The notes under the pieces are model-generated. The model saw only the letters and a list, made by a program, of their open reading frames with translations, had not been told where the DNA came from and did not search any database. The translations under genes and the position numbers were made by a program. DNA of 63,982 bases, counting the filler. It is 6 parts of 6 records of this genome, joined end to end, with 100 filler letters (N's around TTAATTAATTAA, not from the genome) between each part and the next. Parts side by side here need not be neighbours in the genome. Positions count along the whole stretch, not along the records: positions 21,056 to 33,380 come from SRR20825019_2144; 5 more parts are not named here. The stretch is one strand, 5' to 3'. This document shows positions 1-63,982 of this stretch, piece by piece. How positions within the stretch are numbered: the first letter of the stretch is position 1; every line of letters starts with the position of its first letter.

Positions 1-127
1 CGTAGTTTTATAATACGAAAGTGTTGATAAGTGATGATCTGTGGTGACGGCGTGGGCACGATTTTCCGGGCAACAGAGCGGAAACGGAGTTCAGGAAAAC
101 AAGCCTCACGTTTATTAGCTAGTTATG

Positions 128-2702
128 TCAACAAGTAGTCTGACAAGACTCAGATTGAAACGACGTAGGCCGTTCCCTGTCCTTTTCTGTAAACATGGGC
201 CGATGGCCCACAGCTGGTGCGTCGTAAAGGTACTCTGAGCAGTTTCGATATATCATGGGAATCGGAACATGTCTTCTTGAATCCCTTGTATCATGTTCTG
301 TTCGTTTTAGGAGGATTCAGGTCCCATGTAGTGCCAGGAAACATTGCTTGATTCCTCGTTTGAACAATACTGTGACGATGCTGTGCTGAACTACAGCAAG
401 ACCCCGAGCAAGGCTCCTCTCAAGATGTTGATTTGTTCGCCTTTTGTACGGATTTCGAAATGACATCCATAGATTGTGCAATAGACTTGAGCGAGAATTC
501 CATCCTATCTATTCTTTGATGCATTAACTCCCGTTGCCTGGAAATATAGAATCAGTTCTCAGAGTGACTACTCTACGAATTCACGTACACCGATGCTTCG
601 CGCAACTGCTTTTCGAGTCGACGGACAGACCAGAGAGTTTCACACACCATATAGCCACTATCAAATTCTCGCCTTGCCGATCTGCACGCCGAGTTAAGCC
701 ACGAAATATCCTGTATAATCACAACCTAGCTTATCTGCTGAGTCTTACATTTTGCGTAAATTCGCTGCCTCCTTAGCTAGCTTCCACAGTTTTCGGCGAT
801 AGAGGAACACAGTGATCCGATTTCGCTTAGACTGAAATGACATGTGGGCAATGAGTTAGACTTCCTTCAAAGACATAAGGGGAGCCATACCCTGATGGCA
901 GCGGCCAATCTGACAGCTTGGCAAACGGTCCTTGCAGACATGTTCACATGATCATGTTTCTTTTTCATGAACAGTACAGTTGTAGCAAGCTTGCCAAGAA
1001 AGTTTAGAAACGGGCTACAAGTGACGACATGGTGGTTTGATTACTTACCCTTGTTTCATTTGAAGTCATCATGAACTTCTCTTGAAGAGCAACCACAAGC
1101 AAAGCACCCTAAGATCACCACCAATTAATTCGAGATAGTGTGCGTAGACTGGAGACTCACAAATATCATCGCTGTCAAACAACTCAGCATACACACAAAC
1201 CTTCCCATCGTAGTGATCGGGTAGATGTCACCATATCCAACTGATACAGAGTGAGACGACTTTCTACTTTCACACTAAGATCACTTACCAGTCGTCATAG
1301 TAACTAAAGTTAGCCAAACAGAATTTAGGAGGAATTCATGCCGTGAATCTGTTGCCCTGCAAAACCTTGTTGGAAATCTCGGCAACCGTAGAAGCGCTGT
1401 GCATACCTCTCAAATACATGGAGAGAATACGAGAACATCAGGGTCGATGACGTCATGAAAATGAACATGAACCGAAGAGGATGCATCTTCATCAGAAGTC
1501 GAACTGTGAACATGTGTGTATTGAGGTTGACTTCATTTGTCAACTTGCTGTTCCAAGATTCAGATGTCATACAAACAGTCAGGAGGAGTTCTCAGGACAA
1601 CTCACGTCAAGATTTTCGACTGTGTCGACCTGAAGCGAAGACCGTCCTTGACGACTCTAAAAATAGATTGATTTATACACAACAGAACTCTTACATATAC
1701 CAAGATCCTACCTGGTTATCAAGTAAATTCTCATAAGCATGAAAACAGATATGACCGAGTCAACGTTGTAGTCAACTGTTACATGTAGTCAGTTAGATAG
1801 AATTAGTTACAAGAACCTTATCGAAGCTCGTACCTCCAAAGAGATCAATGTTTGAGTTGATGTAAGGAAGCGGGCAGATTGAGCACACAATGATCTCAAT
1901 AGTTAGACCGACAAGTGTTTTGAAGTGCGAAATTACGCTATCTATCGCTCTCTTTAGCTGACGGGACGAAGCAAAAGCAGGGATGGACATACCTTGGAAG
2001 AAAACTTTACGTCGGTGCTTTGAAAGTTCAAGGCGTAGTAGTGTCCTAACAAAAATGCAAATAACTAGAACCCGTTAGCTCAGATGCATTAACCTCAAAA
2101 TACTGTTGTCAGGTAACATACGCAGGCCAACTGTTGTTGCTAAGCAAACAGATTTCAAAATAATTTGGGGTTCTGTAGGTATAGGGTCAACCAAATGCCC
2201 TTGTGTGTAGTTTCATCACAATAGCCTACTTGTTGCCATTCTCTTCGTTTGGAAGTGATATTCAGAAATTACTAGTGTTATGATATATCCTATTCCTGCA
2301 AGAATCACCGCGCCCCAATCAGCTCTTCCAATACTCTTTCTGACTACAACAAACAGACAAAAGGTCAGCACGTAACCCTGCAAACCACTCTCTCCACCTT
2401 ACGTTCTGTTTCAATGGAGCTTCTCACAGCCAACTCGGCAAGAATTCCTCTTGTCTCTGTGGGACAAGAACTTTCAAACTGACTCATGAGGGTTTTGAAT
2501 GAAAGGGTCCGAACCACGTCAGTGTACAACCGGGTTGACATGGGGCGTGAACTACGGGATTTCTGGAGAGTTCATAAGGTTCAGGAGTGCATCTAAACGA
2601 TCACCTCGTCACACGTACAACTTCGTCAGCGTTGCTATCCTCCAGACCAGGAGGCATCAAGAGTTCATATCCCGAGTTCTCTGCATCTCCACCCTTCTCC
2701 AT
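128..2702 (-). CDS. Small-conductance Ca2+-activated K+ channel-like protein (SK/KCNN family), multi-exon; ends approximate
   Basis: Spliced pore NSVWLTLVTMTT|VGYGDIYPITTMGRFVC, with an ~48-nt GT-AG intron at ~1241-1289 splitting the filter. SK-like segments IEIIVCSICPLP and NLNTHMFTVRLLMKMHPLRFMFIF...HVFER. Post-S6 segment ALLVVALQEKFMMTSNE. Confidence 0.85.
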
Positions 2703-2869
2703 CTTAAGGGACAAACGTTCTCTTGTGGCGCCGACATTTCTTAAAAACAAGTGTGAACTATATTGTGATATTGCAACTATAGAAGCTTTCGTGCTTAACG
2801 GGGTTAGGGGGACGGGCATGAATTCATGCGAGTTCAGCATCGCGTCACAGGTCAGTGATGAGTTCCCCC

Positions 2870-3295
2870 TGGCTCGACTACGCCACCGGGCGCCGCCCCC
2901 CGCCCGGCGCCGCCCGCGGCGGCCCGGACATGCCTGCATGGCCGCGCCCCGGGCCCGGGGCGCCCGCCGGGCCGGCTTGCCCGCTGCCGTGCGCCCGGGC
3001 CGGGCCCGCCGGGCCGGCATGGCCAGTGAGAGTCGGAGCGATCATGGCGGCGGGCCGGGCCGGGGGCCGGCCCGCCCTGACCGGAACCGCGCTCCGGGCG
3101 CGGTCAGTGCAGGGCCCGGGCCGGGTTCGAGTCTCCGACGTCTCTCCTGCCAGTGGCGCCGCGGCGCGGGCCCGGCGGAGGGCCGGCCACGGCGACCGTC
3201 AGTCACCGGCACCCGCGGCGTCCCGCGCCGGTCGCGCCGCGCCGCGGCCGCGACGTAATGACGGCGTGCTGGTCGTGGCTCCGCGGTGCGAGCTC
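2870..3295. promoter_or_regulatory. GC-rich island, putative bidirectional promoter (K+ channel / CGI121)
   Basis: Very high GC, CpG-dense stretch between two divergent start codons; the same pattern recurs at other gene 5' ends. Confidence 0.55.
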
Positions 3296-3377
3296 GTTTC
3301 GAGTTCTCTTGGTGGCGCAGCAAGACAATATGTAGAACCGTTTAACTCAAGATGTAGACCATTATTATAGATAGAGT

Positions 3378-4012
3378 ATGAGCGTTCACGAGCAAGCTTT
3401 GGACTTATACCCAGAAAGAAGGGTCTCTGTGGCTTTCTATGACAACGTAAAGAATGCAGGCGAGCTCAATGAGTCTCAAGTCAAAGGAGGTCTAGGGTTT
3501 GTTTTGCTGGATCCGGCCATGGTCGTAGATATGTTCGCTATTCTTGTAGCCGCTAGTTGTGCCGTCCACAACCACGAAACAAACACAATGACAACAAAAA
3601 CCCTAAACAACGAGTTCGTGTACTGCTTGTCCTCGAAAAAGGGTGTATGTGTCTTGCTCTTGTAAATTGATGGTGGATTGATAGTTGTGCTCTTATATTA
3701 GATCCAGGAAGCTTTGAAGAAGTTTACCATCACAGAGAGTAGCACGGCAATGTATGCGGTTGGGTTTGACGACGCGAGGGAAGGTTTCAACAAGATTGAG
3801 GGAGAACTGCACTCTGTTGCGAAGGCAGAAAATCATCGCAATGACTCGATGATCAAAAAGGTGCGACTGCTAGAGAATTCCAATGGGTTTCGTTGCTGAT
3901 ATTTGAGAAGCATTATCAAGTCAGTGAGGCTGAAACGGAGACGTCTGACTTGACCAGCTCGGTTGCCAGTCGAATTGCCAGTCGAGACGTTTTCCTGAAT
4001 ACCAAGAAATAG
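3378..4012 (+). CDS. TPRKB: EKC/KEOPS complex subunit CGI121/TPRKB
   Basis: Exons 3378-3644, 3702-3860, 3911-4012. Spliced protein LDLYPERRVSVAFYDNVKNAGEL...ILVAASCAVH...MTTKTLNNEFVYCLS..IQEALKKF...RIASRDVF matches the Cgi121 family along its length. Confidence 0.9.
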
Positions 4013-4098
4013 GCAGTGGTGTTGTGCGAAAAGGCAAGTCATACCCGGCAAAGAAAACCAACCAGAAATCGCAACTGTTCTGTGTTGAACTAAAGGTT

Positions 4099-6635
4099 TC
4101 ACTGTCGTTTCTCAACGGCCGAGTACTCTATCATGGCTATTGGAAGGGCTTGTGCCCCAGTGAAGATCACATATTCTTCGCTGGCGGCTGTTCGTGCCGT
4201 ATCCATGTCTTCGTTGCTACCAGGGGTTCGTCTTCCTGGAATGATAATCGAGTCATTCCCATCACTGGGAGCGGACCTGTCCTTGTCTTCAACGACAACT
4301 GTTTCGGTATTTCCCAGCGCCACCATGCAGAGAAGAGCCTTTCCAGAATTTCCGTTGAAATAGTGCGCCCGGCTCGCATACCGTGAGAAATATAAGCCTG
4401 TACAAGGCGTCAGACCACAATATGAGAGCGGTAGAGAGAGCTACCTTGGCCATACGGCTTAATTGGCGAGGCAGTCTTATTGAAGATGCTGTAGTCATGG
4501 AATCCATTTTCGAAGAAATCGAGCATCTCTGCGTACGGCTGTACGGTGCACATGTTAGCGTGATACATATTTGGAAAGACGGCTACTCACTCCACAATAG
4601 AATAATCTCATGATGTTGTAGGATGGTCTGTCTCGCAGTGTCTTCAGTTTCTCACTAAACTCATGCCTATGCCGGAAGCGCTCCTGCGATACCCGAAGAA
4701 CTGACTTAACCTTAAAGTCAGTCAGTCCATGTGCGTCACGCACAGACTGCTGGAGCTCATTCTCTATATGCGCCCACTCGGGAGATGACTTGTCTAGATA
4801 CGTAGTTTCCTCCTCTGAAGCAACAGCAGGCTCTCTTGGGATATTACCGCTGTCATTTTCATCATCCCCGCCAACTAAAAATACAAACATAGACTTCAGC
4901 TCTGGTGGCCATCAACCATTTCCATACATACCATCCAAGAGGCTTATGTCTGAAATGGACATCTGTCGGCCATTAGAGCTCGGGCCATCTTCATCGTCAC
5001 GGTTGTTCCCATCCAACTCTGCTAATTTGTCCCTAGCTTGTTTTGTCACAATATCCACCATCCTTTTGTTAATCTGCTTCCGATACTCCGCAAACTCACG
5101 ATCTGCAGAAACACTCAGCAACACCACTTGCATAAGAAAATGAAGCAAATATCTACCTTTAGATTCGTTATCAGACTTGAGACGCAAACATTCCCCTTGC
5201 AGATGTTCAATCAATACATCCTGACGCACCACTTTGTCCCGCAACCTTGTCAATTCATTCTTCATTTTTTCGAATAATATCAACTCATTACTGTATTCAA
5301 CCACCCGAGCTTTCCTCCAATCGTTCAAGTCTTTTTCTATGTCAACCATGGAAACGTACTCGTTTCTTTCCAGAGGAGTGGGCTTTGATGTAAGCTCAAC
5401 TCTACCACCAACATAGCTCATAAATATGGATTGATCCCACTAATATAAACGTCGGCGCAAGAAAACGATTCACAAGAAATCTCTTACGTTCTCAGTCAGA
5501 ATACTATAGTTGCTATTCAAGATTGGGTCATCGCTAAATTGATGCTTCTTAAAGAAGTCGACAGCGGAAGAGTCTGCATGGGTGATGAGAGAATCGTACT
5601 TCAATGACGAGGTACGCTGCTTGACCAACTGAAAAGATGTTAGGCCCGTTAGAGTTATTGGTAAAAACACCGCCATTACATTTAAGAGACGAGATCCTAG
5701 CCCCAAATGTTGATACTTCAAGCGAACACCAATAAGAGTTACTTGCAAAAGAGTTGCTCCAAGTTGGTTGGGGACGTACTCATAGCTAATTGCTCCCACC
5801 ATGCGCTCCTTCGGCTTGATAGGAGCATCAGGGTCTGTGCAGGTTGCTTCTTCGCGGAGATCTTTTGCATCCTCCTCCCAAGCATCCTTCAGATCCTTCA
5901 ACTCATCCTCGTCCTCATCCTGACGGAAACATATCAATAACACGAAATAGACAGATGAGGCTACGACGTACATCTGATGCAGCTGAATAGCTGTACGATG
6001 ATGAGTCATCATTAAGGTCCTTACTGGCAGCGCGGCGGGTTACTTTCTTCTCGACAAATTCCTTATCTTTGGTCAGTAGTTCTGGATCCTCCTTCTTACG
6101 CCTGCGCTCAGCCCTGATATCTTCATCACAAGTCAAAAAACTATTCCGCACGCTGAATGCGACAATGACAAATTTACATACCCTCTTCAGACCGGAGGAG
6201 TGCAACAGTTACGGACTGGGGCTTGCTGAGGAGATCCCGCAGGAAGTACTTTGCAACCCCAGGAAGGACATGATGATACAAACTCACTGTAGCGTTCAGC
6301 CATTCGTTTGATGTATGTTCATATACGTTGCAAGCATCCTTTTCTTCTTTTTCTTCCTCGTCCTCCTCGGATTCTCTGTCACTACCATCCACTTCCATGC
6401 CGTCATTCCCGTCGGCATCCTCGTCTTTTTCTTCGTCATCCTCGTCTTCGAGAGAAAGATCCAGAGCAGTTGCACAAAGCTCAAGCTTAAGGTGGTCCCG
6501 GCCCACTGTAAAGGGCTGCCCAACAGGACAGAGGAAGTCTCCGTCAGAAAATAGGCCTTCATTCGACCCTGGAACAGCCCTCGTCGAAGGAGAGTCCTCA
6601 AATCCTTTAGGGACTGCTATTACTCTAGTTGACAT
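4099..6635 (-). CDS. Multi-exon fusion: Gcn5/PCAF-like GNAT domain + coiled coil + PARP-like ADP-ribosyltransferase domain
   Basis: GNAT: YHHVLPGVAKYFLRDLL, MVGAISYE, GVRLKYQHLGLGSRLL, LITHADSSAVDFFKKHQFS, EN|WDQSIFMSY. PARP-like: RLFYCG|PYAEMLDFFENGF, YGQ|GLYFSRYASRAHYF, LLCMVALG, EEYVIFTGAQALPIAMIEY. The inter-domain junctions splice in frame through short GT-AG introns. Confidence 0.8.
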
Positions 6636-6839
6636 CACAGCGACACAAAGCAACCATTTCAAGTGTGTATTAGCTTGCGAGTATACTTATGCAATCCTCA
6701 AAGCGTAGCTGTCTTGATTAACGGCCTCATAACCCTCGTGTGGGGTGCACTCGAGAAAGGCGCACTGCCCAAAGCTGACCACACCAACTGGCGTATTAGT
6801 GGAATGAGTTGGTGAGGAGAACACACAATACTGGTGAGA

Positions 6840-7100
6840 GTCTTGCCGCGGCGAACCGCGGGCCGCATCACAGTGACTGAGTGATGACTCAGCGGGCCGG
6901 AGCGCCTGCCGGCCACGGCTCAGGCACGCTGCCGGGGACGGGGGCGACCGTCGGACGGCCTCGGACCGGATACGGGGTGGCGGGGTAGGGTACACGGTAC
7001 GCCCCGGCCCCGTACCACTGCCGGCGGCGCCGCCCCGGCCGGCCGGGCCGCCATGGACCACCTAAGCAACCTCACTCTCCGCCCGGCCAGGGCACTTTTT
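6840..7100. promoter_or_regulatory. GC-rich island upstream of the GNAT-PARP gene
   Basis: CpG-dense block containing CAGTGACTGAGTGATGACTCAGC. Confidence 0.5.
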
Positions 7101-7206
7101 CAAAAAGTATCAGTCGATTCCACTTCTGAAACATCATTTGGTACGTGTCAACAACAAACCGAAGGGTTCCAAAATTGGGAATGATTGACATTCTTTATCT
7201 CAATTA

Positions 7207-9524
7207 TTAGGCTTTGGAGGTAGAGGCCTCCTTGGCCATCTTCTCCTGATACCATTTGTGGAGCTTGACCTGCTCATTATAAGTTTTCTCTAGACCCTTA
7301 CGCTTGTTCTTTGCCAAAGGCTCCTGTCAAAATGTCAATAACTACGTTGAATCATTCAAACACCGACATACCCCGCTTTTGTCGTGGGTGGGGATTCCCT
7401 TATCATCGAATGCGCTGTATTCCTCCTTGATATCGTTGAACACATCTTCAGGAAGACGCTTGGCCTTTTCTAACTTCTCCAATTCCTTCTTCAGTTTAGC
7501 TTCCCGCTCAGCCTTCTTACGAGCTATTTCGGCCTCTTTCTGCTGGGCCTCCTTGATCTGAGTTTCCTATCAATCAATGCAATCTACACTGCAGAGAATA
7601 CCACGTACCAACACCTCCTTGTCCTCTAGTTTCCATACTGAGGGCGCATTATTCTTATCCTCAAGCCTTACTCCCAAATACGGCAAAACTTGATCGCGAA
7701 TTTCATCGCAAACCTCCAGAACCTTCTTAAGGTCCTTCTCTCTATAATAGTATTGTTAGTCAATAAACACAACTACATGGGATACTTACTTAGATGCAGC
7801 ACGGATCTTCTCACGGAAGTTCGTAAGGGCATCAAGATAGGGTGCTGTTGAAAGTTAGATATGGCAGCGCAATGGCATCTCTTCATGTCATACCCAGTAT
7901 ATCTTCAGCGTTGGCACTGTCGCCCTGAACAGCAGCTGGAAAGCCAATTTCGCCATCGGGAATGACACCCATGACACGTAGAATCTCCGTGATGTACTCG
8001 CCTACCGCCCGCACAAGCAAAACGCGGAAATCGGTCTCGTGCTTCGACATATAAATATTGGTGTTCTTCATCAGCTTCTGAAGGATGTCCATAACCCTTG
8101 GGGTGTTGATGTTATCACACAGAGCTGCGTGGACACCTTGCCTGGCCTCCTGAAGCTGCTTATACAAATCCTTTTCGTCCCCAGACCAACTCTGGCTGGC
8201 ATCCAAGAATTTGTACCGATCATCTGAAACACTCCGTGAGAAATCATCCTGTATTCTTTAAGGTCCGGAAATCCTACCATCCGTAAGCTTGTACACCGAA
8301 CGAGTAGCCGACTTGATATTCTGGAAGAATTGGCGGAAGTCGTTGTCGACGCGGACGGCATTGTCCATCGTATCGTCGCTATACTCCATCACAACATCGT
8401 ACTTGTGCAGCAGGAACAAGAGACGCAACTGGCGGGGAGAATGTCTCTTCAGGCACTCCTTAATGGAAGTGAAATTCTTCAGGGACTTTGACATCTTCAG
8501 GCCCATAATATTAAGATGGCCAGCATGGATGAAGTAGTTCACCCACTGGTCACTCTTATAGTAGGCCTCAGACTGCGCCAACTCGTTGTCGTGATGAGGA
8601 AATTTGAGGTCCTCTCCACCAGCATGAATATCCAGCTTTTGACCAAGAATATCACTGCGAACTAGTCAGTTTGGCTTAAGCTGTATCCTAGAACATACCT
8701 TGCCATAGCAGAGCACTCGATGTGCCAGCCAGGGCGACCTTCCCCCCAAGGGCTGCTCCATGTTGGTTCCCCCTCCTTAGATTTCTTCCACAAAGCAAAG
8801 TCACTACCACTACGCTTGTCTTGTTGACCAACGCTCGATCCCAGCTTCCCTTCTCCCTCAGCAAGCAGAGCTTCGTCACCAATTTGACCAGGAGCCAATT
8901 TGCCATAGCGACGCTCCTTCTTGAACGCTTCAGTGTCAAAGTACACGCTTCCATTAGATTCATAGGCAAAGCCATTGTCCACGATCTTTTTGATGTAGTC
9001 CACAATCTGTGGCATATACTCCGTAACACGAGTGCACACGTGTGGCATACGAACACCAAGAGCAGTCATATCCTCCCAGAACTCCTTCTCATACTTCCTA
9101 GCAAGGTCGTTGAAGTTCATGCCGCGCTCACGCGAGCGAATAATGATCTAGACGATGGTTAGAGAGTGCCTTTCACAATAAGGTAAATACACACCTTATC
9201 ATCGACATCAGTAATGTTCATTACCATCTTGATGTTATAGTTGAAGTAGTCAGTCATGATGCGACGGACGATATCAAATGTAAGGAAAGTGCGAGCGTGA
9301 CCAAGATGTGACACGTCGTAAACAGTCGGACCGCAGATGTACCACCCAACACTGTCGGGATTCTCAGGGATGAACTCGACCTTGGAGTGCGAGATCGAGT
9401 TGTTCAAGCACAGCTTAGGGGCGTCCGCGCTGTTCGGGCGAATCCACCAATCACCAACCTTATCCTTGCCCGCATCACCTTTCAGTGCCATACTCTCCAG
9501 TTTCTTGATGTTTTCCGAGTCCAT
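7207..9524 (-). CDS. CARS1: Cysteinyl-tRNA synthetase (eukaryotic cytosolic type), multi-exon
   Basis: WYICGPTVYDVSHLGHAR (HIGH-like), MNITDVDDK, DFALWK, GRPGWHIECSAM, KMSKS, eukaryotic C-terminal extension, short GT-AG introns. Confidence 0.96.
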
Positions 9525-10529
9525 TATTGACGCTCTTCCGGTCTTCCACGATGTGAAGTAGCTGATAATTAAAATGTTGTGGTGGCAAACCGTTTAAAGA
9601 ACGAAAACTCAAAGGACGAAAACCCAAAACCAGGTGCCAGAGCCAGCTTCATGAATGTGCGGCCAGCTGGGGCGGCTGGCTGTCCGGTCCGACGCCGCGG
9701 GAAGGGCGCATTATGATTTTTCCCTAGGGCCAGATACTCTAGCTAGAGGCCATCATGACGACAACAAAGAAACAAGGCAATGCCCTCCATGGCTGCCAAG
9801 CGGCGGCGGCGCCGGGCCGCAAGGACGATGACTTCCGCGATCGTGATATAGTGAACAATCGCGATTGTCCGGAAAGAGACGTCTCCGCGGAGATACCCAG
9901 GAAAAACGTTGGTGCGCCCCTCAGTCCAGTCGAGGACCGCGGCGCGGCACAATCGGAGGTATCCCGCACCCGTTGCAGACAATTCTGCAAGCGAATGCCT
10001 CGAGTCGACCTCCAGCAAACTGAGAAAGTCGTCCCCCGGCCCGGCCGGGCCCCGCCACGGTGCCGAGGCCTCATCAGCGTCCGCGTTGACCACATCCTCT
10101 CCACCGGCTTTGTTCTTGCCCACGACGGCTTCCTTCCGAATCATACAGCGCCGCCAAGCATTGGGGGGTGCTGCGCTAGGCTGGTCTTGGTGCGCCGCCA
10201 GCCCGACCCCCAGGCTGACCGGACAGGCCGGGCGCCTAAGCGTCTGAAGAGTGCGCCGTGGTGGCCAAGGAAGTGGCGCGGGCGGTTCCGGCGCTGGCCC
10301 GGCCGCCAGTCGCACAAGGAGAGCTGGCCGCACAGTTGGCCCAGCAGCGAATGGCCGCGCAAAGCCTTTAGCCGGTGCATAAGCTAGAACGAAATGCTGT
10401 ACGCCCGGCGCCAACAATCCCTATCAGACCGTGTTCCGAGTCTCGCATGGCCGTCTAACCTGCAAAATAGGCGGTGTAGTGGGTTCCAAGCCACGACTTC
10501 TTTTTATATACCTCTGTCTTGCTAGCAAA

Positions 10530-10992
10530 ATGGTTTATCTCTTCGAAGCAAAGATGTCCAACATTTGGTTGAAGCCCGCGGTATGTTTGGTGGAGGTAGT
10601 GTTTGGAGAAACTATTGTTGATTTAGACCCAGGTTTACCCCGTGATTGCTTGCATTGCTGGTGGCGGTGCCCTTGCTGGCTGGTTCATCGCTCGTGGCAT
10701 CACCACCAACCCTGATGCCATTGTGTCAAAGAGCGAGCGTGAGAAGTTCTCTCGTGGAGAGGTAATTGTTTACAGACCTTTTCATTCGCGAATAGCTAAA
10801 TATGTTGCTTCAGAGCGCCCGTCACTTGTCTTCAGACAAGGATAAGTTCAGGTGGAGGCTTGTAGAGAAGTTGGCAGATGGTATGTTCATTCTGCTTTTG
10901 GGAGTGACTTTAGGTGTTTATATAGATGTTGCTTTACAGCCCAGAGCGAAGAGCTCAAGAAGATCCCCACCGCTTTGGACAAGAAGGACTAA
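10530..10992 (+). CDS. B12D/NDUFA4-family small mitochondrial membrane protein (4 exons)
   Basis: Spliced MVYLFEAKMSNIWLKPA|VYPVIACIAGGGALAGWFIARGITTNPDAIVSKSER matches the B12D pattern WLxPxVYP...R.I..NPxVxVxKxxR. Confidence 0.8.
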
Positions 10993-11123
10993 AATCTTTT
11001 GGAGTAAATTCTGTACGGTGAACTGGTTGGTTTCCTTTACGGCAGAAGTGAAGTTAAGGTTGGCATAGTTGCGCTATGGCAGCGACATGCCGGTAAGGTT
11101 TGGCACAAGATTTCAATTCGCAA

Positions 11124-11905
11124 CTATTCAGACTTCAACTGCCTTGCTGCAATATAGCGAGACATAGGTCTGCACAAACCACGGGCGCAAATTAGACCTC
11201 GAACCAAACAGTCGCGGAAAAACGTACTTTTCGAAAAATAACCACGATATCAAATATGTCAATGCTGAAAGACCGGCCAGAACAAAACCAGCAAGCTTGG
11301 CTTCCCATAATGCTAACGAAAAATAAGCCTGTGCACGATGTGAGGAGTCAGCTCAGGTGGGAAGACTGTGGTGTTAATACCATTGTAGAGGCGAAGTATT
11401 GCACCTCAACAGCTGGAAAATGTGTCTGGATACAATGAGGTTAAGCGGTTATCGTGGTCTGGTAACTCATCAGTACCTTAACCTGAAGGCCAAAGTATTC
11501 TCCCATGAAGCAGCCAGCCACACCGCCGCCATTCCACAGTGCAGCCAGTTGCATCACCAGCGCAACTCCCGCCAGCAGGAATGAAAACCCCCTTATCATG
11601 TCGCTATCAAGCGCTGAAATGGTTGGCATGTTGTGGATTGCTTCATGAAACTCAAACACTTTGAACATAGAAAACAGCAAGACAATGGCCGCATAAGCAT
11701 AGCAAGCGGAAAGTCTATCACCGGCAAATAGTCCTTGGAGTATGCCACTGCTATACTCCATACGTGCAAGTACGTTCCATAAGACAGGGGACAACAAAAC
11801 CAAAGCCGATGCTTCGATTAAGTTTTCCTCACTGAGATTATGCATCAGTGTATCTATCGGGCGACTTAACATAGTGTGTACGTACGAAAAATCTAAGTCA
11901 GACAT
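11124..11905 (-). CDS. Phospholipid N-methyltransferase-like protein (PEMT/OPI3 family), multi-exon
   Basis: PVLWNVLARMEY, ACYAYAAIV, GCFMGEYFG, several TM helices, spliced C-terminus ...FFEKPMSRYI. Confidence 0.78.
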
Positions 11906-12169
11906 CCTGCTCTATTCATTTTATAGTACGACACGGTTGTAGTTATGACGCTACTTCCTCGATGCTTAAGCAAGCCTCATACACTGACGTGGTGCCTGCT
12001 GTCCCTTGTACGCTCGAGTCTTATCACCGCTGGTGCAACAACAAACGGCCCCTGCGTTACCACTCTAGTTCGCGTAGGCGTAAAAGGCGGGCAGACGGAC
12101 GCGATTTTGAGGTGAACTCATACTGGACCCACAAGCAGGTAAGTCGGCCCGGAAGCACTACCAGGTAAC

Positions 12170-12420
12170 GATGCCCTGACGGCCCGGGCTTTCGCGTGGC
12201 GGGCCGCGGCCGGGAGCTCGGAGCACGCCGCTGAGGACGGCCCGCGCGCCGGGGCCCGGTGCCGGCGGGGGTGCTGGCCGGCCGGCCTGACCCCGAGCCC
12301 CCGGCCGTCCGGGCCGCCCGGGCCCCCACTCGGCGCCCGGCAGCGGCCTTGGGCGGGGCGGCCGGTCCCGGGCCACGCCCCCGGCCCGGTCGGTACGGTA
12401 GGCAAGCGGCCAGCACTGAT
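12170..12420. promoter_or_regulatory. GC-rich island upstream of the PEMT-like gene
   Basis: CpG-dense block between the 3' end of the coiled-coil gene and the PEMT start. Confidence 0.5.
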
Positions 12421-12590
12421 GAACGACTGCTCACAGTCGACTGGCATGTGCAGGCTGTCAGGAGGAGCTAAGAATAGCAATGATCTATGATTGTTATGAA
12501 CATTTACATATGCTTGTCCAGTAGAGAAGGGATCTTAATCGGCGTGTGCACCGATGGGCGTAGACTGCTCACTCCCACAGTGCAGCCTAG

Positions 12591-15500
12591 CTAGAGCGGT
12601 CTACGCGAAGTCGCTGCACTCCGTGCCCGGCTCATAGAAGACCCGGGGCGCGACCGAGCCTCGCGCCGTGCCTGCTGCTGAAGGACATAATCGACCATCC
12701 AGTCATCAGCCTCTCCAGTGTTCTGGTTGGTGGGAGTCACAATGCGCCGGCCGCGCTGTGCTGCCTGAGCCCCGACATCGTTGTACGGCTTTCCAATGTT
12801 CTCATAGAAGTATGCTATGTCTTTCTGCTGTGTCTGCTTTCTTGCAGCACCTCTTGCCGGCGCATGCGGCTGGATTCCCCTCTCCCTGCCAGTCCCAGGC
12901 ATTGGCCCAGCATTCTCGTCCATCTCATCCTGCAGTTCCAGTGTAACTATTCGACTATGAGGTCTGCCAGATGGTGTTGTTGTTGGTTTAGGTTTCAGCC
13001 AGCTATCAGAAGCCTGTTTGTGCCCCCCTGGTGGCACGGTGCCCTTCGTCTTTGCACCTGCTTTGGGAGCGCTTGGCTTACCAGTTGGATTCAGCAATTT
13101 CGACTCTTCCAGCACCTTGTTCATGTCCTTAGGTGACACTCCTGGTAATTCGGCCTGCTTAGCTTCTATTTTCTCTAGCAATTCCTCAGCTTGATCATGG
13201 AGGCGGCCTACCGCAGCCATCTCCTTGACGTGCCGCTCCTCCTTCTCCGAATGTGTTTTTTGCATCCCCTTTAGCTCTTGCTTCCACGCGCCACTAGCTG
13301 TAGTGGCAGGCACAACGTATCCGGATGTTGAAGGCAGTTGACGGGCTGGTCGCTTTTTGGAAGGGGCGGGAGCTGCCGTCTCTTCATTTGGCGTTGGAGT
13401 TCTATGTGCGCTTGTGGTGCCCCCAAGCGGTTTCTCTGCAGAAGCAGTGCTGGCCGCAGAGCTATTTCCACCCTCTGTAAGTGCATCTTTGTACTCCAAA
13501 ACAGACAAACGGGCACCATATCTTTTGATCTGGTCATTCAAAAGCTTATTCTGTTCCTTGAGCTCGTCATTTTTGTATCTCATCATAGTTATTTGCTTGT
13601 TTTGCTTCTCAAGCTTTTCATGCAATTCCTTAACTGAAGGGTCGCTGCCGATCTCCCACACCTTGACATCTACAGTTTTAGCTTCAGCAGCCAGAGCATT
13701 CGTGAGGGCCGAGCTGTCGGATCCTGCGATAGATCCTAAAGATGCGCGCCTCGTTGAAAGGTTCATAGGTCGGTCAGATTGAATCAGACTGCCTCTTCTA
13801 CTTGATGAAGGAACGACGGACGCAAGAAGCTCTCTTCCTTCAGCATCGCTCCCTACGGATGCATACGAGCCACGTCGCGTGACATGTTGTGGAGCTGCCA
13901 ATTTGTTGGCACCTGCTCGAAGGTCTTCCACTTCCTTTTGCAGAGTGTCAAATTCACTCATTTTAGCTTGAATATCTTCTAGCGTTCCTAGAGCAATAAA
14001 TCCTTCCAAATCCTTCTTAATAGTTTCTTTCTCTTTCCTGATACTCTCCACCGACTGAGCAGCCTGCTCGAGGATACTTCTGCTTTTGGATGCACTATCT
14101 TGTTCAAGTTTCTTATACTTCAATTCCAGTTGCTTCTTCTCCATGCGCAGTTTTTCCATGGTGGCCTCACCACGTGGATTGGACTCTTCCTCTTGTGTCA
14201 TCCTCTCCAGCGCGCTAATTTTCACCTTAAGTTCGTCGCATTCCATTTCTTTCTCATTAATCTCTTCTAACTTCTCTGTGATTTTGTTGGTGAGTTCCTC
14301 CTTAGCAAGTCTAGTCGCATTCAACTTCTCTTCAAGGTCTTCGTTTCTCTTCTGTTCTTCTTTGATTCTCAACATAGTGTTCTTTTCCTCCTTATCCATA
14401 AATTCAATCCTTTCTTTAGCCTGATCCAAGTTCTCCTCCAACCTAATGATTTCCTGGGACATGCGCGCAACATCATTCAAGTGATCTTTCTTGAATTCTT
14501 CCAGAATCGACTTTTCTTTGCTGAGGCGCGCCACATCTAACTTAGTTTGTTCCAGGTCTTGTTGAAGATCATTAACTTTTCCAAAGTCTATTGTGTTTTT
14601 CAGGTCACTGAATCGCTCATGAATCATCTCCATCTCCTTTTCATGCATCCTATCTTTCTCCTTAGCAACCTTTTCCAGTTTTCGAATTTCAAGCATGTGA
14701 TCACGCTCCATCTTCTTCTTCTCCATCTCAAATTCAGCCCTCTGCCTGGCTAGACTTTCGGCTTCAGCTTCGTCTACTTCATCCACGGTCTCCCCCAAAG
14801 AAGCCACGACAGTCTCTGCCACATCTACTTGCCCACTATCGGTTTCTTTTCCCATCTTCAAGGATGTAATTTGCTCCTTGAGAGCAATAATCAGCTTCAA
14901 ATATGCCTCTCGTTGTTCAGCCATGTGCTTATCTCGTCGTGACACTTGCCCTCGAAGGAGGTCCATTACTGTATCACTTTTCCTCAACCTTTCTACTGTT
15001 CGGTCGAGCTTGGCTCTATACTCCTTCATGATATCATTATGTCTCACCATCTCCTGCTTTAGATACGCTGAGTCGGCTTCTTTGTGTGTGACCTGCTGCT
15101 TCAATACATCAATGTTGTGCAGGAGCTCTCCAGTAACGCGCCGAACAACTTCTTGGACGGCCTCAATAACTCTTGGAGCATCCTCTTTGGCCTTGCCCTT
15201 TTTCATCCCTCCCGAAATCATTTGTGATATGTCTTCATTGACGTTTCCCAGAACACTGACTATCTCAGGGTGCGCCCCTACTTCTATCGCATGTTTCCTT
15301 TCGTCTAAGCGGTGTATCACCTCCGTGGACGCTGGTGGCTTTCGCATCTCCGGTGCTGGAGGCTCCCATTGCTCTTGTTTTGGGCGCGATTTAGTCTGCA
15401 AGGTTTCCGGAAACTGAGGAGGATTTTCACCCTGTCGGTCTTCCCATGCGTCTTGGTCTGGTTCAACCCGGTAAACTGCTTCAGTTGAAGTTAAGGAGTC

Positions 15501-15629
15501 AAACTTCCCGTTGAACGGACAGAAGTTTATGACTCGAGGTGTGCCGTTCCCGACTCGAGGCGTGGATACCATTTCGTCCTCATTCTTTATAGCTCTACGG
15601 TGAAGCGTTCCCGCCACATTAGACGACAT
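12591..15629 (-). CDS. Intronless 1012-aa coiled-coil protein, unknown function
   Basis: Single long ORF, E/K/Q/L-rich heptad region in the central ~450 aa, low-complexity C-terminus with RRGS/RRAS motifs. Confidence 0.85.
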   Translation of the reverse strand: MSSNVAGTLHRRAIKNEDEMVSTPRVGNGTPRVINFCPFNGKFDSLTSTEAVYRVEPDQDAWEDRQGENPPQFPETLQTKSRPKQEQWEPPAPEMRKPPASTEVIHRLDERKHAIEVGAHPEIVSVLGNVNEDISQMISGGMKKGKAKEDAPRVIEAVQEVVRRVTGELLHNIDVLKQQVTHKEADSAYLKQEMVRHNDIMKEYRAKLDRTVERLRKSDTVMDLLRGQVSRRDKHMAEQREAYLKLIIALKEQITSLKMGKETDSGQVDVAETVVASLGETVDEVDEAEAESLARQRAEFEMEKKKMERDHMLEIRKLEKVAKEKDRMHEKEMEMIHERFSDLKNTIDFGKVNDLQQDLEQTKLDVARLSKEKSILEEFKKDHLNDVARMSQEIIRLEENLDQAKERIEFMDKEEKNTMLRIKEEQKRNEDLEEKLNATRLAKEELTNKITEKLEEINEKEMECDELKVKISALERMTQEEESNPRGEATMEKLRMEKKQLELKYKKLEQDSASKSRSILEQAAQSVESIRKEKETIKKDLEGFIALGTLEDIQAKMSEFDTLQKEVEDLRAGANKLAAPQHVTRRGSYASVGSDAEGRELLASVVPSSSRRGSLIQSDRPMNLSTRRASLGSIAGSDSSALTNALAAEAKTVDVKVWEIGSDPSVKELHEKLEKQNKQITMMRYKNDELKEQNKLLNDQIKRYGARLSVLEYKDALTEGGNSSAASTASAEKPLGGTTSAHRTPTPNEETAAPAPSKKRPARQLPSTSGYVVPATTASGAWKQELKGMQKTHSEKEERHVKEMAAVGRLHDQAEELLEKIEAKQAELPGVSPKDMNKVLEESKLLNPTGKPSAPKAGAKTKGTVPPGGHKQASDSWLKPKPTTTPSGRPHSRIVTLELQDEMDENAGPMPGTGRERGIQPHAPARGAARKQTQQKDIAYFYENIGKPYNDVGAQAAQRGRRIVTPTNQNTGEADDWMVDYVLQQQARREARSRPGSSMSRARSAATSRRPL

Positions 15630-15849
15630 TTCCTAATCTACACAGCAGTCGCAGTTTCTGTCATCCTCTACACGACAAACTTTATTGTGCGTACTTATTT
15701 GAAGCAGCTGTCTGTGTCAGATTTTAGGGCCTTCCATGTGAGATTGGTGGACCACGCTTGTCCACGCTATGCGAGACTTTGCTAGGGTGTGTTGTCTCTC
15801 TTTCGAAGCTCTTGAAGTGACAGCTGAACTCGCCGCCGTCATTGCGGCC

Positions 15850-16190
15850 ACTGGCTCCTCGGGGCTGGGCTGACCATACGACGGGCGCCGGGCGTCCCGG
15901 CCCCGCGCCCCGAGCGGCAGCACCCGGGCCGGGTGCCTCCGCGGAGCCCCGCCGGCAGCACTGCGCTGCGGGCGGGGGCGCGACGTCCGGTCACTCATCA
16001 CACTCACCGTGAGCCGGTGGAGTCGCCGCTGACTCCTGGGAGGGCCGGCCGGCCGCCGACGGAGGCGCCGGACGTGGCTCATATGGGACCCGGCGCTGGG
16101 GCCGCGCGCCGCGCTTGGCCGGACGCCTCACTGCTGCTCCGTCGGGCCGGGAGCCGGGACCGCACTGCGGCAGGCTCGCTGGGCTAGTTA
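15850..16190. promoter_or_regulatory. GC-rich island upstream of the coiled-coil gene
   Basis: CpG-dense; contains GTCACTCATCACACTCACCGTGAG and GAGTC/GACTC motifs. Confidence 0.5.
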
Positions 16191-16261
16191 GGGAGCGTTA
16201 CACACTGGCAGATCAGGATTGATTCGTCACAACATTCGATTTTATAATTGATCAATGTCAA

Positions 16262-16986
16262 TTAATCCACGTCGTTGTGATAAAAGCGTACGCTCTCCCA
16301 TTCCTCTCTGACCTTGCCAAGGCTGCAAAAGAAACACGCATCAGTACCTCTCGATATCAAATGGGCTGAATCCAATACCTCGATAAGACGAAGAAATTGG
16401 TCGCGACTGCTACTAGAATAAATACGGGGACGAAGAAGGTGTGGAACGATATCGTTACTGCACGAGGGTTTCGTCAATGTGTATAAAGGCCATACCAAAT
16501 ATTTTCCGTACCAATTGTGAACACAAAACACAAAAAGAGATGAACAACAGTGAATACTTTGAGAGCATCAAGAGCAGGGGCAGGGGTCACCTTAAGCCCC
16601 CGCCATAGCATCCAGTATATCTAAACTCCTGTCAGCGACCTCTTATTCTTGCTGGTGAAAACCCAACATACCAATATCCCAATAGAGAGTGCTGATATGA
16701 AACTCATAACTCCAGTAAAGAAATGCGAGTATACATATTGGTTGCACCGTTTCTCAGACCACAGTGGAGGACACAGGTGTGAGTAGACTTCATGTGTCCT
16801 TATCATAAAGGAGGGCAGCCACACAACCTGTCACGTCCTGTCAGAGGGACACATACCCCAAATAGCACGACTTCGTCTTACCAATATGACTATGTCAACG
16901 ATTCCTTTCATAAGAACAAGGTTCCGCCCATTATTCTTTGATATCCATCTCCCTAGTGACCCCGTCCCAGGGAACTCAAGTTTCAT
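16262..16986 (-). CDS. Uncharacterised ~170-aa four-TM membrane protein (5 exons)
   Basis: Four ~50-nt GT-AG introns join into MKLEFPGTG...IVDIVIL|VVWLPSF...LCPPLWSEKRCNQY...SIGIL|IYWMLW...FVFTI|VTISFHTFFVPVFILVAVATNFFVLS|SLGKVREEW...DVD*. Confidence 0.7.
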
Positions 16987-17199
16987 GTTGGACTGTGTAT
17001 TCCCACAGCCTCCCAACCCCTAAATAACCCCAACCAAACACTGGTAAATGTACCTTTGGACTATATATTCTAACAAACAGCCTTTGGGTGTTCCTCTGTT
17101 AGTCATGAGCCAGACTGACAATATGGTCGGCTGCCAGCAGCACGCAGTTCACCTCGCTAAAGCCTGCCCGGAGTTCGCACCCGATCAGGGGCCGAGCCA

Positions 17200-17580
17200 C
17201 CTGGAAGCTCAGGAGCCCGCCCCCGAGCCGCGCGGCCCGCGGCGCCGGTGGCGGCGGGTTAGGACCGGGTCATGATTCATTGAGAGAGAGTACCTACGCA
17301 ACCCAAATCCAATTAATCAAATGGGAAAGCTTATATCCGAGCGAAACTAAGTTTCCGTTGTTTCGGGGAGGATCCGGGGACCGATGGCCATCCGTGACGC
17401 CGGGCTTTTGAATTCCTCGCAAGCCCGGCGTGGCGAGTTGGCCCCATCGGACGGCCGCGAGCCGCGGCGCCCCATAACTGTGGCCTTGCGGCCCGGGCCC
17501 CCGCTGCTAGGCCCGGAGGGCTGGAAGAGGTGGGGGGCGCGGGGAGTGGCGCGCCGGTTCAAGTTGTCGCCCGGGTCTTT
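17200..17580. promoter_or_regulatory. GC-rich island, putative bidirectional promoter (4-TM gene / MORN-C2 gene)
   Basis: GC-rich blocks between divergent starts at 16986 and 17747. Confidence 0.45.
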
Positions 17581-17746
17581 CATGCCGCTTGGATCAGTTA
17601 GTCCCCCGCTGCACAGCAGCCGTTGGTTGGCAGCTGAAGTGCAATCTTGCCATCCAGTCCCTGCCCGCCGTGAACCTAGGCAGATACGGTCATATATGAG
17701 TCACTTCGCACACTGCAAATGATACAGCTCTATTGATGTGTCCGTC

Positions 17747-20564
17747 ATGTCTGGTGGACAAGGCAGAATGGTTTCGGTCTCGCTCGGACATGGAGATAGA
17801 TACGAAGGCTTCGTTCGCTCGGGTCTCTTCCACGGCCTGGGTCAACTTTCACGGAAGAGCGGGCGCAGGTTCGACATGACTTAGTAAAGTACCAAGAATG
17901 TGTCAATGATCTCAGCTTAGGTTTACGGGCGACTTTGTTGAAGGCACCCGCCATGGATATGGCGTTGAAACCATGAAGAATGGAGATAGGTATGAAGGAC
18001 AGTATCACATGGGCAAGCAGTCTGGGCTAGGTGTACATATCGTTAGCAATGGCGACAGGTTTGTAATACAAAGCTTTCAATTAATGGGAGTGTTGAAGCT
18101 GTGTGGCAGATATGAGGGTGAATTCGAGGAAGGATTGAGGTCTGGGTATGGGGTCGAGATTTATGAAAATGGTGATGTGTATGAGGGAGAGTTCTACAAA
18201 GGTTGTAAGGAAGGGTTTGGCACAATGACTTTCGCTCGTGGGCCTTGCGAGCGCTATTGCGGAGAATATAAGGTATTGGCATGGTGTTCATCAAGACTGT
18301 AGCCATTGCTGAACTCTTGGCTAGAATGATGCACGCCACGGATCTGGTCTCCTAGTCTTTGTGGATGGTCACGAGGTTGTGTCTTTCATCTGATGGATTT
18401 TCCAACGTCTAATCCACTATCTAAATAGGAGAGCTATCGCTTTGAAGCCGATGCTGCCCAGTATACCGAGATTTTCGACGAGAGACCAGCGCTCTTGGCT
18501 CAAGAAGAGGCAATTGCCGCCTCCGAAAGAGCCCGTAACTGCGCCCATAAGGTAACACTAGAGCGCAATCAACACTCATGACTGACGAAAAAAGTTCAGG
18601 CCTTGAAGAAAGTAAAACAGTTAGCGCATTTGAAGCTGCAATGCTCTCATTCGTCGGAAGAGGGCACCGAGCCTGATGAGAAGCCTGGCGGCATGGCGAG
18701 AGCCCAACTTGGTAATAGTAGGGAAGTTGGTGAACGTGGTGCTGGCGATGAGTCTGCCGCATCATATCCGAAAAATGTCACTAAAGAGGAGGCGAGAAAC
18801 AAAGAGTCAACGTGGGCAGCAAGAGTGAGGCGAATGGAAAAGAAGGTGGAGAATATGAACAGAGAAAAAAAGGTTTCTACGGGCGACTCTATGCCTCTGT
18901 TGGAAGATGCAAATAGTGACGAAGAATACAAGAAATCATCAGCAAAGAGGACGTCACAAGGTCTAGCTGCACGGATCTCTGGGTCTGAAAGCAGTGTGCC
19001 CTGGAAAGACAAGCACTCTAGCCTTAAGAGGACTAAGAATCAGGTGCGTGACTGAGACACTCAAGCACCTGTGGTCTTATTCCCTTCTGTTGTGTAGGCA
19101 TCGCTACACTCTTTTTGTGTTGCTATAATGGAACTGTCAGTCCCTAGTACATTCATGGAAGATGGAGACATGCATGGTCACCACCGTGCTAGAGGAATAT
19201 ACGTTAAGTATTCCTTTGCACGCCAAAGCAAATGTACCGCTGTGGTCAGCGAAAAGGAAAACTTTTGCACATATGAAATGAAGTCTCAACACAGGATATC
19301 TTTGAATGGCGAAGAAGATATACGATCATATCTTTCTCAACTTCCTGGAGGGATAATATTTGAGTTATGGAAGGTTGTCTGGAGTGATGTGTGGTTTTCT
19401 GTACGCTGATGCAGATTTATACATGTAGGTAACTTCGCGGAGTAACGAGATTATGGTAGGAACATCTGTGCTTCCCCTGAATGACATGCTAGATATAACC
19501 GACTTAGACGAAGCAGAATCTTGTATGTTCAGTTGTAATAGCGTGATGATACTCTTAACATTGTTGCAGGCACCGGGGTTTTCAGGCATTTCAACCTTGC
19601 TGTCCAGTTAACTGCTGATGCCGGATTTTCTCCACTGCCCTTAAGGCTAAGAGTCTCACTTGGTTACAGGTCAGCAAGGCTATGTTCAAAATGATACATC
19701 ATATGGCTAAAACATTTGAATAGGGGCGAGGAAGCCAGAAGTGAGCCTAGCCATTACGGAGGTATTTCAGTGTCGCAGATCCAGGAGGCCCTTTCAACAG
19801 TGGAACCATACAAAGGAAGACTGACCACCGAAAAGCATCGTCTTCCACCCTTCTTGGTGGGCCAGGATCCTTTTTCGGAGTCTCGGGTGTTATCCTCTCG
19901 CAAAATCCGAATAGTTCTCACTATAATGCATGCCAATGCATTGCAAGTGGCTGCACGAGAGTTGTCAAAGCTTGGTAAGTTGATCTCAGGTACCCAGGAA
20001 TATGGCGCACGGAACTAATGTTACTCAAGAGCCTGGAATGTCGTTCCCTGCTCTTTGTGGGCCTAATGTATTTGCTACGATGACAATTTGCTCAAGTGAA
20101 AAGGAGCTCTTTGGTACGACTCGGCGACGAAGAACTGCAGTTCAAGAACGCTCGTTTGACCCCTTCTTCAACCATAAGGAGACATACACAGCAATGCTGA
20201 ACGAAAATGTTCTGGAGGTAAGCAGGAATTCATAGTTTGTCGTACTGTCCTAATGAATATCTTGCAAGGTATTGAAAAAGGAATGCGCCGTGGTTCAATT
20301 ATGGCACGAAGAAGAAACTGATAAGATGCAATACCTGTTGGGTAGTGCAATGATGCCACTCCACTCCGTCCTTACCACGGGTAGGCTAGGCCGATCGCTG
20401 TTTGATTTTTTGTCTAACATTGCGCAGGGTCGGCCAAAGTAGAGAAATGGTGCCACCTGGTGACACCCTCGGGGCTGCACGGAGGCGAGGTTCTTCTTGC
20501 TCTTGCTGTGCAGAACGCTGTCCACTTCAAGGATGCTGGCGTGAAGATGGCGGCGTCGCGCTGA
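17747..20564 (+). CDS. MORN-repeat protein with two C-terminal C2-like domains, multi-exon
   Basis: About six MORN repeats (YEGFVRSGLFHGLG, FTGDFVEGTRHGYG, YEGQYHMGKQSGLG, YEGEFEEGLRSGYG, YEGEFYKGCKEGFG, YCGEYK|NDARHGSG). C2-like segments IYVKYSF...IIFELWK...VGTSVLPL and LTIMHANAL...PNVFA...RRTAVQERSFDPFFN...VQLWHE...LLGSAMMPL...KWCHL...GEVLLAL. Confidence 0.8.
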
Positions 20565-20955
20565 TTCGAATAGACTTCTTGTTGGATGATGTCAGTGATT
20601 GGTGTGGCATGCCAAACGGGATATCAATCTGAAATCTCCTTCCGATCTGGTGATTCCGAGGCGGCGACCGGCGGCCCGGCTGCCGCGCCGCGGCCGGTGC
20701 CGTCGGCCGGGGCCCCGAAGCGCGTCCGGTCGCGAGTCGGGGGGCCCGGCCGGCGGCCAGCCGGGCCGGCGCTCGATTGCCGGCTGCCCGGCCGCCACCC
20801 GGCCCGGCCGGCCGGCACGCCGCGGCCCCGGACCGGGCTAGGCCGGCTCCGCGCTCTGCCACTGTCTGGCCCCCGCCTCAGGCGGGGCCGCGGCCGGCAA
20901 TTTGGGCCCGCCGGCGAACCGAACCGGACCCGTGGGCCAATGAAAGTTGGCCCGC

Positions 20956-21055
20956 NNNNNNNNNNNNNNNNNNNNNNNNNNNNNNNNNNNNNNNNNNNNT
21001 TAATTAATTAANNNNNNNNNNNNNNNNNNNNNNNNNNNNNNNNNNNNNNNNNNNN
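20956..21055. other. Artificial contig spacer (N44-TTAATTAATTAA-N44)
   Basis: N runs flanking a six-frame stop linker; identical at five places. Confidence 0.99.
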
Positions 21056-24000
21056 CTGCCCAGTCTGACTGCACATGCCAGTGCGAAAACTTGTTCAGTG
21101 GTGCTAGGTGCAACACCTGTGATGCTATGTGTGAGAACGGCGGGACTTTGTCTTCTGACTGCTCTTGCTCGTGTCCTAATGGATTCGGTGGAGCTCGCTG
21201 CGAAACTCCTTGTGCCAATTCCTGCAACGGCAAGGGTCACATGGGCGCCGGCTGCCAGTGCCAGTGCCACGATCCATGGGCTGGGGAAGACTGCAATACC
21301 TGCTCTCGTACTACATGCCAGCATGGAGGAACTGTTTATGGTGTTACCTGCTCGTGCATCAACTGTGATAACTTGTGGAGCGGCGATGACTGTGAATCTT
21401 GCGATGTGACCTGTGCTAATGGCGGTGTGCTTGACGAGTCCACTTGCACGTGCTCCTGCTCTGGTCTTTGGACTGGCCTTACCTGCGAGACCTGCCCTGA
21501 TACCCTCTGCATGAACGGCGGCACCTTTGTCAATACCAATGGCGAGTGCAAGTGCGTATGCACCGCTGCCTGGGCTGGCCATACTTGCTCCTCTCCGTCA
21601 ACCCCAGTTGATGCCAACGCTTCCTCGGTTGAAGTCAGCTCCACTGAGGCATATGTTGGTTATGCTTACAATGTTGAGGTTCACCCTCGTCGTTCCAATG
21701 GTGCCGCTCTGAAGTATCCCGGGGATTTCTCTCTGTCCGATTTGGACTTCGTTGTCTCCGGACCCGCGGGCATGGTCAGCAACATCCAGGTGGCCGCTGC
21801 TGGCAAGGATGGCTCTGTGCTACGTGTGACTTTCACCACCTCATCTGCCGGTGATCATATCATCAACGTTCGCATTGCATCCTCGGGTGACCACTTGACG
21901 GGAAGCCCCGCCACCATCAATGCCGTGGTCGCTGATGCCATGGATATGAAGGTTGCTGTGTTCACCCCGTTGGCATACTCCGATCCCGGGATGGTTCGTT
22001 ACACGACTTCTGGTGATTCTTGCCACAATTTGATTCGCCAGACCCTTACTGCCATGGGCATTCCTCATGATTTCATTGGTGTCAAGCCGATTGTCGACGC
22101 CGGCGGCGAGTTGTCCTTGTACAACCTCGACGGTTCTGCCAAGTACTATGCCACAATTTTTGCCAGTGGTCCTGCCCTTGAGTATGATGATGGAACTGGT
22201 GCGTGGCCTAGTGCTTTCAGTGGAAACTGGAATCTGAAGACCCAGCTTGAGGACTTCGAGCGCCGCTTCAACATTCGCCGTATCGTTCTTGGATCTCACC
22301 CCTGGAGCGAACCCGCTGTGGACTTTGTTTCTTCATCTATGGATCGTGTGCAGCTTTTCTTGCATCCTAATGCCGAGAACTTTGCCACTGGCCTCAAGCC
22401 TGGAGCAAACTTCTTCGTCAAGTCCTACTACACTGCTACCACCATTACTGACTCCACAAGCACCACCCCTATGGTGACGGATTCGAACGGCAATGCCGCT
22501 GCGGTCAAGTACGTGGCCCCTGATGGCAGGGAGCAGATGCACGGCTACTGGAGCTTCTCTCCTCTCGGTGGCCAGGATGCCTCACTTGCTTTCTTCCCCG
22601 CTATGGTCCAGTGGGCTACCCGCAACACCTATGTTGGAAACAGGAGGATCTTCCTCTCAATGCACATTGACGATCACATGCTTTACACTGAGACCTGGAA
22701 CCAGGCTGATGAGGCCAACACGGGTTTGTCATACCAGGACACCTGTGAGGATTTGGACTTCCACATTAACTGGCAGAACTCTGCTTCTTCGACTCTCCCC
22801 ACCGGCTCGATGCTCAAGCTTGATCTTGCCATCAACGGTTTTGGTGGAACCTACGACGAGGGTCGGCCAGAGAGCGAGAAGCTTGGCAAGTGCACCTTTG
22901 ACCGCCGTAATGACTTCTTCATGGTGTCGCACACCTACACTCATCAGAGCCTCGATGCCCCACGTGACTATGATGGATGCCTGAACGACTTGCAGCTGAA
23001 CAAGGACTGGCTCATCAACAATGTGTGCCCCGCTGACGACAATAGCCACTGCTCCATGAATGGTCTTGTGCCTCCCATGATCACTGGTCTCTTCAATGGT
23101 GATGCCTTGAGGGCCATGGAGACTGTTGGAATCCGCGGTGCCGTTGGAGACAACACTCGGCCGGAACTGCGTCCCAACAACATGTTCCATCCCATTATCT
23201 CTTCCTCTGGTGTGAATGGCCATGACGGCATTATCATTGCCCCCCGCCACGCCACCTATGTTTTCTACAACTGTATGAACGAGGAGCAGAACTTGAACCT
23301 CATCAAGCATGTCACGCAGCCCTTCTGGTTCCGCCTTCCCACGTTTGATGGTGTCAGCCTCTTTGACATCTACATGAAGGAGGGTGAAGATGTTGTGTCT
23401 TACCTTGCCGGCTACCAGCATGATGCCTTCATGTTCCATCAGGCCAATCTGCATGTGTTCGACTGGGTCGAGGATGGTGTCACTCGCACGGACTCTCTGA
23501 CAACCATGTGGGCTCGCGCCGTGCTGCGGCAGATGGATCGCTTCAATGCTCTTCCCATTCGCTCTCTTAGCTTCGACGAGCACATTGATCTCTTTGAGGA
23601 GCGCATGAACCGCGATAGTGCCGCCCCCGCCGGTCGCCTTTTCGTGAAGGATGGTGAGGCTCGTGCCGTTGGCGTGTCTACTTCTGGTTCCAATGCCGCC
23701 CGCGTGGTTGTGTCTGGTGTTGTTCCCGAGAGCACCTCAAGCCGCATGAGCACTACTTCATATGGACCCGACAACAACTTGTTCCTTTCCATGGCCGCTC
23801 AGGATAGTGCTACTGTCAAGTTCGCCACCCCCAAGACCTGGTCGTCTTCCATGGTGATGTCTGCCCGCTCCTCCTCTGCCTCTGGCCAGGCAAAGGTGCG
23901 CCCTACCTCCAGCAAGGCCCCCTCAAACAAGGGCTATGTTGCCCTGGCCGCATGCGCTGGTTTGGCCTTCGTTGCTATGGTTTCTGTTTTCGTGTTGGTG

Positions 24001-24171
24001 ACTGACAAGGGATCGTCACCTATGGGCAAGGTCACCTTCAGGATGCCCTCTCCCACCCATAAGGCTGTGTCCACTGAGGACGAAGTCCCCAATCGCCTTC
24101 CTCAGTCGATCCGCAAGCGCACCACCACCCGCGAGAGGCGCGACTTGGCCCGCATTGATGGTGCTTTGTAG
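21056..24171 (+). CDS. Membrane-anchored Agd3-like (CE18-type) polysaccharide deacetylase with N-terminal EGF-like repeats and a filamin/Ig-like domain; 5' truncated
   Basis: CxNGG..CxC...WxGxxC repeats (21056-21590); filamin-like VTFTTSSAGDHIINV...HLTGSP; Agd3 motifs RRIFLSMHIDD, SHTYTH, PPMITGLFNGDAL, VGDNTRP, PRHATYVFYNC, DAFMFHQANL; C-terminal TM helix GYVALAACAGLAFVAMVSVFVLV. Confidence 0.85.
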
Positions 24172-24271
24172 ATGCAAGGGGAATCCTATCATTGGCTTGA
24201 ACTAACAAATAAATTCATATACCCTAATTCAAATCCACCCTCTTCTGTGGCAATGTTCCTGAAATTTTATC

Positions 24272-27200
24272 TCAAAATAGACGAGAGAGCCAGTAGTGGT
24301 ATCGTGCGGGAAGCCTCCCGGAGATGGCCACTGCCTCACGAACAACGGCATATACATCTAGCTTCTTGTTGGGCCCACCAATGCCCGCCAGAACTCGCGC
24401 ACATGACTCTGCGTCACATTGTTCCATCAGCACCGACCGGAACTGTGTCAGTATGGCGACGGTGACGAAGAAGGTGAAGGGAGCACCGCGCAAAGCCAAG
24501 TTATCCCACAACACCATCAGATCATCGACGGGGAAGATGCGGGCATATAGAGTAAGTAGCCAGGGCATTGCATATTGGTCTGGACTGCACCGGATAGCCG
24601 TCAAATGGTCAGCAAGCGGCGCATCAATAGCCAGAATAAGGGCCGCCACCGCACACACATCATCGGCCCACCGCCCCCGGGCATCAGCACTTAGATATTT
24701 CGTCGAAAACTTGGCCATGAATGCGTGGAGGATGGGGATGGCGGCGTCCTCATCGTTCTTGGCGGCCCACAGCGCCGCCTCGCCCACAATCCCCAGCCCT
24801 CTCACGTAGCCAAGCCCCTGACGCTCTTCAACAATTCCGTGCCACGACTTGAGCAGGGACCCGACCTTGGCACGCGACCGATCCGACACGTGGTGCAGCA
24901 GGCGGAGATCATCATCGATCATGCCTGCGTCGTGTGATTCAGCGTCGGGGTCACACTGGTATGGCATGTTTGGGTCTCTCATGTAATCGTTCAAGGCCGC
25001 CTGCCATACCATCAGGCGGCAGCCGTGGGGTAATCCGCGGTGGGCCTCCTGCTGGAGCTCCTTCTCAGTGACAGGATGGTGCTGGAGAAGCTCCAATATG
25101 TAATTCACACGGGAGGGTGAATCTTCTTTCTGCGTGAGCACATCACTGCCGTGGCCTGTCAATGGGACTGGTTGCCGACACATGAAGCACTCGTCCGTCC
25201 CCATCAATGTCTGCTGGCTACAAAGTTCGCATCGCCGTGGCGGTTTCGTGCCATACCGGTTTCGCGTAATGCCGAGGTCGACAAGTGTTCCAAGGATATG
25301 CCCGGCAACCCTATGGGGCTCGAGGAGCAATTTGCCTTGTAGTTGCTTCTCGGTATCGACGAGGCTATTGATTCGCCCAAGCACGAAGGCCTCGGCATCA
25401 CCTCCCGGTTTAGTGGATGACCCTTCGCTCACCTTCTTGAGCAGAGTCACAAGAATATCCCCACCTTCGCCCTCGGTGGATGCCTTGCGATTGTGCCGGC
25501 TGGCCCGCTCCAACTCTAAGCACTTTGTCCTCTCGATGTCTAGCTCGGCAACGACAGCATCGAATGACTTCTTCAGCGCATGTATCTCATTCTGTAGCAC
25601 CCGCTCCGCCTCATTTCTCTCATCCACTGCCCGGTCCACCTGTTCCTGCAAAATGGCGTGACGAGACATGATCGCCTCCACCTCCGCATGAGTGTATCCG
25701 ACCGGCGCAGGGGTTGAGCTCCTTGCACGGTCCATCTGTTCTTGGAGTTCAGTGCACTTCAGACTGGCTGCATTCTTGTCAAGTCTCAGGCGAGTGTTCT
25801 GTTCATCTAGGTCATTTTTCTTAGCCTCGAGGTCGGCGAGGGCGACTGCAAGCTGGTCCTTATCACGTTTAGCGCTCTCTGCAGTCTCGAAGGCCGCATC
25901 ACACTCGGATTGTAACCTTAGAACCTGCTCCTCGAGCGCCTCGTTGCTGCGTTCAAGGACAGCCATGCGTTGCTCCTCCGACTTCAGTGTGGAAGTCAAC
26001 GAATCCGATAGCTGCTTCTCAGCCATCATCTGCTTTTTCTCCCATCGATCCTGCATGGTCTTGGTATACTCGGCAAGCTTTCCCCGCATCTCGAGCACTT
26101 GATTATTCAGAGCCATGTTGGCATCCTTCATTTTGTTCCAGCTCGCTGCCCCGACCTTTAAACGGTTTTCAAGACTTTCATTGAGGTGCTTGGCCTCCTT
26201 AACTTCAGTCGTCAGGCTGGAAATCTGGTCTTCGTAGTACCGGCGCTCGCCCTCGGCGTGCCGGGCTCGCTCAACAGCGGCCTCCTTTTCGCCAGTGGCG
26301 CGTTGTACCTCAGAATCCTTGTCCGAAAGTTGAGTCTGCAATGATCTCAGCTCATTACGGGCAGCACGGAGATCGTCGGAAAGCTTTCCCGTCTTAGTGA
26401 CTTCTTGGTCAAGAAGTGACTTGAGGCTCATCTCAGACTCCTGCATACCCTGCATCTTGATCCGAACCGACTCCGCCTCCTGCTCCTTGAACCCGTCGAT
26501 GTTGGCCCGTAGGCCGTTGTACTTGTGCTCCATTAACACGCACTCTTGTTCCGCATCTAATCGTGCGGCACGCTCCGTTTCCACTAGCTCCACGTACTTG
26601 GACTCCTGCATTCGCTGCTTCTGCTTCTCGGACTCTACCAGCCTCTCCAGCACCTCCTTCTCCCATTCCAACTCGTGGTTCTTTTCAACCAGTGGACTGC
26701 GGATCAGAGCTGCATTGGCCAGCTCCTCCGGAGTCACATTTATGCGTTCACTGGCCAGGCGTTCCCTGGCAACTTCCAGCTGTGCCTCCAAATATGACCG
26801 CCCGCTATCGAGAGCAAGACGACGTTCCCGCTCGGTTGTCAATTCTCCTTGGAGATTCTTAATGTCATTGTGAAGCCCGGCCCTGTCCATCTCCAAACGA
26901 GAAACAGCCTCACTAGAAGAGGTTAGCTTTGCCCGGATCATGCTCTTGACTTCAATTTCTGCCTCCAGTCTTGACCGGGTTTCTTGCAGCTCTCTTTGCA
27001 ATCGTACAATGAGATCATGGAGTAGCTGCACCTCCCGGCGTGCAGAATTTTCGTGTTTCTCCAAGATTGCCTGGATTGGAGAAGGGGTCGCTGCTGCACG
27101 GGTGCTCCCAGGAGACGTCCCAGAGCCCGCCCCCGGGCTGCCGGAACCCAAGGGGGTGAAAGCCGACCCGAACTTATTGCTGCCGGGGGGAGCAGGGTGG

Positions 27201-30200
27201 GCCGGGGGGCGCGCCAATGGTGCTCGCTTACCGACAGAACCCGGTGGAGTCGCGATCTCATAGGGATTCTTGGTGGGCGGATCGTCAAGGAACGCCGCCT
27301 CAGAAGCTATTGAAACGATCGATTGCCTGTGCGTCTCGTCTTCACCTGCTGCATCCGCAGCATCTCTAGTCAATAGGGCAGACTTGAGGCTGTTGCTCCT
27401 TGACTTTGCTGCGGCCTCTGCGGCCATAGATCCGATCCCCCCAGCCTCATTCTCCAACGACAACTTACGGCTAACCTCCAGCACAGAGTCGACCTCATTA
27501 GAATACTTGTTGACCACTCGCTTCCTCTCCATGTCTATTGATTTATCCATCATCATACGATTATTACCCATTGCTGACCGACCGGCTGGATCAGGTGTTG
27601 CCGATGGTGCGCGGCCCTTAATGTTGACTCTTTGTGCCCGGTACGCCTGTTTCTTTCTCCACAGCCCCTGGACCACCAGCACCATCGTGTAAGTCTTCGT
27701 GTACTCATTTTTGTCCTTCATCATCCGTGCCGAATTCTGTAGAGTGATCGTCGCATTCTTATAGCGATTCCATCCTTGATGGCAACGCTGCTCGAAGCCC
27801 CACGCCCGCTGTGCCCGCTGAAGAACCCTTGCCGCATTTCGCACTCGGGTATACTTCTTGCGGGCCACGTAGCCACGGGTCTTCCTCTGGATTTTAACTG
27901 CCGCCCTCGTCTGCCGTTCGTGCCTTACATGCTGCCTGGCCACCATTCCCCTTCCTACACGCTGGATAGTCGCAGACGCCTTCTTAATGTTCGAATAAGC
28001 CAGCTGCTGTGCGTGTCCACGGAATCGCGTTTGGATTTTGACTGCCGCTTCTCTCATCTTAGTCTCGCGTGCTACTTCAACGGCTGCAAGCTGCCCTGCT
28101 CTCAGGAATATCTTGGTCCGCCCCACCTTGCATTCGTCCTCCTTCATGAGCTTCTTCATGATGAAGCGACAGCCTTCCTGAAAATTCCCTTCCTTTGCAT
28201 AGTCGCGATGAGGAATATCTCTCACGAGCATCTCGTAGCGGTAGTAAAAGTCCTCGTGCGTCTTCCGATTGGGAAATCCAACCGCGCTGATCCGAATAGA
28301 TTCCATCACACCCCCGCATTTCAGCTGATGAAGCACCATCTCGCTTTCAAATATACGCCCCTTCTTACGGGAATTCGGCTTTACGCAACGAATGTAATGC
28401 GTCGCACTGCGATCAATGGTCTCCATGAGCTTCGACAGTGAGTCTTTGAACTGACTGCCAACAGACACCATCTTAAAGTTAGACTGCGAGGTGGGCCGAT
28501 TTTGATGGGGATGACGACCCGGTGTGGACGATCCACGAGCTGCCGGCCTTGGCTCTTGTTCGACCAACGCAAACATATCTCTTATGTATTCGCTCTTTGA
28601 CGATGAAATTAATCTCACGTGCTCTTGGACAATGAAATCCTTGTTCTTTTCAAGGAAGGTGTCCGTACTATACGTCACGGGTCCCATGTGGTGGTCAATG
28701 GTAAATTGGGTGTTGGAAACACGGGGCTTGTGGATACAGGTGTGCTTCTGGAGGAGGTGCTCATAGAACTTCCGTGCGAGGGACTCGTGCGTAGATCTTG
28801 GCAAGATACATTCATCGTCCAACAAGGCCAATATGCCCATAGGCTTCTCAATGAGGTCTAGCACCGCCTGATTATCCCCAAAGTCTATGTACTGCCACGG
28901 GATTTCCTCTCGGGCGTATTCCTGCTGCTCCTTCTTGAACAACTGGTTTGTAAATTGCTGTTGCAGGCGCTCATTGGCGTAGTTGATGCAGAACTGTTCG
29001 AAGCTATTGGAACCAAAGCTTTCAAAGCCATAAATATCAAGAACCCCTATAATACCATCGGCGGACGAGGTGTTGTCAATGGACGCGTTGATACGCCTGA
29101 CCAGCCATTCGAACAGCTTTCCATATATGTTCTTTGCGAGCGAATCTCGCGAATGGACTGCCTGCTGCGGTGTAAGAGGAAGGGAATACTCCTCCCGACC
29201 ACCCGCAGTAATTCGGCGAGACAAAAGAGCAGCGCGTAGACTGTCTTCCTCAACATTCAGCAGGTGTGATGCCGCCTGCACTGATTTCTCGTTCAATATG
29301 ACAGCACCTTCTCCTGCCGGATCCTTATCAAACTCGATATCCCCGAGGTGCAACAGAGACGCGACAAGACGAAACACAAAATCTACTTCTGCCTCCAATA
29401 GCCCCACAACAGACATAGCCTTCCTCAACAGCCGGAATCGCTCAACATCGTCTACACCGTCAATTGATGTGCACCCACTCTGCGAAAGGTAAAAGTGGTC
29501 CTCTGGACAGCCCAACCGCAACTCTTGTCGCATTTTTTCATCGGCTCCTCGTGTAAGCTGATAGAAGACGTGGAAGTTCCGTTCATACTCCGACTGGTGT
29601 ACAAGACGAGACTTCTCAAGGAGATACGTGCGAATGGTCGCACCAGCGATAGCCGAATTCTTGTCAAACTGGATCTCAATGAACTTTCCAAATCGAGAGG
29701 AATTGTCGTTCCTCTGAGTCTTAGCATTCCCAAAGGCTTCTAATATGGGCGTGCTCTCTAAAACCTGGTCCTGGATGTTTCTATTTCCTGTGATGCCCCC
29801 GCGACTGGCCAAGTATTCCATTACAATCTTCGTCGTAACTGTCTTGCCAGACCCACTCTCACCGCTCACCAATACACACTGGTTGATACCATCCCCCTGA
29901 AGTGACCGGAACGCCTCGTCCGCCACAGTATATACATGCGGTGCAGCCTCTCCATATCGCTTGCCATAATAGCTCTCCATAACAGACTTCTTATAAAGCG
30001 GCAGGTCTCTGTAAGGATTCACCGCAATCAACATTCCAAAGTTGACGCCCACATTGGTGTATATCTTGTCTGTGCGGAAGCGTTCTCTCATGCTGTGCAA
30101 CACAGCCGCATCATGCAAAAACGAAAGAGATACAAGGTCGTCTGATGCCTCGACAACCGTGGGATTCATCCGAAGAACATCCGAATCGCTCACTACAGCT

Positions 30201-30370
30201 ACTTCGCCGTCGTTCTGTCTAACTTCAAGCCTTCCGCCATCTCCCACTGACATGACAGATCCCGGAACCCACAACTCCGTCTCATTCGGCACGAAAACCC
30301 GCGAGCCCTTTCCCAGTGGTGGGAGGCCCTTCGGAGGGGTTGCCGGCACACGTGCAGGCGTCGACGTCAT
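24272..30370 (-). CDS. Myosin heavy chain (class V/XI-like motor, IQ neck, coiled coil) with C-terminal CxxC-CxxC motif and TBC/Rab-GAP-like domain
   Basis: GESGSGKT P-loop, LEAFGNAKTQRNDNSSRFGK, DIYGFE, FEQFCINYANE; ~5-6 IQ motifs; long coiled coil; CELC...CFMC; TBC hallmarks GLPHGCRLMVW, YVRGL, YAMPWLLTLY, LWDNL. Intronless, 2032 aa. Confidence 0.93.
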   Translation of the reverse strand: MTSTPARVPATPPKGLPPLGKGSRVFVPNETELWVPGSVMSVGDGGRLEVRQNDGEVAVVSDSDVLRMNPTVVEASDDLVSLSFLHDAAVLHSMRERFRTDKIYTNVGVNFGMLIAVNPYRDLPLYKKSVMESYYGKRYGEAAPHVYTVADEAFRSLQGDGINQCVLVSGESGSGKTVTTKIVMEYLASRGGITGNRNIQDQVLESTPILEAFGNAKTQRNDNSSRFGKFIEIQFDKNSAIAGATIRTYLLEKSRLVHQSEYERNFHVFYQLTRGADEKMRQELRLGCPEDHFYLSQSGCTSIDGVDDVERFRLLRKAMSVVGLLEAEVDFVFRLVASLLHLGDIEFDKDPAGEGAVILNEKSVQAASHLLNVEEDSLRAALLSRRITAGGREEYSLPLTPQQAVHSRDSLAKNIYGKLFEWLVRRINASIDNTSSADGIIGVLDIYGFESFGSNSFEQFCINYANERLQQQFTNQLFKKEQQEYAREEIPWQYIDFGDNQAVLDLIEKPMGILALLDDECILPRSTHESLARKFYEHLLQKHTCIHKPRVSNTQFTIDHHMGPVTYSTDTFLEKNKDFIVQEHVRLISSSKSEYIRDMFALVEQEPRPAARGSSTPGRHPHQNRPTSQSNFKMVSVGSQFKDSLSKLMETIDRSATHYIRCVKPNSRKKGRIFESEMVLHQLKCGGVMESIRISAVGFPNRKTHEDFYYRYEMLVRDIPHRDYAKEGNFQEGCRFIMKKLMKEDECKVGRTKIFLRAGQLAAVEVARETKMREAAVKIQTRFRGHAQQLAYSNIKKASATIQRVGRGMVARQHVRHERQTRAAVKIQRKTRGYVARKKYTRVRNAARVLQRAQRAWGFEQRCHQGWNRYKNATITLQNSARMMKDKNEYTKTYTMVLVVQGLWRKKQAYRAQRVNIKGRAPSATPDPAGRSAMGNNRMMMDKSIDMERKRVVNKYSNEVDSVLEVSRKLSLENEAGGIGSMAAEAAAKSRSNSLKSALLTRDAADAAGEDETHRQSIVSIASEAAFLDDPPTKNPYEIATPPGSVGKRAPLARPPAHPAPPGSNKFGSAFTPLGSGSPGAGSGTSPGSTRAAATPSPIQAILEKHENSARREVQLLHDLIVRLQRELQETRSRLEAEIEVKSMIRAKLTSSSEAVSRLEMDRAGLHNDIKNLQGELTTERERRLALDSGRSYLEAQLEVARERLASERINVTPEELANAALIRSPLVEKNHELEWEKEVLERLVESEKQKQRMQESKYVELVETERAARLDAEQECVLMEHKYNGLRANIDGFKEQEAESVRIKMQGMQESEMSLKSLLDQEVTKTGKLSDDLRAARNELRSLQTQLSDKDSEVQRATGEKEAAVERARHAEGERRYYEDQISSLTTEVKEAKHLNESLENRLKVGAASWNKMKDANMALNNQVLEMRGKLAEYTKTMQDRWEKKQMMAEKQLSDSLTSTLKSEEQRMAVLERSNEALEEQVLRLQSECDAAFETAESAKRDKDQLAVALADLEAKKNDLDEQNTRLRLDKNAASLKCTELQEQMDRARSSTPAPVGYTHAEVEAIMSRHAILQEQVDRAVDERNEAERVLQNEIHALKKSFDAVVAELDIERTKCLELERASRHNRKASTEGEGGDILVTLLKKVSEGSSTKPGGDAEAFVLGRINSLVDTEKQLQGKLLLEPHRVAGHILGTLVDLGITRNRYGTKPPRRCELCSQQTLMGTDECFMCRQPVPLTGHGSDVLTQKEDSPSRVNYILELLQHHPVTEKELQQEAHRGLPHGCRLMVWQAALNDYMRDPNMPYQCDPDAESHDAGMIDDDLRLLHHVSDRSRAKVGSLLKSWHGIVEERQGLGYVRGLGIVGEAALWAAKNDEDAAIPILHAFMAKFSTKYLSADARGRWADDVCAVAALILAIDAPLADHLTAIRCSPDQYAMPWLLTLYARIFPVDDLMVLWDNLALRGAPFTFFVTVAILTQFRSVLMEQCDAESCARVLAGIGGPNKKLDVYAVVREAVAISGRLPARYHYWLSRLF

Positions 30371-30479
30371 TGATGACCACCCGCGCTACTTGACAGATTT
30401 GAGCTTAGACTAGCTCATACATAAAGTTGATATACACCAGATGCTGCGTTTGGTCCTCAGCCTTGCTACCAATAGGTCG

Positions 30480-31400
30480 GCCATAGTGGGCGGCGGCATG
30501 GGGCCAGTGCGACACGCAACTCTGAGTGGCCATGCCCGTCTCCGCGAGACCGATGCCGCGGCGCAGGGGCGGGCCCGGTTGGACTGCCAGGTGGGCCCGT
30601 GGCACTCTGGCGCGGCTGACCGCGGGCCGGCCGGTTCAGGAGTCGCCGAGTGCCCGGCGCCGGGCCGGGCGGGGGCGGGCGCCCGCACTCAGCACCCGGA
30701 GTCCACGAGTCGGCGCTTTGTGCGGCTCGCGGGCCGCGTCGAGGCCGGGGGCCGGCCCCCGCGGCCCCGGACCGGGTCGCCCGGGTCGCGGGCCGGCGCC
30801 GCCGGAGGGCTGAGAGTCACCGGCACCTGCCCGCGAGGGCCTCGCCGGCGTCTCTGAGCCGTGGCAAGCCCTCACTTTGATCTCGCGGTTGGTACTTCGT
30901 ATATACTAAATCCGATATAATACTATTTTTGACAAAGGGAGTTTTGCAAGGTTTTGAATTCGTCAGTTTGTCCGCGAAAAAATCAGCGGTGGACAAACTT
31001 CGGGAATTTTCCACTTAGCGCGTGTCTGGGACGTGCCCAGACCGCTCACCCTGAAAGTTGAGTGCCAGGGAGACGGTGCCGGCGTGAGTCCGGATCCGGC
31101 CCGCCCGCCCGCCGGTCAGGCCGGTGGTGCCCGTCACAGTCTCTCAGAGTGTTGACCGCCTGAGCCTCCGGCCTGAGTGCGCCATCCGGCGCGCCCGGCG
31201 ACCCGCCCGGGCGCGGTGCCGTGCGACGGCCGGCCACGGACGCCGGCGCGGCCCCGCAACTCCGGCAATTCGGCTCCGCGACAAACGGTGGGTCGGTGCC
31301 AGCCTCACGCTGGGGCCTCGGGACTCCGGCGCCGGGGCCCTCATCCATCCCGCTCCGCTGGGCGCCGGGGCCGGTAAGGCCGGGGGCTCACAGGTTTGTG
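30480..31400. promoter_or_regulatory. Paired GC-rich islands between divergent myosin and RING genes
   Basis: Two CpG-dense blocks (30480-30870, 31040-31400) separated by an AT-rich ~150-bp spacer. Confidence 0.5.
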
Positions 31401-31637
31401 CACCTGTTAAGTCCGTGCCTTGTTCCGCTACCCATCATGGCTACCAATCATGGCTGAACCCCAGACCAAACTCAACAACATTGCCACTACTTGATCCAGT
31501 CGGTTTGGGTGGGGTTCCCACGCCAAGGTGTCGTGCAACGACCACGGGCCTGCACCGAGTCACTAAATATATAAACGTCACTACAATCCGAGAGTGTTCT
31601 ATGCTTAACACAAGGTCCAATACTCCTTGGCTTAGAA

Positions 31638-32921
31638 ATGGCAGACACACTGTCCCATATCGGAGGAACACCATCGAGTGTGTTGGGACCCAACGATGTT
31701 GTATTCAACACCTACAGCTTGACTGTTGCTGCTACGTGCTTGATCCCTGCTACGATTCTTTTAACTATGCTTGTTTATCTCATGATGAGTATGTGCACTG
31801 GTAGAGTGCTGGATCAGCTTTCTCAGGACGATGAAGCTGGCGATGGCACTGTGACCTCAAACCTCACTGAAGATGGGGCTGAGACTGGAGATGTTGAAGG
31901 GACCAATTTCTCCTTACTCTTTCGCAGACTGCACACTCTACTGATGTCTAACGGAATGGGCTTGATGCTCCCTGATCATGGATATACGGACGACGAAGGG
32001 GAAAGTGATGACGATGACGATGACGGACCCACAGTTCACCCTCTCGTACCATCGTCTCCAGAGTCGAAGGAAATTTCGCTCCCGGAGGCAGACATACACA
32101 ACCCGAGTGGGGAATTCTTGGGAAAGGAACTAGCAACTGGTGGCGAACTTCGGTGTCCGATTTGTTTGGGAATATTTAGGGACGCTTGTGTTACGTCCTG
32201 TGGCCATACATTCTGTGCAAATTGTATCCTTCGTTGCGCGCGTCCGGTGTCTCGTAAGCGGTCACGGAGTCGATCTGGGTCCTTCTCGAATGAAGATGGA
32301 GAAGGAGGCTGCGTGGAGATGGCGGTGTGCCCTATTGACCGTCAGCCCATTCACGGGATATTCAAATGCTTCACTGTAAGGAATATGGTTGAAAGGGCGG
32401 TAGAGGAATCAACATCGTCGGTGTATCCTCGGTCAGATTCAGCTTGCAGTGTATCTGGGCCTCGTCGCAGGGTAGTTAGCCATCTGGGTTTGGGAGAAGA
32501 CAAGGACGCTAGTGGGGAGGATACTGTACCAAAGCTGCCTTCGGGAGTGGATGCCGATACCATCGAGAAAGCGATCGCATACTACAACAACCTTTTCTTC
32601 AAGAAAGTTGAGAATAATCACGCGCCATCAACCGACCTGCCGTCCTCTCCGCACCTGCTATTTGCATTAGTGTTTGTTGTGTTCATGGTGCTGTATACTA
32701 AGTCAACATCTATCATCGATAGCAACGACCTCAACGGGGAGGCTGTCCTGATCTGTTCCGCGATCATGGTTGGTATGCTGGGGGCATGCGTGATATTTGG
32801 TATCCTCACTTGTGTGGCCATTCGGCACTTCCTGCGAGGTGTGTCTGCTCTCATTGTTGTGGAGTGCCCACAGAACTATGTTGGCTCGCCACACGATGAG
32901 GTGGTGCATCTGTACGTGTGA
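31638..32921 (+). CDS. Membrane RING-HC E3 ubiquitin ligase, RNF170-like
   Basis: N-terminal TM; CPICL...SCGHTFCANC...CPIDRQ RING; IAYYNNLF...DLP motif resembling RNF170; two C-terminal hydrophobic helices. Confidence 0.78.
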   Translation: MADTLSHIGGTPSSVLGPNDVVFNTYSLTVAATCLIPATILLTMLVYLMMSMCTGRVLDQLSQDDEAGDGTVTSNLTEDGAETGDVEGTNFSLLFRRLHTLLMSNGMGLMLPDHGYTDDEGESDDDDDDGPTVHPLVPSSPESKEISLPEADIHNPSGEFLGKELATGGELRCPICLGIFRDACVTSCGHTFCANCILRCARPVSRKRSRSRSGSFSNEDGEGGCVEMAVCPIDRQPIHGIFKCFTVRNMVERAVEESTSSVYPRSDSACSVSGPRRRVVSHLGLGEDKDASGEDTVPKLPSGVDADTIEKAIAYYNNLFFKKVENNHAPSTDLPSSPHLLFALVFVVFMVLYTKSTSIIDSNDLNGEAVLICSAIMVGMLGACVIFGILTCVAIRHFLRGVSALIVVECPQNYVGSPHDEVVHLYV

Positions 32922-33380
32922 GCGGTTTCCGGCCAGCGATCACCTGTTCTTAAAAAAGAACACCTGGTTATATATTTAGTAATAATGTAAATCTATTAAT
33001 TCCGATCTGTGAGACTTGAATTGATTTCTGGAAACTCTTTCCCTACTGGCTCCGGACGGGGAGAAACGAAACGGCTTTTGAATTGGACCGCTGCGGGACC
33101 GGGTCGTGCCGTGCACCCACCGCATCCGGCCCGAGGCCCGCTGCACCGTGATCAGTTGGAACCGGCGTGCCGATCGGTGCCGGCCGGGCGGCCGGCGCCG
33201 CCGCCACCGCCGGGCCTCATAGCATCGCCTCACGTGGCCACAACCGCCGACGTGACGGTTGAAGGTGCGAAAACAGACTGAACGGCCCGGCGATGGGACC
33301 GTCGCAGCGCTCGTCACGCGGCGAGGACGACGGGCGGGCGGCCCGCGGGCCGGGGAGGGCGGGGGGGGGGGGGGGGGGGG

Positions 33381-33480
33381 NNNNNNNNNNNNNNNNNNNN
33401 NNNNNNNNNNNNNNNNNNNNNNNNTTAATTAATTAANNNNNNNNNNNNNNNNNNNNNNNNNNNNNNNNNNNNNNNNNNNN
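33381..33480. other. Artificial contig spacer
   Basis: N44-TTAATTAATTAA-N44. Confidence 0.99.
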
Positions 33481-34199
33481 AGAGTGCTCCTTTTGTGGTT
33501 GCTTGAGGTCGAATTCATTTGCTGGATTCGTAGAATCCGTACAATTCTCTAAACATACGATCCTTTCACCTGTAATCAAATTATTCGAGGAGGGCCTCCA
33601 ACTGCAGACTGTTCAAATTAGGGCAAAGCCCGCCCTAAGTCTCGCTCACCGGCCACCCGGCCCGAAAGCGTACGGCGACGATGGGCACCAGGGCGTCGGC
33701 CTGGTGAAGGGCAGTCATCCGTCACTCGGGATGGAGTCCGCCCGGGTGCGGGAATCCCCAGAAGCCGCCCCTCACTCACCGGGCTTGGGCGAGCGGCGGG
33801 CGGCGGCCGGTCACCAGAGGCAAGCCGTCCGCGGTGGCTGACTCAGCGTCCCACTGGGCGAGACTCCTCATCCAACAACCGCCCATACTACCTCGGCACG
33901 CGGCGACCGGACCTGAGCGACTTCGCGGAACGATGGTCGCCTCTGCCTGGGCCGGATACAACTTCGACTGACCCGTGCAGGACCGCGCTATAGGGCACTT
34001 CTTGGCCGGAGGAGTCGCCCTTGCGTAACCGTCAACTCACCTTGCTTGATGCACAAGGAGCGCCAAGCAGTTGTCCAAGGCAGCGGAGTACCTTTCTCAA
34101 CTTACACGGCCTTCTTCCTTGTTTTATATGCGTGAGACACAAACTCAGAGCGTCCAACTGTAGGCGACAAGCCAAACAATAGTTTACAGACTAGATAGC

Positions 34200-37100
34200 A
34201 TGGACGACTTAGATACCTTGTCTGTTGGCTCGCTGTCTGATGATGGAGGCGAGTCCACAACAATCGAACAGATTCCTAAGAACACAAAGAAGTCAAAAAA
34301 GACGGACAGTGCTTTTCCTGCGCTGTCTTCTCGCAGCAAGGGCGGCGTGGACGCCGAACTCGCTTTTTTGAAGTCCCTGCCTGCCGAAATGATGCCACAG
34401 CAGCCTTCGCGGCCAACCTCAGGTATGCAAACTGAAGGTCTCGGTTTGATAAGTTCTAAGGTATACTATCTAGCACCCATGCACCGTGGTGGACACAAGC
34501 CTGTGAGGCAGCAAGGCAGCGTCACTTCAGACGCCGTTGACCGAACACTTACAGAGGAAGCCAGTATGGTAAGCGCTGTCAGCAGCGATATGAGCGTGGG
34601 CTTTGGTGGTAGGAAGCTTCGCCAAAGGGCAAGCACAAGCCGTACACGCCGCCGTGTCAGCCGGGGGAGGAAGCGGTCAGCAAGCCACAGCCGCAGCCGC
34701 AGCCGCAGCCCTAACCGCAGCAGCGTAGACGCCATGAAGACCATGCATGGGGTTAAGCCCCAGCGCAAGGCCTGGGCGTTACCAGCCAAGAGTGCGGATG
34801 GTGAATTGGCAAAGGAGGACAGGGTGGTCCGAAACCCCCCGGTACCCCACAAGGATACAGAAAGGCTTGAGGAAGAGATAACCGAACTTAAGAAGCAGCT
34901 GAACCAGTCCAAGAGGGAGCGGTCGGACTTGCGTGTGCGTGCTTCAAAACTTGAGAAGGAGCTACACAAGCGAGAGGATCAAATTGAAGATTTCCTCAGG
35001 GGCAAGTCGTCGGGTGGAGGCACCCGTGCAATAGAGAAGCTTCGTGCTGAGACTGGCATGATGCGCAACTTAAAGCGGATGGTGAATGACTTGGAGTCTG
35101 CACTATCCGAAAAAGAGGACGAGTTGCGTCGAGTCAAGAATGCTAAGAAGCACCGCAAAATTTCTGAGCTTGAGGGCAAGCTGCGGAAGTATTATGAGGA
35201 GAACTCCAGGCTCCAGGAGATGCTGGACACAGGCGCATACCTTAGCGCTGATGATGGTGCACGCCCAGCCAATGCGGCTGCCATCCATCGCCTTGAGAAA
35301 CGTATGGAGAAGCTCAAGCAGAAGAACAAAGAACTTAAGAGCGAAAATTATTTCCTTGCTGTCGATTTGACATCTTATATCAAGGATAACGACAAACTCG
35401 CTCAGAAGTCCTTTGAGGGGGCGCCTAGCAGCCCTGCGGGGCCTGCGGCAACAAGGAATCTCGAGGAAGAGGAGTACATAGAGAAGGTTCGCATGGAAAA
35501 CAATAAGTTGAAGAACCACATCAGAGTAATTGACGACCGTGCACGAGTATTGGAGAACGAACTCGCTCAGCTAAAGGATGTGTACGAACGGGACACTGAG
35601 GCATACCGCCGTCGCGAGGAAAAGGCAGCTACGTCAATCCAATCTTCGTTTAGGGGTTATAAGACTAGGAAGGGTCTTGCGGATCAGCTGGCGTCCCGGC
35701 TTAAGGAACTCGAAGACCGTGCTAAGACGATTGAGGAGGAGAGGCAGATGTATGAACACGCCCTTTATGGGATCCGCAAAGGAGACTGGCGTGGTCAGGA
35801 AGAACCCCGTGGTCGGACCGTCGGTGGTCTCGCACGCCCTGCTTCGGCATCCCATTCTCGTACGGCCTCCCATTCTCGTTCCTCTCGTCCAGCTTCCGCA
35901 ACACCAACCCGGGCAAGCGGGAGATATTCCTCCCATCATTCCAGGGCGTCGTCACCAAACGGAAGCATGAGGAGCAGCAGCCCATCTCCTCATCAGGGCT
36001 CCCCTTACGATCTGAGTAAGTACCCTCGTGACGAGATCGTGCGGCTGCAGCAGTGGTATCGAAGGAAGATATCCATTAATCGGGAGATGGAGATGCACAG
36101 GCAGATCAGGATGAAAAGGATGAAGGACATCTCCCTTGTCGAGAGCATGGATAGCGATTTTGGTCGGGGCAGAAAGAGGGCGAGGTCGCCATCGCGGACA
36201 ACGACCGCCCGTACATCGAGGTCTTTGAGTGGCTCCGGGTCTCCAGCGTCCCGCAATTCTCGCTCCTCCTCCCTCAACGAGCAAGATCTAGTTGACCTGG
36301 AACTTGAGGTAATCCGTTTGCAGAGCTGGTGGCGCGGGGAGCGTGATCGTGCATATGCTGATCACTTGTACGAGGAAAGACTTAGGCGGAGAAATGATCG
36401 CTCACGCAAGAATGAGGCTAAGAAGAACAAAAGGAGTGGCCAGAGCACCGGATCCCAGAGCGTGTATGGAAACCGAAATGCTAGCGCGCTTATCATACAA
36501 AAGACTTGGCGCGGATTTTGGGGAAGAAGGTGGTACTTGGACAATAGGACACGTCTACGCATGCAAAGGACCAAGCGCGGGCGCGCCTTCGCGAAGTCTA
36601 CAAGCATCCAGACCGATGAAGTTGAGAAATTGTTTGCTTCGCTTTTGGAGAGGCTTTGCGAGGTGTACAACGGTCCCGACAAGGACATGCCTGTCCGTTT
36701 CGTAGCAACGAAGAAGATGCTGAATCACGACAAGGAATATGTTGCGCTCAAGATGAAGTATCCTTTTATCCACCACTACATGATCACTGCAACAAACGGC
36801 ATGAAGTTGCTCGGCCGGTCACTCAGAGGAGAGGCGGCTACCGATTTCGTGAATGGTCTCAAGGAAGACCTCACGGATCTCTTGTCTGTGATCCGCAAGG
36901 AGTATGAAGATACTGATTTCTCCGGTTTGGATCCTCTTCATGAAGCCTTCATCTCACAAATTAGGGCGCTGAAGGACTTGGGTGATGTGACTCCGCCAGT
37001 ATTAGAAAAAACGGAGGACTTCACTGCTTTCTTGTGCTCGCTCAGCGAAGCGTTCCGGGCGGTGTCTTCCAATCTTCCGGGGAGGGATATGGGACGGACA

Positions 37101-40100
37101 TATGCCTCCATGGCCGACAGTCTTGCCCAACTCAATCTTACTGCTGATTTAGAGAGGAGAGCATCTTCTTTCATCGATTCTGTGATCTTGATTTGTGAGC
37201 ACAGGAATGCAACTGATCGCGTGAAAGAGGCAATGCTGAACTTCACATCTTCCTTCAATTTTGTTCGTAAGAACATGGAAAAGCACCAAGCCATCATTAT
37301 TTTGTCGTGTCTGGCATCTCTCGTGGAGGTATTGTGCACATCTGATAGTGTTCGCCAGTATCGTGGACGCAAAAACTTTGAGGCGATGATATCATCCTCC
37401 AGTTTTGGCCGATTCCGCGTGGCATGTCCCGATGTATTTGCCCTGGTTGTCTCGGTATACAATGGACTGCGCATGCTTGAGTCGGCGATCGAGGAGACGG
37501 GATCTCGTGAACTGTCCCGTGAGTTCCGTTCCATGCTGGAGGTATTTGCACAAGACGAACCCAAGGCTTACAACGCCAACTATATGGCCGACCTACGCCT
37601 TGCCATGGAATGTTTCAGCATTGTTAATCAATCTTACTGCGAGATAACTGCGGAGAAACGCGAGTCTGGCTTTGATGAGTTCCACAACCGTTCGGAAACA
37701 CGCGAATTCAAGGCCGCGGAGTCATCTTCCCCAGGATTGATGTCGGCCGTGCATACCGTTTACCGACAGGTTTGCCATCACGACGAGAACAGAGAGGACG
37801 TGGTACTTCTTGATGAAGCAGTTTTGTCATTGAAGGGGCTTGCCCGGGCCGTGCGAGCATTTGGTTTGGGACAAGAGGTCAAGGGCTACTTGAGGTCTAT
37901 CCGTGACTTCATCGAGATTGTACGAAATGGTGGCCGGCCCTTGGATACTCCAAGGGGAGCCGAAGAGGACAGCGCGTCTTTCCTTCGTGCCTTGGGTATG
38001 CTCAAGTCTGCCGGCGAGGCTACTGGTGCCACCAAGAACCGCTTATACGCCGAATTCCGCAAGCACGTCGATGGATGCAATTGGGAAAAGGAATTGGTAG
38101 AGAGGGCGCATGGGTTCTGTAATGCGGTGCAGCACCTAGAGATGGTCGACACTTCCAAGGCTGTTCCCCGCGCTGTGCAAGGCGTTTTGGATGCTATCGC
38201 TCTGGGCCAGACGCTAAGCAACAAGGATGCCACCATGGTGCTGTCAACAGTAGCGAGCTTGGTGGATGTTTTCCGAGCTCCCGATGAGATATCGCGCTGC
38301 AGAGGAGATGAAAACTTCAGCAACATGATTTCGAGTGCTTCGTTTAAGAGGTTTGCGGTCACCATTCCCAACGCCTATCAATGTGTACTCGCTATCGCAG
38401 AGAATATGCGTATTTTGGAACATCACTCTATGCTTGATACTACCGGCGCATTGATGGTCGAATTCAAACTTATGCTAGAAACATTTTCAAGGCCCGATGA
38501 TGTGCCTGCGCCTGCAATTAACGTCAAGCAGGACGTTGTCATGTTTGTGTCTGCTATTGGTGATTTGCGTGATATCTTCGTTGCCCCAGCGGATGCGCGG
38601 AAGGCCGGTCGCAACCGTTTTGCCAGTATGATGCACAGCATCAATTATAGCAACATGAATTCGCGCACTCCGCGGCTTGGCGCGAAGCTGAAGAGCATCT
38701 TGCATTTCGCCAACGCCGTGTTTGATTCGACTGAAAACACCAGTGGATATGTGGAGGCGTCTGAAGCGTTGGCGGTTGATCTCGTTAGTGCAATCACCAT
38801 GCTTTCGAAGCACTACCGCGGTGCACAGGAATTGCCGGGATGGAAGCTCGATATATACTCCTTTGTTAAGCTCCTTCGAAGCGCAACCGCTTCTACTCCA
38901 TCACTTTACCTTCCGTTTTTGCAATGTATTGCGTATTTGGAAAGCCCGATGGAATGTATTTCTGGTGCCGACTTTGCGGACAAATGTGAGTCGTGGGTCT
39001 CCACGGCTACAACAACCCTTCCGGACGAGGACTTATATGGACGGGCAATGGGAGTTCTCAACGCGTGCAAGATATACTACAGCTATCGCGAGGAGTACCC
39101 TGCTGGCTGGCACTCCCTCGAAGAATTCCGTGAGAATGTTGCACGGGCAACCAAGGACTTATCGGATGAGATCGGAATTGTTTTCTTAAGCTCCCTGGGC
39201 TCACTTGCTGAGGTGGTCATGACGGAAGACGTTGTGCTCCAAGAACGGGGCTATCGGTCCTTTGCCGAAATGTTGGAGAGCAGCAGCTTCAGTCGATTCT
39301 CCGTTAATGCGCCTTGGCTCGCACCTTCCCTTGGGGGAATCATGAAGGCATTTATGACCTTGGCTACTGTTTCGCACCACGAAAAGGATCTAGATGTTGC
39401 ATTGAAGCACTTAATTGCCGCGATCACCCGGGAAGATATTGGAAAAGAATTGAAGCGGCAGCGTGTTTCTATGCGCACGAGATGCGTTGCAATTGTGTCC
39501 GCTCTTGGTGACTTGCGCGATATCCATCAGTGCAAGAGCGAATCTGGCCGGCTGAGAGGCCGCAAGAATTTTGCAGAGATGCTTCATAGCGATTTGTTCT
39601 TCACAATGAGATCCGAGGACGGTGAGCTTTATGGCCACTTTGATAAGTTGCAAGACCTAGTTCTTGCTTTGAAGGGGTCTAATGCGAAAAGTGAAAAGCG
39701 CGAGCAGGCAGCAAGGGAACTTGGTGCCATCAAGAAGATTCTTCGCCTTCGCTATGGGGCCCGTCGTCCAGAGCTGCGTTTACTCGCGACATTCTTCGAG
39801 GACCGGCAATCCGAGTTTTTGCCGTTTCTCAAGATTATTGCCGACCTTGGTGTTCCTCTAAGATCAAAGCAGTCAAGGCAGTTCCATGACCGCGTTGAGG
39901 CATGGAGCAAGAAGATGGAGTCTGTGTTGCACGATGACGACCTTCGGGACAGAGCCAACAAAATGCTTGGTGCCATGGTGGTCTACAAGCGTTCTGCATC
40001 CTCTTTTTGTGCCCGTGCGTTGCAGCTGTTCAAGGATATTCGATTTCACATCGCGAAGGGCGCCGGCAAGCTGAATGATGATATTGGCATTGTATTCCTC

Positions 40101-43100
40101 TCATCACTGGCCTCTCTTGCCGAGATAATCAACACCCAGGATGACGTGCTTCGTTCCGTCGGATATCGCAACTTTTCTGATATGCTTAAGAGCAATAGTT
40201 TCAGCAGATTTGCTATTGTCGCACCATGGCTAGTTCCTAGCTTGAGCGGAATCCTCAGCGCTATGATGGACCTTGACATTATCACAATTGAGAGTGAATC
40301 AGCTGAAATGCACCTTGCATTCGCATGCATCCTTGAAGCATTTGGGCGAGATGACATTGGAAAGGTCATCAGTAAGCAGAGGGCAGACAGGCACGCCAGG
40401 TGCATTGCTATCGTTTCGATGCTTGGTGATCTTCGCGACATTCACATTTGTGACAACGCGGAGAAGCGCAAGGCTGGCTTCAAAAACTTTGTTGCAATGA
40501 TGCGCAGCGACTTGTTCTCAGTTATTCGTGAAGATGATAGGGAATTGTACGACAAGATTGGGGATCTTGTGGCTGCCGTGCGGGCACTGCAGGGAAGGAC
40601 CTCAAAAGGTGCTGAACTCGATGCCGTTTCCAAGTGTTTGGGTGCTGTGAAGAAGATCCTACGCCTTCGATATGGTGCGAAGGGTAAAGAATTGAAGTAC
40701 TTCAACAAGTTCTTCATGCCCAAGCAGTCATACTATGTTCCTTTCTTGAGGTCTGTTGCCTCTATGGATACTGTACTTGCTGCAAAGAACACCAAACAAT
40801 ATAAGTTGCGTCTGGGCGAATGGGAGTCGATCGTTCTAGCTGGTATTAAGGACGAAGACCTGCAGTCCCGCTCGAGGCTGATTATGGAGGCCTTGTACGC
40901 GTGTGTGTCCCAGGCCACTGTTCCGCAGGCAGCGAAGGCAGCAAAAGAGATCCGCAAGTCCATCGGAAAGGGTGCGGCGAATATGTCAGAAGAGACTGGA
41001 ATCGTGTTCCTTTCGTCTTTAGCGGCCCTCGTGGACATTGTTAGCAATCCTGATGAAGTGCTGCAGGAGAGGGGTTACAGCAATTTTGCGGATATGTTGT
41101 GTAGCCAAAGCTTTGCACGTTTCCTTGTTCAGGCGCCCTGGATTGTCAAGGCATTGAGCAGTGCGATGAGCAGCTTCCGCAACCTTGCCGCCCTCGCAAG
41201 GTCATCGGAATCTGATGTTGTATCCAACAGCTTGAATAAGCTGGTGCAAGCACTTAAGCGGCAAGATGTTGGCAAGTCTATCAAGGAGAACCGGGTTAAC
41301 ACTCGTACTAGGCGTATTGCCATTGTATCTGCAATCGGAGATCTTCGCGACATCCACCAAGCATCAGCCAAGGACCGTAGGAAGGGGCTCATCAATTTCG
41401 CAGAGATGATGCGCAGCGTCCTCTTCTCAACAATTCGTGAGACTGACCATATTATGTACGGCCACATTGAGGAGTTGAGATCTGGTGTGCAAGCGATGGC
41501 AGGGTCGTATGACAAGAGCCCTGCTCAGTCGAAGTCTGTTGCCGCCCTGACCAGCATCAAGAAGCTGTTGCGAGCTAAGTATGGGGCCCGCAATGCGGAA
41601 CAGAAGGTGCTGGCTACGTTCTTTACCCAGCCCAAGCCCAAGGAGATTATCAATAAGCGACGTGATATTCTCAACTTTATTTCTGTGCTTGGTATGGTAA
41701 GTGATGGATTCGTCGAGCCGGGAGGCGAGCGCGAGATTGAGTACGCAGATATCTTCAAGCATGCTGCTTCGCTTGAATTTGCAAGTACCGTGCGCCCGCG
41801 AGTTGTCGAGGCCATTCGCGTTGCTGAAATCATTGACGAGAATGCTACCGACATGGGAGTGCGGATGCTTGTGGAAACATTCTTCGCCGCATTCAAGGAT
41901 GCAGATGCTGGTAACGCCAGCGAGGATGACCTGTTGATGCTTATTTCTGCTTTGGATGAACTGCATGATGCGGTCTTGGAGAAGGAAGCCGCCAAGAAGG
42001 AAGGCCTCTTTTCGGCGTTGCAGCAGTCTCTGGGAGACTCCGGTGGCCGTGGCAAGCTGAAGGCTTCAGCGAATGGACTGCACAAATTACTGTGGAAGGT
42101 GCTTACCGCATGGAAGTCCCTTGATGCGCTTGGCCGTCTTGATCGGGAGGTGAATGGAGAGTATCCGTACAAGATCTTGATTTCACAACTAGGCCAGATT
42201 AGATGGCCCGAAACCGACGCAGCACAACCCAAGCCCGAGCCCAAGCCCGAACCCGAGCCCAAGCCCAAGCCCGAGCCCGAGCCCAAACCTGAGCCCAAGT
42301 CTCCTGAGTGGGCCGAGTTGTTTGTGTCGCGAGTAGAGGACGTGGTCGACGCTGTTGTGTCTCATGGAGACCTTGTGCCGTTGTGCAGTGATGTTAGAGG
42401 CGATCACTTCGATGCAATGAGAGATGGTTCTAGTGTCCTCCACACGATTTTGTGCGCGGTTGCAGAGAGCTCGCAGATGCTTGCCCAGAAACTTAAGAGC
42501 CACGATGAAACCTCAGTTCTAGATGCTGTGACTGAGCTGCGGGAGCACATCGAATGCTCAAACGATCACATTCGTGCCCACTCTATTCCCTCCGATCAAG
42601 AATCATTCGAGAAGAGGCTCATAGAGACAAGTTCAAAGCTCTCAGTAATGTTCGAGGAATTCAAGGCGGCCCTTCCGAAGCCAACACCGATGTGGGTAGA
42701 GACCTTCGTCGGCATCGCAGAGAAGGTTTCCGCAGCCTTGAAAAGCTCCAACCCGGAGACACGGAAGGCTAGTATGAAACTCGGTGACAAGAATGACGTC
42801 ATGGCAATGAAGTCAGGCAGTGCTATTCTCTTCACATCGGCCCAATCAATCCACAAGGCCGTTCAAGTTATTTCGAAATGCATGGAAGAAGGGGATGCTG
42901 CCCGCGCCGAGGAAGCAAAGAAGACCATCAAGGATCAGTCGAGCACTGTGGTCGCCACTCTCAAGCAGGTGTGCACTGGTAGTGAAGGACATCACAAGTA
43001 CGTGAGCAGGTACGAGCTGGCTATCCGTGCCATTACCAGGGTTAGAATTGAGGAGGCGGAAGAACCCCCAGCCACGCAATCACCATCAGGTCTTGCTCGC

Positions 43101-43120
43101 TTCATGTCCGCCCTCGGTAC
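34200..43120 (+). CDS. Giant (>2970 aa, 3' truncated) IQ-motif protein: IQCE-like coiled coil, 4 IQ motifs, five ~305-aa internal repeats
   Basis: Single intronless ORF. EEITELKK...KLEKELHKREDQIEDFL...LRKYYEENSRLQEML resembles IQCE. IQ motifs IQSSFRGY, LQQWYRRK, LQSWWRGE, IQKTWRGF. Repeats carry (GIV)FLSSLASL and NFxxMxxSxSFxRF. Confidence 0.88.
42228..42300 (+). repeat. Coding hexamer repeat (CCC-AAG/CCC-GAG) encoding a PK/PE linker
   Basis: PKPEPKPEPEPKPKPEPEPKPEPK. Confidence 0.85.
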
Positions 43121-43220
43121 NNNNNNNNNNNNNNNNNNNNNNNNNNNNNNNNNNNNNNNNNNNNTTAATTAATTAANNNNNNNNNNNNNNNNNNNNNNNN
43201 NNNNNNNNNNNNNNNNNNNN
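43121..43220. other. Artificial contig spacer
   Basis: N44-TTAATTAATTAA-N44. Confidence 0.99.
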
Positions 43221-44326
43221 ATCAGCACCGGCTTGGTGATGTGGTGGTTGGGCATCATGGTGGCGTAGCCGCCGGTGAGGTTCGGTACGCTCACGCCGAT
43301 GATGGCGTCTTTGACCGCATCCACGTCGGTGGTGCCGGCTTTCTTCACCGCTTCGATGTACATGTTGAAGCCGATGTAGTGGGCTTCCATCGGGTCGTTG
43401 GTGACGGCTTCTTCGTTGCCGGTGTGCTCGATCCACTGGTCGATGAAGTCGTAGTTGGCATCGCTGTCCACACTCATGAAGTAGTTCCATGCCGCCAGGT
43501 GGCCAACCAGCGGGCCGGTGTCGATACCGGAAAGCTCCTGCTCACCCACGGAGAACGCCACCACCGGGATGTCGGAAGCGGAGATGCCCTGGTTACCCAG
43601 TTCACGGTAGAACGGTACGTTGGCGTCGCCGTTGATGGTGGAGACCACAGCGGTCTTCTTACCGGCGGAGCCGAAACGCTTGATGTCAGACACGATGTTC
43701 TGCCAGTCGGAGTGACCGAAAGGCGTGTAGTTGATCATGATGTCTTCCTTGGCAACGCCCTGGTCCATCAGGTAGGTCTCAAGGATCTTGTTGGTGGTGC
43801 GCGGGTACACGTAGTCGGTACCGGCCAGCACCCAGCGTTCAACACCGATGTTGTTCATCAGGTAGTCCACCGCAGGAATGGCCTGCTGGTTGGGCGCGGC
43901 ACCGGTATAGAAAACGTTCTCGGAAGATTCTTCACCTTCGTACTGAACCGGGTAGAACAGCAGGCCGTTGAGTTCTTCAACCACCGGCAGGACGGATTTA
44001 CGGGAAACCGAGGTCCAGTTGCCGAAAATCACGTCCACTTTTTCCTGAGCCAGAAGCTCACGGGCCTTTTCGGCGAACAGCGGCCAGTTGGAGGCAGGGT
44101 CAACCACGACCGCTTCCAGTTCACGGCCCAGAACACCACCTTCGGCGTTCTGCTTGGCGATGAGCATTTCGACGGTGTCTTTCAGCACGGTTTCACTGAT
44201 TGCCATGGTGCCCGACAGGGAGTGGAGGATGCCGACCTTGATGGGATCTTCGGCGGCCGCTGCGCTAAGAGACATTGAGAGAGCCAGTGCTGACAGGCCC
44301 AGTTTCACGTGTTTTCTAATCGTCAT
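43221..44326 (-). CDS. urtA: Urea ABC transporter substrate-binding protein, 3' truncated
   Basis: Signal peptide; IKVGILHSLSGTMAISE, WTSVSRKSVLPV, FYPVQYEGEE, GTDYVYPRTTN; AAGGA RBS before ATG 44326. Confidence 0.95.
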
Positions 44327-44383
44327 GTTGTGCATCCTTTTCGGATTGATTGGTGTTATTGCCCCAAAATGCACCAACACCTC

Positions 44384-44400
44384 TGCATCAGCTGTTCCAG
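44384..44400 (-). promoter_or_regulatory. Sigma-54 promoter of urtA
   Basis: CTGGAACAGCTGATGCA on the minus strand = GG-N10-GC. Confidence 0.7.
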
Positions 44401-44478
44401 AATGAAAAACACGCCTTATTTTTCAGTCAGTTAAATGACATTTGATGACCACTTACCGGGCTTTCGAACCAGCAGTAA

Positions 44479-44525
44479 TGCACCACGATGAATCGCCACT
44501 CCGCTAAGCGCACTATTACGATGCG
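44479..44525. promoter_or_regulatory. Tandem NtrC-like binding sites
   Basis: TGCACCACGATGAATCG and CGCACTATTACGATGCG resemble TGCACC-N5-GGTGCA, 30 bp apart and ~80-125 bp upstream of the sigma-54 site of a nitrogen-uptake gene. Confidence 0.6.
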
Positions 44526-44754
44526 CCAAACCCATAAACCTGCAACTCTATGAACTTAAAAAATAACCTGTTGTTTTAAATATTGTTTTTATCCTGATGC
44601 CAACTGGCCTCCGGTTTTTGTCAAAAAATGGGGCAACAGAATGGTCAACTCTGGTGCTCCAGACCCTTAATCGTGCACCGGAGCTGTAAACGGGAAAATC
44701 CAGAAAATGCATGAACATACGTTCAATTTCCACCTGTCCGTTTGATTACAAATC

Positions 44755-44772
44755 TGTAAGAGATATCGCACA
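44755..44772 (+). promoter_or_regulatory. GacA/UvrY box-like upstream activating sequence
   Basis: TGTAAG-AGATAT-CGCACA versus consensus TGTAAG-N6-CTTACA, ~55 bp upstream of the GGA-rich RNA; TAGAAT -10-like hexamer at 44816-44821. Confidence 0.6.
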
Positions 44773-44828
44773 GATAAGGGAGCGAATGTCCGATTTCTTG
44801 AGAATGGCTCCCATGTAGAATGGTCAAC

Positions 44829-45051
44829 GTCAAGGATGAGAAGCCGGCAAGGAAAGCTGGCTCAGGGAAGATAACTCCACGGATCAGGAGTTGCCCAGGG
44901 AATCAGGGCCACAGGGACGAACACCAGGGAAGACGCGCACAGGATGGTGCGCAGCCTGAAGGATCAGGCATGGGGTCAGCCACGGGCTCAGGAGCATAGG
45001 GAATGTGTTCCTGTCCGTGCACTTCCCCATCTCGCCGGTTACTTTTTCTTT
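44829..45051 (+). ncRNA. CsrB/RsmY/RsmZ-like CsrA-sequestering small RNA
   Basis: 12 GGA motifs in ~175 nt, many in hairpin loops (GCGCAC-AGGATG-GTGCGC, GCCTGA-AGGA-TCAGGC, GCCC-AGGGAATCA-GGGC, GCCGGC-AAGGAAA-GCTGGC); long 3' stem ATGGGG...CCCCAT followed shortly by a U-rich tract. Confidence 0.75.
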
Positions 45052-45126
45052 TCCAACCAGCTCCGCCGCTTTTACGTCCTGACGAATAATCAGACACGTA
45101 AAATCACTCTCAGGAGCAAAGCAAGA

Positions 45127-45396
45127 ATGAAACGCACCCCTTTTATCGCCATGATGGTCCTTCTGTTCAGCCTGTTCACCGGTTTCGCCCACGCTGAACC
45201 CGCCACCATCAACATCAATACCGCCGACATCGAAACCCTGGCCAGCCTCAACGGCATCGGGCAGAGCAAAGCCGAAGCGATTGTGGCCTATCGCGATGCC
45301 AACGGTCCTTTCCAGTCCCGCAACGACCTGACCAACGTCAAGGGCATTGGTGAGCGCACGGTTGAAAAGAACGCCGAGCGCCTGACGGTCGAATAA
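45127..45396 (+). CDS. comEA: ComEA-family helix-hairpin-helix DNA-binding protein
   Basis: Signal peptide, then ININTADIETLASLNGIGQSKAEAIVAYRDANGPF...VKGIG; AGGAG RBS. Confidence 0.92.
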   Translation: MKRTPFIAMMVLLFSLFTGFAHAEPATININTADIETLASLNGIGQSKAEAIVAYRDANGPFQSRNDLTNVKGIGERTVEKNAERLTVE

Positions 45397-45564
45397 CGCT
45401 ATTCGGGCAGTGGCCGGCCGCCACTGCCCGCTCCCAAGTCACCAGCTACCACCCCACCCGTTTTCCGAGCACGCAGACTCCCCATAAAGTCGCCTGGCAA
45501 CCACCAGGGCGCCGCCCTATTATTGTGGTTCAGAGAGACAATAATAATCGCGAGCGACGGCACT

Positions 45565-46341
45565 ATGGTTGATCCCATCAAGGTTTACCCGGCCAAACCT
45601 TCCAAGGTCTATTTCTACGGCACCTGCCTGGTCGACATGTTCTATCCCGACGCGGGCATGGCCGGCATCCAGTTGCTGGAGCGGGAAGGCATTCAGGTCA
45701 TCTACCCCGAAGACCAGACCTGCTGTGGCCAGCCTGCCTACACCTCCGGCTATCACGACGAAGCCCGCGCAGTCGCCCACGCCCAACTCGGGCTGTTTCC
45801 GGAAGACTGGCCGATTGTGGTGCCCTCCGGTTCCTGTGGCGGCATGATGCGCAAGCATTACCCGGCGCTGTTCAAGGACACCTCCGATGAAGTCGCGGCC
45901 GCTGAAATTGCCGGGCGGGTATGGGAACTGACGGACTTTCTGGTGAACGTGTGCCACATCAAACTGGACGACCTGGGTGAGCCCACCACCGTAGCCATGC
46001 ACACCTCCTGCTCCGCCCGCCGTGAAATGGGTGTGGCGGAAGTCGGCCCCAAACTGCTGGGGCAACTGAAAAACGTCAACCTGGTAGAACAGGTTCGAGC
46101 CGAGGAATGCTGCGGCTTTGGCGGTACCTTCGCGGTGCGCCATCCGGAAATTTCCGGGGCGATGGTCAGCGAGAAAGTGGACACCCTGGTGGACACCGGC
46201 GCCAAAGAGTTTGTCACCACGGACTGCGGATGTTTGATGAACATCGCCGGGTACGCTGAGAAAAACCAGAAGCCGGTGACCGGCCAGCACATTCTGAGTT
46301 TCCTCTGGGAACGCACCAGCAGTGGAGGTGAACAGTCATGA
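45565..46341 (+). CDS. lutA: L-lactate utilisation protein A (LutA/LldE/YkgE, CCG domains)
   Basis: TCLVD, QTCCGQPA, SGSCGGM, CCGFGGTFAV, DCGCLMNI. Confidence 0.93.
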   Translation: MVDPIKVYPAKPSKVYFYGTCLVDMFYPDAGMAGIQLLEREGIQVIYPEDQTCCGQPAYTSGYHDEARAVAHAQLGLFPEDWPIVVPSGSCGGMMRKHYPALFKDTSDEVAAAEIAGRVWELTDFLVNVCHIKLDDLGEPTTVAMHTSCSARREMGVAEVGPKLLGQLKNVNLVEQVRAEECCGFGGTFAVRHPEISGAMVSEKVDTLVDTGAKEFVTTDCGCLMNIAGYAEKNQKPVTGQHILSFLWERTSSGGEQS

Positions 46342-47789
46342 GCGAGACAACACACGGCTCTTCACACCATTCCGCCCACCACATCGATGTGAAAGAGTTC
46401 CACCCGCGCGCCCGGGCGGCCATCCACAACCCGCAGGTTCGCCAGAACTTCCGCAAGGCGATGGACGGCCTGATGACCAAGCGCAAATCCGCCTTTGAAG
46501 GTTGGGACCTGGAAACCCTTCGGGACTTGGGCGCCAACATTCGCATGCGGGCCCTGGCCAGCCTGCCGGATTTGCTGGAGCAACTGGAACAGAAGCTGAC
46601 TGAGAACGGCATTACCGTGCATTGGGCCACCGACGGTGATGAAGCCTGCCGTATCGTGCGCGATATCTGCGTGGCGCGGGACGCCAAGACGGCGATCAAA
46701 GGCAAGTCCATGGTCTCTGAGGAAATGGAGCTGAACCATTACCTTGAGGAACAGGGCATCGAGGCGCTGGAGTCCGACCTTGGCGAGTACATTGTGCAAT
46801 TGGCGGAAGAAACACCCTCGCACATCATCATGCCGGCGATTCACAAGAACACTGGCGAGATCTCCCAACTGCTGCACGACAAAACCGGCACCGACCTTTC
46901 CAACGACGTGGAATACCTGACTGCGAATGCCCGGCTGCAGTTGCGGGAAAAATTCCGTAATGCCGACGTGGGCATTTCCGGCGTTAACTTCGCCGTGGCC
47001 GAAACCGGCACCCTGTGCCTGGTGGAAAACGAAGGCAATGGCCGTATGACCACCACAGTGCCACCCTGCCACATTGCCGTGACCGGCATTGAGAAGGTGG
47101 TGCCCAATCTGGAAGACGTGACTGCCCTGCTGGCGCTACTGACCCGTTCCGCCACCGGCCAGCACATCACTACCTACTTCAATATGATTTCCGGCCCCCG
47201 CAAGCCCAACGAGATGGACGGCCCGGAAGAGGTTCACGTGGTGCTGGTGGACAATGGCCGCTCCACCATCTATCAGGACGACGAGTTGCTGGACACCCTG
47301 CGCTGCATTCGCTGCGGCGCCTGCATGAACCACTGCCCGGTGTATACGCGGGTGGGCGGCCACACCTATGGCACTACCTATCCCGGCCCCATCGGTAAAA
47401 TCCTGATGCCGCATATGGTGGGCCTTGATGAAGGCCGGCATCTGCCGACGGCCTCAAGCCTGTGTGGGGCCTGCGGCGAAGTCTGCCCCGTTAAGATTCC
47501 GATTCCGGACCTGCTGGTGCGACTGCGCCAGGAATCCGTGGACGGTGACAAGCTGCACCCCGCCAAGGTTCGTGGCCATGGCGCCAAACGCAGTAGCGTG
47601 GAGGCCATGATCTGGAAGGGCTGGAGCTGGATGCACGCCAAACCCGGCCTCTATCGCCTGGGCACCAGCCTGGGCGCACGATTCCGCAAGCTGCAGCCAG
47701 GCAAGATTGGCGCCTGGACGCAATACCGAACCGCGCCAAAACTGGCGCCAAAAACCCTGCACGAACGAATGAAGGAGCGTGGCCAATGA
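46338..47789 (+). CDS. lutB: L-lactate utilisation Fe-S protein B (LutB/LldF/YkgF)
   Basis: KGKSMVSEE, ESDLGEYIVQL, PSHIIMPAIH, CIRCGACMNHCP, SSLCGACGEVCP; ATGA overlap with lutA. Confidence 0.95.
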   Translation: MSETTHGSSHHSAHHIDVKEFHPRARAAIHNPQVRQNFRKAMDGLMTKRKSAFEGWDLETLRDLGANIRMRALASLPDLLEQLEQKLTENGITVHWATDGDEACRIVRDICVARDAKTAIKGKSMVSEEMELNHYLEEQGIEALESDLGEYIVQLAEETPSHIIMPAIHKNTGEISQLLHDKTGTDLSNDVEYLTANARLQLREKFRNADVGISGVNFAVAETGTLCLVENEGNGRMTTTVPPCHIAVTGIEKVVPNLEDVTALLALLTRSATGQHITTYFNMISGPRKPNEMDGPEEVHVVLVDNGRSTIYQDDELLDTLRCIRCGACMNHCPVYTRVGGHTYGTTYPGPIGKILMPHMVGLDEGRHLPTASSLCGACGEVCPVKIPIPDLLVRLRQESVDGDKLHPAKVRGHGAKRSSVEAMIWKGWSWMHAKPGLYRLGTSLGARFRKLQPGKIGAWTQYRTAPKLAPKTLHERMKERGQ

Positions 47790-48445
47790 GTTCCAGAAAC
47801 GCCATTCTCCAGCGCCTGCGCAACCGCACCGGCGGCGAACTGACGGCCCCGGAGTGCGATTTTTCAGTGCTTGATCGTCCGGACTGGAGCACCGCTGAAC
47901 GGCTGGACATGTTCGAACGGACCATCGAATCGGTTCACGGGGAAGTGCATCGCACCACGGAATCCGGCTGGATTGACCGGTTGGCTGAAATCCTTCAGAG
48001 CCGCGGCGCCCAGACCCTGCTGATTGCCAAGGAACATGAGATCGGCCAGGCCCTGAGAAGCGCCACCAAAAACCGCGAGGACCTGCCTCAGTTGCTGGTG
48101 TACGACGAGCCCATCGAAAGCTGGCAGGAAGGACTGTTCAATGAGGTGGACGCCGGCATCACCTCTACCCGGGGCGGCATTGCCGAAACCGGGTCACTGA
48201 TTCTTTGGCCGACGGCGGATGAACCCCGGCTGATGAGCCTGGTGCCGCCCATTCATATTGCGATCCTGAAGGCCAGTGAGTTGTACACCACGTTCCACGA
48301 TGCCATGCAATCCCAGAACTGGGCCGCTGGCATGCCAACCAATGCGCTGTTAGTCTCCGGGCCTTCGAAGACCGCTGATATCGAGCAAACTCTCGCTTAC
48401 GGTGTTCACGGTCCCAAGGAACTCATCGTACTGGTTATTGAATGA
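47786..48445 (+). CDS. lutC: L-lactate utilisation protein C (LutC/LldG/YkgG)
   Basis: IAETGSL, RLMSLVPPIH, SGPSKTADIEQTLAYGVHGP; ATGA overlap. Confidence 0.94.
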   Translation: MSSRNAILQRLRNRTGGELTAPECDFSVLDRPDWSTAERLDMFERTIESVHGEVHRTTESGWIDRLAEILQSRGAQTLLIAKEHEIGQALRSATKNREDLPQLLVYDEPIESWQEGLFNEVDAGITSTRGGIAETGSLILWPTADEPRLMSLVPPIHIAILKASELYTTFHDAMQSQNWAAGMPTNALLVSGPSKTADIEQTLAYGVHGPKELIVLVIE

Positions 48446-49362
48446 TCCGAGGCGCATTACTGATTGCCCTGGCCGCCCTGCTCTGGGCGACCACGGGTAT
48501 CGTGGCAAAATTCCTGTTTTCCGGCTCCGACCTGCAGGCAGTGACACTGGGCTTCCTGCGCCTGGCGGTCGCTTTACCCTTCTTCTTTGGGCTGATGCTG
48601 AGGGAGCAGCGCGCACTCGCTCGCAGTGCAACCTCTCCGCCAAAGTTCACCCGTAAAGCTCTGGTTCCGCTTGTGGCCCTGGGCTTCTTCCAGGCGGTCT
48701 ATCAGGGCAGCTACCTGCTGGCCGTGGACATGACCGGTGCAGGTATCGCCACGCTGATTGCCCTGTGCCTGGCACCCGTGCTTGTCGCCATCATGGCGGC
48801 GCCGCTGCTGGGCGAGAAACCGGGTGTGGTGACAATGCTGGCGCTGGCCGCCGCCATTGCCGGCACCGCGATGCTGGTGATCAGCGACATGGACAGCGCT
48901 GGCCATCTTCGCCTCGGTGGTATTCTGGTGGCGGTTCTTGCCGCGCTGGTTTACGCAGGCTTCACACTCACCAGTCGGTACACCTCCACCGGCACACCGG
49001 TGTTCACCACGGCGTTCATCTGCTTTTTTACCGCTGCGCTGATCCTGCTGCCTGTGGTTGCGCTGAGTGGTGGTTTTGACGGGCTACAAAGCCTGGAATT
49101 TTCGCAGTGGCTGATGGTGGCCTACATCGGTATTGTGCCGACCTGCCTGGGGTATGTGAGTTTCTTCAGCGGTATGAAGACAACACCGGCTACTCTGTCG
49201 AGCATTATCGTGACTCTGGAGCCGCTGTTCGTGGCCATGCTTGCCTGGGTAATTCTGGGTGAGGAATTGGGGGTGATCGGTATTGCCGGGGCGTTGATTC
49301 TGACGGCGGCGGTGATCGTGGCCTCTCGCAGCAGTGCCGGGAGTCGTCCCGACACTGCCTGA
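48442..49362 (+). CDS. DMT/EamA-family transporter
   Basis: About 10 hydrophobic helices, two EamA halves, TLEPLF...LGE motif; ATGA overlap with lutC. Confidence 0.88.
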   Translation: MIRGALLIALAALLWATTGIVAKFLFSGSDLQAVTLGFLRLAVALPFFFGLMLREQRALARSATSPPKFTRKALVPLVALGFFQAVYQGSYLLAVDMTGAGIATLIALCLAPVLVAIMAAPLLGEKPGVVTMLALAAAIAGTAMLVISDMDSAGHLRLGGILVAVLAALVYAGFTLTSRYTSTGTPVFTTAFICFFTAALILLPVVALSGGFDGLQSLEFSQWLMVAYIGIVPTCLGYVSFFSGMKTTPATLSSIIVTLEPLFVAMLAWVILGEELGVIGIAGALILTAAVIVASRSSAGSRPDTA

Positions 49363-49381
49363 TACCACCGAGTCAGGCGGT

Positions 49382-49942
49382 TTACTCTTCCTCTTCTTCT
49401 ACCCGGCGCTGCTTTTCGAGCATGTTCGGCTGCAGGATTTCGATCCAGTAGCCGTCCGGGTCCTTGATGAACGCCAGGCCCTTCATTTTGCCGTCGTCCG
49501 GCTTCTTGACGAAGTCCACACCCAGTTTTTCAAAGCGATCGCAGGCGCTGTATACGTCCGGCACCGCTACGCCGATGTGGCCAAAGCCCTGGGGCTCGTC
49601 GTTGCCATTATGGTAGCCAAACTCTTCATCGTTTTCGGTGCCCCAGTTGTGGGTCAGTTCGAGCATGGCTTCGCGGCCAAAGATGAAGGTGGTGCGGTGA
49701 GCGTCGTCGTTGGGGACCATGTTGGCCTGGCGGTCGTCGAGGTAGGCGAGGAAGTAGAGGGTGAATTTCATTTCCGGGAAGTCGAGTTTTCTGACGAGGC
49801 GCATGCCCATTACCCGGGTGTAGAAGTCCATGGAGCGCTCGGGGTCTTTGATGCGCATCATGGTTTGGTTGAAGACGTAGCCTTCGGTTTCGGGGACGGT
49901 TGCTTCGTGCAGGCCGGGGGCTTGTTCGAAGTGTTTGGGCAT
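49382..49942 (-). CDS. gloA: Lactoylglutathione lyase (glyoxalase I, long Zn-type)
   Basis: [45 protein letters not shown]. Confidence 0.96.
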
Positions 49943-50088
49943 GGGAGCTCCCTTTTATGGGTTCAGGATTCAACCATTATACTTGCGTGCGTTGCGGGGA
50001 GATTTCAAGGGCTGCCTTTGATTGCATGTTTGGGAGGCTGGTCAGTGCGGGAGTGTTCTCCCCAGACACGCCGTGAACCCATCCATGG

Positions 50089-50188
50089 NNNNNNNNNNNN
50101 NNNNNNNNNNNNNNNNNNNNNNNNNNNNNNNNTTAATTAATTAANNNNNNNNNNNNNNNNNNNNNNNNNNNNNNNNNNNNNNNNNNNN
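50089..50188. other. Artificial contig spacer
   Basis: N44-TTAATTAATTAA-N44. Confidence 0.99.
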
Positions 50189-51160
50189 TAATAAACCAAC
50201 CAACCAACCAACCGGGCGCGCCGTTGAACTCGACCGAAAGCCCAACTGCCACATCAACTACAGCAGTGGTCCGGCCAGTCGTAGCCGGCATGGCCCAACT
50301 TCCGTTCCTCCGTCCATGCGGAGCCCCAGGCAGCACCCACCTTGGTTTTGTCTCTTCCGCGGCCACCCCAATTGGCCGCCCCAGCACCGGGTCCTACAGC
50401 ACGACTGACTGCCATGCCGACACCAGTGCTGAACTGCGTGAGTACGGAGTGTGGGAAGCGCCGTGAACTTTGGCCACAGGCAACGGTCAACTGCAGACCC
50501 TGATCCGATGACGCCCGTGGATGCGCCGCACCGTCGGACCTCGGCTCCCATCCTCACGACAAAACTTGTTGTGGTACGTGACCGGCTAACGAGTCAGACC
50601 CGCGCCCATAAATGCACCGCACCGTCAGACCCGCACCAGCTGACGCGGCCAAACCGCCGCGAACTCGACCGGAAGCCCCGGCAAGCTGTCCGTCCCGACA
50701 GTGTCTGTCCACATACTTATGCAGCAGATTTGGGTGAAGGACTCAGGAGAGTTCAGTGAGACGAGCTTGGCGGTGACCATGTCAACGTATGGTGCCCACC
50801 TGGATATCTATCCCAGTGACTGACTCACCAAGGCCACTGGAGCCGAACCGGGGGGGTGGGGGGTCTAAGTAGTCTCACGGTTTCAAACCTGTGCTGTGCT
50901 CTCGGACTTTCACAATATCCCACTGGAGCAGCCGGCTACTGACCAGACCGCAGACTGCCGTAATAAGCATTGAAACTGCCTTTTTCAGCCCCGTTCTAGC
51001 GAGATCTCGGGCAGACCCTTGGTAATTCTTGTCCTGTAACTGTGCTTTACAAGGTGCCATTGAGTCTTGGCCACTGTGTTCCGCGAGCTTTCCACTTTGT
51101 TTAATTCCCTTAATTCATGATCTTCCATTTCTATAATCTCATACCATTTGGACTCCACAC

Positions 51161-53170
51161 TCACAGGGTGACCCCCGAGACCGGTTCGCCCTCTCCACCG
51201 CCGAGAGCAGCGTCATCTGCGCCATCGATATCGGTGCCAGAGGCATCACTGCCGTCCGCTGATGAGTCCGGGGTAGCAAAGTCTGTATAGTAATACTCGT
51301 TCATCTGTGAGCACACGATTAGAGCCCGGGCATTCGTGCTGGAAATATAGATATATATAGTTTCGCAAGTTTGACCAAAGCAACAAAAAGGGTCAAAAGA
51401 GCGAGGGGGTGACGGCAACCGGCTCACTATTATATATACTATCCGTTGGATACAAAGAATCCGATATCTCAAATATTGATACTACCGGCCCCACCCTCTG
51501 CTGTGTCAACACAACTAAATAATACATGCACACGCCTGGCCTGATATCTTCGTGAATGCTAGTAACATATGACTCGTCCCCATCACCCAGCCTTATTCAC
51601 GTCACTGACACCACCAGTTTGTTGGAAATACTCCGCAGTGTATAGTCTATATATGAATCTTCACATCAAATCTGTTCGATCACAACCTATATGCCGCCCG
51701 TCTCATCACCAACACCCCATGACATCAACTATGAGTGGGCATAGTCCCCAGGCCGACGTGAAGAAACAAAAATTTTGAAAAGAAGTGGAATTAACGGCTG
51801 CTTACCGGAGTGTCCTTGTCGCCTCTCTTAAGCAAGGTGTCGAATTTCTTCTTCAGTGTCGCATAATCCTCCGCCTTCTCCTCGCCCTTCCCTTTGCCAG
51901 TCACGGTCTTGTCATTCACGGCAAGGGCTCCGGGTGCCGGCTCGCCCTTGGGTGGTGGAGCCGGTGCCGCAGCAACATCCTCCGCAGCTTCACCCCCCTT
52001 TGGGGGGGAATCCTCACCATCTTGTGTACCTAGCGCGAGGCTCGCAGCCGGACCGCCGCTCTTCTCAGCTGCCACTACCGCCCTGAACTGCACCTCCAGG
52101 GCCAAGTAATCCTTTACCACTGTGAGAGAGACAATGTCAGTCTGAGTTCATCATCTTGCCACACAGCAGTAGGGAACTCCACACATGAACGAGCATACAT
52201 TTACACGTGTAACCAACAAACCGGAACCGACCCGTGTCGAACACCCGGCATATTCCACATACACACTCAACGCAAGCCGACAAGATAGGATTGAATACAT
52301 CAAAGGAAATGTTACGGAGGGGGGTCACTCACCCTTCGATACGGCGAACGGGCTCTTAGGATCAAGTTGGGCTGCGGCTATCATTTTCTGTTTCTCACTG
52401 TGTGCTGCGGCGTACTCAGCTGCCAGCTTCTGGCCGGCGGCATCCATCTCGCCCGGATTGTTGAGGAGATACCGTAGCGAGGCCTCGTCCTTCAAGGGGT
52501 ACGTCTTCAAGGCGTATGCCTGCCACGCCTCGCGCGCGTCAAAGAGCTTGTTCAGAATGACAGTTGCTTCCTTATCTCCCTCAGATGGGCCCGCGGGGGT
52601 GGCCCCAGCAACCGTGGCATTGTTCACCTTCACTCCGCCAGCGGCCGCTTCGCCCCCCGCCACAGTGCTGTTCGCAGTCTTACCAGCAGGGGGAGTGGCA
52701 ACCTCCTTCTTAACGCTCTCAACCTGGTCAAACGGTTAGTGGATAGTGCCATTAAAGGTGCGGGTATAACGCCATATCAAGGGCAAGCTCACCTCTTTCG
52801 CGTCTGCAGCCCCAGCCTCGGCCGCCTTCTTCTCCTCCGCCTTCTCCGCCTCCACGGCCTCCTTAGCATTCGCTTCAGCGACAGCCTGACTGGGCCCGGG
52901 CTCCGTAGCAGTGTCTTTCTCGGCCACATTGGCCTCCTTGGTGGCCTTGACCTGGGAAGAATAGTCGCTCTTCTCAGTGGCCAGCTTAGCCTCTTGCGCC
53001 ATCGCCTCCTTGGTCGCTTTCACCTTGACGGCAGGGTCATCACCAGCATCGTCCGGAAGCTCGGGCGGGGGGTTGTTCGGGCCTCCCGAGCGAAGTGAAA
53101 TGGCGAATGTGGTCTGGACCAACAACGCGATCAGAATCGCCACACCCGCCCTCCAACGAGAGCTGAGCAT
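51161..53170 (-). CDS. Secreted Ala/Glu/Lys/Gly-rich protein of unknown function (at least 4 exons)
   Basis: Signal peptide MLSSRWRAGVAILIALLVQTTFA; exons join in frame through GT-AG introns of ~70, ~210 and ~500 nt; 3' end uncertain. Confidence 0.65.
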
Positions 53171-54294
53171 ATTGTCACGCGCGAGATTGCAGTGACTTCG
53201 GTGCCTGCAGACTACATAGGTCTGTGCGCCCCAATATTTAACCTCGGGCCGGCATGCGCAAGTCACAAAGTGTGGCCAGGCGGACCAAAGCCGCCCGGGT
53301 GCTGACGACAGCCGGCTCCCCCCGAGTGCCCGCCCGGGGGTCAGCCGAGCTGCGCCCGGCCGCGCCGGCCCGTGACCGGCTGGCGGCGGCACGCGCCGGG
53401 CGAGACGCCTCGGGGCCGGCGCCCGCGCCGGCCGCCGGGGGCGGGGCCGGCCGGGCGGCCGCCGGCGGTCCTGACCGGTGCAAGATCTTGAGAATCTACA
53501 CCTTGCATTCTAGCGGCCCATCCTCGATCCAATTCTTCTCGATATACACGTGGCCATCGGGAGACTCGGGCCCAGCAGTGACGAGTCGGGATTCTCGGGA
53601 AGCAGTCATCCTCGCCTGCCTGCCGTGGCCGCCGGCGCTCGTGAGGCCAACAACGCCAACCGGCCGAGTCCTCACGGCACTGACCCGGACTCACTGGCAG
53701 CCGATCCGGCACCCGGGGGTGGCCGACCGACACTGACGCCGGGCCACTGGCGGCGGCTGGACCGGGCTCCGAGTGCATGGAACTGTGCGGTGACTGAGTG
53801 AAGCACCCGTGAAGCACCCGACTGGAATCGCTGCCGAACTGCTCCGGCTCAGCCGGGCTAGTCCGCCCCGCTTGATCGTTTGAGTTTGTCCGGTCGCCAG
53901 CCGGGTTCGCGGCGCCGGCCACTGAGCGGGCGGTGAGCACGGTGGGTTGCCCCCCCCCGATGCTGCCCTCAGGCGCGGGCCGCGCCCGAGGGTCGGACGC
54001 CCTCCGGCGGGGCCTCCATTGATTCATAGATCGGATAATAGACTGCGGGGCAGTGAGCGCGGCACTGAGCTAGGAGTGAGCACTGAGTGTGCCAGTGGTG
54101 TGCGAATGAAATAAAAACGGTTTTCCGAATAAGCACTCTGCATAAGCCGGGCATTGCATAGTCCGATCCAACCCGGTCGACAAGAATGAGGGGCCCCGGC
54201 CCGGAAATGACGTCTTGAGCCTGTAACTTGGAAAACCCGGACCGAGAAAGAGAAATTTCATTAACTGAAGCCCGGTATCCGGCGATGCCGCACA

Positions 54295-56268
54295 CTAAAG
54301 CCGCAACTCATCCATATCCCCGGGGGAGGCGGTGGTGGCCCGGCGGGCATCCGCGGCGCGTTCACGCCGAACATCCTCTCTTTGGTGCCGGGCGCAGATA
54401 TTGGTCTCAGTTACGCAGGCGGTCGCACCATCCTTGTTCTCATTCTTCCACAGGACACGATTCAGCTCCTTGATGTACGCGTCCGTGAACCCAAAGCACA
54501 CCTCGGTCGTAGTCTACACAAAACTCCGACTTAGCCAGGCTCCCAATTAACGTGAGTGATGGCAACGCCGAATGGCCGCCATGCCGGGCCCTACCTGTCC
54601 GTTGCCGGCGCGGCTGCCTGTTTCCAAAAATAGATCTGCGCTTCGAACGCTATCAGCTCCAGCAGGCTCTTGACGATCAGACAACCCGTCTGCGCTCTCA
54701 ACGCTATCATCCGTCTTAGACAACCGATACTGAAAGGGTGTCACTAGAATATTTCACAACTGAACTGCGCGAGCCACTTACTCTATACACCAACGCCCGG
54801 TCGTCGTTAAAGATTATATCACATGATTCTCGGAATCTTATAGCGGCGCCCGGGCTGTGACCAATGTCAGACCATCAAGCAGCAACGCGGCTAGTGACAC
54901 GCACCAGGACTTCTCACTCTTGTAGCACTTCTTTTCCCGCGGGCAGTAAAACTTGCCTTCGCCCACACACCGGCTGCATTTGTTCCTCATATCTGCAAAA
55001 AATGGATCGGCCTTGGTGGCACCCTCCATGTAGACCTGTGGCCGTATATGACATCAGAATTTTGATCAAAGGCCCCCAAAAACAGCAGTGAAGACTCACC
55101 ATGCCAATACAAGGGTGCATGCGGACCGGCTTGCCTGATAGCAGTCCATGTTAGCAGTCACCGGCCGCACCAGCACACCATGACCCACCTTCTTCGGTGA
55201 CGGCGTCGGCGCGGAGGATCTCATCGATCTCATCCTTGTTCTGCTTGTGAGAGGCCAGGCCTTCCTGCGCACTATAGACAAGGTCGCCACTAAGCCATCT
55301 CGTCGCAACATTCTCCACAGCCTCTCGGGAGCAGCGGTCGGTGACGTGGAGAGTGGCCACCTTGTTGGTGCACTCCCGTCCGCACTCGTTCTGGAACTGG
55401 CCCCAGTACGTATGAAGTCCTGCCCACCCGCCGTCAGTTCAGTCCATCACATCATCCCATCAGCATACCGCGTGTCGCATGCGCCAGTGAGATTCGTGTT
55501 TCTCTGTTCAAGCGCCGTTCCTCCCGGGCGCGCTCTGCCGAGGCGACGGGTGCCGACTCGTCCTTTACTTGGTAATCATTCTGCACATTTAGGTCAGTCA
55601 AACCACAGAGGCATCAGTCTGTCGCCAACGCAATTACCTTGTTAAAGCCCACGCCGCCCCATGCAGCAATGAACTTGGCCGCGGCCTCGATCTGGCCACT
55701 TCGATTCAACTCGTCACCTGCGGGTCCGCACACACGGCTCAGTCCTGACGGGGCCCAGGCAGTCACTGTGGTCACAAGGCCTTACCCCCTGGGGTATAAG
55801 CAAGCATCTTTCCAGTCTGCAGACCCATGCCATTCTCCAGCGCCAAAGGCCCCTTCCGCGCCGCGACTTGCTGGCGCTTGACCCCGGCCTCAAAAAACTC
55901 AATCTGCGATCAACCCCCAGCATCAGCGGACCACTGATCAACTGCACCGGATATCGGTTTCCCTCACCTGGTTGGAGAGGGAGGGCTCGAGTGACGCGCC
56001 GGGGCACCCGCTCCACTCGGCCTCGGCACTCGAAGGGGTAGCCTCGCTGATGCTCTCGACGCACGCAGTGCTGTCGGAGGAGCAGCTGTCTTCGTGCATC
56101 TGGTTGGAAAGGAACGGTCACAAGGCAAGGTCGCAGGCGGAGCGTGTTGAAGTGGGCACTCACCACCCACGTGTGGTCAAAGGAGACGGGGTCTGAGCAC
56201 ACAACCGCGCCTTCCGCTCTCCCCGCCACCAACAGCACCGCCGCCACCACCACCGCTAGAGTGCGCAT
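54295..56268 (-). CDS. Secreted Cys-containing protein of unknown function (~11 exons)
   Basis: Signal peptide MRTLAVVVAAVLLVAGRAEG; exons splice in frame (…FDHTWV|MHEDSC…, GLHTYWGQFQNECGRECT, CSRCVGEGKFYCPREKKCYKSEKS|CPG, …VCFGFTDAY…LRL*). Confidence 0.7.
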
Positions 56269-56339
56269 TCTGGGGAGTGTCAGTCTTCGAGTCGTCACTT
56301 CGGAACGGGGTGGTTGTATTCGTAGTCTGCTGCATATGC

Positions 56340-57358
56340 CGCCGGCACTGAGTGATACGACTCAGCACCGCGACAGCTTTGGGACCCCGGAAACTGGCCC
56401 GGGGGCGCGCCCCCCCCGCCTCCCCCGGCGCCCCCCCCCGGCCACCGTCATTGGCCGTCGCGCCACTCAAGGCCTGGGCCCGCCTGGCTTGGGGGCGGGC
56501 GCGGCTCCGAGGCCCGGCGCCTGGCCGTCAGGAGGGGAGTCGGGCCCGGCGATTAGGCTCCGAGCGGGGGGCCGGCCGGCGGCCCGGGGCCCACCGCGGC
56601 CGGGGCGGCCCGACGAGTCCGGCGGCGCCGCCGGGGCGGCCTCGTCCTCCCTGAACTGGAACGGCCCATCACAATGAACCGAAGGGGCCCCCGGGCGTGG
56701 CGGGCCTCCTCGCCGGCCCGCCGGTGCCACCGGCCCGGGCCCCGGGTCCGCGTCACGGCCGCTGCGGCGTACCACGACTGACTGATGAGTCGAGTAGTTA
56801 CTACTCAACGCACGCTTCCAATGTAGCGGAATATCTTGATTAGACGAGCGACGGCAAGCGCCGGGATTGAACCCGGGGGCCGGGCGGGCCCCCGCGGCCG
56901 GGACGGCCGTTGTTGGCGCACTGCGTGCCCCGGGGCTGACTCATCAGACCCACGCAGTGCCGGGCTCCCGGCCGGCCGGGTCAGAGTCCGGTGGGCCGGG
57001 CAAGCCGCGGGCCGCGCCGCCCCGCCGCCGCCGCCGCGGGGGCCCGCCGCGGCGTGCCCGGGCGCCCGGCCGGCCCGGGCCCCGCGCCGGCGGCGCCCGG
57101 GCGGGCCGGGGGGCAGGCTTGGCTGGGCCTGCGCCCGGCGGCCCCGAGGCTGAGTACCCGGCGCGCCGCCCGGCCCGCCCGGCCGGCCGCCAGCCCCGGC
57201 GACCATGAGCGCGCCCAGTTCACACCTTCGCCGGCGGGTGCTGGAGATGCCACTGGCCCACCCTTCACCGTCCTCTGGCTCGAGGCTCGCACTCACTGGC
57301 CGACGGCCCCGGTCAGTACACTGAGCAGTGAATGCTACCGGCGCCGGGCAGGGCGAGC
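56340..57358. promoter_or_regulatory. GC-rich island upstream of the secreted-protein gene
   Basis: Extremely GC-rich; contains CACTGAGTGATACGACTCAGC, GACTGACTGATGAGTCGAGT, CTGACTCATCAG. Confidence 0.45.
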
Positions 57359-57458
57359 NNNNNNNNNNNNNNNNNNNNNNNNNNNNNNNNNNNNNNNNNN
57401 NNTTAATTAATTAANNNNNNNNNNNNNNNNNNNNNNNNNNNNNNNNNNNNNNNNNNNN
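57359..57458. other. Artificial contig spacer
   Basis: N44-TTAATTAATTAA-N44. Confidence 0.99.
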
Positions 57459-57662
57459 ATGTTCGGCGGCACGCCGTCGAACCTGGCCATCTCGATCATG
57501 GAAAAGGCGCATGTGGAAGTGATCGCGGGCGCAAATCTGCCGATGCTGATCAAGCTGGCAAGCGTCCGGAACACGATGTCTCTCGCCGCCGCGGCGAACG
57601 AGGCGCAGGAGGCCGGCCGGAAATATATCCGTATCGCCTCGCAGGTCCTGGCCGGAGACTGA
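57459..57662 (+). CDS. PTS EIIA (mannose/fructose-type, ManX-like), 5' truncated
   Basis: MFGGTPSNLAIS...VEVIAGANLPMLIKL, directly upstream of HPr. Confidence 0.88.
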   Translation: MFGGTPSNLAISIMEKAHVEVIAGANLPMLIKLASVRNTMSLAAAANEAQEAGRKYIRIASQVLAGD

Positions 57663-57663
57663 C

Positions 57664-57972
57664 GTGGCGGAAAAAGATGTGGCTGCCTCCGGCTCCGGTA
57701 CTGGAGCCGTGGCGCGGGATCTGACCATCGTCAATCAGCGCGGTCTGCATGCACGGGCGGCGGCGAAATTCGTGAAGCTGGCGGAAACATTCACGGCGGA
57801 AGTCTCCGTGACCAAGGGCGATATGACTGTCTCCGGGCGCTCGATCATGGGATTGATGATGCTGGCGGCGGCGCCGGGCTGCACCATCCATGTCGCGGCC
57901 GAGGGAACTGACGCGCAGGATGCGCTGAACGCTATCACCAAGCTGGTGGACGACAAGTTCGACGAAGACTGA
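57664..57972 (+). CDS. ptsH: Phosphocarrier protein HPr/NPr
   Basis: GLHARAAAKFV (phospho-His) and RSIMGLMMLAA (regulatory Ser). Confidence 0.95.
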   Translation: MAEKDVAASGSGTGAVARDLTIVNQRGLHARAAAKFVKLAETFTAEVSVTKGDMTVSGRSIMGLMMLAAAPGCTIHVAAEGTDAQDALNAITKLVDDKFDED

Positions 57973-57985
57973 GGATCTGACCGCC

Positions 57986-59758
57986 ATGATTAAACGGGTA
58001 TCCGGGACGGGCGGGGAACGGATCATTGACGGGGTCGGTGTTTCCGCCGGGTTCGCCATTGGTGTTGCGCATGTCGTCGAGACAGGCCTCGGCCAACTGC
58101 CGGAATATGAGCTGGACGACGCGGATGTGGATGCGGAAGTCGAGCGCTTCCGCGCGGCTCTGGCCAAGGCACAGAAGCAGGTCGGCAAGCTCCGGCAAAA
58201 GACGAACGGCATGCCGGAATCCTTGGCGGAGGAGTTGGCTCCCCTGCTGGATGCACATGCCGCGATGCTGGGCTCCAGCCGGATGGGGGCGGGCACCGAG
58301 GCGCAGATTCGCAAGCGCAAGATCAACGCGGAAGCCGCCGTGCAGGCGGTCGTGCATGAGATCAACGAGGCCTTCGCGGCGATGAAGGATCCCTATCTTG
58401 CCGCCCGGATAACGGATGTGCGGGATGTGGCGGGCCGGGTGCTGCGCAACCTCGCGGACAAGCCCTATCAGGCGTTCTCCGTCCTGCCAAAAGACGCGGT
58501 GATCATCGCGGACGAACTCAGCCCCGCCGATACGGCATTGCTCGATCCGAGCCGGGTGGCGGCTTTGGTGACGATCAGCGGCGGGCCGGAAGGGCATTCC
58601 GCGATCATGGCCCGGTCCATGGGGCTGCCGGCGGTTCTGGGTGTGCAGGGATTGCTTGGCAAGGTCCGCTCCGGGGAACGGGTGCTGGTCGATGGCGAGC
58701 ATGGCCGGGTCGTGGTCGCGCCGAGCGACGAGACCCTGGCGGAATTCGCGCGCAAGGCGGAAGCGCGGAAAAGGCTGGATCGCCAGCTTGCCCGGCTGCG
58801 GTCCTTGCCGGCGGAAAGCCAGGACGGCGAGCGTATTTCACTGCTGGCGAACCTGGAGCTGCCACGCGATGTGGAGGCGGCGGTGCAAGCCGGGGCCGAA
58901 GGGGTCGGGTTGCTGCGGACCGAGTTCCTGTTCATGAACCGGGATACGTTGCCAAGCGAAGACGAACAATATGCCGTGCTGCGCGGCATCGTCGAAGGTA
59001 TGGGGGGGCTTCCGGTCACGATCCGGACCCTCGATGTCGGCGGTGACAAGATTTCCCTGGCTCTTGGCGGCAAGATCGGGGTTTCCCCCAATCCGGCTCT
59101 TGGTTTGCGCGGGGTCAGGCTGTCGCTCGCCGAACCCAAACTGTTCGAAACCCAGCTCGCGGCGATCCTGCGCGCGGGGGCGCACGGTCCGGTCAGGCTG
59201 CTGTTGCCGCTGGTCTCCTCGACCGAGCAGATCCGCCAGTCCCGCCGTATCCTGAACAAGGTGGTCAAGCGCCTGACCCGCAAGGGAGTGCGGATCGCCG
59301 ATCCGGTGCCGCCGCTTGGCGCAATGATCGAGGTGCCAGGCGCTGCGCTGATGGCGGACGGTCTGGCCCGGGAGGTTGATTATTTCGCCATCGGGACGAA
59401 CGACCTGACCAGTTACACGCTGGCGATCGACCGTAGCGACGATGCGGTGGCCGGGCTCTACAACCCTTTGCATCCGGCGGTGCTGCGTCTGATCCAGTTT
59501 ACCGTCGATGCCGGGCACCGGGCGGGTATTCCGGTCAGCATTTGCGGTGAGATCGCGGGCGATCCGCGCTATGCGCCGCTGTTGGCCGGTCTTGGCGTGC
59601 GGGAATTCTCCATGAGCTCGCACAGCATTCCGCGCGTAAAGCAGCGGGTGCGGTCACTCGATACCGGTGCCGCCACGCGCCGGGCGCTGGCCATCATGGA
59701 TCAGGGCGACGAGGGGCGGATCTCCGCGCTGCTGGACGATTTCAACGACAGTCTCTAG
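57986..59758 (+). CDS. ptsI: Phosphoenolpyruvate-protein phosphotransferase (Enzyme I, no GAF domain)
   Basis: GHSAIMAR, GVGLLRTEFLF, IRTLDVGGDK, NPALGLRG, IGTNDL, ICGE; 590 aa. Confidence 0.95.
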   Translation: MIKRVSGTGGERIIDGVGVSAGFAIGVAHVVETGLGQLPEYELDDADVDAEVERFRAALAKAQKQVGKLRQKTNGMPESLAEELAPLLDAHAAMLGSSRMGAGTEAQIRKRKINAEAAVQAVVHEINEAFAAMKDPYLAARITDVRDVAGRVLRNLADKPYQAFSVLPKDAVIIADELSPADTALLDPSRVAALVTISGGPEGHSAIMARSMGLPAVLGVQGLLGKVRSGERVLVDGEHGRVVVAPSDETLAEFARKAEARKRLDRQLARLRSLPAESQDGERISLLANLELPRDVEAAVQAGAEGVGLLRTEFLFMNRDTLPSEDEQYAVLRGIVEGMGGLPVTIRTLDVGGDKISLALGGKIGVSPNPALGLRGVRLSLAEPKLFETQLAAILRAGAHGPVRLLLPLVSSTEQIRQSRRILNKVVKRLTRKGVRIADPVPPLGAMIEVPGAALMADGLAREVDYFAIGTNDLTSYTLAIDRSDDAVAGLYNPLHPAVLRLIQFTVDAGHRAGIPVSICGEIAGDPRYAPLLAGLGVREFSMSSHSIPRVKQRVRSLDTGAATRRALAIMDQGDEGRISALLDDFNDSL

Positions 59759-59788
59759 TCTGCGGAAATTCCCGTCCCGCTCCTGCTG

Positions 59789-60979
59789 GTGAGCCCCATG
59801 AGTTTTGTCTTGAATGCCGATGTGCTCAGCGCAATCGAACCGCCGATTGCCGAGTCCCAGACCTGGATTGCCGGCCGGACCTTTCCGCCGGAAAAGCCGC
59901 TGTTGGACCTGTCCCAGGCCGTACCCAGCTATCCGCCCGCAACGGAGCTGACGGATCATGTCGCCGAACGCGCGGCGGATTTCGAAACCGCGCAATATTC
60001 GGTGATCCGGGGCATTCCGGAGCTTCGGCAGGAGCTGGCGGACCATGTCGCGAGCCGCTATGGCGGGGTGATCGGGCCGGAGAATGTGTTGATTTCGGCC
60101 GGCTGCAACCAGGCCTTCTGCATGGCGATCCTGGCCATTGCCCGGGCCGGCGATGCCGTGATGCTGCCGGTGCCCTATTACTTCAATCACCAGATGTGGC
60201 TGGAAATGCAGGGGATCGACCCGATCCATCTGCCCTTCCGGTTCGACCGGGCCGGTGTGCCGGATCCGGAAGAGGCCCGCAAACTGCTGACGGACAAGAC
60301 TAAAGCCATCGTGCTGGTCTCGCCGAACAACCCGACCGGCGCCGTCTATCCGCCGGAGGTGATCGCCGAATTCCGCGATCTTGCCGCCGAACGCGGCATC
60401 GCGCTGATCCTGGACGAGACCTACCGGGATTTTCTGGAAGACGAGAACGGCCCGCCGCACGACCTGTTCAGGGACGAGAAGTGGGGCGAGACGCTGATCC
60501 AGCTCTACAGCTTCTCCAAGACCTTCAGCCTGACCGGCTACCGGGCTGGTTCCGTCATGGCTGGGGCCAAGACCATCGACGCGGTGACCAAGATCATGGA
60601 CACGATCCAGATCTGCACGCCGCGTATCTCGCAATATGCCGCGCTCTATGGCCTGCGCCATGTCTGGCCATGGGTGGCGGGGAAGCGGGATATGCTGAAG
60701 GGGCGCAAGGAAGCACTGGAAGCGGCCTTCCGCTCGAACGATCTCGGCTACGAGCTGGTCTCCGCCGGGGCCTATTTCTCCTATGTCCGGCACCCGTTCG
60801 AGGATCTGAGCGCGAAGCAGGTCGCCCGCAAGCTGGCGGACGAGCAGAATATCCTGTGCCTGCCGGGCAGCTTCTTTGGCCCGGGGCAGGAGCGCTTTCT
60901 GCGCCTGGCTTTCGCCAACGCCACGGCCGAGGACATGCCGGAGCTGGCAAAGCGTCTGCGGGCCAGCCTTGCCGCATGA
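59789..60979 (+). CDS. Class I/II PLP-dependent aminotransferase
   Basis: DLSQAVP, SPNNPTG, LDETY, SFSKTFSLTGYRAG. Confidence 0.92.
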   Translation: MSPMSFVLNADVLSAIEPPIAESQTWIAGRTFPPEKPLLDLSQAVPSYPPATELTDHVAERAADFETAQYSVIRGIPELRQELADHVASRYGGVIGPENVLISAGCNQAFCMAILAIARAGDAVMLPVPYYFNHQMWLEMQGIDPIHLPFRFDRAGVPDPEEARKLLTDKTKAIVLVSPNNPTGAVYPPEVIAEFRDLAAERGIALILDETYRDFLEDENGPPHDLFRDEKWGETLIQLYSFSKTFSLTGYRAGSVMAGAKTIDAVTKIMDTIQICTPRISQYAALYGLRHVWPWVAGKRDMLKGRKEALEAAFRSNDLGYELVSAGAYFSYVRHPFEDLSAKQVARKLADEQNILCLPGSFFGPGQERFLRLAFANATAEDMPELAKRLRASLAA

Positions 60980-61446
60980 CCGGAACACGGCCCTATGACC
61001 CGGAACGTGACGATCTCGCCGAGATTGTCTCTCTGGTTCATCGCGCTTTCGAGCAGTACCGGGGAAAGCTGGAGCCGGAAAGCGGCGCGCTGACGGAAAC
61101 GGTCGACAGTCTGCGCAAAAGGCTGGAGAAGAACCGGCTGTTTCTGGCCGAGGATGACGGCAGGATCAGCGGCGCAGTCTTCGCCACGCAAAAAGGCGAC
61201 GCGGTTTATCTCGACCGGCTGGCCGTCGATCCCGACGTCCGCTGCCGTGGCATCGCCCGCCGTCTGATCGAGGCCGTTGAGGGCCATGCCCGCGCCACCG
61301 GCGCCGCCCGGATCACCCTCGGCGTCCGTCTCGCCCTGCAACACAATATCGAGTATTTCCAACGCTGGGGCTTTGTGGAGATTGGCCGTCAGACCCATGC
61401 AGGCTTCGACGCACCGACCTCGATGGATATGGAAAAGCGGCTCTGA
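60976..61446 (+). CDS. GNAT-family N-acetyltransferase
   Basis: YLDRLAVDPDVRCRGIARRL, NIEYFQRWGF; ATG at 60976 overlaps the aminotransferase stop (ATGA). Confidence 0.88.
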   Translation: MTGTRPYDPERDDLAEIVSLVHRAFEQYRGKLEPESGALTETVDSLRKRLEKNRLFLAEDDGRISGAVFATQKGDAVYLDRLAVDPDVRCRGIARRLIEAVEGHARATGAARITLGVRLALQHNIEYFQRWGFVEIGRQTHAGFDAPTSMDMEKRL

Positions 61447-61476
61447 CTCTCCCATAGCGACAAGCATTGAAGTGTA

Positions 61477-61526
61477 TGACGATTGAAGAATCGTCAATTG
61501 GCGCTTATATTTTCGTCAAATGACGA
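61477..61526. promoter_or_regulatory. Palindromic operator sites upstream of the TA operon
   Basis: TGACGATT-gaag-AATCGTCA (61477-61496) and TCGTCA-AA-TGACGA (61513-61526). Confidence 0.65.
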
Positions 61527-62012
61527 TTGATGGAGATGCATGCCATGGTCGCGCTTGATGTCTATATGAGCCCTGAAAATCTTCCGGGCACAGAAGCCGC
61601 CCGGGTCGGGAAATTGCTGGGTTTGAAAGAGTCCGCTTCCCTGGACGACATCCTGCTGGCGGACCATGTGGCATCCGGGCTTGCCGTGTCGGCAGCCGAG
61701 GCTCTCGGTGATCTCCTCGGACGCGCCAGCATTGTCGGCCCGCTCATTCCGGAAGCGACACTACGCCGGGCTAAAAAGCAGCGGAAAGTGCTTTCGCGGG
61801 AGATGAGTGAGCGGCTCTATGAAGTCTCGCGCGTCATCGATGCTGCGAGCCGGCTCTATCGCGGGGACATGCCGGCGATCTCCCGCTTCCTCAATCGCCC
61901 CCATCCCCTGCTGCATGGCCGCGCACCACTCGATCTCGCGCGGTCCAGCTCGGCGGGGGCGGATGCCGTTATCAACCTGTTGCGACGCGCGGAGTCCGGT
62001 TTCGCTGTATGA
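61527..62012 (+). CDS. Antitoxin, Xre/MbcA/ParS family (start may be 61545)
   Basis: IPEATLRR HTH-like segment, SERLYEVSRV, FLNRPHPLLHGRAPLDL C-terminal domain; overlaps a RES gene. Confidence 0.9.
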   Translation: MMEMHAMVALDVYMSPENLPGTEAARVGKLLGLKESASLDDILLADHVASGLAVSAAEALGDLLGRASIVGPLIPEATLRRAKKQRKVLSREMSERLYEVSRVIDAASRLYRGDMPAISRFLNRPHPLLHGRAPLDLARSSSAGADAVINLLRRAESGFAV

Positions 62013-62494
62013 CGGCCTTGCGGACATTGCCGTCGCCACTGACCGGGTACAGGATCGGCGATCCGGACGGCGAATTCCCGATCTGGGACGATGGTGGCGC
62101 CCGGCAGGCATTCGGCCGCTGGCACGAGGCCGGCTCAGGGGTGATTTATGCCTCCGAGCATTACTCGACCGCGATGCTGGAAAAGCTGGTGCATTTCGGC
62201 GGCGAGCTGCCGGGCAATCAGCATTTCATCGAGATTACGCTCCCGGCGGGCATCTCCTACGAAGTGGTGAACCCGGATATTCTCGCCGGATGGGCGGATA
62301 TTTCCGGCATTGCCGCGCGGGACTACGGCCGGAAATGGTATGCGGAGAAGCGCTCGGCAATTCTCGTGGTTCCGTCCGTTGTCGCCCGGATGGAGCGCAA
62401 CTTTATCTTCCATACGGGCCACGAGGATTTCGCCCGGATCGAGGTTGGGCTGGAAACACCGGTCTGGTGGGACGCCCGGTTATTCGCGCGCTAA
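62009..62494 (+). CDS. RES-domain toxin
   Basis: GYRI (R), GRWH, IYASEHYSTAMLEKLVH (E), VPSVV (S), WWDARLF. Confidence 0.92.
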   Translation: MTALRTLPSPLTGYRIGDPDGEFPIWDDGGARQAFGRWHEAGSGVIYASEHYSTAMLEKLVHFGGELPGNQHFIEITLPAGISYEVVNPDILAGWADISGIAARDYGRKWYAEKRSAILVVPSVVARMERNFIFHTGHEDFARIEVGLETPVWWDARLFAR

Positions 62495-62512
62495 ATGATA
62501 GCGGCTCCTGCC

Positions 62513-63697
62513 TTACCCATGCTTCTGGATAAACGCCGACAATCGCCGCGCCGCTTCATCGAGTGTCTCGTCAGACGCGCCAAAGCTGAGCCGCAGGTGC
62601 CCTGCCAACATGTCGCCAAAGCCCTCGCCCGGGAGCAGGGCGAGCTTCTGTTCTTCCAGCAGTTTCCAGGCGAAATCGGTGGTGTCCATGCCAGTCTCGC
62701 GGATATCGAGCATCAGGAACATGCCGGCATCGGGTTTGCGGACCTTCACCTTTGGCACGGCGGCCAGCGCATCGCAGACCCGGTCGCGGCGGTGCCGGTA
62801 GAGGTCGCGAATCCTGTCCACTGTGTCGACAGCGTCGTCCAGCGCGGTCATGGCGGCTTCCTGCACGAAGGGCGGTGAGCCGAACAGCATGGAGCCCATG
62901 ACCTGTTCGACCGCGTTGATAGTGTCCGGATCGGCGACGATCCAGCCCAGCCGCCAGCCGGTCATCGCATGGCCCTTGGAGAAGCTGTAGACCGAGAGCG
63001 TGCGATCCTTCATGCCGTCGATCAGGCGCGGGCAAAAATGCGGCTGCTCGTAGGTCATCGAGCAATAGACCTCATCGGAAATCAGCCACAGATCATGCTC
63101 GATGCAGATCCGGGCGATCTCCTCCATGGTCTCGCGCGGCCAGACGGCGCCGGTCGGATTGTTCGGCGAGTTGATCACCATCGCCTTGGTTTCCGGGCGC
63201 AGGGCGGCGCGGATTTCGGCCGGGTCCGGAACAAAGCTGTTCTCGGGGCGCAGCGGCACCTGGCTCAGTGTCGCGCCACGGGCGACCAGCGCACCCTGAT
63301 AGGTGACATACATCGGATCGAAGGCGATCACATGATCGCCCGGATTGAGCGTCACCAGCCCGGAGGTGAAGACACCGCACTGGGCGCCGGGAATGACGGC
63401 GACATTCTCCGCCGTGACCTGCTCGCCCATGCGTGCCGTGTGATAGGCGGCGATCTTTTCCCGCAATTGCAGGAAGCCGATGCTTGCCGTGTAGTGATGC
63501 TTGCCATCCCGCAGGGCTGTGACCGCTGTCTCGACAATGCGGTCGTCCGTCGTGAAATCGTGATCGCCGACCGACAGCACGATGACGTCCTCCTCCCCGG
63601 CTCGGTAGCGCTTGCGGGCCTCGGTATGAATTGCCCAGGCGTCATCGGCGTCGCTTCCGCCCATGGCGGCGATATAGGAGGAATGGTGCGGCATCAA
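62513..63697 (-). CDS. PLP-dependent aminotransferase (AspC/AruH-like class I)
   Basis: LSVGDHDF, NSPNNPTG, SDEVY, SFSKGHAMTGWRLGW. Confidence 0.92.
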   Translation of the reverse strand: MMPHHSSYIAAMGGSDADDAWAIHTEARKRYRAGEEDVIVLSVGDHDFTTDDRIVETAVTALRDGKHHYTASIGFLQLREKIAAYHTARMGEQVTAENVAVIPGAQCGVFTSGLVTLNPGDHVIAFDPMYVTYQGALVARGATLSQVPLRPENSFVPDPAEIRAALRPETKAMVINSPNNPTGAVWPRETMEEIARICIEHDLWLISDEVYCSMTYEQPHFCPRLIDGMKDRTLSVYSFSKGHAMTGWRLGWIVADPDTINAVEQVMGSMLFGSPPFVQEAAMTALDDAVDTVDRIRDLYRHRRDRVCDALAAVPKVKVRKPDAGMFLMLDIRETGMDTTDFAWKLLEEQKLALLPGEGFGDMLAGHLRLSFGASDETLDEAARRLSAFIQKHG

Positions 63698-63803
63698 AAC
63701 AGTCTTTCAGCAGGCAACGGGGCGGCCAGATAAGGCGGGCCAGGTGGTGCTGTCAATGCGGCCCCTTGCCCTTTGCCTGCTTGCCCCTATTTTCCCGGGC
63801 TGA

Positions 63804-63982
<179 letters not shown>

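Follow-up and report, generated by a model that had tools for sequence, protein, structure and literature searches.

On the minus strand of the window, i.e. of the whole stretch of DNA analysed (63,982 nucleotides), short ORF pieces between 4099 and 6635 join via eight introns. Read from 6635 down to 4099, nine exons, separated by eight introns of the GT-AG type, form a single frame of 704 codons (2115 nt), which begins with an ATG at 6635, ends with a TGA at 4101-4099 and is open throughout after splicing. The introns measure, from the first to the eighth, 61, 52, 51, 48, 54, 57, 52 and 47 nt. The features of the locus are the following:

4099..6655, minus strand: transcription unit as seen; 5' end of the cDNA at about 6655, the X2 contig ending at 4084
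6182..6635, minus strand: exon 1, residues 1-151 plus 1 nt; N-terminus, acidic insert 1, first GNAT helices and strand
5972..6120, minus strand: exon 2; basic helix, then the start of a Ser/Asp/Glu-rich insert splitting the GNAT domain
5680..5919, minus strand: exon 3; end of the acidic insert, GNAT strands beta3 and beta4, acetyl-CoA loop
5781-5779, 5745-5743 and 5712-5695, minus strand: sites in exon 3, namely E248, Q260 (Gcn5 Glu position) and QHLGLG
5488..5628, minus strand: exon 4; GNAT 'AD..A..FF...F.DD' helix and strand, matching Gcn5 'ADNFAIGYFKKQGF'
5157..5439, minus strand: exon 5; final strand of the GNAT with the W..S..M motif, followed by the beginning of a long helix/coiled coil (about residue 362, 5340)
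5103..5156, minus strand: intron 5; 54 nt, GTAGAT..CAG, in frame and stop-free
4932..5102, minus strand: exon 6; the long helix continued to about 5020, followed by an acidic linker
4591..4874, minus strand: exon 7; linker, then the PARP-like domain from about residue 512 (4779) through its N-terminal half, with LFYCG at the end
4596-4594 and 4593-4591, minus strand: sites in exon 7, namely C573 (PARP His position) and the next residue, G574
4445..4538, minus strand: exon 8; middle of the PARP-like domain; contig joints 4538>4591 and 4396>4444, side 95
4099..4397, minus strand: exon 9; PARP-like core with Y608 (4392-4390), S614, F619 and E680 (4176-4174), and the stop codon

Two contigs, one of 2804 nt from run X1 and one of 2172 nt from run X2, both map to 6655..4084. 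All eight predicted introns are missing from both, with the joints at the predicted bases, and the skipped introns read CT..AC on the plus strand. The two runs are public and belong to one sample of one study; the kind of library is not on record. Because both contigs skip all eight introns exactly and span the gene from ATG to TGA, they correspond to a single mRNA. The locus is one expressed, spliced nine-exon gene for a protein of 704 residues, as the original prediction had it when it proposed one gene spliced through small GT-AG introns. The absence of the PARP core motif from the ORF track, which was also noted there, is explained by intron 8, which splits the motif so that it occurs in no single ORF. 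The motifs LLQVTLIG, QHLGLG, LFYCG and EEYVIF are all present in the spliced protein.

Intron 5 could pass for coding sequence, since it is in frame and without a stop. This possibility was ruled out by its absence from both contigs. The blastp alignment to protein P0002 is slightly better without intron 5 (357.8 versus 348.8 summed bits).

That the model wrongly joins two adjacent genes, strings ORFs together by chance or represents a pseudogene is scarcely credible and is already contradicted. The raw ORF pieces do lie below the curated Pfam cut-offs, two word-index homology searches gave no matches, and a single additional T behind 5264 in the X2 contig would put the sequence out of frame; all this would suit such an artefact. 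However, eight introns are removed exactly in two start-to-stop contigs, the spliced frame is open and the protein aligns collinearly with full-length homologues. The extra T lies in an A/T run and is absent from both the X1 contig and the window. In positions 1-20955 nothing reached the gathering score of any Rfam model.

With Pfam, GNAT models reached 16.7 and 16.4 bits on the unspliced window piece (cut-offs 27 and 20.7) and the PARP model PF00644 reached 20.9 bits on the exon 9 piece (E 2.7e-4, cut-off 26.7). As the raw pieces fall below these cut-offs, the domain calls rest on a family profile and on homologues. Profile matches to GNAT and PARP had been proposed as a check, and the family profile hits solved structures of Gcn5 and tankyrase. 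On the GNAT side these are Tetrahymena Gcn5 (E 1e-11), KAT2A (E 4.6e-10) and PCAF (E 2e-8), on the PARP side tankyrase-1 (E 2.6e-13) and PARP3 (E 6e-13). With a GNAT-only profile the best GNAT other than Gcn5 was found at E 3.9e-5. The nearest ESM Atlas clusters of exon 9 are PARP, with a score of 0.95.

Structure comparisons were made with models of the Cyanophora and Trimastix homologues, with both of which the protein of the window aligns collinearly. The Cyanophora model (826 residues) matches tankyrase-2 at Z 20.8 (rmsd 2.5, 176 aligned residues, 28% identity), PARP10 at Z 19.3, ZAP at 18.9, RCD1 at 16.8 and TASOR at 15.4. On its GNAT side it matches yeast Gcn5 at Z 18.7 (rmsd 3.1, 159 aligned residues), a second Gcn5/PCAF value being 18.6, and other GNATs at 16.1 or below. 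Among the matches listed by Foldseek for this model there are PARPs only (E about 1e-12), because the PARP domain filled the list. Every match listed for the Trimastix model, to rank 43, is Gcn5/PCAF, and its two top Z scores (16.8 and 16.1) both belong to Gcn5. Taken together, the GNAT domains of the two models (domain pLDDT above 90) match GNAT structures at Z 12-19. By profile and homologue models, the closest relatives of this part among the GNATs are Gcn5/PCAF, and the C-terminal domain has a PARP-type ART fold.

The protein is laid out as a Gcn5/PCAF-type GNAT with acidic disordered inserts, a helix of about 90 residues, a disordered linker and a PARP-type ADP-ribosyltransferase fold. 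Profiles and homologue models thereby agree with the order first proposed, i.e. acidic N-terminus, insert-split Gcn5/PCAF-like GNAT, long helix and PARP-type ART. Acidic insert 1 covers residues 60-100 (6336-6458) and consists to 61% of Asp and Glu. Residues 102-175 align with residues 32-105 of the Cyanophora homologue (blastp), which form GNAT N-lobe elements in the homologue model. Residues 111-265 of the homologue model, the counterpart of the exon 2 stretch, have a pLDDT below 50, and the acidic linker encoded by exon 6 is of low confidence in the homologue model, too. In the two models the helix region forms single helices of 92 and 74 residues; it is probably a coiled-coil stalk.

With Gcn5/PCAF (KAT2) the protein shares the Q/RxxGxG loop, the 'AD..A..FF...GF' helix and the C-terminal W/Y...LM strand. 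Unlike Gcn5/PCAF, it carries long acidic inserts within the fold and is fused to the helix and the PARP-like domain. Neither a bromodomain nor the PCAF N-terminal domain was matched in the window's pieces or in the 57 relatives scanned; instead of a bromodomain the C-terminus is PARP-like. The closest PARP catalytic domains are those of tankyrase-1/2, followed by PARP3, PARP10, PARP4 and PARP1, but ankyrin, SAM, WGR and regulatory domains are lacking.

A search with the GNAT piece yielded 69 relatives at E<=1e-3; for 13 the E value was 1e-10 or lower. A GNAT model was matched at E<=0.01 in 53 of the 57 relatives scanned; 17 of the 57 were matched by models of both domains, GNAT as well as PARP, 13 of them above the Pfam cut-off for PARP. 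Named members come from Cyanophora, Trimastix, Picozoa, Pigoraptor, a sponge, a cnidarian, echinoderms, molluscs, a nemertean, a tunicate, lampreys and frogs, and all of them are labelled uncharacterised in public databases. In a blastp search against a database of only 70 proteins, the spliced model aligned collinearly with P0025 over residues 258-700 (37% identity, E 9e-84) and with P0011 over residues 107-700 (E 5e-69). The tree separates a protist group, including the protein of the window, from a holozoan group (support 100/98), in which Pigoraptor branches first and then the sponge. The nearest relatives of the window's protein are protist sequences, and a fungal origin, which the style of the introns had suggested, was rejected on this ground. 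A word-index search with the helix piece and exon 9 found no homologues, which is weak evidence, and the family alignment as query gave just 3 proteins, all already in the set.

The GNAT-PARP family is old, conserved, uncharacterised and eukaryotic, extending from protists to frogs. No mammal, insect, nematode, yeast or plant is found among the named members looked up, and this absence from the usual model organisms may be the reason for its neglect. The openly available literature, searched in its main texts, yielded no paper describing the family. In the available part of a 2026 preprint on fungal PARPs 'GNAT' occurs only inside 'Gnathostomata', and in that of Citarelli et al. 2010 (PMC2964712) the word 'acetyltransferase' is absent. 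The original prediction did not recognise the architecture from characterised proteins. This stands as far as the literature yielded no characterised protein of this kind, but the architecture itself belongs to a widespread family present in databases as 'uncharacterized protein'.

Gcn5 carries a Glu on strand beta4 (E173 in yeast). The profile alignment places the Gln of LLQVTLIG (Q260) on this residue, i.e. on the Glu of 'RFAEVAFLAV' in Tetrahymena Gcn5. Among 63 family rows the position is occupied by Gln in 45, His in 12, Glu in 3, Asp in 2 and Leu in 1, giving Gln or His in 57 of 63. The acetyl-CoA loop Q/R-x-x-G-x-G/A is conserved (QHLGLG in the window's protein). Over 65 rows its first residue is Gln or Arg in 64, its first Gly is present in 57 and its second position is Gly or Ala in all 65. 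The Asp of the 'AD' motif is kept in 57 of 59 rows.

Out of 61 rows, 52 have Asp or Glu on beta3 with a non-acidic residue on beta4, 4 show the reverse, none has both and 5 have neither. The beta3 residue of the window's protein, E248, is predicted to lie opposite Q260 if the hairpin ends pair. This adjacency was taken from the DSSP strand ends of the two homologue models (277-286/294-302 and 117-126/134-142), not from coordinates. The alternation between the two positions is easier to reconcile with a general base that has moved than with one that has been lost, and as the acidic residue of beta3 alternates with the Gcn5 position, the GNAT domain may still work as an acetyltransferase. For this reason 'both catalytic sites altered', as had been claimed, holds in that both residues are replaced but is overstated for the GNAT. 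The five rows without a carboxylate at either position speak against a moved base, and the swaps amount to at most three independent events, because two of the four swapped rows come from related frogs.

The change found in the family is the same as the E173Q mutation of yeast Gcn5, which, in the available part of PMC4398931, is used as a catalytically dead allele. It therefore speaks against a working GNAT and for an explanation in which catalysis has been lost in both domains, the protein being a scaffold or metabolite sensor that binds acyl-CoA and/or a nucleotide. We consider such a dual pseudoenzyme, which the original prediction named first of its two options, unlikely. It would agree with Gln or His at the Gcn5 Glu position in most rows. 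However, 56 of 61 rows have a single carboxylate at the beta3/beta4 pair and no row has two, which suggests that a chemical role persists, and the CoA loop is conserved. Further evidence on both sides comes from the PARP-like domain.

The triad His of PARPs holds the adenosine ribose of NAD+. The Cys of LFYCG (C573) aligns with the His of tankyrase 'MLFHGS' in the profile alignment. A placement of the PARP His on the Tyr of LFYCG, made by eye, was rejected, since the profile alignment puts it on the Cys. At this position 21 rows have Cys (8), Gly (7), Ala (3), Ser (2) or Val (1), and none has His. The triad Tyr is kept in 19 of 24 rows and the triad Glu in 16 of 18 (Y608 and E680 in the window's protein), and an aromatic residue occupies the second Tyr site in 15 of 19. 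In the window's protein only the His is lost. The glycine behind it, the 'YF' Tyr, the Ser, the aromatic residue at the second Tyr site and the Glu align with their tankyrase counterparts and are shared with the PARPs. Alignment to the Gcn5 and tankyrase structures thereby bears out the E to Q and H to C changes first read by eye, and together with the family counts it confirms that acetyl-CoA loop, Tyr and Glu are kept. Judged from these rows, the substitutions at the Gcn5 Glu and at the PARP His are family traits, not decay.

Pseudo-PARPs such as ZAP/PARP13, plant RCD1/SRO1 and TASOR combine a PARP fold with an incomplete triad, as does the GNAT-PARP family. According to the available part of PMC7532188, at least two of the NAD+ contacts are missing in each of ZAP, RCD1 and TASOR, and the pocket is occluded in ZAP and TASOR. 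By contrast, in the family only the His is missing and the Glu is kept, so that the window's protein does not show the loss of at least two NAD+-contact residues which marks a pseudo-PARP in that source. A dual pseudoenzyme would be in line with the complete lack of His and with the existence of these non-catalytic folds, which match the homologue model at the Z scores given above. The conservation of Glu and Tyr, unlike in the known pseudo-PARPs, argues against it.

The same conservation of the nicotinamide-side residues and the catalytic Glu, in protists and animals, would favour a bifunctional enzyme whose GNAT acetylates and whose PARP-like domain mono-ADP-ribosylates, holding NAD+ or a related dinucleotide without the His. 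One polypeptide would then write, or couple, two marks. The closest solved folds, tankyrase and PARP10, are active PARPs. Nevertheless, we regard this as unlikely, too, as none of the 21 rows has the triad His, while the NAD+ contacts other than Glu are conserved in all active PARPs (PMC7532188, available part). Nor is a bifunctional enzyme favoured by the land-plant clade 1D PARPs, which, in the accessible part of PMC2964712, have Cys for the triad His and keep the Glu like the window's protein, their activity being unestablished. They differ in belonging to the PARP1 clade, in their WGR/PRD and SAP domains, in having mostly lost the Tyr and in lacking a GNAT.

We prefer an explanation with an even chance of being correct as a whole, in which one expressed gene of an old family encodes a GNAT with a moved base and a PARP-like ligand or targeting module. 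The GNAT domain would bind acyl-CoA and probably retain acetyltransferase activity, its general-base carboxylate having moved from beta4 (Glu in Gcn5, here Q260) to E248, the residue predicted opposite on beta3. In the PARP-like domain the His that holds the adenosine ribose of NAD+ is replaced by a small residue, which is Cys here and Gly, Ala or Ser in other members, and on the nicotinamide side the Gly, the Tyr, the Ser, the aromatic residue and the Glu are kept. This domain may direct or gate the acetyltransferase as a module for ligand binding or targeting; if active at all, it would be a weak or atypical mono-ADP-ribosyltransferase. The long helix probably pairs two chains. Besides the dead E173Q allele, the strongly kept Glu and Tyr speak against this explanation, as they are unexpected in a purely non-catalytic module. 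So does the comparison with ZAP, RCD1 and TASOR, which lost at least two NAD+ contacts in the available part of PMC7532188 against one in the family.

Gcn5-type acetyltransferases and PARPs are among the best-studied writers of protein marks and depend on acetyl-CoA and NAD+. Here both metabolite-dependent writer folds are found on one polypeptide, each with a family-wide substitution at the textbook catalytic residue and with the remaining site conserved. As a real gene that is spliced and expressed, the locus is ordinary; what makes it interesting is its family. The family offers a GNAT in which the proposed shift of a catalytic residue to the adjoining strand can be tested, a natural test of how a PARP fold functions without its histidine, and a candidate link between acetylation and ADP-ribose biology.

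Very unlikely, in our estimation, is a further reading, by which the family would be an enzyme with two cofactors, possibly as old as the early eukaryotes, a dinucleotide other than NAD+ at the PARP-like site being coupled to the moved-base acetyltransferase on a dimeric stalk. The exchange of His for a small residue would remodel the adenosine-ribose subsite and thereby admit a dinucleotide other than plain NAD+. Candidate ligands would be NADP+, a 3'-phospho-ADP (CoA-type) ligand and O-acetyl-ADP-ribose. If true, acetyl-CoA chemistry would be linked directly with NAD-derived nucleotide chemistry.

At the cDNA end, at 6655, 21-24 loose letters were observed. Reverse-complemented, they resemble what we take to be the 3' part of the SMART template-switch oligo.

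Short open frames chained along the minus strand between 4099 and 6635 were joined into nine exons forming a single frame of 2115 nt (704 codons). The splice sites were chosen by eye and subsequently checked by script.

Gene model of the GNAT-PARP fusion (splice-site placement and script check)
6635-6182, 6120-5972, 5919-5680; minus; exons 1-3
5628-5488, 5439-5157, 5102-4932; minus; exons 4-6
4874-4591, 4538-4445, 4397-4099; minus; exons 7-9
61, 52, 51, 48, 54, 57, 52, 47 nt; minus; eight introns, GT..AG

Intron 8 interrupts the PARP core motif, which is therefore absent from every single ORF. Intron 5 is in frame and free of stop codons, and from the sequence alone its status as coding or intron is ambiguous. 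Between 65 and 71% of the words sampled from the region were present in one public sample (two runs of one study, with no library kind recorded). Each run yielded one contig (X1, 2804 nt; X2, 2172 nt), spanning from 6655 to at least 4084. All eight predicted introns, intron 5 included, are missing from both contigs with the joints at the predicted bases, each reading CT..AC on the plus strand; X1 and X2 therefore come from spliced RNA. As far as assembled contigs from a single sample can show it, the predicted single transcript across both domain-coding parts is thereby established.

Both contigs carry 21-24 additional letters at 6655 which, reverse-complemented, resemble the end of the SMART template-switch oligo. 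If they are this oligo, the mRNA would begin some 20 nt ahead of the ATG. An upstream ORF of 10 codons (6657-6625, minus strand) overlaps the main ATG out of frame, its own ATG lying at the extreme edge of or beyond the cDNA 5' end. X2 contains one additional T behind 5264 in an A/T homopolymer run, which would shift the frame and is found neither in X1 nor in the window. Further upstream, a GC-rich island (6850-7060) contains several short inverted and direct repeats; an Rfam search over 1-20955 gave no match.

X1 continues into a convergent neighbour (3375-4012, plus strand), a CGI-121/KEOPS-subunit gene (PF08617, E 1.6e-15), whose stop lies about 86 nt from that of the GNAT-PARP gene, the 3' ends being merged in X1. 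This contig reveals one plus-strand intron in the neighbour (3858-3907), and a loose end at 3702 makes a second one probable at about 3646-3701. At position 4000 X1 has C and the window T, a synonymous change of an Asn codon (derived by hand).

The raw unspliced pieces gave only sub-threshold Pfam scores (GNAT 16.7 bits, PARP 20.9 bits), and exon 9 features adjoin PARP clusters in the ESM Atlas (score 0.95). When the GNAT piece served as query in a full HMMER search, 69 proteins scored E<=1e-3. Pfam was run on 57 of these, leaving out P0055 and eleven proteins of up to 175 residues. GNAT models were matched by 53 of the 57, and GNAT and PARP together by 17, 13 of them above the Pfam PARP cut-off. 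The spliced model is collinear over both domains with full-length members in a 70-protein database, which sets the E-values: relatives P0025 (residues 258-700, 37% identity, E 9e-84) and P0011 (107-700, E 5e-69) and a sea anemone protein (241-699, E 1e-43). Searched against all solved structures, a family profile built from 17 members matched tankyrase-1 (E 2.6e-13), PARP3, ZAP, PARP4, PARP10 and PARP1 on the PARP side and, separately, Tetrahymena Gcn5 (E 1e-11), KAT2A, PCAF and yeast Gcn5 on the GNAT side. With a GNAT-only profile the top non-Gcn5 GNAT appeared only at E 3.9e-5.

The AlphaFold model of the Cyanophora homologue (826 aa) comprises a confident GNAT domain (20-110 and 265-385), a single helix (396-487) and a confident C-terminal domain (580-820). 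The latter resembles tankyrase-2 (Z 20.8, rmsd 2.5, 176 aligned), PARP10 (19.3) and ZAP (18.9); the GNAT domain resembles yeast Gcn5 (Z 18.7) and the SAGA HAT module (18.6), other GNATs reaching 16.1 at most. For the Trimastix homologue model (334 aa, pLDDT 85), Gcn5/PCAF made up all Foldseek rows among the matches listed, to rank 43, and the highest Z values were those of Gcn5, too. As profiles, collinear homologues and homologue models agree, the predicted anatomy of acidic N-terminus, Gcn5-like GNAT with acidic insert, coiled coil and PARP-type domain is correct.

In profile alignments to solved structures, Q260 falls at the Glu in Gcn5 'RFAEVAFLAV' and C573 at the His in tankyrase 'MLFHGS'. 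Both altered residues of the original prediction, Glu to Gln and His to Cys, were thus read correctly; a His to Tyr change at the triad His was ruled out, since this His falls on C573. For the site counts the spliced model was aligned with all search hits, excluding P0009, P0047, P0050 and P0069 (junk or frameshifted tails) and the near-duplicates P0070 and P0071.

Catalytic-site residues in the window's protein and its family (n, rows covering the site)
Gcn5 Glu position (beta4); Q260; Gln 45, His 12, Glu 3, Asp 2, Leu 1; n=63
CoA loop, first position; Q271; Gln/Arg 64/65
CoA loop, first Gly; G274; Gly 57/65
CoA loop, last position; G276; Gly/Ala 65/65
'AD' Asp; D300; Asp 57/59
PARP His position; C573; Cys 8, Gly 7, Ala 3, Ser 2, Val 1, His 0; n=21
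Residue after PARP His position; G574; Gly 13, Ala 8; n=21
PARP Tyr; Y608; Tyr 19/24
PARP Ser; S614; Ser 14/22
Second aromatic site; F619; aromatic 15/19
PARP Glu; E680; Glu 16/18

Because of these family-wide counts, both substitutions are conserved family characters with constrained sites nearby and not local decay. In the vertebrate members P0068 (Pelodytes), P0052 (Pelobates) and P0057 (Lampetra) the Tyr and Glu motifs are degenerate and Pfam recognised no PARP domain at E<=0.01; a decay of the PARP-like part among vertebrates is possible.

The neighbouring strand beta3 ends in a residue (E248 in the window) that is Asp or Glu in most family rows. Among the 61 rows covering both positions, 52 combine an acidic beta3 with a non-acidic beta4 residue and four show the reverse (two unnamed protist sequences, two frogs); in five neither is acidic, in none both. 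The probability that all four beta4-acidic rows fall by chance among the nine beta3-non-acidic ones is about 2.4e-4 if relatedness is ignored; the two frogs are related, leaving at most three independent swaps. The frogs with the swapped carboxylate are P0068 and P0052, and the lamprey P0057 has none at either position. Strand limits in the homologue models are 277-286/294-302 (Cyanophora) and 117-126/134-142 (Trimastix), from which we infer that both positions face each other across the hairpin, provided that its strand ends are paired. The carboxylate would then have shifted from beta4 to E248, and the acetyltransferase may be active, even though in yeast Gcn5 the allele commonly used as 'catalytically dead' is E173Q (PMC4398931).

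In PARPs the triad His touches NAD+ at its adenosine ribose. Apart from the Glu, the residues in contact with NAD+ are described as conserved in all active PARPs, whereas ZAP and RCD1 have lost two or more and TASOR is yet more degenerate and occluded (PMC7532188). Compared with active PARPs, the GNAT-PARP family lacks the triad His and only this; unlike the pseudo-PARPs, it retains the Glu. By its residues it sits in between. Full activity and full inactivity are rival readings: a fully active domain would fit the retained Glu but not the missing His, and a fully inactive one the missing His but not the Glu. As the His alone is lost and the Glu kept, we favour a ligand-binding or targeting module or a weak, atypical transferase. 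Cys for His with a retained Glu is shared with land-plant clade 1D PARPs, whose activity is called unclear (PMC2964712).

Named members of the family, all labelled as uncharacterised or 'N-acetyltransferase domain-containing' in the databases
Protists and further non-animals: Cyanophora paradoxa, Trimastix marina, a picozoan, Pigoraptor chileana
Early-branching animals: Sycon ciliatum, Actinia tenebrosa
Echinoderms (four): Patiria, Holothuria, Diadema, Lytechinus
Molluscs (four): Liolophura, Haliotis, Elysia, Plakobranchus
Nemertean: Tubulanus
Tunicate: Styela
Vertebrates: lampreys, two frogs

Two clusters in the ESM Atlas combine GNAT with PARP, one of 58 members, chordates for the most part, and one of 60, chiefly rotifers. 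In a maximum-likelihood tree (34 rows), a non-holozoan group that includes the window's protein is separated with 100/98 support from the holozoans, among which Pigoraptor branches first and the sponge next. This split and branching order fit an old, mostly vertical descent marked by numerous losses.

The beta4 Glu, by which the Gcn5/PCAF subfamily is defined catalytically, is missing from the window's protein, as are a bromodomain and the PARP His. The protein is therefore filed under neither family but in a fusion family that joins a Gcn5-like GNAT to a PARP-like domain. A search of open-access article texts found no description of this family, and 'acetyltransferase' does not occur in the 2010 PARP survey (PMC2964712). 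The sequences are already public with automatic domain calls; new is not the existence of the gene but the unrecognised family with its conserved non-canonical sites.

Spacers, each made up of 12 bases flanked by 44 N on either side, separate the six pieces of the window (20956-21055, 33381-33480, 43121-43220, 50089-50188, 57359-57458), and long 'ORFs' spanning these joins are artefacts. Pieces 1-3 look eukaryotic, pieces 4-6 (43221-63982, GC 57-67%) bacterial, which suggests a mixed assembly of eukaryote plus bacterium. The latter encode LutA/LutB/LutC-like proteins with overlapping gene ends, an EamA transporter, PtsI and two class I/II aminotransferases. An Agd3-like deacetylase frame with CBM87 domain and EGF-like repeats (21004-24168, plus strand) begins within the spacer joining pieces 1 and 2. 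A myosin head, IQ motifs and a RabGAP/TBC domain occur together in one frame of 2037 codons without introns (24275-30385, minus strand).

Follow-up and report, generated by a model that had tools for sequence, protein, structure and literature searches.

A myosin with a C-terminal TBC domain changed at both catalytic finger columns: a candidate Rab-binding cargo tail

Cargo choice in myosins is set by their tails, and new tail domains mean new transport routes. The gene analysed here raises the question of what a myosin could carry, and by which principle, when its polypeptide ends in a RabGAP fold; the sequence-only reading of the locus had proposed that this fold is probably inactive and may be reused as a Rab-binding cargo adaptor. 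The joining of a motor to a RabGAP fold devoid of catalysis would be a compact natural case of an enzyme fold converted to cargo reception and, if true, would link actin transport to the Rab code with no adaptor in between.

The window (the whole stretch of DNA analysed, 63,982 nucleotides) is made up of six contigs joined by N spacers. One of these, referred to below as contig B, carries the gene (Table 1) as a single 6.1-kb open frame with a product of 2032 aa, in which a motor, five to six IQ motifs, a linker, a coiled coil of ~500 residues, a Cys4 motif and a TBC domain follow one another from the N- to the C-terminus. The proposal that these positions encode a myosin with a TBC tail was borne out, both Pfam domains being found in one minus-strand ORF. 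GC3 lies between 0.57 and 0.66 in all six segments of the CDS, with no break in composition. The contig is eukaryotic, possibly of amoebozoan origin, and the gene is a real one that belongs to a microbial eukaryote (protist) and is apparently transcribed. Eukaryotic and bacterial contigs are mixed in the assembly; the Nisaea-like bacterial contigs of the window have no linkage to contig B, and a bacterial origin of the gene was rejected, bacterial genes being located on other contigs. A poly-G run is found at the end of contig B.

Table 1. Positions, along the window, of the gene-carrying contig and of the parts of the myosin-TBC gene
Feature	Position	Strand	Basis or remark
Gene-carrying contig (contig B)	21056..33380	.	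12.3 kb, eukaryotic
N44-TTAATTAATTAA-N44 spacers	20956-21055 and 33381-33480		bound the gene-carrying contig
Whole CDS	24272..30370	-	ATG to stop, 2032 codons + stop, no intron needed
SH3-like N-terminal region, residues 22-65	30176..30307	-	weak Pfam Myosin_N match
Myosin motor, residues 77-757	28100..30142	-	Pfam Myosin_head, E 4e-245
Neck, five to six IQ motifs, residues ~775-908	27647..28048	-	Pfam IQ and pattern
Ala/Ser/Pro/Gly-rich linker, residues 926-1125	26996..27595	-	composition
Coiled-coil stalk, residues ~1126-1640	25451..26995	-	heptad score, composition
Cys4 motif CxxC-x10-CxxC, residues 1714-1731	25178..25231	-	fold unassigned
TBC (RabGAP-fold) domain, residues 1753-2025	24296..25114	-	profile alignment to relatives
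R1823 and L1824 codons (Arg-finger column = L1824)	24899..24904	-	alignment of relatives
R1857 codon, Gln-finger column	24800..24802	-	YxQ reads YVR

Two explanations would remove the gene from the cellular myosins altogether, and both were weighed against the contig itself. The fusion could be an artefact, a mis-assembled or mis-joined contig having brought two separate genes, one for a myosin and one for a TBC protein, into frame, as the mixture of eukaryotic and bacterial contigs and the poly-G terminus might suggest; we consider this very improbable. The frame is open over 6.1 kb with even GC3, the motor-stalk join falls within it, and contigs from two runs on one sample, X1 and X2, align collinearly on positions 24249-26045 and 26058-26995, spanning residues ~1126-2032 except for a 12-base gap and running through coiled coil, Cys4 segment and TBC domain at about 99% identity and without joints. 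Inside the gene these contigs differ from the window at 14 positions, 10 of them synonymous, and the finger codons are identical. Since their ends coincide with the gene borders, and their unaligned ends resemble what we take to be the SMART template-switch oligo, they were read as cDNA. The collinear bridging of residues ~1126-2032 means that the junction of coiled coil and TBC domain did not arise in assembly; positions 26996-31595 are not covered by contigs of runs X1 and X2, and the motor and the motor-stalk join are therefore without independent support from these runs. Giant viruses carry myosin genes, and the contig could stem from a giant virus of the protist instead of from a cell, an origin with which its compactness would agree (three intron-free genes with gaps of about 100 bases to 1.3 kb between them, in contrast to a CysRS gene on contig A with introns of about 50 bases). 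This too appears highly unlikely to us: neither the motor nor the tail nor the neighbouring gene had a relative in the viral contigs scanned, the tail model had 0 matches at E ≤ 0.001 in a viral structure library, 11 long ORFs scanned in the window include none with a match to a family named after a viral capsid or polymerase, and in tetranucleotide signature contig B correlates at 0.81-0.82 with contigs A and C.

At the N-terminal end, the Myosin_N match (E 3.3e-4, 20.8 bits) is under its cut-off of 27, while the Myosin_head profile is matched over its full length (2-679 of 679) and the ATPase motifs are intact (P-loop 170-177, switch I 221-229, switch II 445-450). The best PDB sequence matches of the motor are myosin XI (663 and 652 bits) and myosin Va (641), with Dictyostelium myosin II as a further match (607 bits), and its identity to the best database matches is 44-46%. 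A quick IQ-TREE of 31 rows, comprising the query and 30 of the 120 listed motor matches with no outgroup from another class, places it outside the plant XI (support 100), metazoan V (100) and amoebozoan V-like (92) clades, on a branch of length 1.42 that is paired with another long branch and carries a warning to that effect. The description of the motor as class V/XI-like holds at the level of similarity, and its placement outside the V and XI clades in this limited tree is tentative. The IQ neck was recovered as proposed, with five to six motifs: three stretches were found by Pfam (E 2.6e-9), and an in-house pattern finds motifs at residues 779, 802, 827, 850 and 877, spaced 23-27 residues apart, with a possible sixth at 899.

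The linker that follows is probably disordered, to judge from its composition (P+G 17%, A 14%, S 12%). In the stalk, by comparison, E amounts to 15%, L to 11% and P+G to 4%, and a crude in-house heptad score is elevated at residues 1126-1620. A two-copy model of residues 1290-1640 scores 0.32, as opposed to 0.00 for the best of 3 controls, with at least 53% contact agreement between runs and a partner pLDDT of at least 67, and its contacts run from residue i to residue i in steps of 7. In benchmarks, this mark was reached by 21/30 proteins whose solved structure is a pair of one chain and by 0/23 solved as single chains, and among eukaryotes by 17/29 pairs and 0/30 single chains, though by only 1/7 eukaryotic pairs without an older solved relative. 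The stalk is accordingly modelled as what may be a parallel in-register homodimer over residues ~1299-1432, with the proviso that the pass may reflect memory, because coiled coils resemble solved ones. Heptad score, composition and the dimer model agree with the ~500-aa coiled coil that had been predicted.

Between stalk and TBC domain, the cysteines described earlier as a CELC...CFMC zinc-ribbon-like motif are indeed present (C1714-C1731), but a ribbon fold is unsupported: none of the Pfam zinc-finger profiles is significant there (zf-C3HC4_3 having E 0.23), the AlphaFold pLDDT is below 50, and this fold was rejected on both counts.

The identity of the C-terminal domain is much clearer. Pfam RabGAP-TBC covers residues 1815-1982 with 61.5 bits (E 1.2e-16; cut-off 25.2), RabGap-TBC_2 reaches 28.8 bits against 27, and hhalign of the domain with a profile of 65 relatives gives a probability of 99.8% and E 5.8e-29 over 278 columns. 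The AlphaFold model of the tail has a mean pLDDT of 81.8, with blocks of 86-98 in the TBC domain, and a Foldseek search of the PDB returned 33 matches at E ≤ 0.001, with TBC domains at every listed rank to 31 and a best TM by target length of 0.81. DIL (PF01843) is absent among the 12 Pfam families found at E ≤ 1, and the protein ends 7 residues past the TBC domain. All of this upholds the idea of a TBC domain at the C-terminus in place of DIL; its location had been put at about 24300-25060, and its extent by profile alignment is that of Table 1. The RxxxW motif is retained (R1785, W1789) in columns where ungapped relatives have Arg in 88/88 and Trp in 88/89 cases. According to sequence similarity, the nearest relatives of the tail are TBCK-type proteins (kinase+TBC+rhodanese): the best match has E 4.7e-24 and 33% identity, and among the best 65 of 578 tail matches Pkinase is found in 44/65 and Rhodanese in 26/65. 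Neither a (pseudo)kinase nor a rhodanese domain was found by Pfam in the myosin-TBC protein itself.

It is at the catalytic fingers that the tail departs from these relatives. The Arg-finger motif reads I1818-D-D-D-L-R1823-L1824 and the Gln-finger motif Y1855-V-R1857-G, and both departures noted beforehand, an Arg shifted by one and a Gln replaced by Arg, were confirmed against the 100 best relatives. The Arg-finger column, Leu in the query, is Arg in 89/90 ungapped rows; the column before it, occupied by R1823, is Pro in 84 ungapped relatives; and the Gln-finger column, Arg in the query, is Gln in 95/96 ungapped rows, the flanking Tyr and Gly being conserved. MAFFT and hhalign place the fingers identically. 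On these alignments the change of the Gln finger to Arg is unambiguous, and for the Arg finger a loss is less secure, because R1823 lies one residue upstream and adjoins a 5-residue deletion situated directly after the Arg-finger site. TBC catalysis is abolished when either finger is lost, as Pan and colleagues reportedly found in 2006, and loss of GAP activity from the tail is probable. Human TBCK keeps both finger residues, according to a preprint (bioRxiv 10.64898/2026.04.02.716191).

A second protein joining a myosin to a TBC domain was found neither in the databases searched nor in the myosin literature checked. Among proteins of 1117-3556 aa, a word-indexed search with the tail gave 0/7960 candidates at E ≤ 0.001, and exhaustive phmmer with the tail over 1.84 billion representatives gave 578 matches at E ≤ 0.001, 0 of them at E ≤ 1e-30. 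The matches listed are the best 150 of these 578; there is no myosin head in the best 65, and two matches longer than 1900 aa, among the matches listed, are kinase+TBC proteins. Conversely, PF00566 is absent from the 120 listed of 7990 motor matches. Scanning metagenomes with the tail gave no relative and scanning them with the motor gave 45 loci (350 kb), none with more than about 47% identity across the full motor; by tblastn the TBC portion of the tail has no relative in these loci, and at E ≤ 1 only four weak matches (E 0.035-0.99) appeared, all of them to the Cys4 segment. No ESM Atlas cluster combines both families, all scores being below 0.9 and serving as leads only, and no orthologue of the myosin-TBC protein was found in the databases searched. 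As for the literature, 'TBC', 'RabGAP' and 'Rab' are absent from the main texts of PMC3942036 and PMC5583752, 'TBC' and 'RabGAP' from the supplements of both (bar one file of PMC3942036) and from the text of PMC5455982, and 'myosin' from the text of PMC3655817. Such a fusion is likewise absent from the related titles and abstract openings listed; architectures being mostly drawn in figures, these text searches leave absence from print unproven.

What might such a tail do? Our preferred reading, held tentatively and at a little under even confidence, is a two-headed, V/XI-like myosin with a TBCK-type TBC domain in place of DIL, serving as a non-catalytic, Rab-binding cargo tail. The DIL globular tail would have given way to a TBC domain derived from Rab GAPs of the TBCK-type (TBC-G) branch; the dual-finger GAP reaction would lie beyond the reach of this tail, which would serve for binding, the most likely ligand being a vesicular or endosomal Rab in its GTP form, and the dimeric motor would carry the Rab membrane along actin without a separate adaptor. 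The logic would be that of the DIL-Rab coupling of myosin V/XI, achieved via a disabled GAP fold. Analogy makes the adaptor role plausible: myosin V/XI tails directly bind Rabs, and several finger-less TBC classes (among them TBC1D7, TBC1D23 and TBC1D24) serve for binding or scaffolding. TBC classes without one or both fingers include, according to PMC3655817, TBC1D7, TBC1D23, TBC1D24, TBC1D19 and WDR67.

TBCK has no known Rab partner, which makes a non-Rab partner a serious rival: the tail would scaffold another protein or a lipid and tie the motor to that complex. Precedents are TBC1D7 in the TSC complex, TBCK in the FERRY complex and TBC1D24 with lipid. This alternative, unlikely in our estimate but carrying real weight, draws on the TBCK-type character of the nearest relatives, with their frequent Pkinase and Rhodanese domains, on finger-less TBC classes being known as scaffolds (in part from PMC3655817), and on TBCK itself, for which PMC11928052 gives no demonstrated Rab substrate or Rab binding and which belongs to a multi-subunit complex where PPP1R21 is the only subunit reported to bind Rab5. 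The retention of RxxxW and of the TBC fold, on the other side, is equally compatible with Rab binding. An active GAP with non-canonical R1823/R1857, in effect a motor-borne RabGAP switching Rabs off at the ends of actin tracks, strikes us as improbable. Myosin IX offers a precedent for a motorised GAP, a structural shift could restore an Arg that is one residue off its column beside a 5-residue deletion, and R1857 in the place of the Gln finger might join some other chemistry; opposed to this are the near-uniform Gln of the relatives where this protein has Arg, the reported abolition of catalysis by loss of either finger and the exchange of Pro-Arg for Arg-Leu in two independent alignments. 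It is decidedly doubtful, finally, that the tail keeps the partner of its TBCK ancestors, the motor having replaced the pseudokinase and joined a Rab5 effector complex of the FERRY kind on early endosomes; were this true, endosomes, and perhaps mRNA cargo, would be hauled along actin via a dead GAP domain, and the protein would represent a new myosin class and a new principle of cargo coupling.

The protein is also of interest because it offers a naturally occurring version, without fingers, of a TBC domain type (that of TBCK) which is poorly understood, and the partner of its tail could point to the partner of the TBC domain of TBCK. Its value is limited for now to that of a single gene from one protist in a mixed assembly, with no orthologues found in the searches.

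Among known systems, the motor is most similar to class V/XI (myosin Va, plant XI and amoebozoan myosin 5), and these myosins share with the myosin-TBC protein about six IQ motifs, a dimerising coiled coil and a cargo end at the C-terminus; they have the DIL globular tail where it has a TBC domain, and in the 31-row tree its motor forms a long branch outside their clades. The TBC domain closest to its tail is that of TBCK/TBC-G (by best match and by hhalign alike), but TBCK/TBC-G has a pseudokinase and a rhodanese domain, both lacking here, and keeps the two finger columns that are changed here. Finger-less TBC proteins share the TBC fold of the tail, lack one or both catalytic residues and are used in binding, not in catalysis, but they belong to other TBC classes and are not known to be joined to motors. 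A small-GTPase regulator is likewise found in the tail of class IX myosins, but there it has the RhoGAP fold, is catalytically active and is borne by a single-headed motor of another class, whereas the tail described here has the TBC fold.

The myosin gene of contig B, one of the contigs joined in the window, encodes a complete motor (residues 77–757; Pfam, E 4e-245) with intact P-loop, switch I and switch II, followed by a neck in which Pfam finds three IQ stretches and a pattern of our own picks out five IQ-like motifs spaced 23–27 residues apart, possibly with a sixth, by a linker rich in Ala, Ser, Pro and Gly (residues 926–1125), and by a stalk (residues ~1126–1640) rich in Glu, Leu, Ala and Arg and poor in Pro and Gly, where the heptad score is elevated. 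The IQ neck and the coiled coil proposed in the sequence-only reading were recovered. GC3 is 0.57–0.66 in all six ORF segments. DIL is not among the 12 Pfam families detected in the protein at E<=1, and the C-terminal TBC domain (RabGAP fold) that had been suggested in its place is borne out by Pfam, hhalign, AlphaFold2 and Foldseek.

Pfam places RabGAP-TBC at residues 1815–1982 (E 1.2e-16, 61.5 bits versus a cut-off of 25.2), with RabGap-TBC_2 likewise above its cut-off. An exhaustive phmmer search with the tail (residues 1641–2032) against 1.84 billion representatives returned 578 matches at E<=0.001 and none at 1e-30, the best at E 4.7e-24 with 33% identity. All 65 best matches carry TBC, 44 a protein kinase and 26 a rhodanese domain, while a myosin head occurs in none of the 65; this set is, by domain content, the TBCK architecture, which corresponds to TBC-G of Gabernet-Castello et al., present in Opisthokonta, Amoebozoa and Excavata according to the text of that paper (PMC3655817). 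The tail aligns with a profile of these 65 over 278 columns (hhalign probability 99.8%, E 5.8e-29), and its AlphaFold2 model, built with 100 relatives, reaches a mean pLDDT of 81.8 and a pTM of 0.73, with ten-residue blocks of 86–98 across the TBC domain. Foldseek gave 33 PDB matches to the model at E<=0.001; those listed, to rank 31, are TBC domains throughout (TM up to 0.81 by target length), including TBC1D1, a Chlamydomonas flagellar RabGAP, RABGAP1L, TBC1D20 and TBC1D7.

The catalytic residues of TBC GAPs, the Arg finger (IxxDxxR) and the Gln finger (YxQ), were read from an alignment with the 100 best relatives, MAFFT and hhalign agreeing on their placement. Both motifs are altered, as had been noticed: at the Arg-finger column 89 of 90 ungapped relatives have Arg and this protein has Leu (L1824), R1823 lying one position earlier in a column that is Pro in 84 relatives, and at the Gln-finger column 95 of 96 ungapped relatives have Gln and this protein has Arg (R1857), with the conserved Tyr and Gly on either side. 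The protein retains the RxxxW motif. Since a 5-residue deletion directly follows the Arg-finger motif, R1823 might be brought into place by a local structural shift; the Gln to Arg change is unambiguous.

The Cys4 motif described as zinc-ribbon-like exists (CxxC-x10-CxxC, residues 1714–1731), but a zinc fold found support in neither a Pfam profile nor a confident AlphaFold2 model. Two copies of residues 1290–1640 were modelled as a parallel, in-register pair scoring 0.32 against 0.00 for the best of three controls, with contact agreement of at least 53% between runs and a partner pLDDT of at least 67. Of proteins solved as one-chain pairs, 21 of 30 attain the 0.32 mark, against 0 of 23 solved singly; among eukaryotes the figures are 17 of 29 pairs and 0 of 30 single chains, but only one of seven eukaryotic pairs lacking an older solved relative attains that mark, and the pass of the stalk may reflect memory, since coiled coils resemble many solved structures.

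The description of the motor as class V/XI-like holds in part. The database proteins that it matches best, at 44–46% identity, belong to plant myosin XI and to myosin V of amoebozoans and animals. In the PDB it is closest to myosin XI (663 and 652 bits) and Va (641), and Dictyostelium myosin II comes only a little below (607). In a quick tree of 31 rows (the motor and 30 of 120 matches, no outgroup classes), the long branch of the motor lies apart from the clades of plant XI, metazoan V and amoebozoan V-like myosins and pairs with another long branch, under a long-branch warning. 'V/XI-like' thus denotes similarity, and the motor may or may not belong to either class.

Features of the window and their positions
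Feature	Position	Strand	Details
Contig A	1–20955
Contig B	21056–33380		carries the myosin gene
Contig C	33481–43120
Contig D	43221–50088
Contig E	50189–57358
Contig F	57459–63982
Spacers	20956–21055, 33381–33480, 43121–43220, 50089–50188, 57359–57458		44 N, TTAATTAATTAA, 44 N
Cysteinyl-tRNA synthetase gene	7883–9593	minus	contig A; split by canonical GT-AG introns of ~50 bases each
Neighbour of the myosin gene	21127–24171	plus	ORF, 1014-aa protein
Myosin-TBC ORF	24272–30370	minus	contig B; single open frame, ATG to stop, 2032 codons
TBC domain	24296–25114 (residues 1753–2025)	minus	alignment to the profile of 65 relatives

Five identical spacers mark the 63,982-base window as six joined contigs and not one molecule, and since these are glued, ORFs crossing a spacer are artefacts at the crossing end (e.g., the end at 43172 of a 2990-aa ORF). 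The genes of contigs D and F are bacterial in type and their arrangement is operon-like (Peripla_BP_5, LutA/B/C-like, EamA, glyoxalase, PTS enzyme I, GNAT and two aminotransferases); the myosin gene has no physical linkage to them. Given these genes and an enzyme I on contig F 98% identical to a Nisaea MAG protein, we read the assembly as a mixture of a protist and a marine alphaproteobacterium. By tetranucleotide signature, contigs A, B and C correlate at 0.77–0.82 with one another, against 0.47–0.70 with D, E and F. Contig A is eukaryotic, and one 149-residue exon of its cysteinyl-tRNA synthetase, whose best named matches are Amoebozoa (62–68% identity), is a weak pointer to amoebozoan affinity. 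The same contig holds a 91-base tRNA-Arg(CCG) gene (3057–3147, plus), long enough for an intron, and a MORN-repeat ORF fragment (17910–18302, plus). A reading frame of over 2900 codons (34200–43120, plus), cut by the contig end, fills contig C, with IQ motifs as its sole Pfam match; contig E has a GC of 0.61, and none of its six ORFs of at least 120 aa, all scanned, has a Pfam match. A G run closing contig B (33355–33380) is presumably a sequencing-chemistry artefact.

The neighbour of the myosin gene, which probably extends beyond the start of contig B, encodes EGF-like repeats, a filamin repeat, CBM87 and a deacetylase domain of the Agd3 type, a family known from fungal galactosaminogalactan processing. 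Contigs from two public sequencing runs of one sample, which match parts of the myosin gene, give this neighbour the greatest word depth on contig B. Run contigs also cover both of the myosin gene's neighbouring genes, each by itself, and end where the genes do, those of the myosin gene 2–23 bases beyond its stop codon; the run contigs of the two convergent genes end ~20–45 bases apart (24223/24230 versus 24249/24270), a very compact spacing. Several bear loose ends that we take to be SMART template-switch oligo, and because of both features the run contigs are read as cDNA.

That the fusion is an assembly artefact seems very improbable: run contigs match 24249–26045 and 26058–26995 at ~99% identity with no joints, thereby linking stalk, Cys4 segment and TBC domain, although the motor-stalk join received no independent support from them. 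Ten of the 14 differences between run contigs and window within the gene are synonymous, and none falls in a finger codon. We give equally little credence to a giant-virus origin of the contig, for which viral searches and tetranucleotide signatures offered no support.

Finger-less TBC classes function as binding modules, and myosin V and XI tails normally bind Rabs via DIL. The protein would be a motor with two heads, a long lever arm and, distal to the stalk, a pair of TBC domains. Lacking the Gln finger, these domains should be unable to promote GTP hydrolysis through the dual-finger mechanism established for the family, reportedly by Pan et al. in 2006. On our preferred reading the dead domain would serve as a cargo receptor, most likely for GTP-Rab, a chain of reasoning that we put, as a whole, at a little short of an even chance; finger-less TBC classes do exist according to the text of PMC3655817. 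A tail binding a non-Rab partner is distinctly less probable, though excerpts of PMC11928052 describe TBCK itself as without a known Rab partner and Rab5 as bound by another subunit of the FERRY complex. We consider it improbable that the tail is a still-active, non-canonical GAP borne by a motor, comparable to class IX myosins, which bear RhoGAP where this protein has the TBC fold.

The search for other proteins combining myosin head and TBC found none among the best 120–150 matches of large database searches, nor is the fusion in the text and all but one of the supplementary files of two large myosin classifications (PMC3942036, PMC5583752) or in the text of the TBC evolution paper (PMC3655817). 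From sequence, we regard the protein as a myosin with a novel tail domain, and this domain as a putative new branch of TBCK-type TBC domains that has lost its fingers, so far known from one gene of a possibly amoebozoan protist. Whereas most of the best myosin V and XI matches of the motor have a DIL tail, this protein has TBC and no DIL. Human TBCK is stated to keep both finger residues in an excerpt of bioRxiv 10.64898/2026.04.02.716191, in contrast with the Leu and Arg of the myosin tail, and the finger loss would therefore be a peculiarity of this protein and not of the class to which its TBC domain is closest.
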